Shown: positions 1 to 64,000 of the stretch, in pieces
How positions within the stretch are numbered: the stretch's first letter is position 1
How the letters are laid out: each line of letters opens with the position of its first letter
IMG/VR virus record: IMGVR_UViG_3300014059_000006
Span: 43,909-107,908 of that record
Direction: 5' to 3' (one strand)
Source of the DNA: a virus
Lineage: Duplodnaviria; Caudoviricetes
Length of the DNA: 64,000 nt
Notes under the pieces: generated by a model
What the model saw: the letters and a program-made list of their open reading frames with translations, nothing else
Told to the model about the DNA's origin: nothing
Database searches by the model: none
Position numbers and translations under genes: made by a program

Positions 1-144
1 ACTTTGAGAGGTATGAATGTTACTAACTATGACGAAAAGTATCTATTAGCGTTCCACTTCAAAGAAGATGTTGACACTAGTGCTTTCGAAAGCTTAATTA
101 CCGGGTACGCTGCATTGAATAATGTAGAATTAGAAACCTACTAA
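1..144 (+). CDS. 3' end of an upstream gene (partial), probably structural
   Basis: Frame 1 is open from the window start (TLRGMNVTNYDEKYLLAFHF...ELETY) to TAA at 142-144, followed by a strong terminator. The structural role is inferred from context only. Confidence 0.6.
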   Translation, partial: TLRGMNVTNYDEKYLLAFHFKEDVDTSAFESLITGYAALNNVELETY

Positions 145-168
145 TTAAACTGAAAATATTTTAACCCT

Positions 169-210
169 AAATGCGGAGGAGAACGAAAAACTTCTCCGCA
201 TTTTTATTTT
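169..210 (+). terminator. Rho-independent terminator
   Basis: Inverted repeat AAATGCGGAG...CTCCGCATTT followed by a T-rich tail, just after a stop codon. Confidence 0.85.
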
Positions 211-218
211 AAACTAAC

Positions 219-761
219 ATGATAAGTAAACTAGCATTACAATTTTACGAAGACTATAATAGTACAACTTTAACTATTATTGACAGGTCTATCTACAACG
301 AAGATATAACTGTGGGGTGTGAACGTTTGTTAATCACTCTTCCGGGTTTTGTACATCCTATAACTGTTCCTATTTCATCCGGTTTTAATGAAGCACTCAC
401 CGCATATGATTTAAAACTTACAAATAGAAACAATTCAAACTTAATGAAACTTCCTGACGGACTATATATTATTAATTATTCAATATGTCCTAATGATGAA
501 GTTTATGTAGAATATAATTACTTACGTCAAACAGAAACATATAAGAAGTACTTTAAGAAATTATGTTCATTACAATTATTAGGTTGTGAGGAAAAGAAAT
601 CCACTGCAGAAATCATTAAAAAACTTCAGACAATAGATATGTATCTTCAAGCTGCGAAAGCTTACGTAGAAGAATGTGGAGCCCCTGTACGTGGATTAGA
701 ACTACATGCATATGCTAATAAGTTATTAGATAAGTTAAATATTGATTGTAATTGTAAATAA
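219..761 (+). CDS. Putative virion structural protein (head-tail region)
   Basis: 180-aa ORF with LPDGLYIINYSICP and a C-terminal DCNCK. It lies in the structural block; the function is inferred from position. Confidence 0.55.
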   Translation: MISKLALQFYEDYNSTTLTIIDRSIYNEDITVGCERLLITLPGFVHPITVPISSGFNEALTAYDLKLTNRNNSNLMKLPDGLYIINYSICPNDEVYVEYNYLRQTETYKKYFKKLCSLQLLGCEEKKSTAEIIKKLQTIDMYLQAAKAYVEECGAPVRGLELHAYANKLLDKLNIDCNCK

Positions 762-782
762 AACATTAAAAATAAAACTGAT

Positions 783-920
783 ATGATACTAAATGGAAAA
801 AATGTATGCGATGTGTGCAAATCCTGTTTTACATGTGGTACTCCTAAAAAAACATTGGTAAAAGGGAGTGTCATAAAAGAATTGTGTCCACGTTGTTATA
901 ATATAGAAAAAGATAAATAA
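783..920 (+). CDS. 45-aa Cys-rich (zinc-finger-like) protein, absent from the ORF track
   Basis: MILNGKNVCDVCKSCFTCGTPKKTLVKGSVIKELCPRCYNIEKDK has three CxxC motifs. Its stop overlaps the next ATG (TAATG at 918-922). Confidence 0.7.
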   Translation: MILNGKNVCDVCKSCFTCGTPKKTLVKGSVIKELCPRCYNIEKDK

Positions 921-1186
921 TGTACCCTTCAGAAATCAAAACAAAAATTGATTGTTGTTTTGCAGACGACATGTACCAGATATATCAATTAAATAGATAT
1001 GGTATTAGTCCATGTAATACAATAGACACTCAACGTACGTATGAATTAAACAACTTACGTAAAGTGTATAATTTTTATAATAGTTTAGTTTTCTCAGGAG
1101 ATTGTGATATAAACCCTGCTTATAACCAGCCAGTTTTCGGGGGATGTAATGTTAATAAACTGGTTGAAAAAATATCATTACTATAA
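920..1186 (+). CDS. Hypothetical small virion protein
   Basis: 88-aa ORF translationally coupled within the structural block. Confidence 0.6.
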   Translation: MYPSEIKTKIDCCFADDMYQIYQLNRYGISPCNTIDTQRTYELNNLRKVYNFYNSLVFSGDCDINPAYNQPVFGGCNVNKLVEKISLL

Positions 1187-1191
1187 ACAAA

Positions 1192-3129
1192 ATGACAACA
1201 CCTACAAGGTCAAATAATAGAAACTTCACCCCATGTACTCCGACAAGTTCAGAATGCATAATATGGGAAAATCAATCTTTACCTACGTGTATAGAACTGT
1301 GTCACGGAGATACAGTTTCTGACGTGTCTGTAAAAATTGCAAATATTGTATGTGAAATACAAAGTTCATTGGATTTTACAACACTAGACCTTTCTTGTAT
1401 CACTGAGACAGATAGGTCCTTATCAAATATTTTAGAAAGTTTTGCAAGAAATCATTGTAGTTTAGCTGCACGAGTTTACTTGTTAGAACATCCTGTAGGA
1501 GTGTCTGGTGTTTCTGGAGTTACAGGAACTGCTGCACCATTTGGTACAAATCTTTCTTGTCTCCCTACTTTATTAAGTAGACCTGTCCCATCAACTGGAT
1601 TAACAAATAATGAAATCATTCAATGGATAGTAGATGGTGTTTGTGAAGTTAGTAAAAATTTAAGTGATGCGATTGTTGATTTAACAATATTAATAAACAA
1701 TCGTTCGGGTTCTGGTTCTTCATCAATTCCTATAGTTGCTTCCAATTGTTTATTTGGGACACCTATCCCAATTGACCAAGCTTGGATATACTTAGACGAA
1801 GTATTTTGTGATTATATCGAACAATTGGGTACTATATCGGATATAGAAGCGGCACGTGTCCAAGAAAGTGATTGTATTACAAATATAAACACTGTTTTAG
1901 GTACATCATTAGTTGCTTCTACTAATCAAGCAGAAGCTATAAAAAACTTGTGGGAAGTTGTATGTAATTTAACAAGTCAGATAGATTCTATGACAGCAAT
2001 AGTAAATAATTGTTGTTCATTTAATTGTAAAGACTTTGAAATTACTATGACAACTTATGGGTATGATTCTGCAGCTAACACTTTAGATATACGTTTATTA
2101 TTTAATGGGTCTTTAACACTTCCTACATCTGTGTATGATTTTACAAACGACCCTACAAATACAATAACATTGACAGACCACACTGGTTTTTCATTATCTC
2201 CTTTTTTAGATATTACTGATGATAGTACATATACTGATATATCTCTTACAGGATTAGATTTATCTCAAGATATAACCATAACTGCTACAATTGGTTTTAC
2301 TGTTGTAGAAATTAATGGTGATGAACGTGAGTTTTCTTGTTCTAAATGTCTCCAAACAATATTTAGAAGTAATATTGGATGTGCTTTTTGTCATTTAATT
2401 ATTGGTGGTACAGACTTAGACGTACGGATGACATATTCTGTCAATGGTGTTTCACAGACAATAACTATAACTTCCGCAGGTACTTATGTAATTCCAGCTA
2501 ATTCAGTAATAGAAAGTATATTGGTTATTTCAGGCTCTATGTTTACAATAGCTTCTGAATCTTGCCCTTCATTAGAGTTTCCTGAATATACAACTTTATC
2601 ATGTTATGCATTTGTAATAGACGGTGACTTCTTTAATGGTGCCCCAGATGCTCCAACAGACGGGTCAGAATTCTTTTATTATATTGATGGATATATGATA
2701 GACGGTGTGGAGTATTTATACAACACTAATATTCGTTGTGATATAGCACAAGAACGGGATTATCCTGCTATGACTTCTGGAGATTCTGAAACTTGTACAG
2801 AAACTTTTGATACATCACCTTTAACAATGTTTAATGTATCTTATAATTATTTGACAGATATTCCTACCAATCCATATATAACAGAATTTAATCGGGTTTG
2901 TCGATTTGCATCTTTAAATACATCTACAGAACCGGATACTTACGATACTAAATATGTTAGTTTATTGGTCGAGGCCGTTTCCGGAAAAACCATTTTCTTA
3001 AAAATGACCGCAAAAGAAACCACTAATGACACTGACAGTACACTTATTCCTAACCCCGAAGTATATCTAAAAGGTGTGGAAATTACTTCAGGAGATTGTG
3101 ATTGTTGTAATGTACATAACGGAACTTAA
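1192..3129 (+). CDS. Cys-rich putative virion fibre/structural protein
   Basis: 645 aa, acidic and Cys/Thr-rich. Its N-terminal motif (SSECIIWENQSLPTC..GDTV) is shared with the next gene. Confidence 0.6.
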   Translation: MTTPTRSNNRNFTPCTPTSSECIIWENQSLPTCIELCHGDTVSDVSVKIANIVCEIQSSLDFTTLDLSCITETDRSLSNILESFARNHCSLAARVYLLEHPVGVSGVSGVTGTAAPFGTNLSCLPTLLSRPVPSTGLTNNEIIQWIVDGVCEVSKNLSDAIVDLTILINNRSGSGSSSIPIVASNCLFGTPIPIDQAWIYLDEVFCDYIEQLGTISDIEAARVQESDCITNINTVLGTSLVASTNQAEAIKNLWEVVCNLTSQIDSMTAIVNNCCSFNCKDFEITMTTYGYDSAANTLDIRLLFNGSLTLPTSVYDFTNDPTNTITLTDHTGFSLSPFLDITDDSTYTDISLTGLDLSQDITITATIGFTVVEINGDEREFSCSKCLQTIFRSNIGCAFCHLIIGGTDLDVRMTYSVNGVSQTITITSAGTYVIPANSVIESILVISGSMFTIASESCPSLEFPEYTTLSCYAFVIDGDFFNGAPDAPTDGSEFFYYIDGYMIDGVEYLYNTNIRCDIAQERDYPAMTSGDSETCTETFDTSPLTMFNVSYNYLTDIPTNPYITEFNRVCRFASLNTSTEPDTYDTKYVSLLVEAVSGKTIFLKMTAKETTNDTDSTLIPNPEVYLKGVEITSGDCDCCNVHNGT

Positions 3130-3158
3130 TAAATAAAACTTTAATTTAAAATAAAATA

Positions 3159-4772
3159 ATGGCATGTCCTAACCCAAATTGCAGCGACTACGTCGCAAAT
3201 TGTACTAATTACTCATATGTATGTCCTGCATGTAGTGATTGTTGTACTGATACTATAAACTCTAAGTGTGTAGTGTATAAAGGAGCAGCACTTACTTGTG
3301 TCCCTGCTACAACTAATGATACAATAGAGGCTATTATTATAGCCCTAAATGCATCGTTGGCCACCACGGTTTGTAAAACGTACGATATACAGTGTTTAGG
3401 TGGAGCATCTAATGCATCCACTGTTACAACTATTCAGGCCCTTATTGATGAAGCTTGTACAGAAAATACAAACTTGTTTGATACTACATGTTTAGGTGGT
3501 GATGCTGACGTAAGTATTTATACTGCGATGTCAGACGTAATTACAAAAATATGTGCTTCGTCTGCTACATATCCTTCATTTGACACATCATGTTTAACTG
3601 ACGGTACTGCTGTAGATAACTTACAACATGCTGTGGAACTATTAATTATTGATGCTTGTGCCGGTCCAACTTGTACATTAGATTGGGAATTAATAGATGA
3701 AGTTCCTGCGGATTTAACTGATACCGCAATATGTGATATATTCACAGCTATATTAGCAAATATAAAATGTTTGAAATACAATTTCTCTAGTGATTTTGAA
3801 ATTACTGGAAGTTGTCCTAGTAGTATTGCATTAGATTATGCAGTTGTTGCTCCGGCAGTTTTAGCAGAAATTGATGGTGACGAAACACTTACTGAGTCAT
3901 TTAATGACATAGTAGGACTACGTGTATTTGCAAACGAAACTACAGGACCTAATAGTATTGAACAAACCTTAGCATTCACTGAACAATTTAATGTAGAAAC
4001 CCTTACTCTTGTACCATATAATTTTACATTGCGTATAGGTAATGGTGGAGCAGGTAACGTGTTTGTCGGATTAAAAACCGGTACAAATATTTATAAGGCC
4101 CCTGTTTCAATACTATTGAGTAACACCACGGCTATTAAAGCATTTTTAGATGGTACAGGATTATCAACATTCACTGTGACTGCTGGAATCGGTTATGTTG
4201 ATGTTTCTTTTATTATGGATGGAGATGGGGTAACATGGTTTCCTCAAATAGTTTGGCAAAATGTTGCGGCATCTACAGACTTATATTCAACATTAAATAC
4301 TGCTACACAAAATAGTGTATCCCAGACTAATTATTTAAAAATAGGAGTGAAAGCTCCTGAAGCATGGACTACTGCATCATTAAGTAGTGGGTGGACAGGT
4401 ACAATTAAATACAGATTTAACCCATTAAATAATTCGATAGAAGTACGTGGTGGAGCAATAACTAGAGTATTAAGTGCTGGTGAATTAACATCTGCTGCCC
4501 CTATAACTCAGGCTATTTTTTCTATAGGGTCGTACACTTCTGATGGAGATAATTATCAAGTGGCCCATACATTAACCGATACTGTTACACAATCTATTTA
4601 TACAGGAACTGTTGCTAATTCTGACCAAGTCTCTGCAAGGTTTAGAACTAATGTTTATATAGCAAACGGTAGTAGTAATGTTTATGTTAGTATTAAAGAC
4701 TCGTTACGTTCCGGGTCCACATCTTCAGAAACATTAATCGTTACTGTACCTACATTTCAAATCTTTACTTAA
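3159..4772 (+). CDS. Cys-rich putative tail fibre/structural protein
   Basis: 537 aa with a Cys-rich N-terminus, repeated [FY]DxxCLxx motifs and a beta-rich fibre-like C-terminus (W...L..GWTG.I.YR). Confidence 0.6.
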   Translation: MACPNPNCSDYVANCTNYSYVCPACSDCCTDTINSKCVVYKGAALTCVPATTNDTIEAIIIALNASLATTVCKTYDIQCLGGASNASTVTTIQALIDEACTENTNLFDTTCLGGDADVSIYTAMSDVITKICASSATYPSFDTSCLTDGTAVDNLQHAVELLIIDACAGPTCTLDWELIDEVPADLTDTAICDIFTAILANIKCLKYNFSSDFEITGSCPSSIALDYAVVAPAVLAEIDGDETLTESFNDIVGLRVFANETTGPNSIEQTLAFTEQFNVETLTLVPYNFTLRIGNGGAGNVFVGLKTGTNIYKAPVSILLSNTTAIKAFLDGTGLSTFTVTAGIGYVDVSFIMDGDGVTWFPQIVWQNVAASTDLYSTLNTATQNSVSQTNYLKIGVKAPEAWTTASLSSGWTGTIKYRFNPLNNSIEVRGGAITRVLSAGELTSAAPITQAIFSIGSYTSDGDNYQVAHTLTDTVTQSIYTGTVANSDQVSARFRTNVYIANGSSNVYVSIKDSLRSGSTSSETLIVTVPTFQIFT

Positions 4773-4821
4773 AAATATTCGCAAATTTTATTTTGTTAGT
4801 TTTGTTTATGCGATTACTAAT

Positions 4822-4848
4822 GAGCCTCCTTCGGGGGGCTTGTTTTTT
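4822..4848 (+). terminator. Rho-independent terminator with UUCG loop
   Basis: AGCCTCC-TTCG-GGGGGCT followed by TGTTTTTT. Confidence 0.85.
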
Positions 4849-4869
4849 AAAAAACTAATGTTACCTTTG
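4839..4869 (+). promoter_or_regulatory. Bacteroidota primary-sigma promoter (-33/-7)
   Basis: CTTG-N19-TACCTTTG matches the TTTG / TAnnTTTG consensus and lies about 20 nt before the ATG at 4892. Confidence 0.65.
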
Positions 4870-4891
4870 TATTAATAATTAAAAAAATATA

Positions 4892-6163
4892 ATGAATCTA
4901 AACGAAGTTGTAGAAAAATTTAGAAAGTATCCAGCTAACATGGGATGTGGAAGTGGGAAATTAGCTAAGAGATATGACACTACGCCTGAAATAGTAAAAC
5001 AGGCTCGCGAAATTGTTCGTAAAGAAGTTAAAGAAGATTTTATTTATGAAGTGAAATCTATTGTAAAAGAAATGGTGGGAATTACAGAGTTAGAAACCGA
5101 CCATTCTTCTGGAGCTCAGAAGTTCCAAGTAAACTCTGACAAACCACTTTCTCCTAAAGAAATAGAAGAAATGGTTGGCGTGGACAACATCTCTACGTTT
5201 GTAGACCGTAGTTGGTTAAAGAGTCATAAAAATGGAACATGGACTTATTCCGTTCTTACAATATGTAAGATAAAAGATTTTTACAATGCTGCAGAATTAG
5301 ATAAACGTTTAAAAGAATTATTCGATGATTCTTATGGAACAGAATTAAATTATGACCCTCGTCCAAGTGATAAAGCATTATTTGTGTATATTGCTGACGA
5401 CCACGCGGGTTTAGTATTAAAAGATTCCTTATATGGAAAAGAATATTCTTCGTCTATATATCAATGTAGGTTGGAAACAGTAGCTCAAGAAATTAAAAAC
5501 TTAGACAAACATTTCCAGGAACTTTATATAATTCGTCTTGGTGATGAGATGGATGGATACAATGGTAAGACTACAAGATATGACCATGATTTAGGGTCTC
5601 TTTCAAATAAAGAACAATTTGATATTTATACGACAGCAAACAAACAGTTTTACAATAGTGTTTTTTCTTCAGGAGTCGCAAACAATTATCATCTGATAAC
5701 ACTTTCCAACTCTAACCATACCGGTAAAGGTTTTTCTCATATGGCTAATAAAGCATTAGAGTTTTGGTTAGAAGCTAAATATCCTTTTGTCAATGTGTCA
5801 CAACAAGATAGATTTATAGATGTAATTACTTTTGGTAATCACATCATAGGACTGACACACGGTAAAGACGAACAGTTTATGAAATCTCCTCTTCCTTTAA
5901 ATTTGGATTATAAAACCGATTTATGGCTTATGGAATATTACAAACGTTATGTTCATGATGGAGCTTTTGTTTCCACCATTAAGGGTGATATTCACAAATT
6001 CAATATGAACCAGGGTAAATCAGGAAGATATGTAAATGTACCTGCTATTTCTACAGGAAGTGCATGGGTTGAACATAATTTTGGAGACAGTGAGGCTGGT
6101 GTTGTTATGGAAATTTATACTGCTAATAATAAGAACGTAATTACAATTCCTGTTTGGTTCTAA
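4892..6163 (+). CDS. Calcineurin-like metallophosphoesterase with N-terminal HTH-like region
   Basis: Motifs ADDH, LGDEMDG, SNSNH, THG and GDIH occur in the order expected for the metallophosphoesterase fold. Confidence 0.75.
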   Translation: MNLNEVVEKFRKYPANMGCGSGKLAKRYDTTPEIVKQAREIVRKEVKEDFIYEVKSIVKEMVGITELETDHSSGAQKFQVNSDKPLSPKEIEEMVGVDNISTFVDRSWLKSHKNGTWTYSVLTICKIKDFYNAAELDKRLKELFDDSYGTELNYDPRPSDKALFVYIADDHAGLVLKDSLYGKEYSSSIYQCRLETVAQEIKNLDKHFQELYIIRLGDEMDGYNGKTTRYDHDLGSLSNKEQFDIYTTANKQFYNSVFSSGVANNYHLITLSNSNHTGKGFSHMANKALEFWLEAKYPFVNVSQQDRFIDVITFGNHIIGLTHGKDEQFMKSPLPLNLDYKTDLWLMEYYKRYVHDGAFVSTIKGDIHKFNMNQGKSGRYVNVPAISTGSAWVEHNFGDSEAGVVMEIYTANNKNVITIPVWF

Positions 6164-6210
6164 TAAAATTAGCTTTTTCACTCTATTTTACTTATATTTA
6201 GATATATACT

Positions 6211-6747
6211 ATGCGAACATTTGACCCAAAAAAACCACGATTCCGTAAAGACAAAGGAACCACTATAAAAATAGTGAGTAAGGTTTTTTTTAAAAAGTAT
6301 AGAAAAAAATATAAAACATCATCAATAGATACATATGTAAAAATGAGAAACGTATTGGCAGTACTACATGAAAAGATAACAGACATTATTGCTACAGAAC
6401 GCGGAGGATTTGATTTAGCACAATTAGCAAATATTGTTACAGTTGCTTATACTCCATACACAAAAACTCTTCAAGATAAACATAAATATATTGATTACTC
6501 ATTGTCAAAAAATGTCGATAAAGTTGTAAAATATACAAATCTTCATACAGACGGTAAAGCGTGTCGTATATATTTTTCAATGGAATTACCAAAATATAAA
6601 TTTCTATATAGAAGGATGTGGGGGTTTACTCCCACACTTCCTTTTCGTAGAAAAGTTTCTCGTGAGTTTTCAAACAATTATTTACGATTTATAGAAGTGG
6701 AACATGGAGAATCAATGCGTAAAATATTTCAAACAACTTTTCAATAA
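6211..6747 (+). CDS. Basic IHF/HU-like protein of crAss-like phages
   Basis: 178-aa Lys/Arg-rich ORF directly before the tail ring genes, as in crAss-like gene order. Confidence 0.55.
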   Translation: MRTFDPKKPRFRKDKGTTIKIVSKVFFKKYRKKYKTSSIDTYVKMRNVLAVLHEKITDIIATERGGFDLAQLANIVTVAYTPYTKTLQDKHKYIDYSLSKNVDKVVKYTNLHTDGKACRIYFSMELPKYKFLYRRMWGFTPTLPFRRKVSREFSNNYLRFIEVEHGESMRKIFQTTFQ

Positions 6748-7412
6748 TGGCCCAAAAAACTATAGCCCAATATATATCCGGTATACGTGGAGACCTGAAA
6801 TTAAATAATGCTGATACGCGTATTGACGATAGGCATATCTATTTAAAAATGGTGGACATACGTGCTACACTTATTAATCAGTCTACGCAGTGGATAATGA
6901 GTAGTGTGGATATATTCCAGTCTTTATTTAAAACTGAATTGATAGAAGTAGATACTGTGGAAGCTTGTGGTGTTCAAACTAAATGTAAAATAAAAAGAAC
7001 TAAGGACAAACTCCCTATAATTTTAGAAGATGACGAGGGACCCTTGATAAAAAGAATAACATCGTTAGATGGAAGTATAGAATTAAATCCTATTACTTCT
7101 TCAGGATTTCTAAGAAAATTAAAAAAATCAACTTACAAATATGACAAGAACCATTACTTTTGGTTTTCTAATGGGTACGCATATTTTCCGGATATCGAAT
7201 GGGATTATGTTTTTATAGAGGCATACTTTGATGTAGATATTGAAAATGGATGTGAAGTGATAGATTATTGTAGAGATTTTCAGGAAAATAAATTTCGTAT
7301 TCCAGAAAGAATGGTAAATACGTTAGTTGCGATGACTACAGAAAGTTTATTAAAAACATATGTTCAAATCCCACAGGATACCAAAATGGACAAAAATGAA
7401 AATTCTAAATAA
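6747..7412 (+). CDS. Putative tail ring/tubular protein
   Basis: 221 aa, TAATG-coupled, with a C-terminal FRIPERMV..L.......L...QIPQD pattern typical of crAss-like ring proteins. Position supports the call. Confidence 0.6.
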   Translation: MAQKTIAQYISGIRGDLKLNNADTRIDDRHIYLKMVDIRATLINQSTQWIMSSVDIFQSLFKTELIEVDTVEACGVQTKCKIKRTKDKLPIILEDDEGPLIKRITSLDGSIELNPITSSGFLRKLKKSTYKYDKNHYFWFSNGYAYFPDIEWDYVFIEAYFDVDIENGCEVIDYCRDFQENKFRIPERMVNTLVAMTTESLLKTYVQIPQDTKMDKNENSK

Positions 7413-8269
7413 TGATAACTAAATATACTACTCAATATAAAACTTTTGAAAGTTTGATGGCTGATATAGAAGATGATTTAACTTCATTTTCTAATGAGAC
7501 TTATGTATATTCTGACAAATACATTAAGATTGTACAAACTTGCAATAGTAAACTTTCAACTAAAATTAATCCAATTAAGGAAGATGTTATAACGGTTACA
7601 AATAAAAAAGGAAAACTTCCTAAAGATTTTAAAGTGTTGGAACAAGTGTATGCCTGTGCCCCCACCACTATAATACAGTCTACATTGAATTTTAATAAAG
7701 AGGTTTGTCCTGCATATACTTTTTCAGAAGTACGTAACTGTTGTAATAATATTGCATACATAGAAGACCCTAGAAAGTTATTTAGTTTCGTGGTGTACAA
7801 ACAAGAAATAAAATCTCTAGTTAATGTCACTAGATTGTTTCCTGTTTCTATAATTAACTCTTTAAAATTCTGTAGTGCAAATTGCCCTACAAGAGCAACT
7901 ACAAATATCCAGATACAAATAGAAAGACAAGGAGATGATTTTTATATTCTCTCTGATTATGATGGGGAATTCTATATTTCCTATGTTTCTGAAATGGTGG
8001 ACGACGAAGGAAATCTTTTAATTTTAGACCATCCTTTAGTAATACCATATTATGAATACGCAATTAAAGAACGCATATTTGAAGATGTGTGGCTTAATGA
8101 TTTATTACAAGTTCAGAATAAACTTTCATATTTAAAAGAGAGTTTGAGAACTGCACAAATGGACGCATTACGTTTTGTTAGAACTTCTGATTTTGCAGAA
8201 CTAAAACAAGTTTATTTTGATAACAGAAAAAGATTTAAAATGAAATACAACGATATTATACAAGAGTAA
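7412..8269 (+). CDS. Tail tubular protein (P22 gp4-like Ttub, putative)
   Basis: 285 aa with GKLPKDF and ISY....DDEGNLLILD motifs, immediately before the large tail stabilisation gene. Confidence 0.65.
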   Translation: MITKYTTQYKTFESLMADIEDDLTSFSNETYVYSDKYIKIVQTCNSKLSTKINPIKEDVITVTNKKGKLPKDFKVLEQVYACAPTTIIQSTLNFNKEVCPAYTFSEVRNCCNNIAYIEDPRKLFSFVVYKQEIKSLVNVTRLFPVSIINSLKFCSANCPTRATTNIQIQIERQGDDFYILSDYDGEFYISYVSEMVDDEGNLLILDHPLVIPYYEYAIKERIFEDVWLNDLLQVQNKLSYLKESLRTAQMDALRFVRTSDFAELKQVYFDNRKRFKMKYNDIIQE

Positions 8270-11200
8270 TGGCAGAGTTCCAAGATACGCGAGATATTAA
8301 AACTAATTCGTTTACATCTTTTATGAATAAAGATGTGGACCCTGTTTTTTTAAAAGATGGGCAGATAACCCATGCAATAAATTCTCAGTTTAATTCTTTG
8401 TCAGGAGACCTTTTATTTCATCAAAATGAAGAGGGTAACTTATTTTGTGTAACGGTTCCCTATATTCATATAGGAACTATTCCCCTTAAAGACAATAAAT
8501 TTTTATTATTCTCTACTGATAATGTAAATTCAGAGATAGGAATATTAAATAAAACTAATTGTGAATATGTAACACTTGTTAATAACAAATGTTTAAATTT
8601 CAAAACTACAAATTTAATACGTGGGGCGGCATCTGAAAATTCTGATTGTGAAGAAATAGCTTATTGGTGTGACGATTTAAACAATAATCGTTATTTAAAT
8701 ATTTCTAATCTTCCTTATAAATTCACAACAAAAAACGATGAGTGTAAAACAAAAGAATATACTTCTGAAATCGATTGTGACCAGTTAGAATTAAATCCAT
8801 TTATAAAAATACCTTGTGTACAATTATCCAAATCTAAATCAGGAGGAGGACTTTTAAATGGTAGTTATCAAGTTTCTGTTACATATTCTATCAAAGGTCA
8901 GACAGTGTCTGATTTTTATGGAACAACTCAACCGGTTTCTATTTTTTCTCATGAGAATACCGGAAAAGCCCTTGATGTAGAAATAACTAATTTAGATGAA
9001 GATTTTCCTGAATACAAACTTGCGTTAGTTGTTACTATCGCACAACAAACAACTGTGTACGAAATAGGAACTTATCCTACATCACAGAACAAAGTTACAA
9101 TTACAGGAGTATCTCCCACTGATATACAAATTCCCCTTTCGCAATTATATGTTCAAAAGACTGTATATTCGAAAGCCAAGGATGTTATCAATATAAATAA
9201 CCAATTATTATGGTCAGGACCTTCTTCTCAACCTGAGATAAATTATCAACCTCTTGTGAATCAAGCATCTTTGGAATGGGTGGCATATGCTGTACCAATT
9301 GCAGAAGATAATTCAGATTTACAATCTTATCTACGAGACGAAGTGTATTCATTTGGGACGCGTCTTGTTTACAACAATGGAAGTAGAAGTGCAACATTCC
9401 CTTTTATAGGAAGACCTGCGTCTGCTGCCGAAAAGAAATTAGTTTCTGGAGAAGACGCTTTTGAACTTTTGACAAAAGGTTGTGATAAAAAAACAGAATT
9501 ACGTTACTGGCAAGTATATAACACTGCTACAGGATATGTGAACACAGTTCCACTTGGATTGTGTGAATATAAAGAAGTGGGTAGTGGGACATTTGGGTAT
9601 TATGAATCAACAGAACATTATCCAGATAATAAAAATACTTATGGAAATTTAGCCTGTACACCAATAAGACATTTTCGTTTTCCTGATGATTCTCTCGCTC
9701 CTCGTACTATAAAAAATAGTGAGGGTGTGGTTACACATACAATTCATTTAGGAGTGAGGGTTAAAAATCTATTGCACCCTAAAGATTTGGAAGGAAACAA
9801 TATTTCTTCTTTACAGTCTATTGAAATACTTAGGGGAGACCGTATAACAGATAAGTCTATTTTAGGGAAAGGATTATTATACAATATGGGTATGTATGAT
9901 TACAAAATCACTAAAGATAAAACTGTAGGTGGGTTATACCCTAACTATCCTTATAATGATTTAAATACCGACCCTTTTTTATCCAAGACTCAAACTAAAG
10001 GGGCAGTAGGAAAAGAAAAAAACTACAAGGCTTTTGGAGAGTTTTCTAAAGATTATTATACTTTCCATTCTCCTTCTTTTTCGTTTAGTAAACCATCTAT
10101 AGGTACAGAACTTAAAATAGAAGGAATACAGAGTGGGGTAGTTAATACGTTTTTTGAACCGGTATATGCACACCCAAAAAATAAACTCATTACCGATGTT
10201 GCATTTACTGTAGCAGCGTTGTTAGGATTGGGAGAAGCTTATTTTGCCACAAGAGAAAAAACTATAACAACAACTGTTGTTGAAAGTATGGACCCTCTTG
10301 TTGCAGGTACAACAGCTCCTGTAGGAACTGCTTATACCGCAGCACTTGAAGCATACGCAGTTGCTGTCGAAGCTGCCAAATTAGCTGGAACATTTGACCC
10401 TACAGGATGTATAGAAACTGCTGCAGTGAAAACAGCTAGGGTTGCTTTATTCTCTGCCACCGCCGCGTTAGCTACTGTAGGTGGTGCTAAAACAACAGTG
10501 TCTGAAACAAAACAAGAAGATGCTATTAGTAGAATCCCTAATGTTTTAAAATGTCTAAATGGGATATACATGTTTGGATATTACTTTCAACAAGGTATGG
10601 AAACAGGTTTGTCTACTGTTAGAACATTTGCTAAATCAGAACAATACGCGTATCAAGTAAATTCTCATTGTCAATATGAAAACTTTGTTGCTTCCGGAAA
10701 AAACTCTAAACGCCGTGCCATTGAAGATGCGGTTTACTTATACCCTGCTGTACAAGATTTTAATAATAAGAAAGTAAACAACTATAAACGTGAAAGTTCT
10801 GTAATATTAAAACTAGAACGTTCGTTGAATTTTCCAACAATAAAAGATAATTCACGTAAGACAATGTCTAGTGCTAATGCATGCGATACAAAAAGTTATA
10901 GTGCAACCGCCTCATCTTATTATGGGTCAATAAAACAATCTCAACCTGCACAATACGGACAGATACAAAATATTAGATGGATAGACACGGGATATTGTTT
11001 TCCTATAAACACATCCTCTACTAAATATACAACAGGACTGATTTTAGGAGGAGATACATTTATAGGAAAGTTTTCTATAAAACGTAAATTCAATTACTTT
11101 AATCAAACCGCGTATAATCAAAATGACGATTTCGAATTTGATTACCGTAAGTATGTAAATATTCCGTACCCTAGGTATTGGATGGATTCAGAAGCTTATG

Positions 11201-12996
11201 ATTTAAGTGAATTGGTTTCTCTAACTCCCAAACTTCCTGACGATAAAGCAAATTTAGATTGTAAAAAAGCATCTACAATATTCGATAAGTTAAAAACACC
11301 TTTTGTATTACGTGACCAATACTTCTATCTTTCCAATAATGGTGTAGTGGAATTTTATGTGGAAAGCGAAATAAACTTAAATAATAGAGACTGGAAAGAA
11401 ACTCTTGAATCACGTCATTATGATTCCGAACAATATTCAGACCTATCCACTTTATTTAGAAGTGATGTATTAGATTTTGATAATGCATACATATACGACA
11501 AGTCTTATTCAAAATACTTAACAGAAAACGTAGGGTTTACACAATCTATTTATTATGACCCTTTGAAAGCTGATAGTTGTTTTAGTTCATTTAACAATCG
11601 TGTATTTTGGTCATTACGTGGAGATAAACAAACAGTAAAGAATAACAAACTTATTTATCTTACAAATAATTCTTACGAGTTCCCATCGGAAAATGGAGCA
11701 ATCACCGGTATGAAAGCATTGGATAGAAGTAATATAATATTTTTATTTGAAAACTCCGCCCCTTATTTACATCAAGCAAACGACCAATTACAAACAGACA
11801 GTGGAATAAAAATTACATTAGGAGATGGTGGACTTTTTTCTACACCCCCTCAACCAATTTTAACCACTGATTTACAATATGGAAAATGCCCTTCTGTGGT
11901 GAATTTAGTTTCTTCTCAGTTTGGGATTTTATATCCTTCATACACACAAGGAAAAGTATTTCTATTACAAGGTTCTAAATTAGACGAAATAAGTAGATAC
12001 GGAATGCAATGGTGGTTTCAAAACCATCTTCCATTTAACTTACTAAAAGATTTCCCTGAATATCCTTTCCAAGATAATCCAATTGATGGAATAGGATTTT
12101 TAACTTCTGTAGATAATACAAAAGAAACTCTCTATCTTACTAAAATAGATTTTAAAGTTGTGTCTGAATACGAAGGACAAATTATCTATGATGGAGATTT
12201 TTATCTTCAGACTAATGGTAAAAAGAAAAAAATAAAACTAAAAGACCCTAAATATTTTGAAGATGTTTCTTGGACGATTTCATATCATCCGGGAATGAAA
12301 GGTTGGGTTTCTTTTCACGACTGGCATCCTAATTCAATAATACAAACAGAAAATCACTTTATAACAATTAAAAATGAAAATAACAAGAGTTCTCTATGGG
12401 AACACAACACGCGGTGTGATAAATATTGTCGTTACTATGATACACAATATTTTTGGGATATAGAACATTGTGTATCTAATGGACAAAATGTTACAACACT
12501 TTCAAATATAGAATATGGACTTGAAGCATATCTTTACGACAAAAACTGTCAAACTAGACATCATCTTTTGGAATACAATTTTAACCGTGCTTACATATAT
12601 AATAGTGAACAGGTATCTGGAATTTTAAATCTAAATCTCGCACCTAAGAATCAATTATCTAAAGTGTTGTACTACCCTATTGTAAATACAGATTCTATTG
12701 ATATAGAATTTCATAAGGTGGAACAGAAATTCAGATTTAATCAATTTTGGGATGCTACTAAAAATAGAGCAGAATTTAACACTTCTTATGTGTCTACACT
12801 TTTATTGGAAAACAACGGATATAAATATACACTTAATCCTGAGTATATAGACTATAATAAAAACATATTCCAACGTAAAAAACTACGTCATAATTGGTAT
12901 AAGGTTTATTTACGTAGACAAAATACACAAGATGAGGACATGCCTCATATGAAAATTAAATTATCAAATTCAAAAGAACTTATATCACCTAGATAA
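8269..12996 (+). CDS. Tail stabilisation (muzzle, P22 gp10-like) protein
   Basis: 1575 aa and beta-rich, with MNKD, YLRDEVYSFG, IRHFRFP, GGDTFI and SWTISY....GWVSFHDW motifs. It follows Ttub. Confidence 0.8.
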   Translation: MAEFQDTRDIKTNSFTSFMNKDVDPVFLKDGQITHAINSQFNSLSGDLLFHQNEEGNLFCVTVPYIHIGTIPLKDNKFLLFSTDNVNSEIGILNKTNCEYVTLVNNKCLNFKTTNLIRGAASENSDCEEIAYWCDDLNNNRYLNISNLPYKFTTKNDECKTKEYTSEIDCDQLELNPFIKIPCVQLSKSKSGGGLLNGSYQVSVTYSIKGQTVSDFYGTTQPVSIFSHENTGKALDVEITNLDEDFPEYKLALVVTIAQQTTVYEIGTYPTSQNKVTITGVSPTDIQIPLSQLYVQKTVYSKAKDVININNQLLWSGPSSQPEINYQPLVNQASLEWVAYAVPIAEDNSDLQSYLRDEVYSFGTRLVYNNGSRSATFPFIGRPASAAEKKLVSGEDAFELLTKGCDKKTELRYWQVYNTATGYVNTVPLGLCEYKEVGSGTFGYYESTEHYPDNKNTYGNLACTPIRHFRFPDDSLAPRTIKNSEGVVTHTIHLGVRVKNLLHPKDLEGNNISSLQSIEILRGDRITDKSILGKGLLYNMGMYDYKITKDKTVGGLYPNYPYNDLNTDPFLSKTQTKGAVGKEKNYKAFGEFSKDYYTFHSPSFSFSKPSIGTELKIEGIQSGVVNTFFEPVYAHPKNKLITDVAFTVAALLGLGEAYFATREKTITTTVVESMDPLVAGTTAPVGTAYTAALEAYAVAVEAAKLAGTFDPTGCIETAAVKTARVALFSATAALATVGGAKTTVSETKQEDAISRIPNVLKCLNGIYMFGYYFQQGMETGLSTVRTFAKSEQYAYQVNSHCQYENFVASGKNSKRRAIEDAVYLYPAVQDFNNKKVNNYKRESSVILKLERSLNFPTIKDNSRKTMSSANACDTKSYSATASSYYGSIKQSQPAQYGQIQNIRWIDTGYCFPINTSSTKYTTGLILGGDTFIGKFSIKRKFNYFNQTAYNQNDDFEFDYRKYVNIPYPRYWMDSEAYDLSELVSLTPKLPDDKANLDCKKASTIFDKLKTPFVLRDQYFYLSNNGVVEFYVESEINLNNRDWKETLESRHYDSEQYSDLSTLFRSDVLDFDNAYIYDKSYSKYLTENVGFTQSIYYDPLKADSCFSSFNNRVFWSLRGDKQTVKNNKLIYLTNNSYEFPSENGAITGMKALDRSNIIFLFENSAPYLHQANDQLQTDSGIKITLGDGGLFSTPPQPILTTDLQYGKCPSVVNLVSSQFGILYPSYTQGKVFLLQGSKLDEISRYGMQWWFQNHLPFNLLKDFPEYPFQDNPIDGIGFLTSVDNTKETLYLTKIDFKVVSEYEGQIIYDGDFYLQTNGKKKKIKLKDPKYFEDVSWTISYHPGMKGWVSFHDWHPNSIIQTENHFITIKNENNKSSLWEHNTRCDKYCRYYDTQYFWDIEHCVSNGQNVTTLSNIEYGLEAYLYDKNCQTRHHLLEYNFNRAYIYNSEQVSGILNLNLAPKNQLSKVLYYPIVNTDSIDIEFHKVEQKFRFNQFWDATKNRAEFNTSYVSTLLLENNGYKYTLNPEYIDYNKNIFQRKKLRHNWYKVYLRRQNTQDEDMPHMKIKLSNSKELISPR

Positions 12997-13487
12997 TGGC
13001 TAATAAACCAAATAAAATAACATACAATCCTGACGGTAGTATGAAATTAAACAATACTTGGGAAGGAATAAATAATTCCCAACAGGTTCCGTTTGTAGTT
13101 CCACAGTTTAATTTAATCCCTTCTACTCCTAACCAAGGAAATACAGATTTTACTACTGACCCTTCTAACGTGAATAACTATGTCGATGCCCCAAAAGTGC
13201 AAAAACGTATAATCTCCACAAACTACAATCCTTATGAACAACTGGTAAATGTATTTGATTTTGGTTTAAATACTTTAAACAATTTAAAAAACCAAAAGAC
13301 ACAGAAAGAAAACTTTCAACCACAACAACCCAGTACATCTTATTTTAATCAGAGAAGTTTGCGTGGAGATAAAGTAATGTTTGCAAAAAAGGGAGGAGAA
13401 TATAAAGAAGGAGGTGAATACGAACTAGATGATATACAAATACAAAACTTAAAAAAACTAGGGTATGAGTTCGAAATGCTCTCCTAG
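12996..13487 (+). CDS. Putative small cargo/virion protein
   Basis: 163 aa, N/Q/P-rich, ending in FAKKGGEYKEGGEYELDDIQIQNLKKLGYEFE. Confidence 0.55.
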   Translation: MANKPNKITYNPDGSMKLNNTWEGINNSQQVPFVVPQFNLIPSTPNQGNTDFTTDPSNVNNYVDAPKVQKRIISTNYNPYEQLVNVFDFGLNTLNNLKNQKTQKENFQPQQPSTSYFNQRSLRGDKVMFAKKGGEYKEGGEYELDDIQIQNLKKLGYEFEMLS

Positions 13488-13509
13488 AAATAGATTTGGT
13501 TTTTCAATT

Positions 13510-13542
13510 AAAAAAGAGTATATTTAAGATGTACTCTTTTTT
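13510..13542. terminator. Inverted repeat, possible terminator overlapping a promoter -7 box
   Basis: AAAAAAGAGTA...TACTCTTTTTT in the intergenic gap. Confidence 0.5.
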
Positions 13543-13600
13543 GTTATTACCATATATCTATAATAATAAAAATTATTATTTATACTAAAAAAAATTATTA

Positions 13601-15475
13601 ATGCAAAAGGTAAGAATTACCAAAACCCCAAAAGACGGTTCAAAGTTCATTAATCCAAATGAAACAAACCTTCAACATTTTACTAACAATCCTCTCCCTC
13701 TTGTTAAACAAAAGTCTAAAGAAATATTAGAAACAGAAGGTGTTGGAAATAACTATCCTATTGAAAAATCAGGAAAGGGAAACGCAGAAGCTGAAAAAGG
13801 TGAAACAATTTTCAAATTAGAAAATAGTAGGTTGTTTAAAATAGGAGGAGAAACTCACAAAAAAGGTGGAACAGATATTATTATGAATCCGGGAGATTTT
13901 ATTTTCAGTAATTCACTAAAAATAAAAGGGGATATAATGAAATCAGAATTTGGTATGAATCCAGAAAAAGAACATACCTTTGCAGATGTTTCTAAGAAAT
14001 ACTTGAATATGAATGGTTATCATAAATTAGCAGATGATATAGACCCATTAGAAAAGAATACAGCCAATAAAATGATTAAGGCATATAAAGATAAGCTTTC
14101 TAAGATTGCTTTCCTTCAGGAAGCTCAGAAAGGTTTTCCTACAGGTATTCCTGAAATCGTTACACCATTGATGGAAAAGGTGGCTTCTGTTCCAGAAGGG
14201 TCTGTTCCTAAAGACAGTATTATGAAAGATGGTGGCCAATGGATTCAAAAAGCACATCTAGAAAAAGGTAGATGCACACCGGGGTCTCCAAATTATGATT
14301 GTCCAAAAGGAAGTCCTCAATGGAATTTGGCACAAACATTTAAAAAACATCATGGATTTCACGAAGATGGTGGTGAATGTGATACGTGTGGAGGAAATAA
14401 AAAATACGATAATGGTGGGGTATTTAAAGATTATGAAGATAAGAAAAGTAAAACACCTTATAAAGTACCTGAAAAATTTCGTAACTATACAAAAGAACAG
14501 GCGGATAAAGAGTTTTATACACCTGAGGTTTTAGCATTTATGAAACAAAGAGACAAAGAAGAAGGAATAGATTCAGATAAAGGTAACGCACAAGATTATA
14601 CTTGGGGTAAACGTCACGAAGAAGCTTATAAAAATTTCTTTGCTGACAAACCGGTTACTACTCCTTCTCCTACAGTTACTCCTGAAGAAATTACTTCTGA
14701 CATTAATACGAATATATCCCCAAACGAAAGTTTTAAACCGTCTACAAGTGGGTATAGAGATATGGGATTTTCATCTCCTGAAATGATGGCTTTAGCGTTA
14801 GCTTCAAGACCTATCCCTTATATTGCACCAACAAGAGTATTAAACGAAAATTACGCGTCTGCTATAGGTGCTATGAGTAACGTAATGCCTTATAATTATC
14901 AGTCAGTGATTAATGAAGCTACACGTGGAGGCTACAATGCTATTAAAGCTAACACAAATCTAACAGGTAATGTTGGTCAAGCTTTTGCAAATAATGCATT
15001 TATTGCGGGACAATTGGGAGAACAAACTTCTAAAATCAAAGGAGAAGAGTACAATCAAAATGCAAATTTATATAACCAAAATAATCAGATGTTAGGACAA
15101 ACATTAATTCAACAAGGTCAAGATGTTGAAATGCAATCTGGATTGTATAATGATAAAGTGGCACAAGGAAGAGAAAACTTATTTGCTAATAAAATGGCTC
15201 AACAGTCTAGGTTTGCTACAGAGTTTGCAAATGCAATGAATAACCGTTCATTAAGAAATGCTTATGGGTATTTAGGACAGTCTACAAACCCTAACTTTCA
15301 AGCTATGAATGCTAATATGGCAATTGGGTTTAATCCTGCAATCAATCCTTTTGATTTTAACGCGAAACAATCTTCCACTCCATATCAACAATTTCAAACT
15401 GAAACTAAGGGTATGGACTCTGAACAAATTAAATCATATGTAGAATGGCTAAAAGCCAAAAATAATTCGAAATAA
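13601..15475 (+). CDS. Putative internal virion (cargo) protein
   Basis: 624 aa with EAEKGE and G.TH..GG motifs, several xDGG/xNGG motifs and an N/Q/A-rich helical C-terminus. It is the first gene of the cargo block. Confidence 0.6.
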   Translation: MQKVRITKTPKDGSKFINPNETNLQHFTNNPLPLVKQKSKEILETEGVGNNYPIEKSGKGNAEAEKGETIFKLENSRLFKIGGETHKKGGTDIIMNPGDFIFSNSLKIKGDIMKSEFGMNPEKEHTFADVSKKYLNMNGYHKLADDIDPLEKNTANKMIKAYKDKLSKIAFLQEAQKGFPTGIPEIVTPLMEKVASVPEGSVPKDSIMKDGGQWIQKAHLEKGRCTPGSPNYDCPKGSPQWNLAQTFKKHHGFHEDGGECDTCGGNKKYDNGGVFKDYEDKKSKTPYKVPEKFRNYTKEQADKEFYTPEVLAFMKQRDKEEGIDSDKGNAQDYTWGKRHEEAYKNFFADKPVTTPSPTVTPEEITSDINTNISPNESFKPSTSGYRDMGFSSPEMMALALASRPIPYIAPTRVLNENYASAIGAMSNVMPYNYQSVINEATRGGYNAIKANTNLTGNVGQAFANNAFIAGQLGEQTSKIKGEEYNQNANLYNQNNQMLGQTLIQQGQDVEMQSGLYNDKVAQGRENLFANKMAQQSRFATEFANAMNNRSLRNAYGYLGQSTNPNFQAMNANMAIGFNPAINPFDFNAKQSSTPYQQFQTETKGMDSEQIKSYVEWLKAKNNSK

Positions 15476-15476
15476 A

Positions 15477-18215
15477 ATGGCATCATACCAAGCTCCACAA
15501 GTCGACTATAATTTATATAAACCGGTTATGCCACAAACAAATGTTGGCGAAGTATTTCAACTTATGAATACTAAACAAAACATTTATAACCAAAACCTAG
15601 CTAGTATAAATTCTCAAATCAGTTCTATGAATGATTTGACAAATTCTGTTTCTAATGAATTTGTTAAACAAAAGATAGATAAGTTTAATGTAGCGGCAAA
15701 CGATTCATTAAAAAAATACGCAAACTTAGATTTTAGTATCCAAGACAATGCTAAATTAGTTGATAATTTATACGACCCTTTAGTAAAAGACCAAGATTTT
15801 TTAACAGACTATTCTGCAACTTCACATTATACTTCTGAAGTACAAAAAGCACTGCGTTTAAAAGATTCTACAAAAAAGGAAGAACGTGATTTATTTTCTT
15901 TGACTAATTTAGAATATGTAACAGGACAGGTAGAAGGTTTGAGAAATGCTAAAAACTCAAAAGAACTAAAACAGTCGGCATATAATGTAAAAAATAGATA
16001 TTACACTCCTTACACTAATTACAGTGCTAACACGTTACAACGTTTAAAGGATTTAAATGCTTCTGTAGAATATGATACAGCATCTAATGGATATATTGTA
16101 AAAACTCCAAAAGGTCCATTAGCGTTTGAAAAGTTTATGGAGATGACAATGACAGAACAAGATAAACAACAAATGCGAATTGAAGCCACAGTGATGGTGG
16201 ATAAACTTGTTGCGGCTCAAGGTCCTGAATTAACTTCTTCTCAATACATAGAAGAAACGTTAAATTCTGTAGACTTGTTGGTAGATAGAGAAAATAAAAC
16301 AAAAGAAGCAATCAATGCTCGTTTAAAAACTCTTCCTCCTTTAGAAAAAATGGGAAAAAAAGCAAAGGAACAATATGGTATTTACAATGACCAATTAGAA
16401 ACAGTAAACTCAAATTTAGAAAACCTCGAAAAAAGAAAGTCTTCGGTTGCAGAATTAACTAAAAAATTACAAGACGGAACATTCTCTTACGATGATATGA
16501 CTAACATGATGGTGGAAGATGTTACAAAACAAACATTCCAGTCTTTCATAAGCGGTCTTGCCGATAGTTATGTAGATACAAAATATACAGGAGAAATAAA
16601 ATCAGATGCTACATATGTAGCTAACCAACGTTTAAGTTATGATTATACCAAATTAGCACAAGATAAAGAATTAGAATTGAGAAAATTAGATATGGAACAA
16701 AAAAAGTTGGACAAGGACTATGCTATTGCAGGATTGAAATATGGGGCAAATGGGGTAGAACCAGATGTAACTACTGAAGCGGATACTAAATTATCTGCTG
16801 CAGAAGATATTGATAATACAATTGCAACCAAGGGTGGAATTGCGTCAGTACAACAAAGTTTAGAAAGTGAATTTAAAACACAATGGAAAAACTTACATCC
16901 AGAATGGCAAGATAAACATTGGAACACTACTTATGGAAAACAAATATTACGTTCTTTTTTAGACCCTGCGAATAGTATTTCCACATGGGAACCTTCTCTT
17001 CAGACAATAAAACAGAACGCATTTAAAGATTATCATAATCAAATTGCAGATTATAAATTAGCTTTACAAACAAAACAAGATTTGTTAAAACAGTTTAATG
17101 AAAAAAATGGTACAAATTTACAATTAGATGAAAATGGTAATGCTTTTGAAAAGACAACACAAAGTACAATGTCTATGGTGGCACAAGATGTAGGAGCTGC
17201 TGTTATGAGTCCATTCAGATTGGCTAAATATGTCGGTATAAGTAATACTTCTCCATCTGCGGCGAAAATATACAAAGAACAAGTTATGGATAAAGCCTGG
17301 TCTGCTCCCGGAACTGTAGTGAATACTTCTAAAAACATAGAAGCATTTAAACAATTCATAAATCAAAACGCAGATGAATTTGGAGATATCCCGGTTCAAG
17401 GTGCTTCTGTTGCAGTTGGACCCGCAGGAAGACAAGAATATGATAGATACATAGGAACGTCTTTTTATCAATTCGCTAATAGAGGAAACGAATCTGTTGC
17501 AGAATTACAAGCAAAAAATCCAGGATTGGAAAACGCAGACCTTGTATTACAGGGATTGAGAAATCTAGATGGACAAAGAGCATCCAAAGAAATATCACCA
17601 TCTATTAATTATAGTATAATGAGTAAGGGAACAAAATTGTCTTATGCAGGTGTAAAGATAGAAGATGTATTTACAAAGGAAGGAGATAAATTTACACCAG
17701 AACAAATTGCAGCTCATAAAGCAATACAACAAGGTGTGACACTTCCTCTTGTTCATGATAGATATGGAGCAGTTAATAGAACAGAAGGAAAGTTCAATAG
17801 TAATCGTGCAATTGAATTTGGAGAATCTTTCACTGTATATAAACTTCCTGTTTCTCCAGGTCAACCAGCAAAAGCGGTGATTCAACCTAAGAGTGGGGAA
17901 GAACATTTTATGCACGAGTACATAGGAGATAAATTTCCCATAGTTTTAGAAAATAATGTATACAAAGTACAAGGTTCTACAAAAAAAATCGAAGTGGAAG
18001 CTTCTGTAATATCTGAACGTTTACGTTCTGGTAATTATGAAGACCTAACTAGGAATGTGGAATCACGTACATCACTTATGCAGAGTGACGAATGGGTTAC
18101 AAAATTTAACGATGTATTACAGAAATCATACTCTAATGCAATTAAAAAAAGTAGTGATGGACAATTGTATATTGAAAATTCTACAATGGAAAAAATTAAC
18201 GCTTCAATAAAATAA
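15477..18215 (+). CDS. Putative internal virion/ejection protein
   Basis: 912 aa, helical/coiled-coil, no Cys seen, located in the cargo block. Confidence 0.6.
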   Translation: MASYQAPQVDYNLYKPVMPQTNVGEVFQLMNTKQNIYNQNLASINSQISSMNDLTNSVSNEFVKQKIDKFNVAANDSLKKYANLDFSIQDNAKLVDNLYDPLVKDQDFLTDYSATSHYTSEVQKALRLKDSTKKEERDLFSLTNLEYVTGQVEGLRNAKNSKELKQSAYNVKNRYYTPYTNYSANTLQRLKDLNASVEYDTASNGYIVKTPKGPLAFEKFMEMTMTEQDKQQMRIEATVMVDKLVAAQGPELTSSQYIEETLNSVDLLVDRENKTKEAINARLKTLPPLEKMGKKAKEQYGIYNDQLETVNSNLENLEKRKSSVAELTKKLQDGTFSYDDMTNMMVEDVTKQTFQSFISGLADSYVDTKYTGEIKSDATYVANQRLSYDYTKLAQDKELELRKLDMEQKKLDKDYAIAGLKYGANGVEPDVTTEADTKLSAAEDIDNTIATKGGIASVQQSLESEFKTQWKNLHPEWQDKHWNTTYGKQILRSFLDPANSISTWEPSLQTIKQNAFKDYHNQIADYKLALQTKQDLLKQFNEKNGTNLQLDENGNAFEKTTQSTMSMVAQDVGAAVMSPFRLAKYVGISNTSPSAAKIYKEQVMDKAWSAPGTVVNTSKNIEAFKQFINQNADEFGDIPVQGASVAVGPAGRQEYDRYIGTSFYQFANRGNESVAELQAKNPGLENADLVLQGLRNLDGQRASKEISPSINYSIMSKGTKLSYAGVKIEDVFTKEGDKFTPEQIAAHKAIQQGVTLPLVHDRYGAVNRTEGKFNSNRAIEFGESFTVYKLPVSPGQPAKAVIQPKSGEEHFMHEYIGDKFPIVLENNVYKVQGSTKKIEVEASVISERLRSGNYEDLTRNVESRTSLMQSDEWVTKFNDVLQKSYSNAIKKSSDGQLYIENSTMEKINASIK

Positions 18216-18218
18216 TAT

Positions 18219-21200
18219 ATGCCAGATAATTTTTCGTCGTTTGCCAATAAAGTGGCACCTGTGACTTCTACCCCTTCTCGTTTAGGGACTGAAGGACTGG
18301 TAGCATGGAAAGATACAAACGCATCAAGATATACTAACGACCCTAATTGGAAAATGTTAGGGTATGACATGAACCGTAATAATGATTATGCGTACGATGT
18401 TGCTCAGACTTCGGGTCAATGGGCTAGTAGTGCTTTTAATAGATTTTTACACCCATTAAAAACTTCTTTTGTTGAAGGATTTCGTTATGATAAAACCGCT
18501 AAGGAATTATTGTTTAGTGGTAGTGTTGCCGAAGATGAAGGATTGAGAGAGTATTTAAAAAAATCTGAAGAACTTAGTTATTTATATCCTACATACGATA
18601 ATCCTAATTCTAGTGACGAAGGGTTCTTCTCATATTTCAATGCGGGAGCTAGAAATAAATGGTCAACATTATTAGAAAGTTCTGGATTTATGGTGGGTAC
18701 TGCGGGAGCAGGTATCGCACAATCTATTGTTTTAGGGCTTGTTACTGGTGGTGCGGGAACTGTTGCTTCGTTGGCTAAAACTGCAGACGCAACCGGTAAA
18801 GCATACCGACTTTCCAAATTAGCCTCTGCCTATAAACAAATGGATAAGGTGAATGATTTGTGGAAAATGAGTAAAGTGGGAAAACTTGTAGGAGCTTCTC
18901 CCACATTACAAGCAATAGACGGATTGACAGATATCGCTAAAGCTAGAACACTCTCTCAATATGCAAAAGCATCTGGGAAATTCTTAGGAAATAGTGCAAT
19001 CAGATTTCAAGCTACTTCTAGTGAAGCAATGTTAGAAGCTATCGAAGGTTCAGAACATTTCAAAAAACAACAGATAGAACAGTTCGAATTAAAAAATGGA
19101 AGAGAAGCGACCAAGGAAGAAAAAGACGATATTGAAAATTACGCAGCAGATGTTTTCTCAGCTCGTTATCGTGCTAACTTAGGAGTGTTATCTGTTACAA
19201 ATTTAGTACAGGATTTAAGTTTCTTTAATACTTATAAGTATATTTCGAAATTAGGAAAGAGTGGAGCAATAGCAGAAGAAGCTGCAAAAAAATGGAATTG
19301 GAATGCTAAGGCTGGAATAGCTATGAAACATTCTGCACTCCCTCTTAAAGAGCGTGCCTTATTTGAAATAAAAGCTGTTGGTAATTCTTTTTTCAAAAAC
19401 GCATTTATGGAAGGTGTAGAAGAAGGAGCGCAGTACGCAATAGGTAAATCTACAGATGATTATTATACTAAAAAATATAATAAAGAATCTGCTTCTTTTA
19501 TGGATAGTATGGCTAGAGGAATTTCTTCTACATTCTTAGACAAAGAAGGTAAAGAAAGTTTTTGGAGTGGTATTATGATGGGCGGGTTGTTTTCAACAAT
19601 AGGTAAAGGGGCTAAAACTGTTCATGGTATGGCTACAGGAAAAGGAGCAAAGATTGATGCTATGGTTTCTGAACAAATGACCAATTATAATCAAGCTCAT
19701 AAAAACCTTATTGAAACATTTAAAACAGAACAAGTACTTTCAGCAGAAGCAGAAAACGGAACACTTAACCATGTGAACAATACTTTAGTCGAAGAGGCAT
19801 TAGAAAATAATGACTTAGATAAAGCAAAAGAATTACGTTTACAATCATTAAGAAATTCAGTAAAAACTGCAAAAGAAGTTGGTAAGTTAGACCTTCTTAA
19901 AAAAAGTTTATCAGAATATGGAGAATTACAAGACGATGTATTCAGAGAAAAATTTGGGGTAACTTCTAAACAAACCAATAAAGAAATTGTTAATGAAACA
20001 TTAAGAGAAATTGAAGAAATAGAAAAAACAGTGGATGCTGTTAACGAACGTTATGGTAATCCTTATGATGGGTATGATAATATAGACCCAATAACAGCAG
20101 CAGACAAACGTGCAGAACAACATAATCTATACAAAGGATATGAGGAAGCCAAGATGACTGTTATAGACAATGTTGAAACATTAAAAGAATCTAAAAAGAA
20201 TTTATCAAAGATTTCAGAATGGTTTACAGGACAGGGAGTAGTTGTAGAAGATGTATTATTAGAACTTGTTCCTGAACAGATTACATTAGGTGGGGTTGAG
20301 TTTGATAGTGCAGTTTTAGCTAGAGATGAAAAAATAGAAAATCTAGGTAGACAATTTGCAGATTTAGAAAAATTAAAACAAACCTCTACTAATACAAGTG
20401 AAATTATAAGAGTAACACAAACTCAAGCAGAACTTTTAAAAGAACGAGATATATATGTAAATCTCAATAACAACCCTGATAGTTTAGGAGCAATATTAGA
20501 CTACTTTAATTTTCAAATAGGAAAATCTAAAAAAGGTCTTCCGATAGATGCGACAGATTCTACAGAATTCAAGACATCATTAGAAGAAAATATAAAAGGA
20601 CTGAGAGATAATTTAGAGAAATCTAAAAATGCTTTAGAAGCTTTAGACGCTTTAGAAAAACCTAAAGTGTTTGAGGCATTAGCTAAAGACTATGCAAAAG
20701 CGTATGATAAACGTTATGGTCAAATTATAAGTGATTTAGATGCAAACGAACAGGAAGCAAAAGCGGCAACAGAAGAAGTTGTTCCTGAAGAAACCCCCGA
20801 AGAAACAATCGGGACACCTGTGACACCAGAATCTCCTGTAGAAACTGCTACACCGATAGAACCCGAAGAAGGACCGATGTTTCCTATTCCTCCTTATACT
20901 CCTAAAGAAAGTACAAAGCCACAACCAAAACACGTACTATTACAAAAAATAGTACAAGTGGAAAAAGAATTAGATGAGATAACACACGTTACAAATTCTC
21001 TTCTTTCTACAAAGGTTAGACTGACTAATTTATTACAAAAGGAAATTGCCGAATTAAAACCAGTGTTAGAAAAACTTGCTCGTACTGTTGTTGATAGTAA
21101 CACAATGTACTTTATTTCTAACTATGAAGAATTGAGAGATGCTGAAATTCGTCTACAAGCTGATGTTGATAAGTTGACTGATGAATTAAATATTGTTAGT

Positions 21201-24200
21201 GAAGAATTAGCTAGAGTAGAAAAAGTTCGTGATTATATAAGAAACAAGCTTACATACTACAATCAATTAAGAAAAGAACCGGGTATACGTTCTGTAAATT
21301 ATGAAAATATTATATACGGAAAAATCCAATTGTTAGAAACAAAATTAAAGTTTCTAACAAGTTTAATCAATAAAGTTAAAAAAGCGATTAGTCGTATGAT
21401 GGATGACTTACGTTATGTTACTGCACAACTAAGACAAAATGAAGCAGACATAATAAGCTATCCGTTAGATACCGAAGTTGATGCTGACTTAACCACAAAC
21501 AGAGAAAAACGTGCACCTTTACAACAAGAATTTACAAAACAAAAAAATAGAGTGAAGGCCCTTTCACGTACTGTAGAAAATACAAAAGATACAATTGAGT
21601 ATTTATATGATTTACTAGAGTGGGGAGAAAGAACTAATTCTGAAGAAATCGATACACCAATAGAAGAAATCAAAGCTCCAAAATTACAAACTCTAACAGA
21701 TAATATTTCCAACGAAGAAAAAGAAAAATTAATAGAATCTAAAGAAGAACAGATAAAAAAAATAGATGAGTTAATACAACAAAAAACTGACGAAGTTTTA
21801 GGTGCTGACGGGGTTATAGCCGAAATCGAAAAAGAAGAAAGCTCTGCAACTCCTAATCAAGCACGTCTACAAGTGTTGTACGAGAAGCGTGATAAGTTAC
21901 AAAAAGAAACTGCAGCACTCGCTACAAAAAAAGAAATAGTTAAGAATAGATTTGGAAAAGAAATAGTAAAGGAGGAAAAATATATAATTGATTCCCAAGA
22001 CCAAGTACAGAATACATTAAAAGAAGATTTAGATGTATCTTCTAAAATTGTAAAGAGTGTTTACCTATCAGGACTACATTATGTTCAAACAGAAGATGGT
22101 AAATATTATGTTGTTCCAAATGTGTCAGAAGGTTCTAATGGTATAACATCTAAAGAAGTGACACAAGCTGAAATTATAAAACCTTTCAGAACAAAAAAAG
22201 AATGGGACGAATTAGAAGTTAAAAAAGCTGATATAGAAAGAAGAAGACAAGAAGAATTAAACAATATAAAAAGTAAAGCAGAAATTGAAAAGTATTTTGC
22301 TAATAAATTTAAGAATGAATTCCCAAATGGAGTAAATGAAAGTGGTATTATTTCAATTCAAGAAGTATTAGAAAAATTACTTAATGAAGATGAACATAAA
22401 CTTATTGAACAGTATAGATATTCAAATATACTTAAAGATAAAATCAATGCTAAATATGATGCAGAATATGTAGATGCTGTTAAGAAAGGAGAGATGACTA
22501 AAGAGCAAGCTATGCAAGCTCTTAAAGAAGTAGGAAGAAAAGATAGCAAAGCTTATGCTGAACTAGCTGCTTTAGAAGCTAAACCTGCTGTTACACCTTC
22601 TGTTTCTGATAAGAAAGCTGAAATAGAAAAGAAAGCATACTTATTAAGTAAAGATTATAAAGATTTTGGTTGGCTAACAGAACAAGAAAAAAACGACTAT
22701 ACAGAATCTCAAAACAATTCAAAAAACAGAGAAGAAAGAGAAAAAGCCTATATAAAATTAAGAGAATTATATAAGTTAAAAGTAGATAAAGAGTTTATAG
22801 ATAGTATAGAAAAAGTACATTGGGTTAGAAATATTGAATCATTAATATCATTACTAGAAAAAGGAAAAAAAATACCTTTTGAAATATCAGCTGAGGGATA
22901 CTTGAATGAGTCTTTTAAAAGTGGATGGGGTAATGGGGTAGGCATTAAACTAAAAGGTGAAACATTAATTGCATCTAATGAAGATTTAAGAAGTGATAAC
23001 AAGTATGGTAGTATAGAAAACGGAGATTTTAGAAAATATTCATACGGAGACAATACATCCATAATATTAAATAAAGACACTTTTTTACCGCACAGATTAT
23101 TAGAATTTGAACAACGAGGTAAAAAATATCAAGGACACAATGAATTTTTATTAAAAAATAGTGAAATAGAAGCTATTGTTATTGACCCAACCAATGAAAA
23201 ATTAACAGAAGAGTTTAAATCAGAGGTTGAGAATATAGCTAGAAAATTTGGAATACCTATAATTGTAAATACTAAATACGATGCTGAACTAGCTGCTTCA
23301 GAAGGCACTTCTACTCAAGCTCCTACAACAGCTACTGTTTCTAATATAGAAGCTAAAAAAGAAGATATAGAAAAAAGAAGACAAGAAATAATATCTAAAT
23401 ATAATATAGAGTTTAAGGAAATAGCTAGAAAACAATACGATAAGGTTTCTAAAAAATATATTGATGGTATATCTACTCAAATATGGAGTAATGGTAAATT
23501 AATAGCAGAATATGAAACAAAAATAGAAGCAGAAAATGAACTAAATAGAAAAATAGATGCTTTAATAAATAACACTATTGATTCAAAAATTTCATTAGGA
23601 GATAATATTTTCATAGAAGGGATAACTGTTGATGGTAATACCTTTTCTGTTTTAAATACTTCTGAAAGAATGGTAACTATTGTTGACATAGGAGGTGTCA
23701 AAGTGCCCTTTTATTTAACAACAGGTTTGGGAGGTAAAAATTTAACACCTGCTTGGTATCCTATGTTTGGATATTCTCCTAGTGGATGGTTAAATAAAAC
23801 TGATGGGAAAGATATGGAGTCTTTTTACTCTAGGATTATAGGAAAAGAAGCATCAGATGTATTAAAAAAAGTATCTGAAAAATTAAATAATAAATTAGGG
23901 GTAACTCCTAACTCTATAATTGAATCAGGGATAGTAAGTAAACAACAAACACAAGAAGCTGTAAATTCAGTTTTAAATTTTACTCCTGCTGAAAATCAAA
24001 AAATAGATGCTTCTGTTGATTATAAAATAGAACTTGCAAAACTTGAAAATAATATTAAAAGTCTTGGAGAAGAAATCAATGCTAAATATGATGCAGAACT
24101 AAAAGCATTAAAACAACAATCTAATACACCTACTCAATCTGAAATAGAAGCTAAAAAAGCTGATATAGAAAGAAGAAGACAAGAAGAATTAAATCAACAA

Positions 24201-26984
24201 ACTGATGCTGGGTATTCAACTATTGCATTAGATTATCTATTTACAGGTGGAAGAGATGTAATTCTGTCTACTGATTATTTATTACAAGCATTAGTTGGTG
24301 GATTTACAAGTGCTGCTAAAGAAATAAATGATATTAGAAATAAATATGCTAATAAATTAGGTAATATTAGAGATGATATTAATTCTGATGTTTATAATCA
24401 AATGATGGGAGAAATTAGAAATGTTATAAGTAAAACTTATAATGATTCTAAAGCAAATGAAATATTTGATAAAATACTCAAAAATGCAACAGGATTTACA
24501 AATAGAGAAGGTAATCAAATAAGTATTGAGTTAGATAAATTAAATGAACAAAATGAATCTAAAATCAACGCTAAATATGATGCAGAACTAGCTGCTTTAG
24601 AAGAAGTAACACCTACAACAGAAACAAACCCTAATGTAGAAGCTAAAAAAGCTGATACAGAAAGAAGAAGACAGGAAGAATTAAATAAATATAGGAATGA
24701 TGCCATTGCTTTAGAAAATGCTAAAACAGAAGACGAAGCTATTGAAGCAATTAAATTGACAACTAAAGAAGATAATAAATGGAAAGCACTTTCCGCTGCC
24801 GAAAATATTATTGGAAAAAGTGGATTTAATGCTTTATTTCAACAAGATTGGAAAAAACAAACAAAAATACTTGCAGATGAAATTAATAGGATTCAAGCTA
24901 ATTTTATTGATAAAATAAATGCTAAATATGATGTAGAATTAGTTGCTTTAGAGACACCTATTTCTAAAATAGATTCTCCAGAAGTAGTTCAATTAAAATC
25001 GGCTAAGAAAAGTTTAACACTTGAAATAGACACTTTAATGGAAGAACCTTCTACAGAAGTGTTAGATGTACCCTCTAACGAAAATAATGTCGTACAAGGG
25101 TTGTCAGGTAGTGAAATTAACAATTTGGCAACATCTATTATAAACTCTCCTAATGTTTTCTTTGCAGGAATGGTTTTTAGAACTGCCGGTGAAGATATGG
25201 TTAAACGTGGGGACACATTTACATTAATAAGTGAACGTTCACCGATTGGAATATTGCGTGCAAAAATTCGTAATGCAATTATGCGGCGTTCTATAGGGTC
25301 TAGTAAAACTCTAAGTGATATAGGAATTCATATTACAATACAAAAAGATAAGGATGAGTTTCATCCCGAAGGAGAAACAGTTCGTGAACGTCAATTCTTT
25401 TTAGATAATAAAAACAAACCATCTCATCCTATCGTTGCTGTACTAACTGATATTAACGGCGAAACTTTATATTTTGATGAAGATGGAGACAAAACAACAA
25501 AAGAAAAAGGAACACCTATTGTACAACAGATTTTTGAAGTGGACGTTGATACTGCTTCACGAACATTACAAGGACGTAAAGAAGACCGTATTCAAGAACG
25601 TATACGTGTCCTAACTTTACAGAACTTATTCAGTGGTATAGAAATAACTCCTGAAGATACAAAACGTATAACTGACGAGGTGAATGAAGAATTTAGAATG
25701 CTTTCTGAATTAAAATCTCACATAAGAAATACAGATGAAAAAATAACTGTAAATAACGCTTCAATATCAAGAGGATTTACAGAAAAAAATAATATTGTTC
25801 TTGTACCAAATGACGCATTGGTTGATAAAGAAAACGCAAAGGTGAGTGTAGAAACTGTTACAATTAATAATGGTGGAACAAACGTAACAAAGGGTATTGT
25901 ATATTACAACGGGTTTCCTATGTTCATGCCAAAGTTAAGTGAGGGTTCTTTGTTTGATACAATTAAAACAATTCTTCAAACAAGAGTTCCCTATGATAGT
26001 TTCGAACGTTCTTCTCGTCAGGCATTTTTGAGAAAAATTTTATATCGTCGTACAGAAGAACATCCTAAAGCGGTGACAAAAGTTTCTTATGATTACGAAA
26101 ATGAAAAAATAGTGGTAATGTCGGGAGAACAGATTCTTTCATTAGAAGAACTTATGAGTAGAAATCTTTCATTAAACGTTGATAAACAATTGTTTGATGA
26201 AAATCAATCTTTTGTTGAATATGTAGCCAAACCGGAATTTAACGACAGGGATGAGAGAATGCCTAATATGAAATTAGTAGCTCTTCCTGCAGTTCCTTAC
26301 CAAGATTATATAAAATCTAAAGGATATGTTTTTATGACAGAGTCAGAACTAGAGTCTCAGACTAAAAAATTAGGACCAACCCCTAGATACAATATTGTAT
26401 TTGGAATGAATCCTTCTGAAACAATGTCTAAAATAACTCCTGTTTCTACAGAAACATCTGCACCTAATCCCAATGATTTATTGTCTGTAGATGACTTGTT
26501 AAGTGAAGAAACTACTCCTGAAGTGGGAACCGCTCTTCAAAACGCATTTGCTGTATTTACCGCACCGTCTACTCCTGCCCCAATAAAACAGTTTAATGTG
26601 GGAGATAAATTTAAACTACTGTCTAAATCTCTTTCTCAGGAAAAAGGTTCACCAGTGTATGTTGAAATAAAATTAATTGAAGAAATTCCTAATACAGCAG
26701 AAGATGTAAAATTCTCAGTGGAGCAAACATACGAAGGAGTTTCTACAATGAGAACCTACAAAAGTAGTACTATCGAACAAGGACTGTCTGACCCACTTGC
26801 TGAAAAATTAGAAAGTGCGGAAACATTAAACGTGTTTGATATGTTCACAGAAACAACCCCTATGGATGAAATTATGGATAGAGAATTAATAAAATCAGGT
26901 GTATTAAAAAAAGGAACTACAATGGAAGATTTGATAAATACATTAATAAGTCGTAATATTGTAGAAAAAATTTGTAAATTTTAA
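18219..26984 (+). CDS. Giant virion cargo protein (vRNAP-associated) with an internal cassette array
   Basis: 2921 aa with a Gly/Ala-rich membrane-like N-terminal segment, an EGVEEGAQY motif and coiled coils. It lies directly upstream of the vRNAP. Confidence 0.75.
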   Translation: MPDNFSSFANKVAPVTSTPSRLGTEGLVAWKDTNASRYTNDPNWKMLGYDMNRNNDYAYDVAQTSGQWASSAFNRFLHPLKTSFVEGFRYDKTAKELLFSGSVAEDEGLREYLKKSEELSYLYPTYDNPNSSDEGFFSYFNAGARNKWSTLLESSGFMVGTAGAGIAQSIVLGLVTGGAGTVASLAKTADATGKAYRLSKLASAYKQMDKVNDLWKMSKVGKLVGASPTLQAIDGLTDIAKARTLSQYAKASGKFLGNSAIRFQATSSEAMLEAIEGSEHFKKQQIEQFELKNGREATKEEKDDIENYAADVFSARYRANLGVLSVTNLVQDLSFFNTYKYISKLGKSGAIAEEAAKKWNWNAKAGIAMKHSALPLKERALFEIKAVGNSFFKNAFMEGVEEGAQYAIGKSTDDYYTKKYNKESASFMDSMARGISSTFLDKEGKESFWSGIMMGGLFSTIGKGAKTVHGMATGKGAKIDAMVSEQMTNYNQAHKNLIETFKTEQVLSAEAENGTLNHVNNTLVEEALENNDLDKAKELRLQSLRNSVKTAKEVGKLDLLKKSLSEYGELQDDVFREKFGVTSKQTNKEIVNETLREIEEIEKTVDAVNERYGNPYDGYDNIDPITAADKRAEQHNLYKGYEEAKMTVIDNVETLKESKKNLSKISEWFTGQGVVVEDVLLELVPEQITLGGVEFDSAVLARDEKIENLGRQFADLEKLKQTSTNTSEIIRVTQTQAELLKERDIYVNLNNNPDSLGAILDYFNFQIGKSKKGLPIDATDSTEFKTSLEENIKGLRDNLEKSKNALEALDALEKPKVFEALAKDYAKAYDKRYGQIISDLDANEQEAKAATEEVVPEETPEETIGTPVTPESPVETATPIEPEEGPMFPIPPYTPKESTKPQPKHVLLQKIVQVEKELDEITHVTNSLLSTKVRLTNLLQKEIAELKPVLEKLARTVVDSNTMYFISNYEELRDAEIRLQADVDKLTDELNIVSEELARVEKVRDYIRNKLTYYNQLRKEPGIRSVNYENIIYGKIQLLETKLKFLTSLINKVKKAISRMMDDLRYVTAQLRQNEADIISYPLDTEVDADLTTNREKRAPLQQEFTKQKNRVKALSRTVENTKDTIEYLYDLLEWGERTNSEEIDTPIEEIKAPKLQTLTDNISNEEKEKLIESKEEQIKKIDELIQQKTDEVLGADGVIAEIEKEESSATPNQARLQVLYEKRDKLQKETAALATKKEIVKNRFGKEIVKEEKYIIDSQDQVQNTLKEDLDVSSKIVKSVYLSGLHYVQTEDGKYYVVPNVSEGSNGITSKEVTQAEIIKPFRTKKEWDELEVKKADIERRRQEELNNIKSKAEIEKYFANKFKNEFPNGVNESGIISIQEVLEKLLNEDEHKLIEQYRYSNILKDKINAKYDAEYVDAVKKGEMTKEQAMQALKEVGRKDSKAYAELAALEAKPAVTPSVSDKKAEIEKKAYLLSKDYKDFGWLTEQEKNDYTESQNNSKNREEREKAYIKLRELYKLKVDKEFIDSIEKVHWVRNIESLISLLEKGKKIPFEISAEGYLNESFKSGWGNGVGIKLKGETLIASNEDLRSDNKYGSIENGDFRKYSYGDNTSIILNKDTFLPHRLLEFEQRGKKYQGHNEFLLKNSEIEAIVIDPTNEKLTEEFKSEVENIARKFGIPIIVNTKYDAELAASEGTSTQAPTTATVSNIEAKKEDIEKRRQEIISKYNIEFKEIARKQYDKVSKKYIDGISTQIWSNGKLIAEYETKIEAENELNRKIDALINNTIDSKISLGDNIFIEGITVDGNTFSVLNTSERMVTIVDIGGVKVPFYLTTGLGGKNLTPAWYPMFGYSPSGWLNKTDGKDMESFYSRIIGKEASDVLKKVSEKLNNKLGVTPNSIIESGIVSKQQTQEAVNSVLNFTPAENQKIDASVDYKIELAKLENNIKSLGEEINAKYDAELKALKQQSNTPTQSEIEAKKADIERRRQEELNQQTDAGYSTIALDYLFTGGRDVILSTDYLLQALVGGFTSAAKEINDIRNKYANKLGNIRDDINSDVYNQMMGEIRNVISKTYNDSKANEIFDKILKNATGFTNREGNQISIELDKLNEQNESKINAKYDAELAALEEVTPTTETNPNVEAKKADTERRRQEELNKYRNDAIALENAKTEDEAIEAIKLTTKEDNKWKALSAAENIIGKSGFNALFQQDWKKQTKILADEINRIQANFIDKINAKYDVELVALETPISKIDSPEVVQLKSAKKSLTLEIDTLMEEPSTEVLDVPSNENNVVQGLSGSEINNLATSIINSPNVFFAGMVFRTAGEDMVKRGDTFTLISERSPIGILRAKIRNAIMRRSIGSSKTLSDIGIHITIQKDKDEFHPEGETVRERQFFLDNKNKPSHPIVAVLTDINGETLYFDEDGDKTTKEKGTPIVQQIFEVDVDTASRTLQGRKEDRIQERIRVLTLQNLFSGIEITPEDTKRITDEVNEEFRMLSELKSHIRNTDEKITVNNASISRGFTEKNNIVLVPNDALVDKENAKVSVETVTINNGGTNVTKGIVYYNGFPMFMPKLSEGSLFDTIKTILQTRVPYDSFERSSRQAFLRKILYRRTEEHPKAVTKVSYDYENEKIVVMSGEQILSLEELMSRNLSLNVDKQLFDENQSFVEYVAKPEFNDRDERMPNMKLVALPAVPYQDYIKSKGYVFMTESELESQTKKLGPTPRYNIVFGMNPSETMSKITPVSTETSAPNPNDLLSVDDLLSEETTPEVGTALQNAFAVFTAPSTPAPIKQFNVGDKFKLLSKSLSQEKGSPVYVEIKLIEEIPNTAEDVKFSVEQTYEGVSTMRTYKSSTIEQGLSDPLAEKLESAETLNVFDMFTETTPMDEIMDRELIKSGVLKKGTTMEDLINTLISRNIVEKICKF
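22221..24953 (+). repeat. Array of five variable inserts, each bounded by KKADIERRRQEEL and INAKYDAELAALE repeats
   Basis: Left repeats start near 22221, 22611, 23355, 24153 and 24645. Right repeats lie near 22441/22551, 23271, 24072, 24561 and 24912. A 41-nt stretch is identical at 22221 and 24153. Confidence 0.9.
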
Positions 26985-26985
26985 A

Positions 26986-29900
26986 ATGGCGAATAATTGC
27001 TTATATAAATATAATGGTGTTTTATACACCGAACCAGAGTTTAAACAATTACTAAACAGTAATTTATTACAGTTTGTATATTCTTTGGATAGTGCGGATA
27101 TAAATAATATTTTAGACCCTGCTTTCCAATTTATGGAACAAGACGAAACATCTTGGATTAATACCATTTTTAAAACGTCATATCCAAAAGAAATACAAGA
27201 CCGTGTAAAGTTCTTATATACCGTTGTTAACTCTAACAAATGGGGGACATGGGGACCGGCAGGTATAACTTTGTATAAAAGTTCTGCTCGTGGTACAGGA
27301 TATCACGAAGCATGGCACGAATTTTCCCAAATGTTCTTGACAAAGGATGAAAAGATTTCTTTATATAAAGAAGCGATTGTAAACATTCCTGCACTTAAAG
27401 ATTTAAATTATAAAAAACTAAACGACCTTCGTCAAATAGAAGAACATTTAGCAGACGATTTTATGAAGTACATGTTGAATGATGAATTATTTGGAGATAG
27501 TTTATTAGTAAACCGTCAACCAGTTCGTAATTCAATTTTCAGAATTATTTTAAATTTCTTAAAAGGATTGTTTGGGGTAAACAAACAAAACGAAGATGTA
27601 TTTTTAAATCGTCTAAATACTTTATATTCTAATTTAAGAAATGGAGAGTTAGATAATTATCAATTTTCTGTAGACAATATTTTATTCAACGAACAACTAC
27701 ATAGAAAAATAGAAGGGTTTGATAACTTGTCTGCAGTGTTGAAAAATAAAAGCGAAGTGGGAACTATGATGAAAGTTATGGGACACTTTGACGCGTTGAT
27801 TACTGAAGTGATAAAAAACAAACAAGTGGAATTAACCAAATTGTTTGCAGACCCTAAACTTAAAGTGTATGTGTACACACACGTAAAAAATAGACTTAAA
27901 CAAGAATTAAAAACAGTTCGTCTATCTCCAGAAGCCGTTGAGATGCGTGAATTTATTTTAGCTAATTTTGGAGAGTTTGTGAAAGCTCATGATGAAAAAG
28001 GTTCTTTAAAATTTGCTATCAGTGATGTTAGTGATATCGAAAACGTTATAAAAATATTAGATTCTAATGACGATATAAACAATGATAATGAAGAAGATGA
28101 TGACCATGTAGATAATTCATCTTCTGGTCGTGACAAAGCTTGGGATAAATCAGGAAATGAAGAGGATTCGAAAGACATTGCTTCTAAGATAATTCGTTTT
28201 ATGGTGGCATCCTTACATAACCGTAGATTTGCTACCCCAGAAGAACAGAAACAAGGTAAAAAGAAATTAGAAGAATATCGTCAAAGTCGTCTACAAGGTG
28301 TAGAAGATAATGAAACAATGTTAGCTATAAATGACGAGGTAGACAAATTAGAAGAAGAGAATAATTATAGATATATTTCCGACGCATTAGGGTTAAAAGA
28401 ACTTGTTAATTTTAACACTGTATGGAATATGTTACAAACCGAATTACAAGGGATGGATAACTATTCTGATATGTATAGAAAAATTGAAGCATTAAGTGTA
28501 GATAAGGTTTATCTTTTGGACTTGTTAAAACTCCTTCCTTCTCCGAACAAAGAAGTTTATACACAAGACGAGTCACATATTTCAAATCGTTTTAGAACTG
28601 ACTTCATGCGTGTAAAAAATCCTATACTGATTAACAGTATGGTGGTGGAAAGAAACGAAGAGGGAGATGTTAAACAAGTTCGTATTGACTTATTGTCTGC
28701 TAATAAATTAGGTATCAAAACTGTACGTGAAACATTTTATCAAAAATGGCTTGAGACAAAATCGGCTAAAGAAAACTTTGTTACAGAAAAAGATGATGAG
28801 ATAATTTTTGATTTTGATAAGTTTGCCGAAACATTTTATGGAAAAGATGGAGATGAGAATTTTAAAAATATTTATTTATTTAAAAATGCCGAAAGTCTAA
28901 GTGAAGAATTTGGAGAAGGAAAGATAGATAAAATTTATAACAATCGTATAACATTTCTAAATGCTTTTGGTTTTATATTTTCAGACCAAACTGTAAAAAC
29001 CCAAGAGTTCAAAGATTTTATAATGAATCGTGTATTCATGGAAGACCAGTTAGGAAAATATTTATTTAATGATATTGCTAATCTTATAGAATATAGAAAA
29101 AAAGAAGGTGCATTTATAATAGATAATTTAGCTCCCGGTACTTCAAAAAGTGATAGAGAAAAAGCTTTAGAAACTCTTCCTATAATAAAAAACCCTTTAG
29201 ATTTTTTCAGAACGAAACGTGTATTTCGTTATTCAGATAGAAGTATAAAAAACCCTGTCATACTAAACGGAAACTCTAACAAGATGGACGAGTTGTATAA
29301 TTTTGAAATTCTACATTCTGGACAATACTTCAACGAAGCTACATACACAGCAACACAAAAAATTCAATTTGAAAACTCTATTTATAATACATTCTTTATG
29401 TATTTAAACGGACTGAACGATGCTGTTAAATACCCCACATATCAATCTTTAGTTGCGGAAGGAAGTCCTTACGAATATAATTATAACATAGACCGTAATC
29501 CACATTTAAGAAGTTCTATATGGTTTAATAGTATGTTCGAATTAGATGTACCAGAAGGTACTCCTCGTTACGGAAAACGAAGAATCCAACGTATAAAAAA
29601 ACAAGGACTTGTAAACAAAACAAACCATGTAACAGTGGATTTTGTAAACTTGAGTGGTATGTCTATAAACGACCGTACCGCCAATAATTTTGAAGGACAA
29701 AATACAGTTAAACTTGAAACATTGGATAGAATGATATCTTCCATTAGTTCTTTATTAACAACAGGTACTTCTGAATTAATGCGTCATGCTGATAAATCTA
29801 TGGCTTATGGTATTAGACCTACATCCATGTTTATCAACGGTTCTTATACAGGAGATAAAAATATATTTTTCGAATTAAAATCTGACTTGACAAGTGGTGA

Positions 29901-32900
29901 TTTTGTATCTACTATTTTCAACACTGATAAAGAAACTAACAATTTACATAATGTATTTGCAGGATATTTAAAATCCGAAATGGAACGTATTTTTAAAGTG
30001 CGTATGTTAGAGAAATCTGGAAATAATGAGTTCATAGATAAAAAGATTTCTGGTACAGAACGTAAACGTTTACAAGGATTTATTTTATTTGACAAACTTC
30101 TTTCTGTAGATGTTAAAAATGCATTATATGAAAAAATTGAACAAATAGTTAATTCTAAAGAAGCAAATTTATATGCCGAAAAAGGTAATTACCAAGGAGG
30201 ATTAGAAGTTTTACTAGATGAAATGATTTCAACTCCTGTATTTGTAGAAGAAATTAATAAAAATGTTTCTCGTCTTAATCCTGAAATAACTTTAAGTATT
30301 GCCACATATCTAGACCAATCTACGCAAGATTATGAAAAGCGTATGATTGAAAAAGGATATATTAAAAATACATTAGGTAAGTTTCTTCCTTCGTCTTTGT
30401 CGGTTGATGATACTTCTGTTATAAGAACTTTTATTTTAAATCAGTTTATACATAACGTAGAGCAATCTAAATTGATTTATGGAGACCCTGCGTTTTACAC
30501 TGCACCATTTAAACGTCTTCCGATGTTTACTTCTACAGGAGCGATGCCAAACGTAAGTGCAGAACATATTGCTCAAATGAATAATGATGTTAATCTAAAT
30601 GCATACACAAAAGCATTAGGATATAATTCTATTCCTTTTTCAGACAAAGTTAAAAGTACTGTACTAAGTGATGTTGAGTTAGATACAAAAGTTTCTGATA
30701 GATGGAAAAAAGCATTTGAAATTTTAAAAATGACTCCAGAAGCAATTGAAAAATTAACTTCAGACTATTCTGATGTTAACGAAGCGGATGCTCAGGGTAT
30801 GGCAACTATTGATTTTTATAGAAGTTTTAAAAAGTCAATAGGATTTTGGTACGATTCTCACGAGAATGCGTATAACAAAATGGTGGAATACGAAAAGAGT
30901 AAAAAAGAATTTGGTAAAAATCCTACAAAAAATCAAATAAAACAATTAGAAGGGTTACGTTTAACTGCAGAAGAAGAAGGACTATTCCCGCCTATTAAGT
31001 TGGGATATGGTGGTCCATTAGTAAATGAACACTTATATGCTCCGACATATCATAAGTTTTCTATTTACCCAATTCTTCCTTCTATGACCGAAGAAAATAA
31101 TAACTTGAATAAAATCAACAGAAAACTTCTAAGAGAAGGAATAAGTTATTTAACATTTGAGTCGGCAAGTAAAGTGGCAAATACAGGAAAGAATGGAAAA
31201 TTCCAACCTTTATATTCTGATGTTGCTACAAGAACATTAAATGATGCTAAATTTCATCCTACAGTTACGTTATTAAAATATTATAAAGAACAATTACAAA
31301 TAGAACCAAAAGATGAAAGAAGTATGACTTTTGGTACACAGTTCCGTAAACTTTTGTTTTCTAACTTATATGAACACGGATATCCTACAGATTTCGTTTC
31401 TACCTCTCCTGAATCAGATTGGGATAGAATGTCTGAAGAAGAACGAATTAATGCATCAGAGATACATAAGAATCATCAGGGATACCTTAAAGTGTTAAAT
31501 AATGTTGCCGAAATTGAATTAGAAAAGTTATTAGAAGAAATTGGAGGAACACAAAATTCAAACGGTGAAATCGTAATAAATGATTTTAGGAAATTAAAAG
31601 ACATGGTGATTAACGAAGCTAAAAAGAAAGAAGCTCCTGATTCACTAGAATATTTTTTCCAAATCAACGAAGATGGGTCATTAAAATACCCTATTGAAAC
31701 TTCTAAAGATAAAAAAATCATACAAGATATTCTTTTATCTCTTGTAAACAATCGTCTTGTTAGATTAAAAATCAATGGTGCAAATCTTGTTCAAGCTGCA
31801 CAAACCGGTCATGAACGTTATGATGGAAAAACCTATTCTGACACATTAGAAGGATACAGGGTTGAAACAACTCCTGAAGGTAAGTTTATATTACGTCCTA
31901 TGGAAGTGGAAGTTTCATTTAACAACTCTTATAGAGGTACATTAAAACTTATTCATCCTGACGGTAAAGTTGTTAAAACAGTTAAACGTTTGAATGAAGC
32001 TATGCGTAATGCTGAGTGGTACGAAACCCATAAAGATTATTTTTCTTTAGTTGGATATAGGATTCCTACACAAAGTACAAACTCAATTGCGTACATGGGA
32101 ATTAAACAATTTCTTCCTAAAAACTCTATGAACTTAATTGTACTTCCTTCTGAAATTACAAAAATTGCAGGTTCGGATTTTGATATTGACAAGATGTCTG
32201 TAATACGTCCATACTTTAATAAACGTGGAGAAATACTTAGACCATCTGAATTAAATCTGTCACGTGCAGAACTGAAAGAAAATATTGCAGAACTAGAAGA
32301 AGAATTGACAGATTTAAGAAATTCTAAAAAACGTTTTAAAGGTGATGTAAATAAAGCTCTATCAAAAATACAAGACCAAACCGCAACAGTTTCTGATTGG
32401 GCAATTTATAAATATAACACTGAAGAAACATCTCAGAAATTAGAAGTTCTATTAGACGAAGAAGAAGAAATTTTAAATCTTATAGATAATAGTTATGATT
32501 CTGATATGGCAGAACTATTCCAAAAATCAGGACTAGTACAACAAACAGAAAAAAATGAAGAACAAGATACATCTTCTTTAGAAGCAAAACTTAACTATGT
32601 ACAGAAACAAATAGATAAGATTTCAGAATTTGCCGAAACAATGAACTCTTATGTAGATGATTATAATGCGCTTCCTGAAGAAACTATTTCAGCAATTGAA
32701 ACAGAACTAGAAGGATATATGGAATGGTTTGCTCAATTGGATGAGAAACGTATAAAATTAGAAGATTTAAAAGATGCGTACGCACATCAAAAAGAAGCAC
32801 AATTTAATAATTTATTAGACATTGCGAAAAACTCCATAAGTAGAGAAGATAAATTTATAGACTTGGTTACACCTAACTCTGTAGATATAGTAAAGAAACA

Positions 32901-35364
32901 ATTAGCCGACCCTATTAAAGAATGGTTAACTGTGTCAGGACAAGAAAGTTTTGCTCAAGAAAGTAATACTACAGATATTTTTAATCCTGCATATGAAGAC
33001 GAGGTATATGAATCTTTCTTACAAGGAAAATCTACATTAGGAATCGCAGCACTTGCTGGACCATTGTCACAAATTTTCCAACGTACCGGTGCTTATGTAA
33101 ACCCTGTGTATCATTTGAATAAACAACAGTATGACACCGTTGTATTGTTAAATACAAACAAAAGAGAAATTAGTAGAAGGGGTGAAACAATAACAGTTTA
33201 TGACTTAGCATCTAGATACGATAGTGAAGGAAAAATATTAAAATCAGAACTCATTGCTCAGTATATAAATGCATATGTGGATATCGCGAAAGAACCTTTT
33301 GTGTTCTATATGAACGCAGGTATTAACGTGGCACCTGTTATGATGTATATGACACATTTAGGAGTACCTGCAAAACAATCAGCTTACTTGGTGAATCAAC
33401 CTTCTATACGTGATTATATTAAACGTAAATCTGTTCAGGCATCTTATACTAACAGATATACAAACGAAATGTCTAAAAAAGAAGAATACACAAAAATGCA
33501 TTCTTTAATAGAAACATTTAATAAATTTGTAATAGGTGACGAAAACATAAAAGACATTGGAGAGTATATAACAATCAATCCTAAAAACAACCAAATACGT
33601 AAAATAGATTTTGGTAGAATTTATGAAGAGTTTAATACATATTTAAAAAATAATGCTCCACAATATGAAAAACTTCTTTCACAAGAAAACCTTGAAAAAA
33701 ATATAAAAGGAGAACTATCCGAAGAAGAAAGTAAAAATACATCTATGGCTGCATTTTTACAATACACAATGTTGGAAAATCAGTCAGCGTCTTTAAGAGA
33801 AATAAATGATGTATTGAAGTCTGATACGACAATGTCAAAAAGTACAACTTCTGCCGTTCAACATACTAAAAAAGTTCAACAATATAAAAACAATAAAATA
33901 CAAGGGATACTTCCTGCAGAAGTAATATCTAAAATATTATCTTCTACAGAAATAACTCCATATGTTGTTCAACCTAAAATTGCAAGTATGTATTCAGGAA
34001 TAGAAAAAGTTCAAAACCATCCCGTAATTCAACAACACTTGGATGAACTTTTAAATATGGGTAGAACTAAAAAATCTCCGGTAATACAAGAGAAAATCAT
34101 TAAAGATTATTTTAGTGATTTAAATTCCTTTATTTTACAAAATCACGGAGTTCAATTTAATGAAACTAAAAATACTCCTAGAACATTAGATTCTTTATGG
34201 CCCTTGATGATTAATGATAAATCAAAACGTCTAAAGAAAAATAAAGAACTGTATAAAAAAGAAATAAAGAATATTGTTACACGTTTAAATGATTTACATG
34301 CTAAATACAATGGGGTAAATTCACCTATAAATCTTCGTACAAGATATCAAATCTTTAACGGATTAAAGGTTTATAATAGTGAGGAAACAAATTTACGTTC
34401 TATTGCTTGGCAAGGTGAACCATTGAAAAAAGATTTAATCAATATGCTTTCAGAAGAATGGACAAAATTAGCAAACTTGAACGACCCTAAATTTGCGGAT
34501 ATAAAAGAATTTATGATTGACTTAGCTAAGGTGGTGTTTTTAACTCATGGAGAAACTCGTTCGTCTAAATCATTTTTTGCTCTAGTTCCTTCTGAATTAC
34601 ACACATCGTTTATGCTACCCTTTATTGAAGATTTCCTTTCTGAAATGAATGTCGTAGGGTCAAACTATTACCAATTGTTTACAAAATTTTTCAATGATGA
34701 TTTCATGGGAAATAATAAACAGTATTTCAAAGGTAGAGGAACTGACAAAATAAATGATGGAAGATTTAAACAGTACAGAAGGGATTCTTCTTTTGCTAGA
34801 GATTATATTTTAACTGCACATCCTAAAGTAGAAAAAATTAAACGTGAATTTGTTTCCGACCCTATGGAAAGTGGAGACGAAAGAAATGATAATGAAACAG
34901 TAAGTAAGATTAATTTCAAACCAACTCCGGCAGAACAAGATTTAATGTCCGAGGTGGAATCTATCCTTTCTCAATCAGACATGTCAAAATTTGAACCACA
35001 AGTAAGAGAAACATCTATGGATGAAAAATATGAATACTTCAAAAGTTTAAATAAAAATACCCTGACAAAAAAAGAATTAACAGGTGTGAATAATGTTATT
35101 GACGTATTACAAAAATATAAAGTGATACAACAAGATAAATTGAGGGCCAGTATACCTGTCACTCCGACGTTTAACCCTGACTTTTTCCAATCGGTCGACA
35201 GTTTGTTCCAAACTGATTTCTCAGTGGATTTGGCAATGTCAAAAATAAAAGTTAACTTTGAAGAGTATAAAGACGCTTTAAAGGAAGAAGGAATTAATTC
35301 TATAGAAGAATTGGAATCCTATCCAGATAAAAATAATTTTGTTTTAAAAATTTGTAAATTATAA
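26986..35364 (+). CDS. Virion-packaged DNA-dependent RNA polymerase (crAss-type) with N-terminal zincin-like domain
   Basis: Catalytic GSDFDIDK (DFDIDK at 32176-32193) preceded by GYRIPTQ. Also has ADAQG, an N-terminal YHEAWH...EEHLAD zincin motif and AYVDIAKEP. Confidence 0.92.
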   Translation: MANNCLYKYNGVLYTEPEFKQLLNSNLLQFVYSLDSADINNILDPAFQFMEQDETSWINTIFKTSYPKEIQDRVKFLYTVVNSNKWGTWGPAGITLYKSSARGTGYHEAWHEFSQMFLTKDEKISLYKEAIVNIPALKDLNYKKLNDLRQIEEHLADDFMKYMLNDELFGDSLLVNRQPVRNSIFRIILNFLKGLFGVNKQNEDVFLNRLNTLYSNLRNGELDNYQFSVDNILFNEQLHRKIEGFDNLSAVLKNKSEVGTMMKVMGHFDALITEVIKNKQVELTKLFADPKLKVYVYTHVKNRLKQELKTVRLSPEAVEMREFILANFGEFVKAHDEKGSLKFAISDVSDIENVIKILDSNDDINNDNEEDDDHVDNSSSGRDKAWDKSGNEEDSKDIASKIIRFMVASLHNRRFATPEEQKQGKKKLEEYRQSRLQGVEDNETMLAINDEVDKLEEENNYRYISDALGLKELVNFNTVWNMLQTELQGMDNYSDMYRKIEALSVDKVYLLDLLKLLPSPNKEVYTQDESHISNRFRTDFMRVKNPILINSMVVERNEEGDVKQVRIDLLSANKLGIKTVRETFYQKWLETKSAKENFVTEKDDEIIFDFDKFAETFYGKDGDENFKNIYLFKNAESLSEEFGEGKIDKIYNNRITFLNAFGFIFSDQTVKTQEFKDFIMNRVFMEDQLGKYLFNDIANLIEYRKKEGAFIIDNLAPGTSKSDREKALETLPIIKNPLDFFRTKRVFRYSDRSIKNPVILNGNSNKMDELYNFEILHSGQYFNEATYTATQKIQFENSIYNTFFMYLNGLNDAVKYPTYQSLVAEGSPYEYNYNIDRNPHLRSSIWFNSMFELDVPEGTPRYGKRRIQRIKKQGLVNKTNHVTVDFVNLSGMSINDRTANNFEGQNTVKLETLDRMISSISSLLTTGTSELMRHADKSMAYGIRPTSMFINGSYTGDKNIFFELKSDLTSGDFVSTIFNTDKETNNLHNVFAGYLKSEMERIFKVRMLEKSGNNEFIDKKISGTERKRLQGFILFDKLLSVDVKNALYEKIEQIVNSKEANLYAEKGNYQGGLEVLLDEMISTPVFVEEINKNVSRLNPEITLSIATYLDQSTQDYEKRMIEKGYIKNTLGKFLPSSLSVDDTSVIRTFILNQFIHNVEQSKLIYGDPAFYTAPFKRLPMFTSTGAMPNVSAEHIAQMNNDVNLNAYTKALGYNSIPFSDKVKSTVLSDVELDTKVSDRWKKAFEILKMTPEAIEKLTSDYSDVNEADAQGMATIDFYRSFKKSIGFWYDSHENAYNKMVEYEKSKKEFGKNPTKNQIKQLEGLRLTAEEEGLFPPIKLGYGGPLVNEHLYAPTYHKFSIYPILPSMTEENNNLNKINRKLLREGISYLTFESASKVANTGKNGKFQPLYSDVATRTLNDAKFHPTVTLLKYYKEQLQIEPKDERSMTFGTQFRKLLFSNLYEHGYPTDFVSTSPESDWDRMSEEERINASEIHKNHQGYLKVLNNVAEIELEKLLEEIGGTQNSNGEIVINDFRKLKDMVINEAKKKEAPDSLEYFFQINEDGSLKYPIETSKDKKIIQDILLSLVNNRLVRLKINGANLVQAAQTGHERYDGKTYSDTLEGYRVETTPEGKFILRPMEVEVSFNNSYRGTLKLIHPDGKVVKTVKRLNEAMRNAEWYETHKDYFSLVGYRIPTQSTNSIAYMGIKQFLPKNSMNLIVLPSEITKIAGSDFDIDKMSVIRPYFNKRGEILRPSELNLSRAELKENIAELEEELTDLRNSKKRFKGDVNKALSKIQDQTATVSDWAIYKYNTEETSQKLEVLLDEEEEILNLIDNSYDSDMAELFQKSGLVQQTEKNEEQDTSSLEAKLNYVQKQIDKISEFAETMNSYVDDYNALPEETISAIETELEGYMEWFAQLDEKRIKLEDLKDAYAHQKEAQFNNLLDIAKNSISREDKFIDLVTPNSVDIVKKQLADPIKEWLTVSGQESFAQESNTTDIFNPAYEDEVYESFLQGKSTLGIAALAGPLSQIFQRTGAYVNPVYHLNKQQYDTVVLLNTNKREISRRGETITVYDLASRYDSEGKILKSELIAQYINAYVDIAKEPFVFYMNAGINVAPVMMYMTHLGVPAKQSAYLVNQPSIRDYIKRKSVQASYTNRYTNEMSKKEEYTKMHSLIETFNKFVIGDENIKDIGEYITINPKNNQIRKIDFGRIYEEFNTYLKNNAPQYEKLLSQENLEKNIKGELSEEESKNTSMAAFLQYTMLENQSASLREINDVLKSDTTMSKSTTSAVQHTKKVQQYKNNKIQGILPAEVISKILSSTEITPYVVQPKIASMYSGIEKVQNHPVIQQHLDELLNMGRTKKSPVIQEKIIKDYFSDLNSFILQNHGVQFNETKNTPRTLDSLWPLMINDKSKRLKKNKELYKKEIKNIVTRLNDLHAKYNGVNSPINLRTRYQIFNGLKVYNSEETNLRSIAWQGEPLKKDLINMLSEEWTKLANLNDPKFADIKEFMIDLAKVVFLTHGETRSSKSFFALVPSELHTSFMLPFIEDFLSEMNVVGSNYYQLFTKFFNDDFMGNNKQYFKGRGTDKINDGRFKQYRRDSSFARDYILTAHPKVEKIKREFVSDPMESGDERNDNETVSKINFKPTPAEQDLMSEVESILSQSDMSKFEPQVRETSMDEKYEYFKSLNKNTLTKKELTGVNNVIDVLQKYKVIQQDKLRASIPVTPTFNPDFFQSVDSLFQTDFSVDLAMSKIKVNFEEYKDALKEEGINSIEELESYPDKNNFVLKICKL

Positions 35365-35367
35365 AAA

Positions 35368-35844
35368 ATGTTAGACTCAAAAATAATCGAACTCCTAAAT
35401 TATAGGATTGAACAAGAACAACTTTCTTCTCGTATTTATGAACAAATGTCAATGTTCTTAGGGAATAAGGGATATGTAAACACTGCGAAACTGTATGCAA
35501 AGTATGCATCAGAAGAATTAAGTCATGCTGAATGGGCTAAAACCTATCTTCTTTCTTATAACATAGAACCAGAACTACATCCCCTTCCTGCACCTACAAC
35601 AGAGTATTCAACATTACAGGAGGTGTTAGATTTAACATTAGAACATGAAATGGATATTACTAAACAATGTAACGAGTTAGCAAGAATTGCACAAGAAATG
35701 GCATACTTCACATGTTTTGATTTAGCTCTTAAATACTGTAGAGAACAAGTGGAAGAAATAGATAAGGCATATACATTGAAAGATATGTATGCACTTTCTA
35801 ATAATGACTTGTTATTTGACCACGCTGTAGAAGACCTTATATAA
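35368..35844 (+). CDS. ftn: Non-heme ferritin
   Basis: 158 aa with the ferroxidase-centre pattern E..SS..Y, EE..HA, EHE..IT and EQ.EE. Confidence 0.88.
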   Translation: MLDSKIIELLNYRIEQEQLSSRIYEQMSMFLGNKGYVNTAKLYAKYASEELSHAEWAKTYLLSYNIEPELHPLPAPTTEYSTLQEVLDLTLEHEMDITKQCNELARIAQEMAYFTCFDLALKYCREQVEEIDKAYTLKDMYALSNNDLLFDHAVEDLI

Positions 35845-36620
35845 TGAAGTTTTGTCCACTCGTTTCCCTTCCTGATTGGATTGAATTAGAAAAAATTCAT
35901 GGGAAAGCTCGCGCTGCAAATTTATGGGTGGCGTTTGACGGTTATCCTCCAAAATATTTATACACGGATTTACGTACAATACCGGTTGATACAAAACATA
36001 GTAGATATAAAATACTTAAATCAGCATTTGGTAGTGACGGATTAGTTGAAGATTTGATTAAAGGATTTTCTATAGGACTGGGAAAAGGAAAAGGAGAACT
36101 GTATTATCCTACAATTAATGAAGTGAAGAAATATTTTGCAGATAATCGTGATTCTACAGAAAATTATATTAAAACTATTTTAGAGAGATTTCCCGAGGTT
36201 TCAGCAAAAGGACTTGCTCGTGTGTTAAATACAGTTGTTAATGAAACAGGAGACATGTATATGGTGTCTAGAGGATGGATTAATAATGGGTCGTTAGTGG
36301 GAAAAGGAATTGTAGAAAAAGAATTTTATGGACGTAATTTGGCAACAATGAAAAAACTTGCTGAATTATATCCTCAACGATTTGAAATAAAAGATTCTAA
36401 AAAGAACAAGTACTCACACTTTGTCACAATAAATGAACCGGTTTTACAACAACAATTATTCAATAGAATTGAAATACTAACTATAAATAATGAAATACTT
36501 CAGCCTAAGGTTGAAGAAATTGAAACAACATTAGAAACGAACATACAAAGCGATAATGATACATTTTTTGTAAAAAATGCTGATAAAATAGATAGTGGTG
36601 AAATAATTATAGAATGTTAA
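35844..36620 (+). CDS. Putative cargo protein
   Basis: 258 aa starting MKFCP....W..L....G...A..LW, an N-terminal pattern typical of crAss-like cargo proteins, and ending in Cys. Confidence 0.55.
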   Translation: MKFCPLVSLPDWIELEKIHGKARAANLWVAFDGYPPKYLYTDLRTIPVDTKHSRYKILKSAFGSDGLVEDLIKGFSIGLGKGKGELYYPTINEVKKYFADNRDSTENYIKTILERFPEVSAKGLARVLNTVVNETGDMYMVSRGWINNGSLVGKGIVEKEFYGRNLATMKKLAELYPQRFEIKDSKKNKYSHFVTINEPVLQQQLFNRIEILTINNEILQPKVEEIETTLETNIQSDNDTFFVKNADKIDSGEIIIEC

Positions 36621-36642
36621 AAATAAAACAAAACAAAATAAA

Positions 36643-39600
36643 ATGAATACTTGCGAAAGAAAAGTGGTGTCCACTGATGAAACTGGTTTTAGTTATGAAG
36701 AAACTATAGCTCAGTATGAAGAAAGAAAACGCCTTTTAGTAGAAGCTAATAAAGAAACAACATTACAAAACAATATTGACAGTATTCGTCAAGATAATGT
36801 AAAGGACACTATATTAACTACAATATTTGATAACATCACTAAAATATCTTCTAAAGGATTAAAGGACGAAAGTGTACGTAAACTTGCCGAATCAAATGAA
36901 GATTTTCAAGATACAATAGAAATGTTACGTAAATCCAACCTTAACATTAAAAATAAGGTAATTAACAAGGCACGTTTCTTATTTAATACGGCAACCACTT
37001 ATACAAAAGTGGGGGAATATTATGAAAAAAGAATAAATGAAATCCTATCTTTAGTAGATAATGGACAAATGGAAGGTTCAATTGCTTTTGAAGAAATGAG
37101 TCAAATGGCTTCTTTTTATGAGAGTATGTCAAAATTAGCAAATACAATTGAAAAAGATTTGTTAGCGTTGGGGTTATCTCCTGAAGAACCTATTTTTTCA
37201 GAGTTCAAACGTGTAGACACAATAAATGAAAATATAAACATTAAACGAAGAAACTTTAACGTTAAATACTATATAGGAGATTTGTTTAGTAATATTGACG
37301 AAAACAATGTAGAAGAACGATTTAAAGATTATACTAAGAGTATAAAGTTCCAGTTGGAACGTGCTGAAAAAAAAGGACGTAAATTAGAAGCAAATCGTCT
37401 TAAAGAATTATTATCTCGTTTACAAACTATTAAACCATCGAAAGAAAATTTAGAAGCGGTGTTTAAAGGAGAAAGAGATGATATGAATAAATTAGATTTT
37501 TGGTTTAATGCTCTCCTTAGAAGTTCTGATACTGTTGTATCTTCATTTCGTCTTAAACTGACAAACTTGGTAGCTAAAGTAAAAGCCAACAGTGTTATGA
37601 AGGCTCCAGCATTTACGAAAGCTTTTGAAGACTATGTAGGAGAAACAGGCGAAACAAGAACCAATTTAAAAAATCTTTACAAAGGTGTTTATACACAATA
37701 TAAAACATACAAATACAATTTTGCCACTAAAGAAATAGAGGCTACAGATGCAGTGCGTTTAAATGTATGGTGGGATGAATCTGCATATTCTCTTGCTGTA
37801 GCAACATGGCAAAAAGAAATAGAAGAATTTGAAGAAGGTTCAGAAGCAAAACAAAAGAAACGCAGAGAGTATTGGGATTGGCTTGCACAAAATGTTCAAC
37901 AAGCCTATACTGATGAAGTTACAGAGGCGTATGATGGAATGAGTGAGGAAGCAAAAGAAGTTCTTCAAAATGCTAATGAAGAAGTGAGTTTTGCACGTAT
38001 GACTCTTGACGAATATTATACAATAGAAAACGAAGCTGCATACGATAGAGCAATTCATATACAAAAAAATCTACGTTATGAAAATGATATCGATGGAAAT
38101 AAAAAAGGACCAAAAGAATTAAAAATAGCTAAAGAAATAAATGAGTTTTATTTAAAACGTAAAGAATTTTACATTCCTATTTCAGAAGATGAATTAGAAG
38201 AGGCTACCAAAGAGGCACAAAGAAAAAAAGATAAAGATTTCTCTAAATTAGAAATCTTAATTAGTAAGATGCAACAACGTGGAGATTCTCAAGAAAAAAT
38301 AAATAGTGTTACAAAACTATGGAAAAAGAAAAATGAAAGACGAGTTGTAGATAAATCTTATACAGAACGTGTACAAGCAATTAACGACCGTCTGTCAGAA
38401 ATACAAAAAGAATTCTTTAACCCTGGCGAAAAGGAAACTATAAATGAATTATGGGATAAAATAAGAAACACTGTAAGAAAATACAGAGATGATAATGGAA
38501 AAATACAAGGAGAATATTTAACCGAAGGTGAAATAAATAATATTGTCGCATGGAGACAAGAAATTGATTCTCTAAAAATGGAAGCCGTTGGTGTAAGTGG
38601 TATGTCCATAAACGATAAACGTAATTTCACTTCATTAATCGATAGATACAGTATTCCTAAATTTAACAAAGAAACTGATAAATACTATGCCAATTATATT
38701 TCAAAGGTGGTTGATTTAATTAAAGCTAAGGGAACTGTTGAAGAAGCTAGATTTGCAGAGTATTATAAAAAAGAACATCAGAAAGCAAACGAAAATAAAA
38801 AGAATGCCAATCTGTCTATGACAGAAGAAGAAATTGCATATTACAAAACTCTCAAAGAAGAAAGAAATAGTTTATATGCGGAATTAGAAACATTACAGAG
38901 TAAAGAAACCACAGAGAATTATGCAAATGAATATCAACGTCAATTAGATTTATTTATTGCAAGAGAACGTGAAAAAACCGGAGCAACCGGTATACTAACA
39001 GAAGAAATAAAATCTTTTTATAATACACAATTTAAAGAACTTTCTCCTTGGTACAAAACAAACCACACTAAAGTACAGAAGTTCAATAAAGAAAGTATGA
39101 GATGGCAAGAAGTTGTTGAACCTATTTATATATGGCAAGAAATCCTACCTCGTGATAAGGCTATGATAAAAACATTTCCTGCGTATCATTACTATGAACG
39201 TAAATTCAAACCTGAATATGTAAACGATAAACAAGAAATGAATCCGTTTGATAATGAAAAAGCATTACCAAAACGAGGAGGAATATTCGATAAAAAAGAC
39301 GAGTTTTTTAAAAAAGAAAACGAAAACAAACCTAAACAAAAACTTTGGAAATTCTATTTTGACACATACGTAGAAGCTCAAAAAGATATAGAATCTAGTT
39401 TACGTCCTGGTACAAGACTTCCTGCATTCGAAAAAGAAGGGATAGATAGAATAACAGAAAAAGGATTTAGTCATATATGGGAGGGAATAAAAAGACAATT
39501 TGGTAGAACAGAATTAGATACAGACGAAGGGATAGGATTAAAAGAAAATGATTTTAAAAAAATGTTCAATGTTATTCCTGTATTACATATGGGAAATGTA

Positions 39601-41256
39601 GACATAGAAAACTTTAACTTTGACCTATTGGGAGGACTACAAAAATTTGTACATAGTGTAGATATGAGAAAAGAATTTGTTAATGTTCTTTCTTATTCTA
39701 AAGGATTGATGGAGGCATTGGGAGAAGATGAAACGACATTGGCTAATCAAGAACGTGGTCTCTTTGCACAATTTAATTTATTTAATTCTTCTAAAGCACT
39801 TAACGTTAACAAAAATATACGTTTAGATGCAATTGTAGAAACTATTAAAACTGTTCTATTTAATGAATATAAAAAAGAAGAACGTATGGGTGCGTTAGAT
39901 ATTCAAAAATGGGTGGGAAACATGAACAAGTTTTCAGCAATAAACACTCTTACATGGAATATACCGAGTGCTATGGTGAATATGTTATCAGGTAGAACAC
40001 AAATAATGATAGAATCTATGGCAGGTAGACTTTTTAATTACCAAGATTATCTAAAAGGACAAGTGGAATATTCTAAAAGAATGTCTACATATATAAATGA
40101 TGGTATGAAATTAGATTTTGGTAGATTCTCTCCTGAAAGTAAAATGTTATTGACATGGGGAGTTATGGCAGGGGGATTTGAAGAAAAATTAGGAAAAGGA
40201 TTTTCAAAAACTAAACTAAAGAATTTAGTTGGTTCGGGTTTTTATGGTTCTTATTTACGTGAATCTACAGAACATCATGTCCAAGTAACAGTTTGGTTGA
40301 CAGCATTGAAAAAGAAACACGTAGATGTGAACGGTAAAACCATGTCTTTGTTAGACCTTTATGAGAAATTAGCAAAAGAATATGATATTTATAGAATAGA
40401 AGATTTATATGCTAAACCCGAAATAGCCAAAAAATTTGTTATAACAAAAATTAAAGAAGGAACTCCTTGGGACCAGAAAAATGAAGATAGACTTAGAAAT
40501 AATATCCAAGGTGTAAATGCCGATTTATTTGGAGAATTTGATAAAATTAATAAAGCGGTGTTTGAAAAAACAGCATTAGGAACTGCAACTTATTTCTTTA
40601 GGAGACATGCTATTAGAATGATATCTAATCGTTTGTCTGGAGCTTACACACCACGATACAATATTACAACAGGAAGACTTAGTCAAGGATTTTATATAAC
40701 AGCATGGCATCAAATAATTAAACCTTTGTTTACATTACGATTTGATGTTATTTCCACCACTATAAGGGAAGCTGCTACTGAAGCAAGGGATTTGTCAGAA
40801 GAAGAAGTACAAAATATAAGAAGAGCTTTTGCCGAACTTTCTGCAATTTTAATATTAGCATTATTGATAATGGCATTGGGTGGAGATGATGATGAAGATA
40901 TGAAAGACAAATCTTTTATGACATTGTATATGTTATATTTTTCAAAGAAAGTAAAGTCTGAAACAGAACAATTTGTTCCCATCCCATTCTTAGGATTTAA
41001 TGAAATTATAAACACAGCTAAAAATCCGTCAATAGGTTTTAGTCAATTGGCAAGTTATAACAGAATATTTAATGATGTTCGTTATATTATGACCGGTGAT
41101 GAAAAAGCTGAAATGAGAGCTGATAGGGGATTTTGGGAAAAAGGTGATTCTAAACTTTTAAGAGATGCTTTAAAATTAACAACAGGGTTCACAGGTAATA
41201 CTTGGCACCCTGAAGTACTTAACACAAGTTTTGATTATGCTCAAAACCCACGATAA
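36643..41256 (+). CDS. Large virion cargo/ejection protein
   Basis: 1537 aa and helical, with a C-terminal hydrophobic segment followed by GGDDDED. It is the last gene of the vRNAP block. Confidence 0.7.
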   Translation: MNTCERKVVSTDETGFSYEETIAQYEERKRLLVEANKETTLQNNIDSIRQDNVKDTILTTIFDNITKISSKGLKDESVRKLAESNEDFQDTIEMLRKSNLNIKNKVINKARFLFNTATTYTKVGEYYEKRINEILSLVDNGQMEGSIAFEEMSQMASFYESMSKLANTIEKDLLALGLSPEEPIFSEFKRVDTINENINIKRRNFNVKYYIGDLFSNIDENNVEERFKDYTKSIKFQLERAEKKGRKLEANRLKELLSRLQTIKPSKENLEAVFKGERDDMNKLDFWFNALLRSSDTVVSSFRLKLTNLVAKVKANSVMKAPAFTKAFEDYVGETGETRTNLKNLYKGVYTQYKTYKYNFATKEIEATDAVRLNVWWDESAYSLAVATWQKEIEEFEEGSEAKQKKRREYWDWLAQNVQQAYTDEVTEAYDGMSEEAKEVLQNANEEVSFARMTLDEYYTIENEAAYDRAIHIQKNLRYENDIDGNKKGPKELKIAKEINEFYLKRKEFYIPISEDELEEATKEAQRKKDKDFSKLEILISKMQQRGDSQEKINSVTKLWKKKNERRVVDKSYTERVQAINDRLSEIQKEFFNPGEKETINELWDKIRNTVRKYRDDNGKIQGEYLTEGEINNIVAWRQEIDSLKMEAVGVSGMSINDKRNFTSLIDRYSIPKFNKETDKYYANYISKVVDLIKAKGTVEEARFAEYYKKEHQKANENKKNANLSMTEEEIAYYKTLKEERNSLYAELETLQSKETTENYANEYQRQLDLFIAREREKTGATGILTEEIKSFYNTQFKELSPWYKTNHTKVQKFNKESMRWQEVVEPIYIWQEILPRDKAMIKTFPAYHYYERKFKPEYVNDKQEMNPFDNEKALPKRGGIFDKKDEFFKKENENKPKQKLWKFYFDTYVEAQKDIESSLRPGTRLPAFEKEGIDRITEKGFSHIWEGIKRQFGRTELDTDEGIGLKENDFKKMFNVIPVLHMGNVDIENFNFDLLGGLQKFVHSVDMRKEFVNVLSYSKGLMEALGEDETTLANQERGLFAQFNLFNSSKALNVNKNIRLDAIVETIKTVLFNEYKKEERMGALDIQKWVGNMNKFSAINTLTWNIPSAMVNMLSGRTQIMIESMAGRLFNYQDYLKGQVEYSKRMSTYINDGMKLDFGRFSPESKMLLTWGVMAGGFEEKLGKGFSKTKLKNLVGSGFYGSYLRESTEHHVQVTVWLTALKKKHVDVNGKTMSLLDLYEKLAKEYDIYRIEDLYAKPEIAKKFVITKIKEGTPWDQKNEDRLRNNIQGVNADLFGEFDKINKAVFEKTALGTATYFFRRHAIRMISNRLSGAYTPRYNITTGRLSQGFYITAWHQIIKPLFTLRFDVISTTIREAATEARDLSEEEVQNIRRAFAELSAILILALLIMALGGDDDEDMKDKSFMTLYMLYFSKKVKSETEQFVPIPFLGFNEIINTAKNPSIGFSQLASYNRIFNDVRYIMTGDEKAEMRADRGFWEKGDSKLLRDALKLTTGFTGNTWHPEVLNTSFDYAQNPR

Positions 41257-41312
41257 GTAATTAGGAAAAGAACAAAAAATTGTTTATCTTATAGATGTAA
41301 TCTCCAAGATAA

Positions 41313-41966
41313 ATGAATCTATACAAATATACACCATATGCAATAGCGTTACTTTTGTTAACGCTATTGGTGCTTTTATTCGGGTCCACTGCTAATTTAA
41401 GAAAACAAGTGGATTCTTTACAAACAGAAAAAGACCTAATTAATCAACAGTTTAAATCAGAAAAAAATAAGAATGGTGAACTTATTACATTACAAGATAT
41501 AATTGTAACAAACGATAAAAAAATTATGGATTCATTGGTGCAAGAAATAAATTGGGGAAAACAAAAAATTAAAAACCCCAAGACAATAATAAAAGAAACA
41601 TTAGTGACAAAAATTGATTCTCTTTATGTTCCCTTCACTGATACACTTATAACTATTGTAGGGGCAAAATATGAATTTAAAGATTCCACTCCCTTTTATA
41701 ATCTCTCAGGAACGGTGGAATCAAAAGGAATTAAATTTAATACCATTTCATTTATAAATGAAAATACATACGTAATAAACAAAAAAAGATATAATGTATT
41801 TTATACTAAACCTGTTTTATACGTAAACACCAAAAATCCATACACAACCGTTACTGGATTAAAATCTATAACGTTAGAAAAACAACCTAATAAACTATTA
41901 AAATTTTTAACAGTATCTGCCTCTTTTGCTTTAGGAGCTTACGTCGGTATACAAATTTCAAAATAA
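41313..41966 (+). CDS. Membrane-anchored protein (spanin-like candidate)
   Basis: N-terminal TM helix, short coiled coil and C-terminal hydrophobic helix. The function is inferred. Confidence 0.45.
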   Translation: MNLYKYTPYAIALLLLTLLVLLFGSTANLRKQVDSLQTEKDLINQQFKSEKNKNGELITLQDIIVTNDKKIMDSLVQEINWGKQKIKNPKTIIKETLVTKIDSLYVPFTDTLITIVGAKYEFKDSTPFYNLSGTVESKGIKFNTISFINENTYVINKKRYNVFYTKPVLYVNTKNPYTTVTGLKSITLEKQPNKLLKFLTVSASFALGAYVGIQISK

Positions 41967-41969
41967 AAA

Positions 41970-44900
41970 ATGTCAACAAACTTTAACTCTATACGTAATC
42001 AAATCATTTCTTTATTTGGAAAAGAATGGGGAGCTAATTTAATTACAATTCTTGAAAACTATTGTTCAGACCCTTTTGATGGATGTAGTGGAATTCGCGA
42101 TTGTGAAACATTAACATCAATATCGTTTGAAGATGGGACACTTACGTTCGTCGATGAACATGGTGACGAAACTGTATTAGAAATAACAGGTACTTCAGGA
42201 CTTTCGGGATTTTCAGGAGCAAACGGTTCGTTAGGTGTTTCTGGTATTTCGGGGTTTTCTGGGTTTTCAGGATTCAGTGGAGCATCCGGTACATACGGAA
42301 GGTCGGGATTTTCGGGTGCCTCTGGTACATCGGGATTCTCAGGAACATCTGGTTTAAATGGTTTTGGGACTTCAGGATTTTCAGGAACATCTGGTAAATC
42401 AGGATTTTCCGGAACTTCTGGACTTTCTGGTTTTTCAGGAACAGGAGTTTCTGGGGTTTCTGGATATTCCGGAATTTCAGGAATAAACGGAAGTTCTGGA
42501 GTGAGTGGGTATTCAGGAATTTCAGGATTCTCTGGAACTTCAGGATTTAGTGGAATAGGAATCTCAGGGTATTCGGGTGTGTCTGGAATAGGAACATCAG
42601 GGTTTTCGGGGGTCTCTGGGTTTTCAGGTGTTTCTGGTTTCTCAGGATTTTCAGGATTCAGTGGAGTGTCGGGATTTTCGGGAGTTAGTGGATTTAGTGG
42701 AGAAGGTTCTTCAGGTATATCTGGTATATCAGGATTTTCAGGGACCTCTGGATATTCAGGAAAATCTGGATTTTCAGGTTCTAATGGAGACCGATATGCA
42801 ACTTTTTCAACAACATCAAATTCTCCAGCAAATGGAAGTAAATCTTTTACTGTTGAAACAGGACTGGCTTGGACAGCAGGACAGAGTATAAAAGTAGTGA
42901 GGACATCTGCACCATCTACAGAATATATGATTGGTAACGTTACCTCATATAATAGTGGAACAGGGGCTATGGTTATAAATGTAACTTCTTCAGCTACAGC
43001 AGGAGGAGGTCCTTTTACAGATTGGACTTTAAACCTTGATGGAACTGCGGGGGTAGCGGGTGCTTCTGGAACTTCGGGTTTTTCAGGGTTAGACGGAACT
43101 AGTGGAGTAAGCGGGTTTTCTGGAAAGTCTGGATTTAGTGGGACAAGTGGTTTTTCTGGTACATCGGGATTTTCAGGTACGAGTGGAACTTCAGGGTTCT
43201 CAGGAGTATCCGGATTTTCAGGAATAAGTGGAAAATCAGGATTTTCAGGATTCTCAGGAACGTCTGGGTTTTCAGGTACATCTGGTTTTTCTGGATTCTC
43301 AGGAGTTAGTGGAATAGGTACATCAGGATTTAGCGGGACTTCTGGATTTTCTGGAACGTCTGGATTCAGTGGCACTAGTGGAGCAGTAGGGGCTACAGGT
43401 TTTACAGGAACTTCTGGATTTTCTGGATTTTCAGGAAAAAGTGGATATTCCGGATTAGATGGACAAAGTGGTCATTCAGGAACATCAGGATTTAGTGGTA
43501 TAGGAACATCGGGATTCAGTGGTGTATCTGGATTTAGTGGAATAAGCGGATTCTCAGGGACATCTGGATTCTCTGGGACATCGGGATATAGTGGAACTTC
43601 CGGTTTTTCTGGAGCAAGTGGGACTTCGGGATTTTCAGGGACTTCTGGATTCTCGGGAACTTCTGGATTCTCTGGGACATCGGGAACATCTGGGATAGGT
43701 ACATCGGGATTTTCGGGAACAAGCGGATTCTCCGGAACTTCGGGATATAGTGGTACTTCTGGAATTTCAGGAATTTCTGGATTTTCAGGGGTGAATGGCG
43801 ACTTATATGCTACATCATCATCGTCTTCAAATTCAATAGGTACGGGTTCTAAAAGTTTCACAGTATCTACAGGATTAGCTTGGACTGCGGGACAGAGTAT
43901 TCGTGTAGTAGATACTGCTGCACCAACTACAAATTATTTAATAGGTACGGTTACTTCTTATAATTCTGGGACTGGTGCAATGGTTATAAATGTAACCACT
44001 ACAGGAGGGTCTGGTACATATACATCTTGGAATCTAAACTTAGATGGTACTGTAGGGGTTGCGGGAGCATCAGGTGTTTCCGGTTTTAGTGGAGTGAGTG
44101 GATTTTCAGGAATTTCTGGGTATTCGGGTACATCAGGATTTAGTGGGGTTTCCGGTTTCAGTGGTACATCAGGTTTTTCAGGAACTTCAGGGTTTAGTGG
44201 AACATCTGGTTTTAGTGGTACGTCAGGATACAGTGGATTCTCAGGAACATCTGGGTATAGTGGAACTAATGGTGCAACAGGTAGTTCAGGAACTTCAGGA
44301 TTTTCTGGGGTTTCTGGATTCAGTGGTGTATCAGGATTCTCCGGTACATCTGGGTTTTCGGGAGTTTCAGGATTTAGTGGAATAAGTGGATATTCCGGGG
44401 CTATAGGTATATCAGGTGCGTCTGGTTTTTCAGGTGCAACTGGGGCAGCAGGAACTTCGGGGTTCTCAGGAGTTTCGGGATATAGTGGATTCAGTGGGTT
44501 TAGTGGTGTATCTGGGTTTTCTGGAACAAGTGGATACTCAGGAACAAATGGACTTTCTGGAACTTCAGGGTTCAGTGGTACTAGTGGTTTTAGTGGTACA
44601 TCAGGAGCAACCGGTTTCTCAGGAAGGTCTGGAACTTCTGGTTTTTCAGGTACAAGTGGAACCTCTGGATTTTCAGGAGTTAGTGGTTTTAGTGGTACAT
44701 CAGGGACTAGTGGATTTAGTGGAACAAGTGGATTTTCTGGAACATCTGGGTATTCAGGGACATCCGGGTTTAGTGGATATTCAGGTTTTAGTGGAATATC
44801 TGGATTTTCGGGTGCTAATGGAGATTTATATGCAACATCTTCTTCTACGTCTAACACAATAGGAACAGGGAGTAAATCATTTACCGTAGACCCGGGATTA

Positions 44901-47297
44901 GCATGGACAGCAGGACAATCGATACGAATTGTAGACACTGCGGCACCTTCTACTAATTACATGATAGGTGTTGTTACATCGTATAACCCCGGAACAGGAG
45001 CGATGGTAATAAATGTTACATCGTCTGCTGGTTCAGGAACATTTACCTCATGGGATTTAAATTTAGACGGTACTCCGGGTATAACAGGAGATAGTGGTTT
45101 TTCTGGATATTCCGGTAAGAGTGGATATAGTGGAGTTAGTGGATTCAGTGGAACCTCTGGATTTTCTGGAACTTCAGGAACAAGTGGGTTTAGTGGAACG
45201 TCGGGATTCAGTGGAGTTAGTGGTACTTCCGGTTTCAGTGGTGTAAGCGGATTCTCTGGAACTTCAGGATTTAGTGGAATAGGTACTAGTGGATTTAGTG
45301 GGACTTCTGGGTTCTCTGGAACATCTGGATTCTCCGGAACATCTGGATATAGTGGGGTTTCAGGCTTCTCAGGAACTTCAGGAACTTCGGGATTCTCGGG
45401 ATATTCTGGCGTTAGTGGATTTTCTGGAACAAGTGGTACAAGCGGTTTTCCCGGAACAACAGGAACTTCTGGGTTTTCCGGAGTAAGTGGGTTTAGTGGA
45501 TTAGATGGTACATCTGGATACAGTGGAGTTTCCGGTTTTTCAGGAACATCTGGATTCAGTGGTGTTAGTGGTATAGGAATTAGTGGATTCTCAGGAACTT
45601 CGGGATATTCTGGAACTTCGGGATTTTCTGGTACATCAGGTTTTTCGGGAACTTCTGGTTTCTCAGGAGTTAGTGGATATTCCGGAACTTCTGGCTTTAG
45701 TGGAACTAGTGGAACTAGTGGGATAGGTACAAGTGGATTCTCAGGAACGTCTGGATTTAGTGGAACTTCTGGAACATCCGGAGTAAATGGAGATAGATAT
45801 GCTACATCTTCGGGGTCTACCAATTCTATAGGAACAGGTTCTAAAACATTTATAGTCGCTACTGGTTTGGCTTGGACTGCCGGTCAAACTATAAAAGCAG
45901 TTGATTCTGCAAATCCAACTGTAAATTATTTAATTGGAACTGTTACTTCATATGTTACAGGTACAGGTAATATGGTTATAAATGTTACAAGTACTGGTGG
46001 AAGTGGTTCTTATTCTTCATGGAATTTAAATCTTGATGGTACAGTTGGTGTTGCCGGTGCTTCTGGTGTTAGCGGGTACTCAGGAACGAGTGGGTTCTCG
46101 GGAACGAGTGGATTTAGCGGATTTAGTGGTACAAGTGGATATAGTGGGGTGAGTGGATTTAGCGGAGTAAGTGGTTTTAGTGGAGTGAATGGAGCAAGTG
46201 GTGTAAGTGGATTTTCCGGAGTGAGTGGATTTAGTGGAGCATCAGGAACATCTGGATTTAGTGGTATAGGAACATCGGGATTCAGTGGTGTATCTGGGTT
46301 TAGTGGAACAAGCGGATTCTCTGGAGCATCCGGTTTTAGTGGATTTAGTGGAATTTCAGGATACAGTGGTACGTCAGGATTTAGTGGTACGTCAGGGTTC
46401 TCAGGAACAAGTGGTGTTAACGGAACATCTGGATTCTCAGGATTCTCTGGTGTTTCTGGATATAGTGGGTCTTCGGGTTTTTCGGGTGTGTCTGGATTCA
46501 GTGGAACAAGCGGATTTTCAGGATTTAGTGGAGTAAGTGGATTCTCTGGTGTAAACGGAACTTCAGGATTTTCAGGAACAAGTGGATTTAGTGGTGTTAG
46601 TGGATTTTCAGGTACTTCCGGTTATAGTGGATTTAGTGGATTTAGCGGAACAAGTGGGATAAGTGGATTAAGTGGGGCAGCTCCTTCGATTCCAAAATCT
46701 ACTATTGCCACTGTATTTGAAGATTCACAACGTTTTACTGTAGCTGCTACGGGTACAACTAATTTCTCAACAGGTTTGGGATTATTTATGGACACTAATG
46801 TTTCAATTTCTGAAAATATTGTTACAACTCAAGCCTCAGGTAATAAAAATTGTTATTTAGGTAGCCCTACATTTACAACATCATTGGATTTTTATTCGGG
46901 AACAACCAATACACAAATTTATTTAGGTATGGGAGAAATAGGTGTTACAGGAATAGGTGGACATGTATTTACTGATTCACATATAGGATTTAAGATTGTA
47001 GATAATGCAGGTAGTCATACATTATATGCTACACAAGCAAATGGTACAACTGAAACATCTTCTATTTTAACTACATTGTCAACAGGAGATTTTTTAGATT
47101 TATATTTTGTAATGAATGCTTCATTAAATGTTAAATATTATTATAGAATTAATGGAGGAAATATAAGTTCAGCTACAACTTTGACAACAAATATTCCTTC
47201 TGTTGCAGAAAATAAATGGTTTGTTGCATCGAATAGTAGTGCTAGTGCTACAGGAGCCTCTATTGTTTATATTAATCATGCTTCGTACTCAAGATAA
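41970..47297 (+). CDS. Collagen-like (Gly-X-Ser)n fibre protein with four repeated globular domains
   Basis: Hundreds of G-[FTVIY]-S triplets interrupted by four ~85-aa homologous domains, with a unique beta-rich C-terminal domain. Confidence 0.85.
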   Translation: MSTNFNSIRNQIISLFGKEWGANLITILENYCSDPFDGCSGIRDCETLTSISFEDGTLTFVDEHGDETVLEITGTSGLSGFSGANGSLGVSGISGFSGFSGFSGASGTYGRSGFSGASGTSGFSGTSGLNGFGTSGFSGTSGKSGFSGTSGLSGFSGTGVSGVSGYSGISGINGSSGVSGYSGISGFSGTSGFSGIGISGYSGVSGIGTSGFSGVSGFSGVSGFSGFSGFSGVSGFSGVSGFSGEGSSGISGISGFSGTSGYSGKSGFSGSNGDRYATFSTTSNSPANGSKSFTVETGLAWTAGQSIKVVRTSAPSTEYMIGNVTSYNSGTGAMVINVTSSATAGGGPFTDWTLNLDGTAGVAGASGTSGFSGLDGTSGVSGFSGKSGFSGTSGFSGTSGFSGTSGTSGFSGVSGFSGISGKSGFSGFSGTSGFSGTSGFSGFSGVSGIGTSGFSGTSGFSGTSGFSGTSGAVGATGFTGTSGFSGFSGKSGYSGLDGQSGHSGTSGFSGIGTSGFSGVSGFSGISGFSGTSGFSGTSGYSGTSGFSGASGTSGFSGTSGFSGTSGFSGTSGTSGIGTSGFSGTSGFSGTSGYSGTSGISGISGFSGVNGDLYATSSSSSNSIGTGSKSFTVSTGLAWTAGQSIRVVDTAAPTTNYLIGTVTSYNSGTGAMVINVTTTGGSGTYTSWNLNLDGTVGVAGASGVSGFSGVSGFSGISGYSGTSGFSGVSGFSGTSGFSGTSGFSGTSGFSGTSGYSGFSGTSGYSGTNGATGSSGTSGFSGVSGFSGVSGFSGTSGFSGVSGFSGISGYSGAIGISGASGFSGATGAAGTSGFSGVSGYSGFSGFSGVSGFSGTSGYSGTNGLSGTSGFSGTSGFSGTSGATGFSGRSGTSGFSGTSGTSGFSGVSGFSGTSGTSGFSGTSGFSGTSGYSGTSGFSGYSGFSGISGFSGANGDLYATSSSTSNTIGTGSKSFTVDPGLAWTAGQSIRIVDTAAPSTNYMIGVVTSYNPGTGAMVINVTSSAGSGTFTSWDLNLDGTPGITGDSGFSGYSGKSGYSGVSGFSGTSGFSGTSGTSGFSGTSGFSGVSGTSGFSGVSGFSGTSGFSGIGTSGFSGTSGFSGTSGFSGTSGYSGVSGFSGTSGTSGFSGYSGVSGFSGTSGTSGFPGTTGTSGFSGVSGFSGLDGTSGYSGVSGFSGTSGFSGVSGIGISGFSGTSGYSGTSGFSGTSGFSGTSGFSGVSGYSGTSGFSGTSGTSGIGTSGFSGTSGFSGTSGTSGVNGDRYATSSGSTNSIGTGSKTFIVATGLAWTAGQTIKAVDSANPTVNYLIGTVTSYVTGTGNMVINVTSTGGSGSYSSWNLNLDGTVGVAGASGVSGYSGTSGFSGTSGFSGFSGTSGYSGVSGFSGVSGFSGVNGASGVSGFSGVSGFSGASGTSGFSGIGTSGFSGVSGFSGTSGFSGASGFSGFSGISGYSGTSGFSGTSGFSGTSGVNGTSGFSGFSGVSGYSGSSGFSGVSGFSGTSGFSGFSGVSGFSGVNGTSGFSGTSGFSGVSGFSGTSGYSGFSGFSGTSGISGLSGAAPSIPKSTIATVFEDSQRFTVAATGTTNFSTGLGLFMDTNVSISENIVTTQASGNKNCYLGSPTFTTSLDFYSGTTNTQIYLGMGEIGVTGIGGHVFTDSHIGFKIVDNAGSHTLYATQANGTTETSSILTTLSTGDFLDLYFVMNASLNVKYYYRINGGNISSATTLTTNIPSVAENKWFVASNSSASATGASIVYINHASYSR
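42786..46040 (+). repeat. Four copies of an ~85-aa domain (GD.YATSS...GSKSFTV.TGLAWTAGQSI...YN.GTGAMVINVT...W.LNLDG)
   Basis: Copies at about 42786-43043, 43797-44048, 44820-45071 and 45789-46040. Confidence 0.9.
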
Positions 47298-47328
47298 TTT
47301 GTATTATTAATATTTATTGTTACCTTTG
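47298..47328 (+). promoter_or_regulatory. Bacteroidota -33/-7 promoter
   Basis: TTTG-N19-TACCTTTG directly before the ATG at 47340. Confidence 0.7.
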
Positions 47329-47339
47329 TATTCATAAAT

Positions 47340-48014
47340 ATGAATAGTAATGTACTCCCGTCTTCATATGAATTATACTCTCATACAAAAATATGTGGGA
47401 TATACAAAATAACCTCTCCTTCGGGAAGGATTTATATTGGTAGTTCTAAAAACATTTATAAAAGATGGTATAGGTATGGGCACGAAAGTATAAAAAATCA
47501 AATTAAATTGTCTAACTCCATTCAAAAATACGGTTGGGCATCTCACACTTTTGAAATATTAGAGGAATGTGAAACTAATAAACTTTATTCCCTTGAAAGA
47601 GCTTGGGGAGATTTTTATAGTGTGATTACTACAGGATTGAATTGTCAATTACCCGGTAAAGAATCTATAAAACCCTGTATTTCAGAAGAAACTAGACAAA
47701 AAATAAGAATAAAAGCTACTGGAAGAGTTGTTTCAGAAGAAACAAGAAATAAACTTAGTTTAGCAAAAAAAGGTAAAAAATTATCATTGGAACATGTTGA
47801 AAAAATAAGAAATAATAGTAAAGGTAAAAAAATGTCAGAGGAAGCTCGAGAAAAAATTATCCTAAACTTATCTAAAATTATTTTAGACACTTCTACAGGA
47901 GTTTTTTATAACTCTGTTAAGGAAGCGGCAAATTATTTTAATATAAATTATTCGACTTTGAGGTCAATGTTACAAGGAAAAAATAAAAATAAAACAAACT
48001 TAATATATGCTTAA
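47340..48014 (+). mobile_element. Free-standing GIY-YIG homing endonuclease with NUMOD3-type repeats
   Basis: GIYKITSPSGRIYIGSS..I.KRW..Y plus repeated SEETR.K.S motifs and a C-terminal HTH. Confidence 0.88.
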
Positions 48015-49677
48015 TTATGAAAACATAGGGGGCTGGTTCAGTCCGAAAGATGTGGAAACGTATCGTCGACTTATAGATTATCTACCAGATAATAGTGTTA
48101 TATGTGAACTCGGTTCTTGGAAAGGACGTAGTATATGTTCTGTAGCAGATATTATACTTAAAAAAAATCTTTTTGTAAATATTGTAGACACATTTGAAGG
48201 TACAGAAAATGAAGGAGATGCTCACAAAGAAGCTAAACAAGTAGATTTATGTAAAGAGTTTTTTGAAACAACTGCTAAATTCGGATTAGATAAAGCAAAT
48301 TTAGTAGTTTATAAGTGTACTACTGACGAAGCTTTTGAAAAATTTAAAGAACTAAAACATTTAAAATTTGATTTTATTTTTATAGATGCTGACCATTCTA
48401 CAGAAGCAGTTACTAAAGACATTCAAAATTATTCGCAATTATTAAGAAATGAAAACTCAATACTTGCCGGTCACGACCTTTCGTGGCAATCTGTTCAAAA
48501 AGCTATAGAAAATTGTATTGAAGATATCAATACAATGACTCATAACGGAGAGAATCTATGGTGGTTCGAACCTCAGAAAGTCACATATAAAAAAAATATT
48601 TCTACAAATTTTAATGGTGTAACAGCAGTTGTATGTACAAAAGATAGATATCCACAACTATATAACACTCTTCTTTGTATTCAAAGCCAAAGGATTTCTC
48701 CTAAAGACTTGTTTATTTATGATGATAGTGATAATAAAATAGATATAAAAAACATATACGAATGGCAATCGTTGTGGAATATGTTAGAAACTCGAGGAAT
48801 TAATGTTGTTTATAAACCAACTAATAATCACGGACAAAATAAAAATCATCAAGATTCAGTAATAACTGCAACAACTAAATATATATGGAGAGTGGATGAC
48901 GATTTAATATTTGGACCCAATGTGCTGTATGAATTATTTTCAACAATATCATTGTCTCCTAAAATAGGTGCTGTTGGTCCAAGAGTATCTATGCCAAATA
49001 ACAACACAGTATTTGAACAAGTTTCAGGAAAAATGCAAGACATTTTTACTAAACCAGGAATACAATTAAGCATAAGTGGAGAAGGGCAACACGAAGTAGA
49101 ACATCTTCATTGTACTTTTTTATATGATAGGACATTAGGTGCTTCTTACCATCCTGATTTATCTCAAGTTGGTCATAGAGAAGAAACTATATTTAGTCAT
49201 AATATATTCAAATTGGGATACAAACTCATTGTAGATTTAAATGTAAATGTTTTTCATTTAAAATGTCCTTCCGGTGGAATACGTAGTGAACAAATGACTG
49301 CAGAAATGTTTGTAAGTGATGAACATAAATTCAAAGATTACTTAAACGATGTAACAGTTGTAGAAGAAAATGTTCCTGCCAAACTCCCTTTTTATTATTT
49401 AAATAATGGAATAGGCGACCATTTAGCTTTTAAACAACTTCTTCCTGAATTATTTTTAACTTCAGATAATTTACTTATTGCATGCGTTTATCCTGAAGTA
49501 TTTTGGGATATTCAAAATATACAAATTATTTCATTAGAAGAAGGAAAAAAAATTATAGCAGAACGCGGAGAAACAGAAAAAGATTATTCGGTATACGAAG
49601 TGATGCAAAATTCTGAAAAAGAATTTAGAGGAAACGGTAATTACATATTACAAGCGTATCGTAAATTGTATTTATAA
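48007..49677 (+). CDS. Fusion of class I SAM methyltransferase (Methyltransf_24-like), GT2 glycosyltransferase and a GT9-like N-terminal half
   Basis: Methyltransferase motifs ELGSWKGRS, FIDADH and GHD. GT-A motifs VCTKDR, YDD, RVDDD and REET. C-terminal NGIGDHL...IAC.YPEVF. Confidence 0.8.
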   Translation: MLNYENIGGWFSPKDVETYRRLIDYLPDNSVICELGSWKGRSICSVADIILKKNLFVNIVDTFEGTENEGDAHKEAKQVDLCKEFFETTAKFGLDKANLVVYKCTTDEAFEKFKELKHLKFDFIFIDADHSTEAVTKDIQNYSQLLRNENSILAGHDLSWQSVQKAIENCIEDINTMTHNGENLWWFEPQKVTYKKNISTNFNGVTAVVCTKDRYPQLYNTLLCIQSQRISPKDLFIYDDSDNKIDIKNIYEWQSLWNMLETRGINVVYKPTNNHGQNKNHQDSVITATTKYIWRVDDDLIFGPNVLYELFSTISLSPKIGAVGPRVSMPNNNTVFEQVSGKMQDIFTKPGIQLSISGEGQHEVEHLHCTFLYDRTLGASYHPDLSQVGHREETIFSHNIFKLGYKLIVDLNVNVFHLKCPSGGIRSEQMTAEMFVSDEHKFKDYLNDVTVVEENVPAKLPFYYLNNGIGDHLAFKQLLPELFLTSDNLLIACVYPEVFWDIQNIQIISLEEGKKIIAERGETEKDYSVYEVMQNSEKEFRGNGNYILQAYRKLYL

Positions 49678-50084
49678 TGGAACAATATTATACCCCCGAA
49701 ATAGAAGATTTTAGAGTTGGTTACGAATATGAAAGATTAAACGATAAAACTTGGAATAAGGAAACATTAGAGAGTCACATGCTTTATACACCAAATATTG
49801 GTGAGGCGTGTGACTCAGAAATAACTGAGATTTTACGTGATTTACATGATAATAAAATTAGAGTCCCCTATCTCACAAAAGAACAAATAAAAGCGGAGGG
49901 GTGGGAGTTAAGAACCGAAGGTTATTCAAGAAATTTTTATGAAAAAGGTGAAGAATCACTTTTAGTTCATCATGTTGGACATTGGATTATAATTACAGAC
50001 CTTTCGGAAGAACAAATTTATAAAGGTGATTGCAAATCTATTAATGAATTTAGAACTATAATGAAATTATTAAATATAAAATGA
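49677..50084 (+). CDS. Hypothetical protein
   Basis: 135-aa coupled ORF with no recognised catalytic motif. Confidence 0.6.
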   Translation: MEQYYTPEIEDFRVGYEYERLNDKTWNKETLESHMLYTPNIGEACDSEITEILRDLHDNKIRVPYLTKEQIKAEGWELRTEGYSRNFYEKGEESLLVHHVGHWIIITDLSEEQIYKGDCKSINEFRTIMKLLNIK

Positions 50085-50515
50085 TAGAGTTAGAATATTA
50101 TTGCCCACAATGTGAAGACTTCTTTATAGGGGAATATGATACAAATTATAGATGTAAATGTGGAGCACTTTTATATTTAGATTGTTTTGATGATGAATAT
50201 GCGGGAACACTTGGGTGTTGTAATACAGTTGAAAATTCCTATAAACACAAAATTCAAGAAGTGTTTCCTATGTTACATAGTCATTATATTTCGTATTTAA
50301 AAAAGTATTGTATTACTAAAAGTAAGGAAGACCCTACCTCAGTTGGTTATGGAACTCCTATTTATGGAGGATGTTTTGAAACAGAAAATGAAGTTTGGTC
50401 GGCATGTCACCTACTTTTTACAAAGTACAATCCTTCTAATATAGAAGAATTTGATGAAATTGTTAAAAACATAATATTTTCGGGAATTTCTGGTTACTTC
50501 GGATTACAAAAATAA
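50081..50515 (+). CDS. Hypothetical protein with N-terminal zinc ribbon
   Basis: CPQC...CKCG at the N-terminus; ATGA overlap with the previous gene. Confidence 0.55.
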   Translation: MIELEYYCPQCEDFFIGEYDTNYRCKCGALLYLDCFDDEYAGTLGCCNTVENSYKHKIQEVFPMLHSHYISYLKKYCITKSKEDPTSVGYGTPIYGGCFETENEVWSACHLLFTKYNPSNIEEFDEIVKNIIFSGISGYFGLQK

Positions 50516-50521
50516 AATAAT

Positions 50522-50857
50522 ATGAACATAGAAACTTTTAAAAATGAAATAATAACTTCCCTTAATTTTAAGAATTATGGAGATGTTTTTATACTAGATA
50601 AAAATTTTATACATAGCGATGTTTTATACAGATATCATTTACATATAATATCGGAAAGCCGCGTTTATATAAGTAAGTGTTTACGGGTGAATGTTATACC
50701 TACAGATTCTATAGAATTAAATATACTAAATAATACATTAAAATTGTGTTGCAGTTGTTATAATAGTTCAAAATCTACTAATGTAAACAAAGTATTCTTT
50801 TTAATTGAGGATATTGAAAATACACAAGATATAATTAACTATATAAATATATTATAA
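50522..50857 (+). CDS. Hypothetical protein
   Basis: 111-aa very AT-rich ORF filling the gap between coupled genes. Confidence 0.45.
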   Translation: MNIETFKNEIITSLNFKNYGDVFILDKNFIHSDVLYRYHLHIISESRVYISKCLRVNVIPTDSIELNILNNTLKLCCSCYNSSKSTNVNKVFFLIEDIENTQDIINYINIL

Positions 50858-50858
50858 T

Positions 50859-51557
50859 ATGAAACCTTTAATTAGTATTGTGATTCCTACAGTAAATGAC
50901 TACGAAAAGTTGTTAAAGCCATGTTTGGATTCAATTTTTCTATATACTGAACTTTCAAATATAGAAATTATTGTTGTAAACAATGCAATTCCCAATCATG
51001 AAAAAATTCATTTTACAGCACTTCCTGAAGAAGTTAAAGTTATTTCTTATCCTATACCATTAGGATATCCTAAAGCAGTTAATAAAGGAATAGAAATAGC
51101 ACAAGGAAAGTATATTCTTTTATTAAACAATGATACAGTTCTTCTTCCCCAACCTAAAAATGATTGGTTGAATAAACTTCTTCTTCCTTTTTTTGAAGAT
51201 GAAAAAACAGGAATCACCGGGGTTTTTAAAAAACATATTCCTGAAATTAATAGAAATTTCATATTGTTTTTTTGTGCTTTAATTTCTAAAGAAGTAATAG
51301 AAAAAATAGGACTATTGGATGAATCATTTGGCTTGGGATATTGTGAAGATATGCTCATGTCTCTTAAAGTTGAGGATGCGGGATATAAATTAGTAGCAGT
51401 TCCTGATGATAAAATTGCAGATAATTTTGATGGAAACTTATATGTGTCCAATTTTCAAATATATCATGCTGCACGAGCAACAATGAATAATATTTCAGAC
51501 GAAGCTACAGAAAGTTATAATAAAAATTTTAAAAAATTAATTGAAAAATATGCATAA
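50859..51557 (+). CDS. Family 2 glycosyltransferase
   Basis: ISIVIPT, IIVVNN, GYPKAVNKGI..AQGKYILLLNNDT and GLLDESFG.GYCED. Confidence 0.9.
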   Translation: MKPLISIVIPTVNDYEKLLKPCLDSIFLYTELSNIEIIVVNNAIPNHEKIHFTALPEEVKVISYPIPLGYPKAVNKGIEIAQGKYILLLNNDTVLLPQPKNDWLNKLLLPFFEDEKTGITGVFKKHIPEINRNFILFFCALISKEVIEKIGLLDESFGLGYCEDMLMSLKVEDAGYKLVAVPDDKIADNFDGNLYVSNFQIYHAARATMNNISDEATESYNKNFKKLIEKYA

Positions 51558-52047
51558 TAAAAACATTTTAATATCACCATATTCTAAAAAAATAGAAGGA
51601 AAATTATCCCCAAAAGATTGGGGCAAAGAGAATTGGGAAGCCCTTGTAAAAAAAATAAGAGAACATTCTGATTATAATCTTATTCAAGTGGGTGTAGAAG
51701 GAGAAGAAAAAATTAAAGGCGTAGATTTATGTATTTTTAATATACCCTTTGACAAGTTAAAACGTATAGTACAAAATTCTCGTGTGGTTATATCTGTAGA
51801 TAATTTTATGCCTCATTTTTGTAAAACTGTTAATAAAAAATGTTGTGTTATTTGGGGGCCTTCTGATTCTAATATTTTTGGTTATCCTGAAAATAAAAAT
51901 ATATTAGGAAACACAAAATTAATGCGGAAACAACAATTTTGGCTTTGGAGTCAGATGGAGCAAGATGAAATAAAAAATGGAGTATATAACCCCAACGCTT
52001 TTCCTTCTGTAGATGATGTATTCAAACACATAAAAAATTCCATATAA
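51550..52047 (+). CDS. GT9 (heptosyltransferase-like, GT-B) C-terminal half
   Basis: ILISPYS...KDW....W..L, IQVG, ISVDNFMPH and VIWGP. The ATG at 51550 is preferred over the TTG at 51541. Confidence 0.75.
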   Translation: MHNKNILISPYSKKIEGKLSPKDWGKENWEALVKKIREHSDYNLIQVGVEGEEKIKGVDLCIFNIPFDKLKRIVQNSRVVISVDNFMPHFCKTVNKKCCVIWGPSDSNIFGYPENKNILGNTKLMRKQQFWLWSQMEQDEIKNGVYNPNAFPSVDDVFKHIKNSI

Positions 52048-52144
52048 ATTTGCTTTATTCCTAACTTTACATTATATTAATACTGTAGGAAACTACAGGA
52101 GAATTTTTCTCGTATTATTATAATAGTCCCTAAGCAGGAAGCAA

Positions 52145-52501
52145 ATGGCAGACCAAGTAAAATCTTTTTCTGAGATAGCTCAGAACACTCGAAAAACAGC
52201 GTTGTATTTACAACCTGTTAAACGTATTTCTCCTGAATATGCTACTATAGCAGTGGGAGATAGTCCTTACACAATTCCTACAAATACTCGTTCTATTACA
52301 TTTGTTCTATGGGGAATAGATGACACTAATACAGTATCTATAGCATTTCCTAATACAACAAAATTATTTGATAATATACGATATGATGGATTTGCATTTT
52401 TCTATGCAATAGATATAACAAGAGATTGTGAATTAATAAGCGACGTGGTGGTTACAATTACTGGGGATGCTATTGTGGACTTTATTTATACTACAGATTA
52501 A
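52145..52501 (+). CDS. Hypothetical beta-rich virion protein
   Basis: 118 aa, coupled by TAATG to the fibre gene. Confidence 0.5.
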   Translation: MADQVKSFSEIAQNTRKTALYLQPVKRISPEYATIAVGDSPYTIPTNTRSITFVLWGIDDTNTVSIAFPNTTKLFDNIRYDGFAFFYAIDITRDCELISDVVVTITGDAIVDFIYTTD

Positions 52502-54582
52502 TGCCAACCGGTGCAAGAATTCTTAAAATCGACAGTGCTTCAGATGCACGTTTAACTAATTTAGAAAATAATGTCTACAAAATTACATATTATGAAATTG
52601 TCTCAGGAACAAGCGGAACAATCACGCCTCCTACGGGAGCAACCTTTAATGCAAACGAGTTCGGAGACAGTGGGGACAGTATCCTCTCCAAAATTAACGT
52701 TGACAATAAACCAACGTTTTCGTCACCTACGACAGCAGGTGGTGTCGTGGTTACGGCAAATCTTAACCCTTTAACAGGGGCTTGGACAACTTCAGGAACA
52801 TATACAGATGCTTCTGTAGCCCTTATTTATTCAATAAATATTTCTGCATCAGATTATTCTAATTTAAATAACTTCTATATAATAGAAGAAACTAAATTAG
52901 GATTTGTACTTCCTTCTCTTACTAATGGTTCTGTATTATTTTCAAATGGAACAACCATATCTCAAGATAATGCAAACTTTTTTTGGGATGATACAAATAA
53001 TAGGTTGGGGATTGGAACATCAAGTCCTACCCACAAATTAACCGTTACAGGGAGTTCAGGACTTGAAATGCTAGTGAAAGTATTTAACACTAACGGAGGA
53101 TTTTATTTAGGTTCTTATGGCTCTAATTACGGGGGGGTTTGGTCAAGCAATGTGACACCAAGTTCATCTAATTATGCAATGATTTCTGATGGTGCGGATA
53201 TGGCTATAAATGCTTCCTCGTCAATATCTTTAGCAATAGGTAATAGCACAAAAGCCGCAGTAGTATCTTCATCTTTTATGATAGGAAGTTACTCTAACCC
53301 AGTTGCTAAATTACAAATTGGAGTAGCACCAACGGCATCTGCAAACTATGGACTAGTAAGTCTAGGTAGTGGAGCTTTTGATGGGACAACTAGTGGATAT
53401 TTTTCAGGCAGTGCAAGTGGAACGGTTTTAGCTATAAATGAAGCAACAGGGTTTGTAGGAAATCTTGTAGATTTTCAAGTGGCGGGGGAAAGTAAAATGA
53501 AGTTGGGTATAACTACTACAACTTTACAGTTAGGAAATAGACTTTGGATAAACTATCAAGATGGACAGCCCGCAATATGGGCAAACCCAAATACTAATTT
53601 TACTATAGGTATAGCAGGTTCTTATGCAGGTGGGGGTGCATCCGACCAAATCAGGTTTAATGGTAATCAAATATTACTAAGACCGCTTAATACAGCAAAT
53701 ATTTTATGTTTAACTGATGCTGGTGTTGGTATAGGGCTAGAGAGTACTCTTTCAGCAAAATTACATTTAAGAGGTATAGGAGCTACTAGTGCTACATCTT
53801 CATTATATGTAGATAATAGTTCAAATGAAAGAATTTTACAAATAAAGAATAACAGGACAGTAACTATACAAGGTTCTCCTAATACTTTGGCAAGCGAAGG
53901 GTTTGCTTTAAATGTAGGGGGGGCTATAAGTACAAGTTGGCCTAATGATGGTGCAGATGCATTAGCGATATATGGGTTATCAAACACCTTAAACTTATAT
54001 ATAAATTCAGGAGGTAAAATAGGAACTAATGGTAGGGTTGCTATAGGTACAACAACTTTTAGCTCCACATCATATTTACATATTCCTGTTGCACCGACAG
54101 CCTCTTCAAATTATGGTTTATTTTCTATAGGAGATGGACCTTTTGATGGTTCCACAGCAGGATTCTTTTCAGGAAGTGCAAATGGAACTTTAATAGCAGG
54201 TAATCTCGCAAGTGGAAGTACAAGTGATTTGTTGAATTTGCAAGTTGGTGGGGGGAGTAAGTATAAAATAGATAGCGATGGTAATACAACAATCAAAGGT
54301 TCATTAACTTTAAATTATGTAGCAGTTACTACAACTTATTCAATATTAGCAACAGACTATACAGTAAATGCTACATCAGGTACATTTACAGTAACCCTAC
54401 CAACAGCCGTAGGAATAACAGGAAAGGTTTATAATCTTCACAATTCAGGTTCAGGGATTATAACAATAGCCACTACATCAAGTCAGACAATAGATGGAAA
54501 TGCAAGCGGAGTATTAACACTTGTTCAATATGATAATTTAAAAGTTCAATCAGACGGTGCAAACTGGATAATAATTAGCTAA
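52501..54582 (+). CDS. Tail fibre/spike protein
   Basis: 693 aa, G/S/T/N-rich, with FFWDDTNNRLGIGT and G.VGIG repeats and a C-terminal TVTLPTA...TIDG...SDGANW domain. Confidence 0.75.
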   Translation: MPTGARILKIDSASDARLTNLENNVYKITYYEIVSGTSGTITPPTGATFNANEFGDSGDSILSKINVDNKPTFSSPTTAGGVVVTANLNPLTGAWTTSGTYTDASVALIYSINISASDYSNLNNFYIIEETKLGFVLPSLTNGSVLFSNGTTISQDNANFFWDDTNNRLGIGTSSPTHKLTVTGSSGLEMLVKVFNTNGGFYLGSYGSNYGGVWSSNVTPSSSNYAMISDGADMAINASSSISLAIGNSTKAAVVSSSFMIGSYSNPVAKLQIGVAPTASANYGLVSLGSGAFDGTTSGYFSGSASGTVLAINEATGFVGNLVDFQVAGESKMKLGITTTTLQLGNRLWINYQDGQPAIWANPNTNFTIGIAGSYAGGGASDQIRFNGNQILLRPLNTANILCLTDAGVGIGLESTLSAKLHLRGIGATSATSSLYVDNSSNERILQIKNNRTVTIQGSPNTLASEGFALNVGGAISTSWPNDGADALAIYGLSNTLNLYINSGGKIGTNGRVAIGTTTFSSTSYLHIPVAPTASSNYGLFSIGDGPFDGSTAGFFSGSANGTLIAGNLASGSTSDLLNLQVGGGSKYKIDSDGNTTIKGSLTLNYVAVTTTYSILATDYTVNATSGTFTVTLPTAVGITGKVYNLHNSGSGIITIATTSSQTIDGNASGVLTLVQYDNLKVQSDGANWIIIS

Positions 54583-55034
54583 TGTATATACAACCACATT
54601 TATCGTTATACGATACGACCACGCAAACAATAGTAACAGCTAATACAGAGCAACTTATTACATTTGATACAACTGCAATGGCAAAGAAAATCGTAAAAAC
54701 ATCTTCTAGTAGATTTACATTTAATGAAGGAGGTGCTTATGAAGTTCAAATCACGGCACAAGTAACTTGTTCTGCTGCTAATAAAATACTTGATATTTGG
54801 ACAAAACTAAGTGGAACTAATGCCGATGGAAACAATAAAACTATCGTAGTAAATAACGAAGTTAAAATAATGTCTACAACGTTCTGTTTAGATGGAGTTA
54901 CAGCAGGCCAATATTTAGAAGTTTGGATGTCAGGCGATAATGACACACTTAGATTAATAAGTTATACATCCGATGTAACACCAACACGACCATTAACACC
55001 TTCAATACGTTTAACAATTACAAAATTATCATGA
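54582..55034 (+). CDS. C1q/BclA-C-like jelly-roll protein (fibre tip or trimerisation, putative)
   Basis: ITFDT...FTFNEGGAYEVQITAQ...AGQYLEVW...LTITKL pattern. Confidence 0.55.
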   Translation: MYIQPHLSLYDTTTQTIVTANTEQLITFDTTAMAKKIVKTSSSRFTFNEGGAYEVQITAQVTCSAANKILDIWTKLSGTNADGNNKTIVVNNEVKIMSTTFCLDGVTAGQYLEVWMSGDNDTLRLISYTSDVTPTRPLTPSIRLTITKLS

Positions 55035-55429
55035 AAACAATATTAACATTTTTACTTTTAGTACTCACAATAATATTAGCAATAATATTATTAGTTCCTG
55101 CTTTCATTTACACTGCAATTCGTAGTATTAAACATGGAAGATTGTCTGAATATTTTTATAAGATTGCGTTTAGTTTAGACCAATTAGGAAATGTAGTATG
55201 CCAAGATGTTTTCAACGATTGGTGGATACATCCTAATGGTCATAGAATGGGGAGTTCGGTTGACCAAACTATATCTTTTGTTTTAGGTGTAAATTTAAAA
55301 AATAATACTTTGTATCCATTCGGTGTCAAAGTAGCAAAAGTAATAGATTTTTTTGCTTATTTATTTGGAGATGGTAAAAATCATTGTCTAAGAGCTGCTA
55401 ATAAAAATCAAAATAATAACTTATGGTAA
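55031..55429 (+). CDS. Conserved phage membrane protein
   Basis: N-terminal TM helix, DQLGNV...TIS..LG and a C-terminal HC motif. Confidence 0.65.
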   Translation: MKTILTFLLLVLTIILAIILLVPAFIYTAIRSIKHGRLSEYFYKIAFSLDQLGNVVCQDVFNDWWIHPNGHRMGSSVDQTISFVLGVNLKNNTLYPFGVKVAKVIDFFAYLFGDGKNHCLRAANKNQNNNLW

Positions 55430-56190
55430 TAAAATCAGGTATATATAAACTTATTTCTAAAATAAAGCCTAATATGTTTTATATAGGAAGTGCTGTGAAT
55501 ATTAAAAATAGATTTAGTAGACATAAGGGAGATTTAGAAAAGAATAGACATCGAAACCCAATTTTACAAAATCACGTTAATAAATATGGTATAGAAGATA
55601 TAGAATTTTCAATTATAGAATATGTGCCAGATATACAAAATCTATTAAACAGAGAACAATATTATTTTGATTCTTTATTTCCAACATTTAATGTTTTAAA
55701 ATTAGCTGGTAGTCCATTAGGAACTAGAGCATCTGCAGATACAAAATTAAAAATTTCAGAAAATAATAGTAAGTATTGGTTAAATAAATCACTTTCTGAT
55801 GAACACAAGGAAAATATTTCTAAAGGTAGAGTAGGTATTAAAGCAAATATTCCAGAAGAAAGTAAGAAGAGAAAGTCTGAAAAACTAAAAAACAATAAAC
55901 ATGCCGTAGGTTTTACAAGAACAGAAGAACATAAATTAGCTATTAAAACGGCACATCAAGGAAAGGTAATTTCAGAAGAGACTAGAAAAAAACAATCAGA
56001 ATCTAGAACTGACAAATGCACTATACCAATACTTCAATTTTCATTAACAGGTGAATTTATACAAGAATGGAATAGTTCTGTAAATGCTGCAAAATATTTA
56101 AAATTAAAATCAAATCATATTTCAGAATGTTGTTCTGGAAAATTAAAAACAGCGCACGGTTTTATATGGAAGAAAAAACACACTGTTTAA
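55423..56190 (+). mobile_element. Free-standing GIY-YIG homing endonuclease (NUMOD3 and NUMOD1-type tail)
   Basis: SGIYKL...FYIGSA.NI..R...H, REQYY, SEETRKKQS and ILQFSLTGEFIQEW.S...A.......ISECC.G..KTAHGFIW. Confidence 0.9.
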
Positions 56191-56228
56191 ATGCAGCAAA
56201 AAAATCTCAAATTAATATAACAGAATAA
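56181..56228 (+). pseudogene. Displaced 3' end of the 55031 membrane protein gene
   Basis: Translates to HCLNAAKKSQINITE*, which aligns with the current C-terminus HCLRAANKNQNNNLW* (55382-55429). Confidence 0.7.
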
Positions 56229-56230
56229 CT

Positions 56231-56238
56231 TATCTTTG
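56231..56238 (+). promoter_or_regulatory. Bacteroidota -7 promoter element
   Basis: TATCTTTG about 20 nt before the ATG at 56258. No clear -33 element. Confidence 0.5.
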
Positions 56239-56257
56239 TATTAAAATTATATAAAAT

Positions 56258-56554
56258 ATGAAAATAAATTTAGCAAAACCTTTATTTGATTTGGAAGGAA
56301 AAGAAATCAAAAACGAAAAAGACAGAGTAGTAATTGCAAAAGATATTATTTTACAAACACTTTTATCTGCTGGTCAAGACGAAAAAGATGGAAATATTAA
56401 ATATAAACGTTTTTGTTTATTAAATGACATTAATAAAACAGAAAAAGAATATGATATTTCTATGGAAGAAATATTAGATTTAAAAACATTAATTGCTAGT
56501 GTTTATGGTGTATTAATTTATGGGCAAATGGTTAATATTTTAGAAGGAAAATAA
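56258..56554 (+). CDS. Hypothetical protein (possible fibre assembly chaperone)
   Basis: 98-aa ORF in the fibre module; the function is a guess from position. Confidence 0.55.
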   Translation: MKINLAKPLFDLEGKEIKNEKDRVVIAKDIILQTLLSAGQDEKDGNIKYKRFCLLNDINKTEKEYDISMEEILDLKTLIASVYGVLIYGQMVNILEGK

Positions 56555-56940
56555 TGATTACAAAATTAAAAAGTAATATCGAAGTATCGACAAATTTAAT
56601 AGATTTGTCGATTAAAAATACAATCTATTGTGAGATAGAAAATTTTATTCAAAATGGCGATGAATATCGTATTAATGGAAGTTATTATTATCTTACATTA
56701 AATGAAAAAATTAATCCTGAAGATGAAGATGTATTTACAAGAACGACTATAAGGAATTTTTCACGTACGTTCACTCCCGCTCAAATTAACGGTCTTTATC
56801 AAGCGTTAAATATTCAATACCCTTCAAATAGCACTTATACTGAAAAACGAGTTATTGATTTAACTGCCGGTGCTATGTACATTGTATCCGCAGAACCTGT
56901 ATTTGGATTGACTGCTTCAAATTGGAATGTAGATAATTAA
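56554..56940 (+). CDS. Hypothetical protein
   Basis: 128-aa coupled ORF followed by a terminator. Confidence 0.6.
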   Translation: MITKLKSNIEVSTNLIDLSIKNTIYCEIENFIQNGDEYRINGSYYYLTLNEKINPEDEDVFTRTTIRNFSRTFTPAQINGLYQALNIQYPSNSTYTEKRVIDLTAGAMYIVSAEPVFGLTASNWNVDN

Positions 56941-56971
56941 AATTTGTTTCTTCAAGAGAAAGAACATAATT

Positions 56972-57001
56972 AGCCGCATTACTTTAAATGCGGCTTTTTT
57001 T
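56972..57001 (+). terminator. Rho-independent terminator
   Basis: AGCCGCATT-ACTTTA-AATGCGGCT followed by a T run. Confidence 0.85.
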
Positions 57002-57029
57002 ATACCTTTATTTTTTGTATATTGTATTG

Positions 57030-57461
57030 ATGAATATCTCTAATTTAATTAAAGAAGTACATTCTTTAAAACATACACTAAAAAAAGCTCTTTCTTTTTC
57101 TATTCGTAAAGAAATTATATTAACATGTAGTGATGAAACTACAGCATTGTCTGCGGTAGCTCCATTATTCACTTTTAGAATTCCTCATGATATGACAATT
57201 ACTTCCATTAGAGCTTCATTATCCACTGCCCAAGCGAGTGGAAATATTTTTACAGTGGATATAAATGACGGAGGAACTAGTATACTTTCTACAAAATTGA
57301 CAATTGATAACACTGAAAAAACAAGTGTTACTGCTACAACCTCTTTAGTTATAAGTGATGACACTATATTAGAAGATAGTGAAATAACAATTGACATAGA
57401 CCAAATAGGAAACGGAACAGCAAAAGGTTTAAAAATAATTTTAATAGGACATAAGATATAA
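57030..57461 (+). CDS. Fibre-tip-like beta-sandwich protein
   Basis: SDETTAL...FRIP..MTITSIRASL..A....TVDIN..GTSILST...ITIDIDQIG...AKGLK pattern. The start is moved to 57030 because the ATG at 56988 lies inside the terminator stem. Confidence 0.6.
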   Translation: MNISNLIKEVHSLKHTLKKALSFSIRKEIILTCSDETTALSAVAPLFTFRIPHDMTITSIRASLSTAQASGNIFTVDINDGGTSILSTKLTIDNTEKTSVTATTSLVISDDTILEDSEITIDIDQIGNGTAKGLKIILIGHKI

Positions 57462-57528
57462 TTTAAATAACTTGTAATATAAGTATTTTATACTTATATT
57501 AAAGTATACTTTTAATTTATTATGCTTA

Positions 57529-57753
57529 ATGTTTGTCGAATATGCTCAAGAAAAAATAGTAGGGTTAACAACGTTCTTTTTAGCCACTATAATCACTTAT
57601 CCAAATGATACCTATGATACACTAGTTAAAGCGGTTTTAAACCTCTTATTCGCTTTGTTTACTGTAGTATGTGTTCATTTCCTTAAGATAGGATTAAATA
57701 GGTTCACTCAAAAATATTTTAAAAAATACATAAATAAAAATAATAATGGATAA
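57529..57753 (+). CDS. Putative holin
   Basis: 74 aa with two hydrophobic segments and a basic C-terminus, overlapping the endolysin start. Confidence 0.55.
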   Translation: MFVEYAQEKIVGLTTFFLATIITYPNDTYDTLVKAVLNLLFALFTVVCVHFLKIGLNRFTQKYFKKYINKNNNG

Positions 57754-58237
57754 AATAACAGAACAACGTATACAAACCCTTCACCCGTCTTTGCGTGAAG
57801 AAGTAACTAAAATAATTTTAGAGTGTGATAAACTTTTAACAGGTAGAGCAAAAGTTAGGGTTGCACAAGCATTGAGAACTAAATCAGAACAAGATGCATT
57901 ATATGCACAAGGTAGAACTACTCCCGGTAAAATTGTAACAAACGCAAAATTTGGTCAATCATTTCATTGTTATGGGTGTGCTATTGATTTTGTTTTAGTT
58001 ATTGATGATAAAGTAGCTTCTTGGGATACTAAAGCAGATTTTGATTTAGACAAAGTATCTGACTGGGTAGAAGTAGTGAATGTATTTAAAAAATACGGAT
58101 GGAAATGGGGAGGAGAATTTAGAACATTTAAAGACTTACCACACGTTGAAAAGTCTAAATTTACATGGAGAGAATTATTAACTAAATACGAAGCTAAAGA
58201 TTTTATTCCTGGTACAACATATTTAAAAGAGATTTAA
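57746..58237 (+). CDS. Endolysin, M15 family (L-Ala-D-Glu type) peptidase
   Basis: RT..EQDALYAQGRT.PG.IVTNA..GQS.H.YG.AID...WGG.F..FKD.PH.E. Confidence 0.92.
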   Translation: MDKITEQRIQTLHPSLREEVTKIILECDKLLTGRAKVRVAQALRTKSEQDALYAQGRTTPGKIVTNAKFGQSFHCYGCAIDFVLVIDDKVASWDTKADFDLDKVSDWVEVVNVFKKYGWKWGGEFRTFKDLPHVEKSKFTWRELLTKYEAKDFIPGTTYLKEI

Positions 58238-58527
58238 TGTTTTGGGAAAATTTAAAAAAAATTATATTATGGTTCACCTCTCCTTTAGATAATCATTCTA
58301 AAGGAAGTTCGGCACGTAAATGGTCGGCACTTATTGCTATTATTATATCAATACGTCTTTCTTTATCTTATACGACTGAAACTACATTAGCTACTATATT
58401 ATCTATATGGTTAATTTTTGCTTTAATGTGTTTAGCCATTGTAACAGGAGCTCAATTAGTTATGTTAAAAAACGGAACTCCTAACGAACCATCAGATATT
58501 CCTCCTGATGAAAATAATATCGTGTAA
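58237..58527 (+). CDS. Putative holin / lysis membrane protein
   Basis: 96 aa with SARKW followed by two TM helices, coupled to the endolysin. Confidence 0.55.
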   Translation: MFWENLKKIILWFTSPLDNHSKGSSARKWSALIAIIISIRLSLSYTTETTLATILSIWLIFALMCLAIVTGAQLVMLKNGTPNEPSDIPPDENNIV

Positions 58528-58615
58528 TAACTATATATACATCTATTTTTAATAGTGTAATTTTTGTATTTTGATATGTTGTATCTTCGTGTATAATTTA
58601 AATAAAATAAAAAAA

Positions 58616-58858
58616 ATGCTAGTAAGTACGGGTTATGGTAAAACAATAAATATTGATTTTGATGTGTATATGGATATGTCAGAACAAGATTGGAAAGACG
58701 TTATAATCGCTGGAGATTATGGAGAACACTTAGAAAATCCTTTTCACGATAGTTTCTCAAAATCACAAAAAATTCCATTGGATTCCTTGTCAGATGAAAT
58801 AGTTGAAGAAATTTTAAAAGAAATTGGTGAAGATAGTTTGGATATTACAGAGGATTAG
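58616..58858 (+). CDS. Hypothetical acidic protein
   Basis: ATG at 58616 follows an A-rich leader, so it is preferred over the track start at 58571. Confidence 0.55.
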   Translation: MLVSTGYGKTINIDFDVYMDMSEQDWKDVIIAGDYGEHLENPFHDSFSKSQKIPLDSLSDEIVEEILKEIGEDSLDITED

Positions 58859-58868
58859 TGTACCTTTG
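58837..58868 (+). promoter_or_regulatory. Bacteroidota -33/-7 promoter
   Basis: TTTG-N20-TACCTTTG before the ATG at 58888. Confidence 0.65.
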
Positions 58869-58887
58869 TATTACAAAACTAAAATAT

Positions 58888-59316
58888 ATGCCAGAATCAC
58901 GTAAAAACCCAGACAGAAAAGGAAAATCTATTCCTATGAACAACACAAATTCTTTTGACAAACCAATCGTTCGCCAACCAATGTGGAGTGAAGATGAAAC
59001 CTTCCCTCTCACCGGTGGAGCTCTAGCTGCTCTAGTTAATTTTTTAGAACCTTATCGCCAATTAATTCAAACCGTAGATGCCATTATGGTGACAGGTGAA
59101 TTAGAAGGAAAAATTAAAACTGAATTCTTTTACAATGACCGAACCGATGTAAATCCTAATGACCCACGTCTTGCTAATCTACAAAAACAAGAAGAAGCTC
59201 GTATGAATCATTGGAGAGAATTAGTGACAAGAAAACAGAACGAACTAAACGACCTTTTAGGTAAAATTCCTGCTGAACAAGAATCAGATACAATTCCCGT
59301 AGAAGAACTGGTATAA
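58888..59316 (+). CDS. Hypothetical protein
   Basis: Likely start at ATG 58888, downstream of the promoter; ends before the terminator. Confidence 0.6.
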   Translation: MPESRKNPDRKGKSIPMNNTNSFDKPIVRQPMWSEDETFPLTGGALAALVNFLEPYRQLIQTVDAIMVTGELEGKIKTEFFYNDRTDVNPNDPRLANLQKQEEARMNHWRELVTRKQNELNDLLGKIPAEQESDTIPVEELV

Positions 59317-59331
59317 AGCATAAGAAACAAT

Positions 59332-59375
59332 AAAAGAAAAAGCCCCTTAACATTTCTGCTAAGGGGCTTTTCGTT
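59332..59375. terminator. Bidirectional terminator between convergent genome arms
   Basis: AAAAGCCCCTTA...TAAGGGGCTTTT with A/T tails on both sides, at the strand switch. Confidence 0.9.
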
Positions 59376-59387
59376 GTAAATTAATAT

Positions 59388-60104
59388 TTACATATTAACT
59401 TTAGTAATTTTTTTATCTTCAGATTCAAAGAGAATTCCGTTATGAATTAATCCTTTGGTGAAATGTCCATCTAATACAGAAGATACATTTGCTAAAACTG
59501 TTTCATTAAATGAACGAATTCCAAAATTAACAATTCCTTTACAATCATGTATGTGACTATGAACCATTAATGAAGGTGATAATTGTTTATTGATGAGTTT
59601 TTTGGCTAAATTTGCACATCCACAAAATTCCATAGACCCGTCCCTATTACGCGAAGTATCTAAAAATCCTTTTGCAGGTCCGTGAGTAACTAAAATATCA
59701 GTGTCAATTGGTACAGCGTCCCACACTCTTTCCATTTTACTTCTATCTTTCATAAAAGCCCAATCAGAAAATCTAGGTGTCCAAGGTGTACCATAAATAT
59801 TCAATCCTTCTATATTAACAGAAGTATCTTGTAAATAAATTATACCAAAACTTTCGATATAATTTTTTTTTATAAGACCTGCTTCAATACTAGTGTCATG
59901 GTTTCCTGCAACAAAAACCTTATATTTAATATCCAATGAAGAATACCATTCTAAGAAATTTTTCATTTCTTCCACATTCATTATAGGACTTTTTACATTT
60001 GTGGCATCACCTGTATGTAACATAATATCCACATTTTCTGGAATTATTAAATTATCATGGAATTGGTGAGTACACCCCACCGCATAAATTCTTAATTTTT
60101 TCAT
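59388..60104 (-). CDS. Metallophosphoesterase (MPPED/239-like)
   Basis: G.TH, HTGD, AGNHD, LVTHGP and HSHIH. The first metal-ligand Asp is replaced by Cys (GCTH). Confidence 0.85.
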   Translation of the reverse strand: MKKLRIYAVGCTHQFHDNLIIPENVDIMLHTGDATNVKSPIMNVEEMKNFLEWYSSLDIKYKVFVAGNHDTSIEAGLIKKNYIESFGIIYLQDTSVNIEGLNIYGTPWTPRFSDWAFMKDRSKMERVWDAVPIDTDILVTHGPAKGFLDTSRNRDGSMEFCGCANLAKKLINKQLSPSLMVHSHIHDCKGIVNFGIRSFNETVLANVSSVLDGHFTKGLIHNGILFESEDKKITKVNM

Positions 60105-60478
60105 GTCAAAAATTGTTTTAAATCTGGTTTAAAATAATTTTTTCCTTTTAAAATTTTACCATCTTCTCTGTATAATACTTCTCCATCTTCTAATTTGGAC
60201 ATGTTACTAGCATGCACTTCGTCAAACATTTTTTCAATTACATCTTGCAATCCTAAAGAGTTTATTGTACCAAATAAAATGTATAGACAATCTACAATAC
60301 CATCGCTCACTTTCACCATATTGTTTTCTATTAATCCTTCTTCTAATTCATACACTTCTTCTATGAGAAGATTGTGTCGTAATTTACAAATTTCTTCTGT
60401 AGGAATGGTAGGGGTTTTATTGATTAATTGTCCAAATGTTTCGTGGAATTCCTCCACTTGTTTTATTTGTTTATTCAT
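60101..60478 (-). CDS. MazG-like all-alpha NTP pyrophosphohydrolase
   Basis: V.EFH..F...R..LL.EE..EL...D...D.LY...G...EVH.SNMSK...REDGKILKG. Confidence 0.85.
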   Translation of the reverse strand: MNKQIKQVEEFHETFGQLINKTPTIPTEEICKLRHNLLIEEVYELEEGLIENNMVKVSDGIVDCLYILFGTINSLGLQDVIEKMFDEVHASNMSKLEDGEVLYREDGKILKGKNYFKPDLKQFLT

Positions 60479-61166
60479 AATATGATTGATAATATTCTTT
60501 TGTTTTAATATTCATAATTGTAAGAGGATAGTTTCCTTTTCCACATCCTGTATCTACGTTCCATATATTAGCTACATGAATAGGAGTTGTTACTTCCCAA
60601 AGTACTGTGGGTGTATGACCAATAAAAATTTCTTTAGGTTTTCCATATACTTTAAAAGGATATGATTTATCTTTCATAGACTCATAAGAAGTCGCAGAAT
60701 GAAATAAATCCCTATCCCATGTAAATACAGTTTTGTCCGGTTGAAACTTTATATCATGATGACGATTAAATCCTCCATGTACAAAATAATTTTTTTCTTC
60801 GTCTATATAATAGAGAATTAAACTATTTAAAAAATCAAAATGGATTTCAGGATTAACCCCATAATCTAAATAAGACTGGTAAGTTTGTTTTGCACCTTGT
60901 CGCCACAAAAGTCCTTGTTCAGGCTCTCCTTTTTTTAAAGAGTTTAACCAGGATTCATCATGATTTCCTAATAAGAAAATACATTTATATTCTTCCTTTA
61001 AGGAAATTAAATACTCAATGAGTAAATAACTATCTGGTCCTCTATCAACATAATCACCAAGAAAAATCAAACGGTCTCCTTTTTGTAAAGGAACTTTAGA
61101 AATACAATCCTTAAGTTTTTTTAATTCGCCATGAATGTCCCCAATTACATACGTTTGTTTATACAT
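60471..61166 (-). CDS. Ser/Thr protein phosphatase-like metallophosphoesterase (NinI/PphA-like)
   Basis: GDIHG, LGDYVDRGPDS, LGNHD, FVHGG, GHTP and DTG. Confidence 0.9.
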   Translation of the reverse strand: MYKQTYVIGDIHGELKKLKDCISKVPLQKGDRLIFLGDYVDRGPDSYLLIEYLISLKEEYKCIFLLGNHDESWLNSLKKGEPEQGLLWRQGAKQTYQSYLDYGVNPEIHFDFLNSLILYYIDEEKNYFVHGGFNRHHDIKFQPDKTVFTWDRDLFHSATSYESMKDKSYPFKVYGKPKEIFIGHTPTVLWEVTTPIHVANIWNVDTGCGKGNYPLTIMNIKTKEYYQSYYE

Positions 61167-61332
61167 TACTTATTATTTTTGTTATTCGATTGTTTATGCA
61201 TTCCAAACTTACATCCATGTTATACTTTTTTTTTAACACTTCTTTTATTTTTTCTGCACTGTAGTATTCACCATTAAAAAAATATTTATTAATAGTGTCA
61301 TATACTACATCAGTTATTATTTCCTCATCCAT
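61159..61332 (-). CDS. 57-aa hypothetical protein, absent from the ORF track
   Basis: MDEEIITDVVYDTINKYFF...ITKIISNV*; its end overlaps the ATG of the phosphatase gene. Confidence 0.5.
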   Translation of the reverse strand: MDEEIITDVVYDTINKYFFNGEYYSAEKIKEVLKKKYNMDVSLECINNRITKIISNV

Positions 61333-61472
61333 TTTCTATTACGTTTAAAATTTGTTTTTTTAACTTGTTTTGACGACGTTTATTATTTTTGTGTTTATAG
61401 GGTTGAGTTTTTGGACGAGTTTTTTTAGCTCGTATTTCATCCTTTAATAACATTTCCTGTAACATGTCGAGT

Positions 61473-61829
61473 TTAAGTCGTGATGTTTCCTTCATTGTTA
61501 AAATAATTTAAAAATTTATGATATTCTTCAACATCATCTTTAAAAAGTTGATATTTTTTTACAGCTTTTTCCCAACAAACCATTTTCATGGCTTTACTAA
61601 AACTACTGTCAAATTGACCATGATGTTGTAAGCAAAGCCATAAAAAATTGTTTTCATTGTGAGCCACAGATTTAAAAATAGCTTTTGGAAGTATATGGGC
61701 CAAAGTTTCTCGTCCGGGATTAAAAATTTTTTTACCGCACTCCTCACAAATAACATATTTTTTATCTTTTAATTGAGTTTCAAAAAAATTAGTTAGTTCT
61801 TTTTTAAATTCGTCTCGTTGTTTTTTCAT
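61473..61829 (-). CDS. HNH-like / NinG-like small nuclease
   Basis: CEECG...AHILPK......A....N...LC..HH..FD. Confidence 0.7.
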   Translation of the reverse strand: MKKQRDEFKKELTNFFETQLKDKKYVICEECGKKIFNPGRETLAHILPKAIFKSVAHNENNFLWLCLQHHGQFDSSFSKAMKMVCWEKAVKKYQLFKDDVEEYHKFLNYFNNEGNITT

Positions 61830-62610
61830 TTAAAAATGTAATTTTTAATTCTAAATTTGTTATAGGATATATTTTATTTTTTTTCTCATTTCTATTTATT
61901 TTAGAACACAGTGGTTGAAAATTACTCCAATGATTTAAAGTATACAAGTCTTCTTTGGTTTTTGCAAAAGATATTGGAATTATATGGTCCAAGTCCCAAG
62001 AACAATTGTAATTTTTACAGTTTTTTATATTACCAAAATTTTTCCAATTCATCCAATATAAAAATTGTTTTTCTATATGTTTAAGAAAAAATTCCATAGA
62101 ACAATCTAGTATTTCTTCTGTTAATTTGGCTTTTTTTGAACTTCCGCCAAAAGAATTTGTAAAAGTCATTTTAATAAGACTTTTTATGTTCGTAGATAAT
62201 TTAAATAAAGGGTCTTTCAATTTTCTTTCTTTTTTGTAAATTTGATGTTTTTTATTGAGAGTTTCTTTATTTTTATGACGGTATTTTTTCATTTTTTCTG
62301 TAACTATTTCTCGATTGTCAATAATATACTGTTTATTTTGTAAATATTTACAAGATTTACAAGTATGATTATACCCTGTACTACTATTACATTTTTTATG
62401 AAAATTATCTAAACTTTTATCTATTGAACATTTGATACAAATTATACTAGTTATAAATTTTTTATCATTGTTTTTATACTTTAACAAATATTCTTTATTA
62501 CAAAATTTACAATATGTGTCGTGTCCGTCAGATTTTAATTTATTTTTTGAAAAATTATCAATTGGTAAAAGAATTTTACATTTAAAACAAATTTTATTTA
62601 GTATTTCCAT
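61804..62610 (-). mobile_element. Free-standing HNH-type homing endonuclease
   Basis: Two N-terminal CxxC...CKxC zinc repeats and WMNW.N.G...W.LDHIIPIS...LNHWSNFQPL. Confidence 0.8.
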
Positions 62611-62632
62611 ACATAAATATACAATTTATTTT

Positions 62633-62759
62633 TCAAATAAACAAGAGAATGTGAGCAACGTTCACTCTATTAGGGTTAAAAATTTTACACCCACATTCTT
62701 CACATAACACTATTTTTTTTATTCTGTAAGATTTTTTCAAAAAATTCCTTATTAGACAT
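62633..62759 (-). pseudogene. Displaced, frameshifted 5' part of the 61473-61829 gene
   Basis: MSNKEFFEKILQNKK/IVLCEECGCKIFNPNRVNVAHIL (one extra A in an A8 run) aligns with FFETQLKDKKYVICEECGKKIFNPGRETLAHIL. Confidence 0.8.
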
Positions 62760-63264
62760 ACTCTTCTATATTTTTTATAAATACATCGTGTCGAGAAGAA
62801 ATATAAGAATAATTTAAACGAAATGCTTCGTACGCTTCTAAGGAATTATAAATAGTACTTCGGTCACGACAAATAAGTTTTCCTATTTGTTTAAAATCCA
62901 AAGATGTATATTTATTCAACCAATAAACTAACGCATGTCTTACGCCCATAATATCAACTTTTCTACTATCAGAACGTATGTCTTCTATTGAAACACTGTA
63001 GATTTTACAAACAAGTTTTATTATAATTCTAACATCTTCCGCAGATTTAAAAATTCGTTTGATATTAATTCTACCGTTAACAGTCAAATGCATCGCAATT
63101 TTTTCGTGAAATTCTGTAAAACTAACTTTTTTCAGTTCTTCTCTAATCCAATTGTCTGCTTTTTGTTGTTTTACCACCCCGGCACCATGATAAGGTGTAT
63201 TTATTAAACGTATAAGAGCATCTTCTTCTCCGTTATTGAATAAATGGTATTGAGCATTTTTCAT
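62752..63264 (-). CDS. Protein with DnaA C-terminal (domain IV) HTH
   Basis: II..VC..Y.VS.EDI.S.SR...I...RH...Y.....T.L....IG....RD.STI. The start is uncertain (63264 or 63288). Confidence 0.75.
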   Translation of the reverse strand: MKNAQYHLFNNGEEDALIRLINTPYHGAGVVKQQKADNWIREELKKVSFTEFHEKIAMHLTVNGRINIKRIFKSAEDVRIIIKLVCKIYSVSIEDIRSDSRKVDIMGVRHALVYWLNKYTSLDFKQIGKLICRDRSTIYNSLEAYEAFRLNYSYISSRHDVFIKNIEEYV

Positions 63265-64000
63265 AAATATCTTTTTTAATTTCTTCACATAATTCAGGGT
63301 TGTCTTTTAACACTTGAAAAGCTTTGTCTTTACCGACATCAAGTTTTGTACCCTTATATGAATAAGTTGTTTTATCTTTTTCAATTATTTCATATTGAAG
63401 ACCTAAATCAAATATTTCAGCAACTTTATCGATACCCATTCCATAACGAATATAGAACTCAGCTAAATTAAAAGGAGGTGCCACTTTATTTTTTATAACT
63501 TTAACTTTAGTTAGGTTTGCAACCTTCACTTCGTTTTCAGTTATAGAATTAGCTTCAGTGGTACTTCGTCTTACATCTAAACGTACAGAAGCATAAAATT
63601 TTAAAGCATTTCCACCGGTTGTAACTTCAGGACTTCCAAACATAACTCCAATTTTTTCACGTAATTGATTAATAAAAATTAATAAACAATTACTTTTATT
63701 GACTTTTGTTGAAAGCATACGCATAGATTGTGACATCATACGAGCTTGAAGTCCTATTGTACTATCACCAATTTCACCTTCAATTTCTTTTTTAGGAACT
63801 AAAGCGGCAACAGAATCAATTACTATTACATCAAACATTTGTGTATCTAATAACGTCATACAATAGTTTAACGCCTCTTCTCCGCTCTCAGGTTGAAAGA
63901 ATTGTAGTTCTTCTATGTTAATCCCTGTCTGAGCAGCATAAACCTTGTCAAACGCGTGTTCTGCGTCAATAAATGCAGCAAGTCCTCCATTGCGTTGAGT
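63233..64000 (-). CDS. recA: RecA recombinase (5' end outside the window)
   Basis: Open to the window end: AFIDAEHA.D, VIDSVAALVP..EIEG, GLQARMMSQ, FINQLREKIGVMFGSPE.TTGGNALKFYASVRLD and KNKVAPPF. Confidence 0.97.
   Translation of the reverse strand, partial: TQRNGGLAAFIDAEHAFDKVYAAQTGINIEELQFFQPESGEEALNYCMTLLDTQMFDVIVIDSVAALVPKKEIEGEIGDSTIGLQARMMSQSMRMLSTKVNKSNCLLIFINQLREKIGVMFGSPEVTTGGNALKFYASVRLDVRRSTTEANSITENEVKVANLTKVKVIKNKVAPPFNLAEFYIRYGMGIDKVAEIFDLGLQYEIIEKDKTTYSYKGTKLDVGKDKAFQVLKDNPELCEEIKKDIYEKCSIPFIQ

Follow-up and report, generated by a model that had tools for sequence, protein, structure and literature searches.

The 64,000-nt stretch of viral DNA analysed here (hereafter the window) carries a giant open reading frame, P0001, which was called at 18219–26984 on the plus strand and encodes 2921 aa. 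Its product comprises an N-terminal backbone (aa 1–850), a P/T/E linker and coiled region, an array of repeat-bounded domains (aa 1335–2245) and a C-terminal backbone (aa 2250–2921). A phage origin is indicated by the IMG/VR virus record to which the gene belongs and by an upstream match to CrAss_Ring_2 (PF25702; 63.7 bits, cut-off 27). This match falls within 6747–8269 on the plus strand, where putative crassvirus tail ring proteins 2 and 1 are encoded, the second being assigned by PF24228 CrAss_Ring_1 at 20.9 bits, below the cut-off. Judged by these profiles, the ring proteins put P0001 inside a predicted crassvirus virion module. An ORF at 8269–12996 (1575 aa) matches virion structural proteins in PHROGs and has no muzzle match in Pfam, and the ORFs 3′ of P0001 are giant virion-module genes; crAss_MUZ and LPD23 adjoin the locus of a relative. 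The next giant ORF (26986–35364, plus strand, 2792 aa) carries HExxH at aa 107 (nt 27304–27318) and DFDID at aa 1731, motifs from which it is possibly a metallopeptidase-like N-terminus fused to a virion RNA polymerase; Pfam gave no match to this ORF and no peptidase family for the HExxH region. The RecA gene that the initial annotation had placed in the same window is indeed present on the minus strand (63233–64000; PF00154, E 2.2e-79), cut by the window end.

Pfam and PHROG searches with P0001 and its neighbours returned nothing above cut-off (NTase_sub_bind, at 16 bits against 31.8, was discarded). Likewise, P0001 had no match in PDB sequence and profile searches and no PolyVal or LPD Pfam domain at E<=0.1. 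Its N-terminus shares ~22% identity with many giant phage proteins, and no close backbone relative was found in the protein collection (1606–5112 aa), the viral contigs or the JGI metagenome contigs. When aa 1–850 and the array were compared by tblastn with 50,697 phage records, one cyanophage hypothetical protein was found at most, and the array had no match; a crAss001 gp47-like cargo protein did not come up among the tblastn matches.

Repeat-bounded cassettes in P0001

The five repeat-bounded cassettes previously described within the 2921-aa protein are confirmed. Each opens with a helix L (KKADIERRRQEEL-like), starting at aa 1335, 1465, 1713, 1979 and 2143 (nt 22221, 22611, 23355, 24153 and 24645), and closes with a helix R (INAKYDAELAALE-like), starting at aa 1410, 1684, 1954, 2117 and 2234. 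The statement that every insert starts with L and ends with R is broadly correct, but L2 is degenerate, fitting the motif only over its first 8 residues, and R1 is interrupted by a nested 30-aa module (nt 22467–22556). Neither flank occurs in other ORFs of the window in any of the six frames. The cassettes are joined, as first reported, by short P/T/S linkers, four in number (22578–22610, 23304–23354, 24114–24152 and 24603–24644, plus strand), of 10–17 aa and rich in T/S/P.

All five cassettes lie on the plus strand, with inserts of ~57, 203, 223, 120 and 73 aa. Cassette 1 (22221–22577) consists of L1 (22221–22259), an insert at ~22260–22442 and the two halves of R1 (22443–22466 and 22557–22577) around the nested module, which recurs at 83–91% DNA identity in four other loci (L001–L004). 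Cassette 2 (22611–23303) runs from L2 (22611–22634) to R2 (23265–23303) and has homologues in P0003 and P0005–P0009 at 59–72% identity. In cassette 3 (23355–24113; L3 23355–23393, R3 24075–24113), a long helix is followed by a beta-rich core and further helices. The structure model of this insert is poor (pLDDT 56), and the long helix dominates the matches of its structure search; the wider family was placed in alignment A4, and in two loci (L017 and L018) the domain occurs with the canonical flanks absent. Cassette 4 (24153–24602; L4 24153–24191, R4 24564–24602) holds an all-alpha insert, has the lowest GC3 of the gene (0.03–0.07) and counts 26 homologues in other backbones; a search for stand-alone copies yielded no more than two fragments, one of 170 aa and one of 246 aa that holds two cassettes. 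Finally, cassette 5 (24645–24953; L5 24645–24683, R5 24915–24953) holds a helical insert related to P0085 (48%) and P0083 (37%).

As had been proposed, the five inserts are unrelated: BLAST detects no significant mutual similarity, the best pair being inserts 1 and 3 (E 0.001 over 45 aa). Cassettes 2 and 3 looked alike in alignments of whole giant proteins (A2 and A3), but these were misaligned and the likeness was an artefact of MAFFT. No known domain family was recognised in any insert by Pfam, PHROG, PDB sequence and profile or PADLOC searches, or by Foldseek for cassette 4. In PADLOC, the five cassettes gave only LmuA (18 bits) and SIR2 (15 bits), both in cassette 4 and neither credited; the ESM Atlas yielded no usable match for cassettes 2 and 3.

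Regarding the flanks as DNA, the 41-nt identity noted between 22221 and 24153 is exact, and GCTAAATATGATG occurs in four exact copies, against 0.09 expected from shuffles. The same codon is used among P0001 flanks at a rate of 0.94 for L (0.76 expected) and 0.75 for R (0.69 expected). The repeats are thus real, but their DNA-level conservation within P0001, read at first as a signal of its own, is mostly due to codon bias. The foreign origin suggested by the Arg codons fares better. AGA/AGG account for 32 of 33 Arg codons in the array and for 38 of 79 (48%) elsewhere in the gene (Fisher p 2.5e-7), the array has a GC3 of 0.104 versus 0.190 outside, and the inserts of other loci also favour AGA (79 of 90 Arg codons). 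The shift in composition spans ~aa 1250 to 2250. Together, these values support the view that the array has a codon usage of its own, foreign to the host gene.

Flank repeats are able to mislead short-read assembly, and the array might be an assembler chimera in which the cassettes of several phages were joined at repeated flanks. Contig breaks fall at the flanks in each of the four runs, depth there peaks at up to 462 versus ~10–60 elsewhere, and the source sample holds two coexisting cassette 4 alleles. Against this, a second sample (X2) contains all pieces from 21293 to 26200 with zero differences and at similar depths (5.5–7.8), including one 1665-nt contig that joins R1, cassette 2 and cassette 3 and one 3064-nt contig that joins R4, cassette 5 and the backbone. 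Furthermore, the reading frame is open across 8.7 kb, and similar arrays occur in independent assemblies (P0003 and P0070). A chimera is the least probable of the accounts considered in this work. An alternative junction that keeps the frame would run from 24100 to 24616. In X3, a 3184-nt contig covers the C-terminal backbone with 8 differences, its match beginning at 24911, the start of R5; in X4, from another study, a cassette 2 contig differs at 6 of 682 nt, its match being limited to the cassette and the backbone uncovered. Uncovered stretches in X1, X3 and X4 were not taken as absence, and apparent joints from L1 to R3 or R4 were rejected as deletions, most of them being other cassettes with shared flanks.

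A predicted hairpin socket

The AlphaFold model of cassette 4 is confident (pLDDT 91, pTM 0.83) and places helices at residues 3–21 and 125–160, both end helices having pLDDT 86–96. Its best matches in VIA-align are two-helix hairpins of ~45 residues that span model residues 1–166, with rmsd 1.7–2.9 and Z up to 6, a Z in the common range; Foldseek against PDB and BFVD gave nothing at E<=0.001. The confidence of this one model and the span of the hairpin matches suggest that L and R may pair as an antiparallel hairpin. Predicting a complex between the L and R pieces of cassette 4 gave a score of 0.13 and a mark of 0.32, which speak neither for nor against binding. The hairpin stalk put forward in the initial annotation fits the model, the two-helix matches and the existence elsewhere of empty brackets (L, a loop of 12–25 aa, R), with the L–R contact itself as the predicted element. 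In addition, R is more constrained than a generic hairpin would need: eight residues (I, N, A, K, Y, D, E and L) each predominate at their position in ~70% of 269 copies, a near-invariance that hints at a further function.

The bracket across phage proteins

A profile of the bracket matched 556 representative proteins at E<=1e-3, P0001 being the top match (193 bits, 6 stretches). We found 262 brackets in 235 proteins, and the motifs follow each other in near-strict alternation (LR 262, RL 77, LL 13, RR 7), L leading in 199 of 226 proteins and R closing in 212 of 226. Brackets number 1 to 5 per protein and lie at relative positions of 0.22–0.91 (5th–95th percentile). Gaps from R to L have a median of 11 aa, and junctions of <=25 aa (n=55) contain 22% T, 16% S and 10% Q. 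The 246 bracketed inserts, 13–342 aa in length (median 86 aa), fall into 127 BLAST clusters; the flanks thus enclose other domains elsewhere, as anticipated, in more than 100 further insert clusters. Pfam families within brackets include ART-PolyVal (P0005 and P0145) and AAA_33 (P0012), and bracket-bearing relatives carry ART-PolyVal, Kinase-PolyVal, InPase, LPD23 and LPD38. Bracketing is not universal: in the giant relative P0060, some of the domain content lies outside brackets. A YHE(A/G)FH motif is present in 20 of the 235 bracket-bearing proteins, often directly 3′ of the array.

Cassette exchange between phages

Single cassettes are shared at 85–94% protein identity between proteins whose backbones are ~22% identical. 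At the DNA level, five unrelated contigs (L006 and L026–L029) hold blocks 90.6–96.9% identical to P0001 that stop at the flank edges. Cassette 3 is shared with L028 (92.6% over 23344–24101) and L027 (92.2%), and cassette 4 with L026 (96.9% over 24139–24587), L029 (91.5%) and L006 (90.6%). Outside 22100–25000, the window shows only two short DNA matches to these loci, both at 27292–27399 in the next ORF. Relatives differ in cassette number and order, as expected of an exchangeable array: a single cassette is present in P0024, the closest relative by backbone, cassettes 4 and 3 have swapped places in P0004, and P0003 contains a perfect 330-nt tandem duplicate of a cassette. These sequence comparisons argue well for an exchange of cassettes between phages. 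Given that single inserts are traded exactly at the helices, the helices would be the signature of a common pool of domains that phages probably deliver.

The DNA coding for L and R is alike among many otherwise unalignable phages. Between loci, the same codon is used at a rate of 0.90 for L (0.69 expected) and 0.81 for R (0.64 expected), a synonymous excess given here without a formal p-value because flank pairs are not independent, and one that may stem from common ancestry instead of selection for recombination. In this regard, the suggestion that the flanks are recombination handles gains from the block ends at the flanks and from the between-phage excess, but not from identity within the gene, which is mostly codon bias.

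Discussion

Taken together, P0001 is probably a polyvalent-type giant protein of a crassvirus virion module, carrying five hairpin sockets whose cassettes are moved by flank recombination from a shared pool. Under this model, the amphipathic helix L at the N-terminal side of a cassette and helix R at its C-terminal side would form an antiparallel two-helix stalk, and an unrelated domain would be nested in the loop at its tip. Such a stalk makes the chain entry and exit of each cassette coincide, and any insert could be gained, lost or swapped while its neighbours, tethered by short flexible linkers, stay undisturbed. During co-infection, homologous recombination within L/R DNA would move whole cassettes in frame between giant proteins, and the P0001 array would have been assembled from a common low-GC3 pool. 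A further-reaching proposal, to which we give somewhat less than an even chance, is that the bracket constitutes a dedicated socket within the frame and that the DNA coding for it also acts as a recombination handle, serving a community-wide pool of small injected domains with their own codon usage among uncultured crassviruses of wastewater, sludge and fresh water.

The near-invariance of R beyond the needs of hairpin formation and the retention of empty brackets would also fit a bracket kept mainly for binding or as a signal. It might dock to the capsid interior, the portal, DNA or further brackets, or be a unit of packaging, ejection or refolding, and exchange would then be a by-product. 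The cargo proteins of crAss001 must partly unfold for passage through the tail (PMC10172136), which is in line with this notion. Brackets nevertheless occur at any relative position (0.22–0.91) and in numbers from 1 to 5, and they have no known partner; we regard this explanation as unlikely. Slightly less credit is due to the idea that flanks and linkers are processing sites, at which a polyvalent-type metallopeptidase cuts between cassettes and frees single domains. Polyvalent proteins have been suggested to undergo autoproteolysis (PMC5512222), and both the HExxH of the next ORF and the YHE(A/G)FH motif could point to a protease, but the former region lacks a Pfam peptidase match and the latter motif is absent from most bracket-bearing proteins; moreover, two conserved helices of ~13 residues far exceed what a cleavage site needs, and the linkers vary.

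It is highly improbable that L and R are simply generic coiled-coil spacers, or the conserved terminal helices of a single domain family that evolves fast, with inserts that are divergent homologues and no exchange. Inserts are mostly small and many are helical, as this would predict, yet their lengths range from 13 to 342 aa, the bracketed ART-PolyVal and AAA_33 families have unrelated folds, and the all-alpha model of cassette 4 differs from the low-confidence, beta-rich core modelled for cassette 3. Cassette and backbone identities are also in sharp disagreement.

[quoted passage not shown] Like P0001, these are giant, multidomain proteins of mobile elements, mosaics of fast-changing effector-type domains thought to accompany DNA (PMC5512222). 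They combine two to fifteen distinct effector-type domains per polypeptide (PMC5512222); P0001 has five mutually unrelated inserts, none of which matches a known domain. Polyvalent signature domains are absent from P0001 and present in relatives that share its cassettes. The words linker, coiled and boundaries do not occur in the text of the 2017 paper, which gives no account of a conserved bracket, and we found no published description of the bracket or cassette system. New with respect to polyvalent proteins are a two-sided hairpin socket in which inserts are nested, the occurrence of this socket in tandem arrays and an exchange that ends at the flanks. As for the setting, crAss001 encodes giant, largely helical proteins after its ring, muzzle and cargo genes (2023; PMC10172136), the same kind of gene order as in the window, where CrAss_Ring_2 lies upstream of P0001. 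Mass spectrometry of crAss001 virions detected the giant proteins, which are presumed to unfold in part on extrusion through the tail (PMC10172136). By analogy with crAss001 and from its position beside the crassvirus ring proteins, P0001 would be ejected from the virion, and we infer that its inserts are effectors delivered with the DNA. Cassette arrays were not reported in crAss001 (PMC10172136).

Swapping of domains at conserved motifs has further parallels. In polymorphic toxins (CdiA, Rhs and relatives), conserved pre-toxin motifs edge the variable domain and provide homology for swapping with spare cassettes. Their handle is one-sided and serves a single C-terminal tip, accompanied by immunity genes and secretion domains, whereas the cassettes of P0001 are internal, tandem and bracketed on both sides; the window showed neither immunity genes nor orphan cassette genes. 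Integrons similarly hold unrelated units that share a bounding repeat and come from a pool common to the whole community, with an integrase acting at attC sites between separate genes. Arrays of unrelated, repeat-bounded units are common to integrons and P0001, but the repeats of P0001 are helices translated within a single ORF, and the analysis identified no dedicated recombinase for its cassettes. If our further-reaching proposal is true, the bracket would correspond at the protein level to the cassettes of integrons. Polymorphic toxin systems have themselves been named as a parallel to polyvalent proteins (PMC5512222).

Mosaic polyvalent proteins are known. For the in-frame shuffling of their domains, a conserved two-helix socket would give both a structural and a genetic mechanism. 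If the further-reaching proposal holds, any L..R pair in a metagenome would flag a candidate phage-delivered effector. The simple rule of L, anything, R would also allow the harvest of hundreds of small domains, probably delivered at the onset of infection; 127 insert clusters came from only 235 proteins. Anti-defence and host takeover suggest themselves as roles for the bracketed domains, and the socket could act as a natural domain-insertion scaffold for protein engineering. Among cellular genomes, the bracket was encountered at only six loci, all in metagenome-assembled bins of scattered taxa, which are probably misbinned phage contigs.

Bracketed units in the P0001 array

P0001, an ORF of 2921 aa on the + strand (18219-26984) of a virus whose IMG/VR record spans 107.9 kb, carries between aa 1335 and 2245 five units, each with a charged helix motif (L) at its start and a closing helix motif (R) at its end; T/S/P-rich linkers of 10-17 residues connect neighbouring units. 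These cassettes 1-5 (22221-22577, 22611-23303, 23355-24113, 24153-24602 and 24645-24953) form the array described in the initial annotation, except that L2 is degenerate, matching the motif over its first 8 residues only, and R1 is interrupted by a nested 30-aa module (22467-22556). The identity of the 41-nt repeat reported at 22221 and 24153 is exact, and the repeated DNA encoding R also holds up, a 13-mer occurring in four exact copies against 0.09 expected.

Outside P0001 the nested module is conserved at 83-91% DNA identity in four phage contigs, and it recurs in several phages (L001, L003, L004, L026); about 100 aa downstream of it, L001 and L004 have an HExxH region. Nesting is possible within either flank, since the L flank of L004 (6340-6560; aa ~1265-1325 of a 4646-aa ORF) is also interrupted, in this case by some 38 inserted aa. 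Cysteine is encoded by none of the 911 array codons (22221-24953), compared with 93 of 12,304 other codons in the large genes of the window.

The bracket as a general device

With the array region as query, 88 giant proteins were retrieved that have one or a few cassettes in common with it. The A5 bracket profile, derived from brackets that are small or empty and searched against 1.84 billion proteins (E<=1e-3), matched 556 representatives, with P0001 at the top (193 bits, 6 stretches). Flank HMMs applied to 235 collected proteins revealed a nearly strict grammar (LR 262, RL 77, LL 13, RR 7), in which the first flank was L in 199 and the last was R in 212 of the 226 flank-bearing proteins, and the median gap from R to L was 11 aa. 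A single L..R pair is the rule (170/226), and five cassettes were found in only three of these proteins, including P0001, for which the HMM counts four and the fifth comes from the degenerate L2.

The inserts are diverse, and the flanks enclose other domains elsewhere: 246 inserts of 30-400 aa fell into 127 BLAST clusters (91 singletons), and brackets precisely enclose Pfam domains whose folds are unrelated, namely ART-PolyVal (P0005, P0145) and AAA_33 (P0012). Empty brackets also exist, in which a loop of 12-25 aa separates L from R, and therefore the basic unit is probably a hairpin of roughly 50 aa whose loop can accommodate nested domains. They speak against the bracket as a linker module or as the ends of one domain family. 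The cassette 3 domain is found in L017 and L018 without canonical flanks as well.

Cassette-wise exchange between phages

Cassettes have been transferred individually between phages. Single cassettes show 85-94% protein identity in proteins whose N-terminal backbones are only about 22% identical to that of P0001, and DNA homology blocks between the window and five loci begin and end at flank edges. For cassette 4, these blocks are at 24139-24587 (L026, 96.9% DNA identity), 24149-24686 (L029, 91.5%) and 24146-24603 (L006, 90.6%), and for cassette 3 at 23344-24101 (L028, 92.6%) and 23367-23919 (L027, 92.2%); the L026 block stops inside R, at the switch between its plain and split forms. Across the 64-kb window, DNA similarity to these loci is confined to 22100-25000, except for two short matches at 27292-27399, in the HExxH region of the next giant ORF, the sole non-array DNA in common.

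Other giant proteins differ from P0001 in the number and the order of cassettes. P0024, its closest relative by backbone (44% identical at the N-terminus and 30% at the C-terminus), has a single cassette versus five in P0001, P0004 carries cassettes 4 and 3 in the opposite order, and P0005 has an ART cassette in place of cassette 1, upstream of the common cassette 2. In P0003 (L025:5970-6626), two tandem cassettes are identical over 330/330 nt, which points to unequal crossover in the very recent past or else to a repeat introduced by assembly.

The window comes from a wastewater metagenome. In X4, a run from a different study, cassette 2 occurs with 6 differences in 682 nt and other sequence on both sides, while in X3 the C-terminal backbone is present with 8 differences, the match beginning at the start of R5. 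Depth spikes at the flanks indicate that many cassettes in these communities have flanks in common. An in-frame alternative junction in X1 and X2 connects an R3-like flank (24100) to the linker before L5 (24616) via 14 other nt; its depth (11 in X1, 5 in X2) is about that of the phage itself, and it could represent a variant lacking cassette 4 or derive from another phage.

Codon usage and flank DNA

The foreign origin suggested by arginine codons gains weight from the counts, AGR accounting for 32/33 within the array versus 38/79 elsewhere in the P0001 gene (p 2.5e-7). GC3 is 0.10 in the array versus 0.19 in the rest of the gene, and the shift in codon usage follows aa 1250-2250. Because inserts of other phages likewise use AGA for arginine (79/90), the cassettes look like a common low-GC3 pool, foreign to the P0001 backbone. 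Conservation of the flanks as DNA was only partly sustained: the identities are exact, but within the P0001 gene they are mostly accounted for by codon bias. Between phages, the same-codon rate in the flanks is 0.90 vs 0.69 for L and 0.81 vs 0.64 for R (observed vs expected from insert codon usage), with Ala, Ile and Leu codons nearly fixed.

Structure and proposed mechanism

The AlphaFold model of cassette 4, obtained with an alignment of 24 homologues (pLDDT 91, pTM 0.83), places L in helix 3-21 and R at the end of helix 125-160, with an all-alpha domain in between that had no match among PDB or viral folds. In VIA-align, it was matched best by hairpins of two helices, some 45 residues long and spanning model residues 1 to ~166 (rmsd 1.7-2.9, Z at most 6), which fit only if L lies antiparallel to the R-bearing end of the final helix. 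Read in this indirect way, the model suggests that L packs antiparallel on R.

The most likely reading, and one that we consider probable, is that a hairpin socket would close the ends of each insert, while the DNA encoding the flanks would be the homologous sequence through which cassettes pass in frame between co-infecting phages. Recombination is the presumed mechanism of transfer, and the inserts may be delivered as effectors. It is unlikely, although the bracket is nearly invariant, that it has instead a binding or signal role, and slightly less likely still that flanks or linkers are protease processing sites, an idea favoured by the HExxH motifs nearby; both roles could be compatible with the hairpin socket and homologous transfer. 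That the inserts belong to one divergent domain family is very improbable given the empty brackets and the unrelated Pfam folds inside brackets. Least probable is an assembly chimera, since in the second sample, X2, every piece of the array is present without differences and at equal depth.

P0001 is akin in spirit to the polyvalent proteins, whose description lacks a conserved bracket (Iyer et al., 2017; PMC5512222), and full-text literature searches yielded no paper on the bracket motif and none combining crassvirus with polyvalent protein. The bracket follows a logic similar to that of polymorphic toxins, with their pre-toxin handles, and of integron cassette arrays; in contrast to both, the system here is two-sided, translated, internal and tandem.

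Genomic setting

Upstream of P0001, the window encodes a virion structural protein of 1575 aa as well as ring proteins of the crassvirus type (CrAss_Ring_2, 63.7 bits), and the locus of one relative has crAss_MUZ upstream and LPD23 downstream. P0001 occupies the gene-order position of the giant virion cargo proteins of crAss001, which have been found in virions and probably unfold in part as they are extruded (PMC10172136); by analogy, P0001 may be packaged in the virion. The next giant ORF downstream (26986-35364, 2792 aa) has HExxH at aa 107 and DFDID at aa 1731. In relatives, a YHE(A/G)FH motif is present in the same polypeptide as the array, often shortly after it (20 of the 235 collected proteins).

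The RecA noted initially is indeed encoded, at the window end. A collagen-like tail-fibre gene (41970-47297; 1775 aa, 13 collagen-repeat stretches) explains a GC jump to 0.41-0.45, versus about 0.30 elsewhere, and a strong GC skew. Other genes encode a 556-aa protein with methyltransferase and family 2 glycosyltransferase domains (48007-49677), a GIY-YIG homing endonuclease with NUMOD-like domains between small phage genes (55423-56190) and, on the minus strand, two calcineurin-like phosphoesterases (Metallophos; 59388-60104 and 60471-61166) separated by a 125-aa ORF.

Follow-up and report, generated by a model that had tools for sequence, protein, structure and literature searches.

The 64-kb window, meaning the whole stretch of viral DNA analysed here, encodes four chain members, A to D, whose genes span 18219–41256 (Table 1). 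The interval 26973–36654 considered in the first-pass annotation runs from the first to the last of their Cys codons. A to D together comprise 7508 residues and contain six Cys, which meet across the three junctions at positions -3|5, -3|4, and -1|4. The first-pass annotation had counted six Cys in the four proteins, all near a terminus. Its counts and positions were reproduced exactly, and the recount found no internal Cys. About 65 Cys are expected in A to D because the mean over the 33 ORFs of the window is 0.87%, and the probability that all six would fall within 5 residues of a terminus under uniform placement is ~2e-14. A to D thus lie far below the proteome mean and share the Cys depletion of ejected phage proteins of the Schitoviridae type.

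Table 1. Features of the cargo region of the window. Negative Cys positions are counted from the C-terminus, the final residue being -1.
Feature	Length (aa)	Coordinates	Strand	Cys	Cys codons	Other properties
Tail ring protein (CrAss_Ring_2)		6747–7412				PF25702, E 2.5e-17
Tail ring protein (CrAss_Ring_1)		7412–8269				PF24228, E 2.6e-4, below curated cut-off
Cys-free protein upstream of chain	912	15477–18215	+	no terminal Cys		
Chain member A, first link	2921	18219–26984	+	sole Cys 2919 (-3), three residues before the C-terminus; no N-terminal Cys	26973–26975, TGT	
Chain member B, virion RNA polymerase (vRNAP)	2792	26986–35364	+	only Cys5 and Cys2790 (-3)	26998–27000, TGC; 35353–35355, TGT	HEAWH at 107; catalytic DFDID at 1731
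Ferritin-like interloper	158	35368–35844	+	101, 116, 124		PF00210 E 1.5e-16 and PF02915 E 1.2e-5 (Pfam); phrog_16594
Chain member C, small link	258	35844–36620	+	Cys4 and Cys258 (-1, final residue)	35853–35855, TGT; 36615–36617, TGT	
Chain member D, last link	1537	36643–41256	+	sole Cys4; no C-terminal Cys	36652–36654, TGC	
Cys-free protein directly 3' of chain	217	41313–41966	+	none		kept in relatives (45% identity), Cys-free there too

PHROGs and Pfam assigned neither the four chain members nor the Cys-free proteins that flank them, the 217-aa protein included, to a family. B was placed by comparison with the phage phi14:2 gp66 (g066), which it matched by BLASTP at E 2e-26 across GSDFDIDKM, and tblastn with B found matches in 65 crass-like phage records. 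A phmmer search of the vRNAP against PDB sequences gave nothing at E 0.001, and the pairwise comparison is therefore the basis for linking B to the solved structure. Crass tail ring proteins are encoded upstream of the cargo. D corresponds by position to phi14:2 g065 and crAss001 gp49, and homology and synteny with these two phages suggest that A to D are packaged in the virion and ejected. The 912-aa protein occupies the position of crAss001 gp45/gp46, and its orthologues in the nearest relatives (L001 and L003) are likewise Cys-free. From synteny only, it is a probable cargo or ejection protein that stays free (untethered).

The first-pass annotation described a linear chain in gene order. 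The predicted topology is present, but it missed a ferritin-like ORF that separates the polymerase from the 258-aa protein, precisely at the B|C junction, so the chain is not strictly gene-adjacent. This ORF has three internal Cys and therefore lies outside the pattern and is not a chain member. It is missing from L001 and L003, and comparable small Cys-bearing interlopers occur at junctions in four other loci (L005, L063, L067, and L088).

The KICK(F/L) ending that had been noticed in A and B is real, and it is encoded by 15 identical bases (26967–26980 and 35347–35360) that are the sole two exact matches in the window. It is not a specific shared signal: Lys-flanked endings like KICK recur in other lineages. 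A duplicated C-terminal region was rejected as the source of both tails because the two regions show no similarity beyond the last 8 aligned residues. The 15-base motif was also rejected as a general intergenic signal, with 9 matches at up to 2 mismatches compared to 10 expected by chance. The identity of the bases follows from the shared peptide and AT-rich codon bias. Lys is enriched beside the C-terminal Cys (41/101 at +1, p 1e-16), and by general thiol chemistry such a neighbour would be expected to promote a reactive thiolate. Positions -4 to -8 of this Cys often hold acidic residues. No conserved His, second Cys, or motif apart from the Cys was found near the terminal Cys, and no lipobox or signal peptide was found.

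Conservation of the terminal Cys

Relatives were gathered by alignment-based search of viral contigs, giving a comparative set of 76 non-redundant crAss-like loci that are related to each other. Viral-contig searches that started from one sequence, either the 258-aa protein or the vRNAP core, returned no relatives. The 507,295 chain residues of the 76 loci contain 27 internal Cys (0.005%). An N-terminal Cys lies at positions 3–6 in 144/144 cases, and nearly all C-terminal Cys lie at -1 to -9. The terminal Cys are conserved in orthologues. B Cys2790 is an invariant column in an alignment of 37 homologues, and A Cys2919 is one of only 5 invariant columns among homologues from 26 lineages. The vRNAP homologues, at 23–36% identity, have a Cys within the last 10 residues in 120/120 cases; ~80 of the 120 also have a Cys at positions 3–5, and the rest are long forms whose beginning resembles that of protein A. 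The C relative P0122 (52% identical) has Cys at 5 and 280 of 281 residues, and the D orthologues of L001 and L003 (31–32% identity) have their sole Cys at position 3.

The Cys are paired across junctions. Adjacent ORF pairs in the 76 loci had Cys on both facing ends in 139 cases, on neither in 78, and were discordant in 13 (Fisher p 1e-45 with kinship ignored); because the loci are related, independent events are fewer than these raw counts imply. The 13 discordant pairs involve interlopers, genes outside the chain, or a Cys at -19. All 38 complete chains follow the pattern [-C]([CC])n[C-], with two members in 6, three in 23, and four in 9, and a single five-member chain was seen (L054, n = 1). 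In the 76 loci, an N-terminal Cys is always absent from the first member and a C-terminal Cys from the last, and the bare outer ends reported for the window hold throughout the complete chains of its relatives. A few chain proteins carry an extra single internal Cys (crAss001 gp50, Cys1334; L003, Cys373). L088 encodes a 341-aa protein with Cys3 and a Cys at -17 followed by an ORF without an N-terminal Cys; on this short contig, the two proteins after the nearest C relative show no similarity to D.

Two cultured phages carry cargo blocks like that of the window, with a homologous vRNAP, the same gene order, and the same Cys rule. The facing Cys are 1797|3 and 2179|3 in phi14:2 g067-g066-g065, and 2339|5 and 2404|5 in crAss001 gp47-gp50-gp49. 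Both blocks have three links compared to four in the window, which adds the Cys-tipped 258-aa protein and the ferritin-like interloper. The three phi14:2 products are virion proteins by MS/MS according to the GenBank annotation, and the crAss001 cargo proteins were detected in virions by MS (PMC10172136). The word 'cysteine' has 0 occurrences in the crAss001 paper (PMC10172136) and in the phi14:2 preprint, and no paper describing the Cys rule in Crassvirales was found. The crAss001 gp47 gene runs opposite to those of gp50 and gp49, and its product nevertheless has its Cys at -3. Given this opposite strand, the use of both TGT (244) and TGC (42) at terminal Cys, and the variable spacing, the signal is at the protein level and a DNA-level cause is excluded.

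Cys pairs in split and fused cargo genes

The cargo domains occur as separate proteins in some relatives and as one polypeptide in others. Initial tree labels for the two architectures were defined by the Cys itself and were replaced by a Cys-independent classification, which used an HMM of the conserved N-terminal domain of A (residues 60–640) together with the DFDxD motif. Gene splits and fusions, raised in the first-pass annotation as a check on the Cys pairs, track them closely: Cys were present on both sides of 58/58 split junctions, and a Cys pair was present in 0/15 fused proteins. Nine of the fused proteins are Cys-free and the other 6 contain one Cys each, located in the 2,000–2,800 residues from the A domain to the motif; in P0005, P0044, and P0048, this single Cys is >400 residues from the placed junction. 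A module of C shows the same relationship: in L036 it is fused, with the final chain protein carrying an N-terminal domain that C residues 55–196 match, and no Cys pair is present there. About 10 architecture changes are resolved on the vRNAP-core tree, with at least 2 + 8 changes counted (FastTree; states called from Cys). These data show that the Cys pairs covary with the splitting and fusion of the cargo genes.

Fused crassvirus polyproteins were noted in the phi14:2 vRNAP paper, and the literature assumes that they are cleaved. They contain the same domains in the same order as the split forms, but lack Cys where the split forms have termini. The Cys rule suggests that one continuous thread, rather than cleaved products, is the functional state.

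A putative disulfide thread

A solved example of this Cys placement comes from cyanopodophage A4 (Anabaena phage A-4L), whose pre-ejectosome was determined by cryo-EM and contains a disulfide between gp27 Cys1715 and gp26 Cys5 (PNAS 2025, PMC12002296). Our recount in the A-4L genome found that these are the sole Cys of the 1717-aa and 1114-aa proteins. Both are ejection proteins from adjacent genes, and their Cys at -3 and then 5 occupy the same positions as those of A|B; a C-terminal Cys followed by an N-terminal Cys on the next protein is what the window and the 76 loci contain. A4 belongs to another family (Saffermanviridae), has no vRNAP, and forms one bond between two proteins compared to a chain of 2–5, and its authors report a single bond without generalisation (PMC12002296). 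The best BLASTP match of gp26/gp27 to window proteins was E 0.22, and none at 1e-3 was found to any locus ORF. Thus, the window would work like A4 and is not a member of that system by descent. Schitoviridae offer a second comparison. Their ejected proteins (N4 gp50, DEV gp71–gp73) are Cys-suppressed, which was attributed to envelope passage (PMC11445570). Like crass cargo, these giant ejected proteins, including the vRNAP, are nearly Cys-free. They have no terminal Cys and a single-polypeptide vRNAP, whereas in crassviruses the job is split and the facing ends keep Cys.

From the sequences and these analogies, we consider it probable that head-to-tail disulfides join the crass cargo into one thread. 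A to D would be RNA-polymerase-associated cargo that is packed in the capsid and injected, and that has been purged of Cys like other ejected phage proteins except for a single Cys within a few residues of every terminus at a chain junction. The predicted intermolecular disulfides are A Cys2919–B Cys5, B Cys2790–C Cys4, and C Cys258–D Cys4. The resulting linear thread of ~7,500 residues would have the topology of the fused crass polyproteins and of the single giant vRNAP of N4-like phages. Each joint would be a small bump that could pass a narrow channel, because the bonds lie 3–6 residues from the N-terminus and 1–9 from the C-terminus. The links would fix 1:1 co-packaging, each protein would follow its predecessor through the portal and tail, and cytoplasmic thiol reductases would then separate the linked proteins. 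This is largely the first-pass interpretation, which is partly supported overall: all the comparative checks that it called for agree with the chain topology, and the choice of disulfide over metal, the stoichiometric packaging, the ordered ejection, and the reductive release stay at the level of suggestion. Oxidation of the thiols is a difficulty for this reading, given a reducing Bacteroidota cytoplasm and an anoxic gut. Complex prediction with the C-terminal 220 residues of A and the N-terminal 520 residues of B, using custom alignments, gave a median score of 0.22 compared to a mark of 0.32 and is given no weight on either side of the question of binding.

Disulfides could instead only staple folded, docked cargo in the capsid in the style of the A4 pre-ejectosome, and break or rearrange before ejection without forming a train. 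The A4 authors describe a C-terminal helix that is docked in a cleft and then stabilised (PMC12002296), and the new termini created by a gene split adjoin anyway. A staple could be placed anywhere in an interface, yet in the 76 loci every N-terminal Cys and nearly every C-terminal Cys lies within a few residues of its terminus, in ~500,000 residues that are otherwise purged, which fits a need for linear topology; there is also no reductant known inside a virion. We therefore regard stapling as unlikely.

Bridging of the same consecutive pairs by a shared metal ion (e.g. Zn, Cu(I), or Fe), for which the first-pass annotation had allowed, is very unlikely. A metal bridge needs no oxidant, would be workable in the anoxic gut, and would be undone inside the cell by dilution or chelation, and the acidic residues upstream of the C-terminal Cys could add ligands. 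Each terminus, though, supplies one thiol with no conserved His or second Cys nearby. The one link of this kind with a solved structure, that of A4, is a disulfide, and crAss001 virions contain disulfides, in the tail and portal vertex (PMC10172136).

We give very little credence to non-consecutive pairing, in which middle proteins would close on themselves and the first would pair with the last, or the Cys would bond to capsid, portal, or tail proteins. The ring scheme has the same Cys count, 2(n-1), and for chains of three or more its expected sequence is identical. Two-member chains, in contrast, can pair only head to tail, as in A4. Whenever genes split or fuse, exactly the two Cys of that junction are gained or lost, which is one event for consecutive bonds and a rewiring for a ring, and a ring could cross the channel only in hairpin form. 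If the Cys instead bonded to other virion proteins, the Cys-free first N-terminus and last C-terminus would be unexplained. A role without linkage (acylation, a catalytic or sensing thiol, or a packaging-factor tag) or a by-product of nucleotide signals at the junctions is scarcely probable: the 15 identical bases of the KICK ends and the reliance of linkage on sequence and analogy leave room for it, but there is no lipobox, signal peptide, or conserved motif, a tag would not be expected to produce strict pairing across junctions with Cys-free outer ends, and the window has no further copy of the 15-base motif.

Implications for Crassvirales

Crassviruses are the most abundant human-gut phages. 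Extending the disulfide thread to all Crassvirales is a tentative proposal that we hold with less than even confidence. Across the order, 2–5 separately translated cargo proteins, including the vRNAP, would be joined by near-terminal disulfides into a thread of 5,000–10,000 residues, packed once per copy, passed as a single polymer through the portal and tail before the DNA, and cut by host thiol reductases; gene splits would be tolerated only with Cys gained at both new ends. How several 150–300 kDa proteins move through a narrow tail before the DNA is a question raised in the crAss001 atlas (PMC10172136) and in a 2026 N4 paper. A conserved covalent tether, if true, would explain the co-packaging of giant proteins in equal numbers and their delivery in fixed order, how the same domains can be carried by a single polyprotein in some phages and by as many as five genes in others, and why Cys is tolerated only at the ends. 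The Cys rule is also a simple signature by which annotators can recognise cargo proteins and their predicted joining order, including cases in which both strands encode them.

Cargo proteins of the window and their cysteines

Protein B contains HEAWH (residue 107) and DFDID (residue 1731), and it aligns with gp66, the virion RNA polymerase of Cellulophaga phage phi14:2 (E = 2e-26), across the catalytic GSDFDIDKM segment. It matches 65 records of crAss-like phages, and crass tail ring proteins 2 and 1 are encoded upstream of the cargo block. These matches indicate that the window comes from a divergent member of the Crassvirales. The four proteins A-B-(C)-D appear to constitute an RNA-polymerase-associated cargo block, the counterpart of g067-g066-g065 in phi14:2 and gp47-gp50-gp49 in crAss001.

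ORF calling and a recount reproduced every Cys number and position that the first-pass annotation gave for A to D. The four proteins contain 6 Cys in 7508 residues compared to about 65 expected from the mean Cys content of the window's 33 ORFs (0.87%). All six lie 5 residues or fewer from a terminus (p ~2e-14 for uniform placement) and are encoded by four TGT and two TGC codons. Cys is absent from three proteins neighbouring the chain (163, 912, and 217 aa). The Cys pattern in A to D is real and non-random. A 158-aa ferritin-like ORF located exactly at the junction between B and C had been overlooked. Its three Cys are all internal. The ORF has no counterpart in the nearest relatives, loci L001 and L003, and so is an inserted gene outside the Cys pattern. 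Of 50,697 phage records, only 2 contain genes resembling it.

Features of the window
Feature	Position	Strand	Cys	Basis or matches
Protein A, 2921 aa	18219-26984		2919 (sole)	ORF calling and recount
Protein B (virion RNA polymerase), 2792 aa	26986-35364		5, 2790	ORF calling and recount
158-aa ORF	35368-35844	+		Ferritin-like, PF00210, E = 1.5e-16; also Rubrerythrin
Protein C, 258 aa	35844-36620		4, 258	ORF calling and recount
Protein D, 1537 aa	36643-41256		4 (sole)	ORF calling and recount
Cys-rich protein	1192-3129	+	28 in total
Cys-rich protein	3159-4772	+	20 in total
624-aa protein	13601-15475	+	225, 234, 260, 263 (clustered)
1775-aa collagen-repeat protein	41970-47297	+		PF01391, E = 2e-146, 13 stretches
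Three long ORFs	42059-45823	-
Methyltransferase and glycosyltransferase cluster	48007-52047	+		PF13578; PF00535 twice; PF01075 (weak)
GIY-YIG/NUMOD homing-endonuclease-like gene	47340-48014	+
GIY-YIG/NUMOD homing-endonuclease-like gene	55423-56190	+

Other genes of the window were also recorded. Two Cys-rich proteins (3.7-4.3% Cys) are encoded just upstream of the ring proteins, in sharp contrast to the Cys-free cargo block; no Pfam family was found for either. The 624-aa protein lies in an otherwise Cys-free stretch and is kept in L001 and L003 at 44-58% identity; the clustering of its four Cys suggests a small metal-binding site. The protein with massive collagen triple-helix repeats is probably a fibre. 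Its repeat region has a raised GC content (0.36-0.39), and the three minus-strand ORFs within it are probably repeat artefacts. The methyltransferase and glycosyltransferase cluster lies downstream of the fibre gene.

Terminal cysteines in relatives

A C-terminal Cys is present within the last ten residues in 120/120 homologues of B (23-36% identity). About 80 of the 120 have a Cys at positions 3-5, and other Cys are absent from most. The homologues without the N-terminal Cys are long forms whose start resembles protein A. Cys2790 of B and Cys2919 of A are invariant alignment columns, as are the catalytic residues. The nearest relatives have the full pattern: A at -3 (counted from the C terminus), B at 4-5 and -1, C at 3 and -1, and D at 3.

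A scan of viral contigs, seeded with an alignment, added 80 loci, and 76 non-redundant loci were counted. Their chain proteins contain 27 internal Cys in 507,295 residues (0.005%). The N-terminal Cys is confined to positions 3, 4, 5, or 6, and the C-terminal Cys ranges from -1 to -9 with the bulk at -1 to -4. Among adjacent ORF pairs, the upstream C terminus and the downstream N terminus both carry Cys in 139, neither does in 78, and 13 are discordant (Fisher p = 1e-45, uncorrected for relatedness of the loci). All 13 discordant pairs involve small Cys-bearing ORFs interposed at a junction, non-chain genes, or a Cys at -19. The first protein lacks an N-terminal Cys and the last lacks a C-terminal Cys in 38/38 complete chains (6 with two members, 23 with three, and 9 with four); a five-member chain is visible in L054. 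Three chains have an N-terminal Cys on the first member that is visible: L031 and L063 lie at a contig end, and L070 has its upstream Cys at -19. The terminal Cys are kept across orthologues, and the pattern is conserved in every crAss-like lineage sampled.

One locus stands apart. In L088 (4877-6789), the chain candidate that comes next after the nearest relative of C, a protein of 341 aa, carries Cys3 plus a second Cys at -17, and the following ORF has no Cys in 294 visible residues. This arrangement may be an exception to the Cys rule on a contig of only 6.8 kb. A GIY-YIG gene (4199-4867) lies at a chain junction of L088.

Split and fused junctions

Loci were classified as split or fused using an HMM of the conserved N-terminal domain of A together with the DFDxD motif, and not by Cys, to avoid circularity. 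Where the two lie in separate ORFs (56 loci), Cys is present on both sides at 58/58 junctions. Where they share one ORF, the Cys pair occurs in 0/15 proteins; within the 2,000-2,800 residues separating the A domain from the motif, nine lack Cys altogether and six carry just one. The junction can be placed in three fused proteins (P0005, P0044, and P0048), and the single Cys is more than 400 residues away from it. The last chain protein of L036 matches C (its residues 11-153 to C residues 55-196) and D (its residues 1695-1987), and its sole Cys is Cys3. Therefore, C and D are fused in L036 and lack the Cys pair. An approximate FastTree phylogeny of the polymerase core, with Cys-defined states, gives at least 2 changes of the A|B state and at least 8 changes in the number of small links. 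The Cys pairs thus go with gene splits and are absent from fusions, a dependence the first-pass annotation had raised.

In crAss001 (46119-64723), gp47 lies on the strand opposite gp50-gp49 in convergent orientation, and its sole Cys is still at -3; gp50 has Cys at 5 and -9, and gp49 has Cys5. Therefore, it is the proteins, not the adjacency of their genes, that set the order of the links. Both Cys codons occur (244 TGT and 42 TGC) with variable spacing, and the 15-base identity of the two KICK ends has no further occurrence in the window. Together with the opposite-strand gp47, these data place the signal in the proteins. Apart from the Cys, neither terminus has a conserved residue. The N-terminal Cys follows small residues and precedes Pro, Ile, or Ala. 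Lys is strongly enriched adjoining the C-terminal Cys (41/101 at +1, p = 1e-16), and the KICK endings of the window are one example of this recurrent context.

Candidate linkage of the cargo chain

The Cys pattern matches the prediction for proteins linked consecutively, molecule to molecule, into a linear chain: 2(n-1) Cys, bare outer ends, and pairwise gain or loss at a split or fused junction. The comparison of relatives strongly supports the chain topology first read from the window. Cys suppression in ejected proteins is already known from N4 and relatives (PMC11445570), but their ejected proteins lack terminal Cys and their polymerase is one polypeptide. Some crassviruses are known to fuse the three cargo proteins into a polyprotein, which is presumed to undergo cleavage. 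Cargo cysteines are not mentioned in the crAss001 atlas (PMC10172136) or the phi14:2 preprint, and no description of a Cys rule in Crassvirales was found in the open literature, to which the search was confined.

In the cryo-EM structure of cyanopodophage A4, a disulfide joins gp27 Cys1715 to gp26 Cys5 (PMC12002296). Each of the two is the sole Cys of its protein (1717 aa and 1114 aa), and adjacent genes of the A-4L genome encode the pair. No sequence similarity was detected between A4 gp27/gp26 and the crass cargo; the two systems are alike in working but have no detectable common descent. Virions of crAss001 contain disulfides in the tail and portal vertex (PMC10172136). Based on the A4 precedent, these virion disulfides, and the chain-like Cys pattern, end-to-end disulfides are the most likely explanation, with moderate confidence. 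In phi14:2 such bonds would join g067 Cys1797 to g066 Cys3 and g066 Cys2179 to g065 Cys3, and in crAss001 gp47 Cys2339 to gp50 Cys5 and gp50 Cys2404 to gp49 Cys5. The rivals are a metal bridge in place of the disulfide, a purely structural staple within the packed cargo, pairing of non-consecutive terminal Cys where the chain pattern has consecutive links, and another thiol function of the terminal Cys. Forming the disulfides favored here would call for an oxidant in an anaerobic host.

The chain is grouped with Cys-purged ejection proteins, and one head-to-tail disulfide has been solved, in another phage family. The cargo thread, if linked by disulfides, may further be ejected as a train; support for this comes from the strictness with which Cys is kept beside the termini, which would leave each joint nearly linear.

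Follow-up and report, generated by a model that had tools for sequence, protein, structure and literature searches.

Introduction

Among the closest described systems are the spore proteins BclA (Bacillus exosporium) and BclA3, the latter with SgtA (Clostridioides difficile), in which a Pro-poor collagen-like filament with a hydroxy residue at position Y of its Gly-X-Y triplets is accompanied by nearby transferases; glycosylation of BclA-type collagen-like proteins is believed to promote their hydration and stability (PMC8968730 and PMC7157674, in excerpt). In the TibC–TibA and Aah–AIDA-I pairs, a soluble enzyme with a heptosyltransferase fold hyperglycosylates a neighbouring repetitive surface protein (PMC4358343, in excerpt). 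Viral examples, again from excerpts of the sources, include Mimivirus L230, with which the virus glycosylates its own collagen-like protein (PMC9614988, PMC8968730), and A064R of chlorovirus PBCV-1, a soluble protein with two glycosyltransferase domains and a methyltransferase that extends a virion-protein glycan and methylates its terminal sugar (PMC9614988). Glycosyltransferase genes in environmental phages are routinely interpreted as serving DNA protection or modification of the host surface (PMC10202952 and PMC7029224, in excerpt).

The window analysed here, i.e., a stretch of 64,000 nucleotides from IMG/VR record IMGVR_UViG_3300014059_000006, belongs to a crAss-like phage and carries a Ser-rich collagen-like fibre gene followed by a cassette of transferase genes. 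This arrangement resembles known glycosylated collagen-like and virion-glycosylation systems. It shares with BclA and BclA3 the Pro-poor filament, the hydroxy residue at Y and the nearby transferases; however, those are bacterial spore proteins with Thr at Y, whereas here Y is Ser, X is mostly aromatic or aliphatic, the system is phage-owned, and the enzymes (GT2a and a split GT9-like enzyme) form a phage-only family that we set beside SgtA by description. As in mycobacteriophages, in which glycans are reported on the phage's own virion proteins, phage transferase genes adjoin structural genes, but the excerpt of PMC12619734 locates the mycobacteriophage targets at the C-terminal ends of capsid and tail-tube subunits and not on a collagen-like fibre, a comparison likewise made by description. 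A064R, compared in the same manner, acts on an N-glycan of a eukaryotic-virus capsid protein and has neither a GT9-like part nor a collagen substrate. The L230 route consists of lysine hydroxylation followed by hydroxylysine glucosylation, whereas the collagen part of the window's fibre contains 6 Lys and its operon has no hydroxylase. In the literature, no published account of a Ser-collagen fibre with a transferase cassette in phages was found.

A Ser-rich collagen-like fibre heads a same-strand operon

The features of the region are as follows:

41970..47297, + strand: collagen-like fibre gene (ORF of 1775 aa, PF01391)
47340..48014, + strand: GIY-YIG/NUMOD homing endonuclease (GIY-YIG 31.2 bits, NUMOD3 32.4 bits, phrog_314 E=2.9e-34)
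48007..49677, + strand: MT-GT2a-Cdom enzyme, 556 aa (Methyltransf_24, Glycos_transf_2)
49677..50857, + strand: three small ORFs (135, 144 and 111 aa), no family match
50859..51557, + strand: GT2b, second GT-A glycosyltransferase, 232 aa (PF00535, 65.1 bits vs. a cut-off of 23.3)
51541..52047, + strand: GT9C, 168 aa from a TTG start (PF01075, 20.3 bits; heptosyltransferase fold)
52145..55034, + strand: three further probable fibre/tail genes (118, 693 and 150 aa), following the cassette

Since Gly occupies every third residue over long runs, the 1775-aa product is, by sequence, a collagen repeat protein (PF01391 in Pfam, E=2.1e-146, 476 bits vs. a cut-off of 27.2 bits, over 13 stretches). Counting only runs of at least four triplets, it contains 386 Gly-X-Y triplets in 17 runs of 4 to 87 triplets, which together make up 65% of the protein. 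Position Y is Ser in 331, Thr in 8 and Pro in 2 of these 386 triplets, bearing out the first-pass annotation, which had described Ser at nearly every Y and almost no Pro. Position X is chiefly Phe (133), Thr (102), Val (48), Ile (26) or Tyr (26); Pro does not occur at X. Over its full length the protein holds 15 Pro, with 2 on the 772 X and Y positions of the triplets, and its collagen part contains 20 charged residues out of 1158 and no KGE or KGD salt-bridge triplets. The sequence thus falls short of the known helix stabilisers, i.e., Pro or Hyp at X or Y, Lys-Gly-Asp/Glu clamps, or Thr at Y.

The fibre starts with an N-terminal domain (aa 1–73), followed by five (G-X-S)n blocks (aa 74–275, 358–612, 693–953, 1034–1276 and 1357–1571) that are parted by four globular inserts of ~80 aa, the second to fourth of which are mutually 68–83% identical. 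It ends in a non-collagenous C-terminal domain (aa 1572–1775, ~204 aa), for which a likeness to viral hypothetical proteins only serves as a lead. Such a protein may form long whiskers. The same genome encodes a second G-X-S protein of 349 aa.

The first-pass annotation had also placed a methyltransferase–GT2 fusion, a second GT2 and GT9-like parts on the strand of the fibre, and all of these were recovered there. From 47340 to 52047, successive genes overlap or directly adjoin one another (spacing of –17 to +6 bases), and no membrane segments were predicted in the cassette enzymes. Two insertions interrupt the series. The homing endonuclease gene, which separates the transferase genes from the fibre gene at a place where the closest relative (L386) has no gene, is a passenger outside the proposed system. 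The three small ORFs, the 144-aa one of which is Cys-rich, had no relative among 81 loci and separate parts that are fused in L386. Downstream of the cassette, the 150-aa protein has homologues in two other loci, namely residues 365–508 of the G-X-S fibre of L080 (E=1.3e-11) and an ORF in L064 (E=3.3e-8), and the 693-aa protein resembles viral fibre-type clusters only (a lead only). The operon is flanked by the fibre gene and further fibre-type genes, placing the transferases amid virion structural genes, and the same is seen in other phages.

The cassette encodes a fusion enzyme and a presumably split GT9-like enzyme

The 556-aa enzyme matched Methyltransf_24 (PF13578, 46.1 bits vs. a cut-off of 26.3) and Glycos_transf_2 (39.3 bits vs. 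23.3), and was modelled with a pLDDT of 91.6. It comprises a sugar-O-methyltransferase-like domain (aa ~13–190), a GT-A domain (GT2a, aa ~200–440) and a C-terminal domain (Cdom, aa 441–556), with invariant motifs in GT2a (RxDDD at D297-D298-D299, GHREET and GGIR) and in Cdom (GxGDH). Profile and fold comparison with the sugar O-methyltransferase MeT1 (6g7d; profile E=1.9e-6, fold TMt 0.70, rmsd 2.9) classify the first domain, as far as sequence and model go, as a class I fold of the MeT1-type sugar O-methyltransferase kind. GT2a is modelled as a GT-A fold with an acidic metal/nucleotide motif (fold matches with E of about 1e-10). These fold matches are generic and uninformative on the acceptor. 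GT2b is present in 51 of 81 loci and is fused to an enzyme of the 556-aa type in P0007, P0021 and L386, the same three in which fusions of GT-A and methyltransferase parts were seen.

GT9C scored 20.3 bits on Glyco_transf_9 (PF01075), just below the cut-off of 22 bits, and an ATG at 51550 agrees better with the start of its family than the TTG does. A GT9 assignment is nevertheless indicated by profile and fold. Its profile (46 sequences) aligns to residues 186–294 of WaaC (E=1.1e-4), i.e., the ADP-heptose-binding domain, and its model (pLDDT 91.6) returned only heptosyltransferases among the best listed Foldseek matches (WaaC, TibC, WaaF and a Veillonella GT9), with a TMq of 0.65–0.66 for WaaC and 0.56–0.62 for TibC. 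On this combined evidence, GT9C is identified as the C-terminal nucleotide-sugar-binding Rossmann half of a heptosyltransferase-like GT-B enzyme. The NCBIfam matches of the cassette enzymes are all far under their cut-offs (e.g., RfaC on GT9C, 19.6 bits vs. 437), and TIGR04414 (TibC/Aah) had no match at E<=0.01 in the window's genome.

The second of the "GT9-like parts" reported in the first-pass annotation corresponds to Cdom, i.e., the C-terminal ~116 residues of the 556-aa enzyme. From sequence and models, we presume that a GT9-like enzyme is split, with its N half (Cdom) fused to GT2a and its C half (GT9C) encoded by a separate gene. By sequence, Cdom could not be matched to the N domain of any heptosyltransferase. 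A separate GT9C ORF was found in 78 of 81 loci; among the best 150 GT9C representatives, 112 were stand-alone proteins of at most 200 aa, and in 8 Cdom directly preceded GT9C in one chain. Prediction of a Cdom–GT9C complex gave a score of 0.82 (best of three controls, 0.00), a mark that solved complexes attained in 116 of 157 cases and mismatched pairs in 2 of 215, these counts being only a rough guide for custom alignments. Contacts agreed by at least 91% between runs, with a partner pLDDT of at least 85. The models thereby support binding of Cdom to GT9C, although this outcome may mirror likeness to solved structures, because both would be halves of a GT-B fold.

WaaC and WaaF (CAZy GT9) share the fold of GT9C, but WaaC is a single chain with two Rossmann domains that acts on lipid A-Kdo, whereas in the window the halves lie on two proteins and the N half measures ~116 aa. 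Similarly, TibC, a bacterial autotransporter heptosyltransferase (BAHT, TIGR04414; PDB 4rap and 4rb4), has the same fold; the window's enzyme differs in being distributed across two genes and in its far smaller N half, and by sequence it stands nearer to WaaC.

The cassette recurs beside Ser-Y collagens in unrelated phages

The GT2a family was found in at least 597 viral contigs, with 1 match among 50,697 phage records and in 2 of 185,579 species genomes, both of the latter being MAG contigs and one (L223) carrying an SU10 capsid gene. As judged by these matches, the family is almost confined to phages. We examined 83 GT2a loci (81 viral, 2 MAG), the viral ones coming from the best 80 of the at least 597 contigs and forming a non-random sample. 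A collagen ORF was defined as having at least 12 triplets, and Ser-Y as Ser at 60% or more of the Y positions (thresholds of our own choosing).

By these definitions, 32 of the 83 loci contain a collagen ORF and 28 a Ser-Y one; 35 of 41 collagen ORFs lie on the strand of the enzymes, with Ser-Y ORFs at distances of –37 to 8726 bases. After deduplication, 31 of 37 collagen ORFs beside GT2a were Ser-Y, compared to 20 of 152 among the matches listed in a generic collagen scan of viral contigs (Fisher p=2.4e-16), and 29 of 37 were Ser-Y with an aromatic X, compared to 9 of 152 (Fisher p=3.3e-19); these p-values overstate independence, because the loci are related to each other. Grouping of GT2a at 70% identity gave 30 clusters, half of which (15) had a Ser-Y neighbour. 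Moreover, 18 of 39 further metagenome loci had a collagen ORF, which was Ser-Y in all 18.

In the opposite direction, a scan for G-[F/Y]-[S/T] DNA yielded, among the matches listed, at least 55 groups of at least 3 kb each. GT2a was present in the fetched locus of 24 of the 37 listed Ser-Y groups, compared to none of 17 Thr-Y groups and not in the single other group (p=1.5e-6), leaving 13 of the 37 listed Ser-Y groups without GT2a in the fetched locus. It was also absent from 5 of 5 G-X-S records searched in whole, the three aromatic-X ones being just 6–30% complete. At the level of these sequences, the link is specific for Ser over Thr at Y, and the co-occurrence test that the first-pass annotation had named is positive both ways (31/37 vs. 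20/152; 24/37 vs. 0/18).

The pairing recurs in crAss-like phages, in SU10-like podophages (L064, L069, L086 and L223) and in the cultured siphophage P19250A. In L386 the order is a G-X-S ORF, MT-GT2a-Cdom-GT2b (one ORF of 819 aa), GT9C, a 123-aa ORF and again a G-X-S ORF. Some cassettes have sugar-nucleotide genes beside them, i.e., RmlA/B/D-like genes in L021 and DegT, acetyltransferase and epimerase genes in L017; in L021, a 370-kb jumbo-phage record, the Ser-Y ORF is present beyond the limits of the fetched locus. One complete phage genome of 166 kb (G004), which encodes G-T-S fibres, has no GT2a, and carries a true TibC/Aah-family enzyme (TIGR04414, 321.9 bits vs. a cut-off of 200) between its two fibre genes, which by analogy is an independent parallel.

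The first-pass annotation had held that transferases occurring independently of the fibre would speak against their connection, and on this point the outcome is mixed. No collagen ORF was found within 51 of the 83 cassette loci, among them 9 of the 18 in which each flank spans 5 kb or more, and T4-like myophage contigs (L012 and relatives) have the cassette among head and neck genes, between those for prohead protease, major head protein and portal/adaptor. Because of both observations, either the cassette has ties to more than collagen, or its substrate is encoded at a distance. Of five such collagen-less records viewed further out, two hold a G-[F/Y]-S ORF and the other three are 13–26% complete. 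The functional tie to the Ser-rich fibre proposed in the first-pass annotation is thus favoured by co-occurrence in both directions, Ser specificity and recurrence in unrelated lineages, and tempered by the cassettes without collagen in reach.

Alternative explanations

We consider it likely that the fibre gene forms, together with the genes that follow it, one virion-glycosylation unit, with which the phage would O-glycosylate its own fibre. The loci without collagen in reach and the T4-like contigs would also be accounted for if the cassette were a general virion-glycosylation module with capsid, neck or tail as main targets and the G-X-S fibre as at most one of several, in line with the phage enzymes reported to glycosylate mycobacteriophage capsid and tail tube (Freeman et al. 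2023 as cited in PMC12619734, in excerpt). We nevertheless find this improbable, given that the collagen neighbours are mostly Ser-Y, that the cassette occurs in Ser-Y but in none of the Thr-Y or other groups among those listed, and that two of the five collagen-less records turned out to hold a farther G-[F/Y]-S ORF. Linkage without function, i.e., fibre and transferase genes both being accessory and gathered in a plastic host-recognition island, appears quite improbable. Hypervariable islands of aquatic phages do combine tail fibres, collagen-like proteins and glycosyltransferases (PMC7029224 and PMC10202952, in excerpt), and homing endonucleases and small ORFs are inserted in this very operon, but such gathering leaves unexplained the contrast between G-[F/Y]-S and G-[F/Y]-T (24/37 vs. 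0/17 listed groups), the same-strand abutting layout in crAss-like, SU10-like and siphophage genomes, and the different Ser-glycosylating enzyme family between the G-T-S fibres of another phage.

Modification of the host surface during infection (LPS, capsule or another glycan), e.g., as a superinfection block, is the usual reading for pelagimyophage and actinophage transferases near tail fibres (PMC7029224 and PMC10202952, in excerpt), and the nearest sequence relative of GT9C is the LPS heptosyltransferase WaaC. The cassette enzymes are however without membrane segments, their NCBIfam matches lie far below the cut-offs, and their family, with two MAG contigs in 185,579 species genomes, fits neither an envelope gene taken from the host nor a gene for prophage conversion; since the Ser-Y specificity would be left unexplained as well, we give this reading a slim chance. 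Glycosylation and methylation of phage DNA against restriction would fit the PHROGs label of the methyltransferase part ("DNA methyltransferase", phrog_2675, E=2.7e-11) and a known role of phage transferases (PMC12619734, in excerpt), but is hardly credible here: a thymidylate-synthase-type hydroxymethylase was not found in the 88%-complete genome, the methyltransferase domain has its best solved relatives among O-methyltransferases for sugars and small molecules, the cassette is located within the late structural block and apart from the replication genes, and the tie to one fibre type would again be unaccounted for. Taken together, the linkage, the Ser specificity, the unrelated lineages, the lack of predicted membrane segments, the near phage-only family and the fibre-gene setting argue against both host-LPS and DNA modification.

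Proposed mechanism and significance

For glycosylation of the phage's own fibre, we propose the following substrate, sugar chain, order of steps and benefit. The cassette would be a soluble, phage-specific set, comprising the two-chain GT9-like enzyme (Cdom and GT9C), GT2a, GT2b and the sugar-O-methyltransferase-like domain, that O-glycosylates the Y-position Ser of Gly-X-Ser repeats in the host cytoplasm. It would act on the 1775-aa fibre and, probably, on the 349-aa G-X-S protein as well. The sites of TibC-type enzymes on the adhesin are serines. By analogy with TibC on adhesin repeats, the heptosyltransferase-like enzyme might start on Ser, after which the GT-A enzymes would lengthen the glycan and the methyltransferase would cap it, yielding a short, probably methyl-capped glycan at up to 331 sites per chain. 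Because the fibre is without the known stabilisers and has ~40% aromatic/aliphatic X, the glycan is likely needed for solubility and helix stability, and it may also define the particle surface. In the excerpt of PMC11923368, stabilisation of the triple helix by glycosylation is shown for Thr only, not for Ser.

A bolder joint reading, possible although we would sooner doubt it, is that a phage-only cassette around an obligately two-chain heptosyltransferase-like enzyme, common to many lineages, turns a Pro-free, charge-free Gly-[aromatic/aliphatic]-Ser protein into a dense O-glyco-collagen. This would be a third, glyco-serine route to a stable helix beside hydroxyproline and salt-bridge clamps, with fibres of hundreds of nm, about a thousand sugar chains per trimer, and a chain composition that helps set host range and environmental behaviour. 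TibC-like enzymes would do the same for Gly-Ser/Thr-Ser fibres, so that the trait would have arisen at least twice.

If fibre glycosylation holds true, re-annotation would be required for a large group of "auxiliary" genes (at least 597 viral contigs; 332 GT9C clusters at E<=1e-30), and virion glycosylation, which has so far been documented in mycobacteriophages and giant viruses, would prove common among phages of aquatic and wastewater habitats. It would also imply a natural Pro-free, charge-free, Ser-based triple helix whose stability may be sugar-dependent, and would make the split heptosyltransferase-like enzyme a compact candidate for Ser O-glycosylation of designed repeat proteins.

Finally, the question is directly testable, since the cultured pair of Methylophilaceae phage P19250A and strain IMCC19250 has the whole arrangement, i.e., a (G-[YFW]-S)n fibre of 1201 aa, next a 209-aa ORF, and after it GT2a and GT9C. 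The fibre gene of P19250A is labelled "tape-measure".

A serine-rich collagen-like fibre in a crAss-like genome

The record that ends with the window (IMG/VR, 107.9 kb, 88% complete, the window being its final 64 kb) is, judged by its gene content, a crAss-like phage. Its upstream part holds a match to the Crassvirus major capsid protein, the window encodes CrAss tail ring proteins 1 and 2, a muzzle-type virion protein of 1575 aa and giant cargo-type ORFs of 2921 and 2792 aa, and an M15 endolysin is encoded further down in the record. The features relevant to the fibre and its surroundings are:

35368-35844: ferritin-like protein (PF00210, E=1.5e-16), flanked by the giant cargo-type proteins
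41970-47297 (+): collagen-like fibre, 1775 aa (Pfam Collagen, E=2.1e-146)
47340-48014 (+): GIY-YIG/NUMOD homing endonuclease, separating the fibre gene from the transferase operon
48007-49677 (+): 556-aa protein with Methyltransf_24 and Glycos_transf_2 domains
49677-50857 (+): three small ORFs of 135, 144 and 111 aa, matching no family
50859-51557 (+): second GT2 (GT2b), 232 aa
51541-52047 (+): GT9-like protein (GT9C), 168 aa, just below the Glyco_transf_9 cut-off
Genome 25808-26857 (L004:6808-7857, upstream of the window): second G-X-S protein, 349 aa

By our own count, the fibre contains 386 Gly-X-Y triplets in 17 runs, with Ser at 331/386 and Pro at 2/386 of the Y positions, and with Phe (133), Thr (102), Val (48), Ile (26), Tyr (26) and no Pro at X. 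KGE and KGD triplets are absent from the collagen part, and charged residues account for 20 of its 1158 positions. Four globular inserts of ~80 aa each interrupt the helix (inserts 2-4 being mutually 68-83% identical), and the C-terminal end is a ~204-aa domain. Given the collagen rise of ~0.29 nm per residue, the collagen blocks together are estimated to span roughly 330 nm. For the C-terminal domain, and also for a 693-aa protein downstream of the transferases, a Protein Atlas look-up indicated only viral clusters as alike, with scores (<=0.94) that serve as leads only.

The G+C content is ~30%, and only the fibre gene reaches 43-44% because its codons are GGN and TCN. Antisense ORFs opposite the fibre (42059-45823 on the minus strand, e.g., 42059-43375; up to 438 aa and rich in Pro, Glu and Asn) were rejected as genes, since they are by-products of the GGN-NNN-TCN codons of the repeat. 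The 349-aa protein has 28 triplets with Ser at Y in 21, and its gene is situated ~60 kb upstream of the fibre gene in a tRNA region, with tRNA-Tyr on one side and a PhoH gene on the other. The tRNA array itself (L004:2128-8770) comprises 15 genes and includes Phe(GAA), Thr(UGU), Ser(GCU) and Tyr(GUA), matching residues that are plentiful in the fibre, together with an amber-reading tRNA (anticodon CUA); the window ORFs are still open under the standard code. Homing endonucleases are numerous in the genome (at least four GIY-YIG, two HNH and one LAGLIDADG) and were located at:

Window 47340-48014 and 55423-56190
L003:7960-8637 and L003:10859-11680 (upstream part of the genome)
L004:2143-2730, L004:4563-5315 and L004:6184-6681 (upstream part of the genome)

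The transferase cassette downstream of the fibre

The genes from 47340 to 52047 lie on the same strand as the fibre gene with spacings of -17 to +6 bases, and the GIY-YIG gene overlaps the first operon gene by 8 bases. The fibre, the methyltransferase-GT2 fusion on its strand, the second GT2 and the GT9-like parts were all found as the first-pass annotation had described them. A terminator-like hairpin (52083-52098) sits directly past GT9C, although this signal is weak (10 such sites vs. 5.9 +/- 2.7 expected), and a promoter scan yielded 64 sites vs. 65.2 +/- 9.6 expected.

A megablast search with 47300-56200 found nothing similar in 50,697 phage records, and single-protein scans of viral contigs revealed no relative of the 556-aa protein and one locus (L006) for GT2b. 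More distant relatives of these enzymes required alignment-based searches, and 162 relatives of the 556-aa protein were found in a large protein collection. The core conserved in an alignment of 35 relatives consists of a GT-A domain (GT2a), in which RxDDD, GHREET and GGIR are invariant, and a ~116-aa tail behind it (Cdom) with an invariant GxGDH; in some relatives (P0007, P0021), GT2b is fused to either end of the 556-aa type. The AlphaFold model of the 556-aa protein is confident (pLDDT 91.6), with its methyltransferase domain resembling the sugar O-methyltransferase MeT1 of Mycobacterium hassiacum (TMt 0.70) and its transferase domain resembling GT-A enzymes in general. Reading the acceptor from a fold search of the whole model was abandoned, as only generic GT-A enzymes were matched at TMq ~0.3 (B4GALNT1, K4CP, GlfT2, ColGalT1, ppGalNAc-T and TarP) and the collagen and mucin transferases were not informative. 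Named bacterial families (NCBIfam) were likewise dismissed: all matches fell far under the curated cut-offs, so that none of these families fits. No membrane segments were predicted in any cassette enzyme.

At locus L386, whose enzyme is nearest to that of the window (49% identity), the genes form a compact unit consisting of a G-X-S ORF, the methyltransferase, GT2a, Cdom and GT2b as one 819-aa ORF, GT9C, a 123-aa ORF and another G-X-S ORF, so that the homing endonuclease and the three small ORFs of the window are later insertions. The latter three have no relative in 81 loci, and the 144-aa ORF begins with a Cys-rich stretch resembling a zinc ribbon.

Serine-type fibres and the cassette co-occur

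To sample the neighbourhood of the cassette, viral contigs were searched with the peptide HREET[ILM]F[TS], which returned at least 597 relatives; the best 80 loci, L006 and two MAG contigs made up a set of 83. Collagen ORFs (at least 12 triplets) were present in 32/83 loci and Ser-Y ORFs (Ser at 60% or more of the Y positions) in 28/83, with 35 of the 41 collagen ORFs sharing the strand of the enzymes. A Ser-Y ORF was found in 9/18 loci having at least 5 kb on each side, and 15/30 GT2a clusters at 70% identity had a Ser-Y neighbour. As a control, a composition-blind collagen pattern scan of viral contigs provided 152 distinct ORFs among the matches listed. The co-occurrence of (GxS)n genes with transferases across phages, which the first-pass annotation had named as a check, was borne out, in that Ser-Y accounted for 31/37 collagen ORFs beside the cassette vs. 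20/152 control ORFs (Fisher p=2.4e-16), and Ser-Y with aromatic X for 29/37 vs. 9/152 (Fisher p=3.3e-19), where these and later p-values overstate independence because the sampled loci are related to each other. In 39 metagenome loci with no overlap with the viral ones, 18 had a collagen ORF, which was Ser-Y in 18/18.

Three aromatic Ser-Y contigs from the generic collagen scan lacked the cassette. Since this sample was too small, G-[F/Y]-[S/T] repeats were then targeted in a scan of their own; once overlapping loci had been merged, 55 groups of at least 3 kb remained among the matches listed. The relation also held in this reverse direction, from serine fibres to cassette: GT2a was present in the locus of 24/37 Ser-Y groups vs. 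0/18 others (Thr-Y 0/17, other 0/1; p=1.5e-6), and in 13/25 vs. 0/16 when only groups of at least 8 kb were considered (p=3.7e-4). The Thr-Y fibres have their aromatic X in common with the Ser-Y fibres and constitute an internal control. Aromatic-X Thr-Y collagen-like ORFs are common in giant-virus bins (L237, L255, L258, L267 and L291), to which several of these control fibres belong, and in some phages.

Besides the crAss-like window, the fibre-cassette pairing is found in unrelated phages, including SU10-like podophages (L064, L069, L086 and L223, with SU10 adaptor or capsid matches) and contigs of 114-130 kb (L017, L007) with G-X-S fibres of up to 2361 aa. Upstream of the cassette, the latter contigs carry sugar-nucleotide genes (L017) or mega-transferases of ~2000 aa (L007 and others). 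The sole match among 50,697 phage records was the cultured Methylophilaceae siphophage P19250A, in which the fibre is followed by a 209-aa ORF, GT2a and GT9C, all three annotated as 'hypothetical'. A 'PE family protein' near that fibre (L224:1249-4026) is a Gly/Thr/Ser-rich fibre-type protein. Mega-transferases measure 1957-2383 aa, with up to eight transferase domains (GT2, GT17, Methyltransf_24, FkbM).

L224:4594-8199 (P19250A, GenBank KX815270): 'tail length tape-measure protein' (protein APC43908.1), a collagen-like fibre of 1201 aa with (G-[Y/F/W]-S)n repeats
L007:4101-9971, L021:71-6547, L050:3212-9283 and L051:3884-11032: mega-transferases directly upstream of GT2a-GT9C in large phages

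A near-identical peptide search of 185,579 bacterial and archaeal species (one genome each) yielded two relatives, both on MAG contigs, one of which (L223) carries an SU10 capsid gene and a Ser-Y collagen ORF on each side of the cassette. With so few relatives in cellular genomes, the GT2a family is unlikely to have been borrowed from envelope synthesis or to serve prophage conversion.

Cassettes without fibres, and fibres with another transferase

No collagen ORF was present in 51/83 cassette loci. In a group of T4-like myophages, the cassette sits among prohead protease, major head, portal, adaptor and sheath-stabiliser genes with no collagen in the locus; fibre genes of genomes of that size can lie far beyond the 10-kb flank. 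Five collagen-less viral records were searched as a whole: two had a G-[F/Y]-S ORF elsewhere, and the other three were only 13-26% complete. In one, a 370-kb jumbo-phage record (L021), a 734-aa ORF with Ser-Y in 44/49 triplets lies some kb beyond the fetched locus, and in the other, a 124-kb record, the ORF is at the contig end opposite the cassette. Independence of the transferases from the fibre in relatives, which the first-pass annotation had named as evidence against its proposal, is thus seen at the level of the locus (51/83), but not in these 2/5 whole records.

Conversely, GT2a was absent from the locus in 13/37 Ser-Y groups, and was found nowhere in the complete 166-kb phage record G004, which has G-T-S fibres. 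G004 (loci L157/L385) instead encodes a true TibC/Aah-family heptosyltransferase between two G-T-S fibre genes, as a domain inside a 777-aa ORF (321.9 bits vs. a 200-bit cut-off); the window's genome has no match to this family. The glycosylation sites of TibC are serines. According to excerpts of PMC4358343, TibC hyperglycosylates the adhesins TibA and AIDA-I. The presence of two different transferase systems beside serine-type phage collagen fibres strengthens the functional reading.

A putative split heptosyltransferase-like enzyme

GT9C is, from its profile and its model, the C-terminal domain of a heptosyltransferase. The profile (46 family members) matches WaaC residues 186-294 (E=1.1e-4), and the model (pLDDT 91.6) has heptosyltransferases as its best fold matches (WaaC, TibC, WaaF and Veillonella GT9). 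A same-strand GT9C ORF occurs in 78/81 viral GT2a loci, and in most loci overlaps or abuts the GT2a-Cdom stop codon, the window being exceptional in that GT2b and the three small ORFs separate Cdom from GT9C. At E<=1e-30, 332 clusters make up the GT9C family; among the best 150 representatives, 112 are stand-alone proteins (<=200 aa) and eight have Cdom directly before GT9C in a single chain.

When Cdom (residues 441-556) and GT9C were modelled as a complex, the score was 0.82, vs. 0.00 for the best of three controls. This mark was reached by 116/157 solved complexes and 2/215 mismatched pairs, calibration counts that apply only approximately here as our own alignments were used. Three runs agreed in at least 91% of contacts, with a partner pLDDT of at least 85. 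The models support, but do not show, the predicted Cdom-GT9C binding; because the two are halves of a type of fold that is already known, resemblance to solved GT-B enzymes may account for the high score. In the modelled interface, the invariant G470-D471 of Cdom meets the invariant H92 region of GT9C, where the GT-B active-site cleft would be. In WaaC, the proposed base is the Asp of an N-terminal Gly-Asp motif. Searching the Cdom sequence against solved structures revealed no heptosyltransferase, with only chance-level matches (E 0.58 and 1.4); Cdom is read as the N-terminal half on the basis of its GxGDH motif, the naturally occurring fusions and the modelled complex.

Proposed glycosylation of the fibre and competing explanations

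Anatomy, folds, fusions, distribution and linkage have been established above; for the mode of action, we propose that the split heptosyltransferase-like enzyme would start a glycan on the Y-position serines, that GT2a and GT2b would extend it, and that the methyltransferase may cap it, similar to the third domain of chlorovirus A064R, which caps a capsid glycan (excerpts of PMC9614988). In other phages, RmlA/B/D-like genes, or aminotransferase, acetyltransferase and epimerase genes, lie beside the cassette, so that glycan composition probably varies among phages.

We know of no helix experiment of the galactosylation type for Ser. Excerpts of PMC11923368 state that collagen-like proteins depend on Pro/Hyp or on Lys-Gly-Asp/Glu clamps, that triplets with Thr are often found in bacteria and viruses, and that (Gly-Pro-Thr)10 is triple-helical only if galactosylated. 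The fibre is without both devices and uses Ser; stabilisation of its helix by sugar is a reasonable possibility.

General virion glycosylation with main targets other than the fibre would fit the collagen-less loci, but not the Ser-Y specificity, and we deem it unlikely. Mere co-location in a plastic host-recognition island seems quite improbable, as it leaves the difference between Ser and Thr unexplained. Aquatic-phage papers have read nearby transferases as DNA or host-surface modifiers (excerpts of PMC10202952 and PMC7029224). Modification of the host surface is here more doubtful still, given soluble enzymes of a phage-only family, and DNA modification has the slimmest chance: the genome (88% complete) has no thymidylate-synthase-type hydroxymethylase, the methyltransferase is a sugar-type enzyme, and the cassette genes belong to the late structural block.

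As for glycosylation of the fibre itself, a full-text literature search found no report on glycosylated phage collagen-like fibres or on the cassette, and the subject is absent from titles and abstracts of the listed papers that mention P19250A. Self-encoded glycosylation of virion proteins is known from mycobacteriophages (Freeman et al. 2023, as cited in an excerpt of PMC12619734) and from chloroviruses and mimivirus collagen (excerpts of PMC9614988), and glycosylated collagen-like proteins are known in bacteria (excerpts of PMC8968730).

Finally, the SU10-like locus L064 carries a second, non-serine collagen ORF with Ala/Gly/Pro at Y, just ahead of which lie two 2OG-Fe(II) oxygenase genes that could encode a prolyl or lysyl hydroxylase for this second collagen:

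L064:9237-11572 and L064:11560-12474: 2OG-Fe(II) oxygenases
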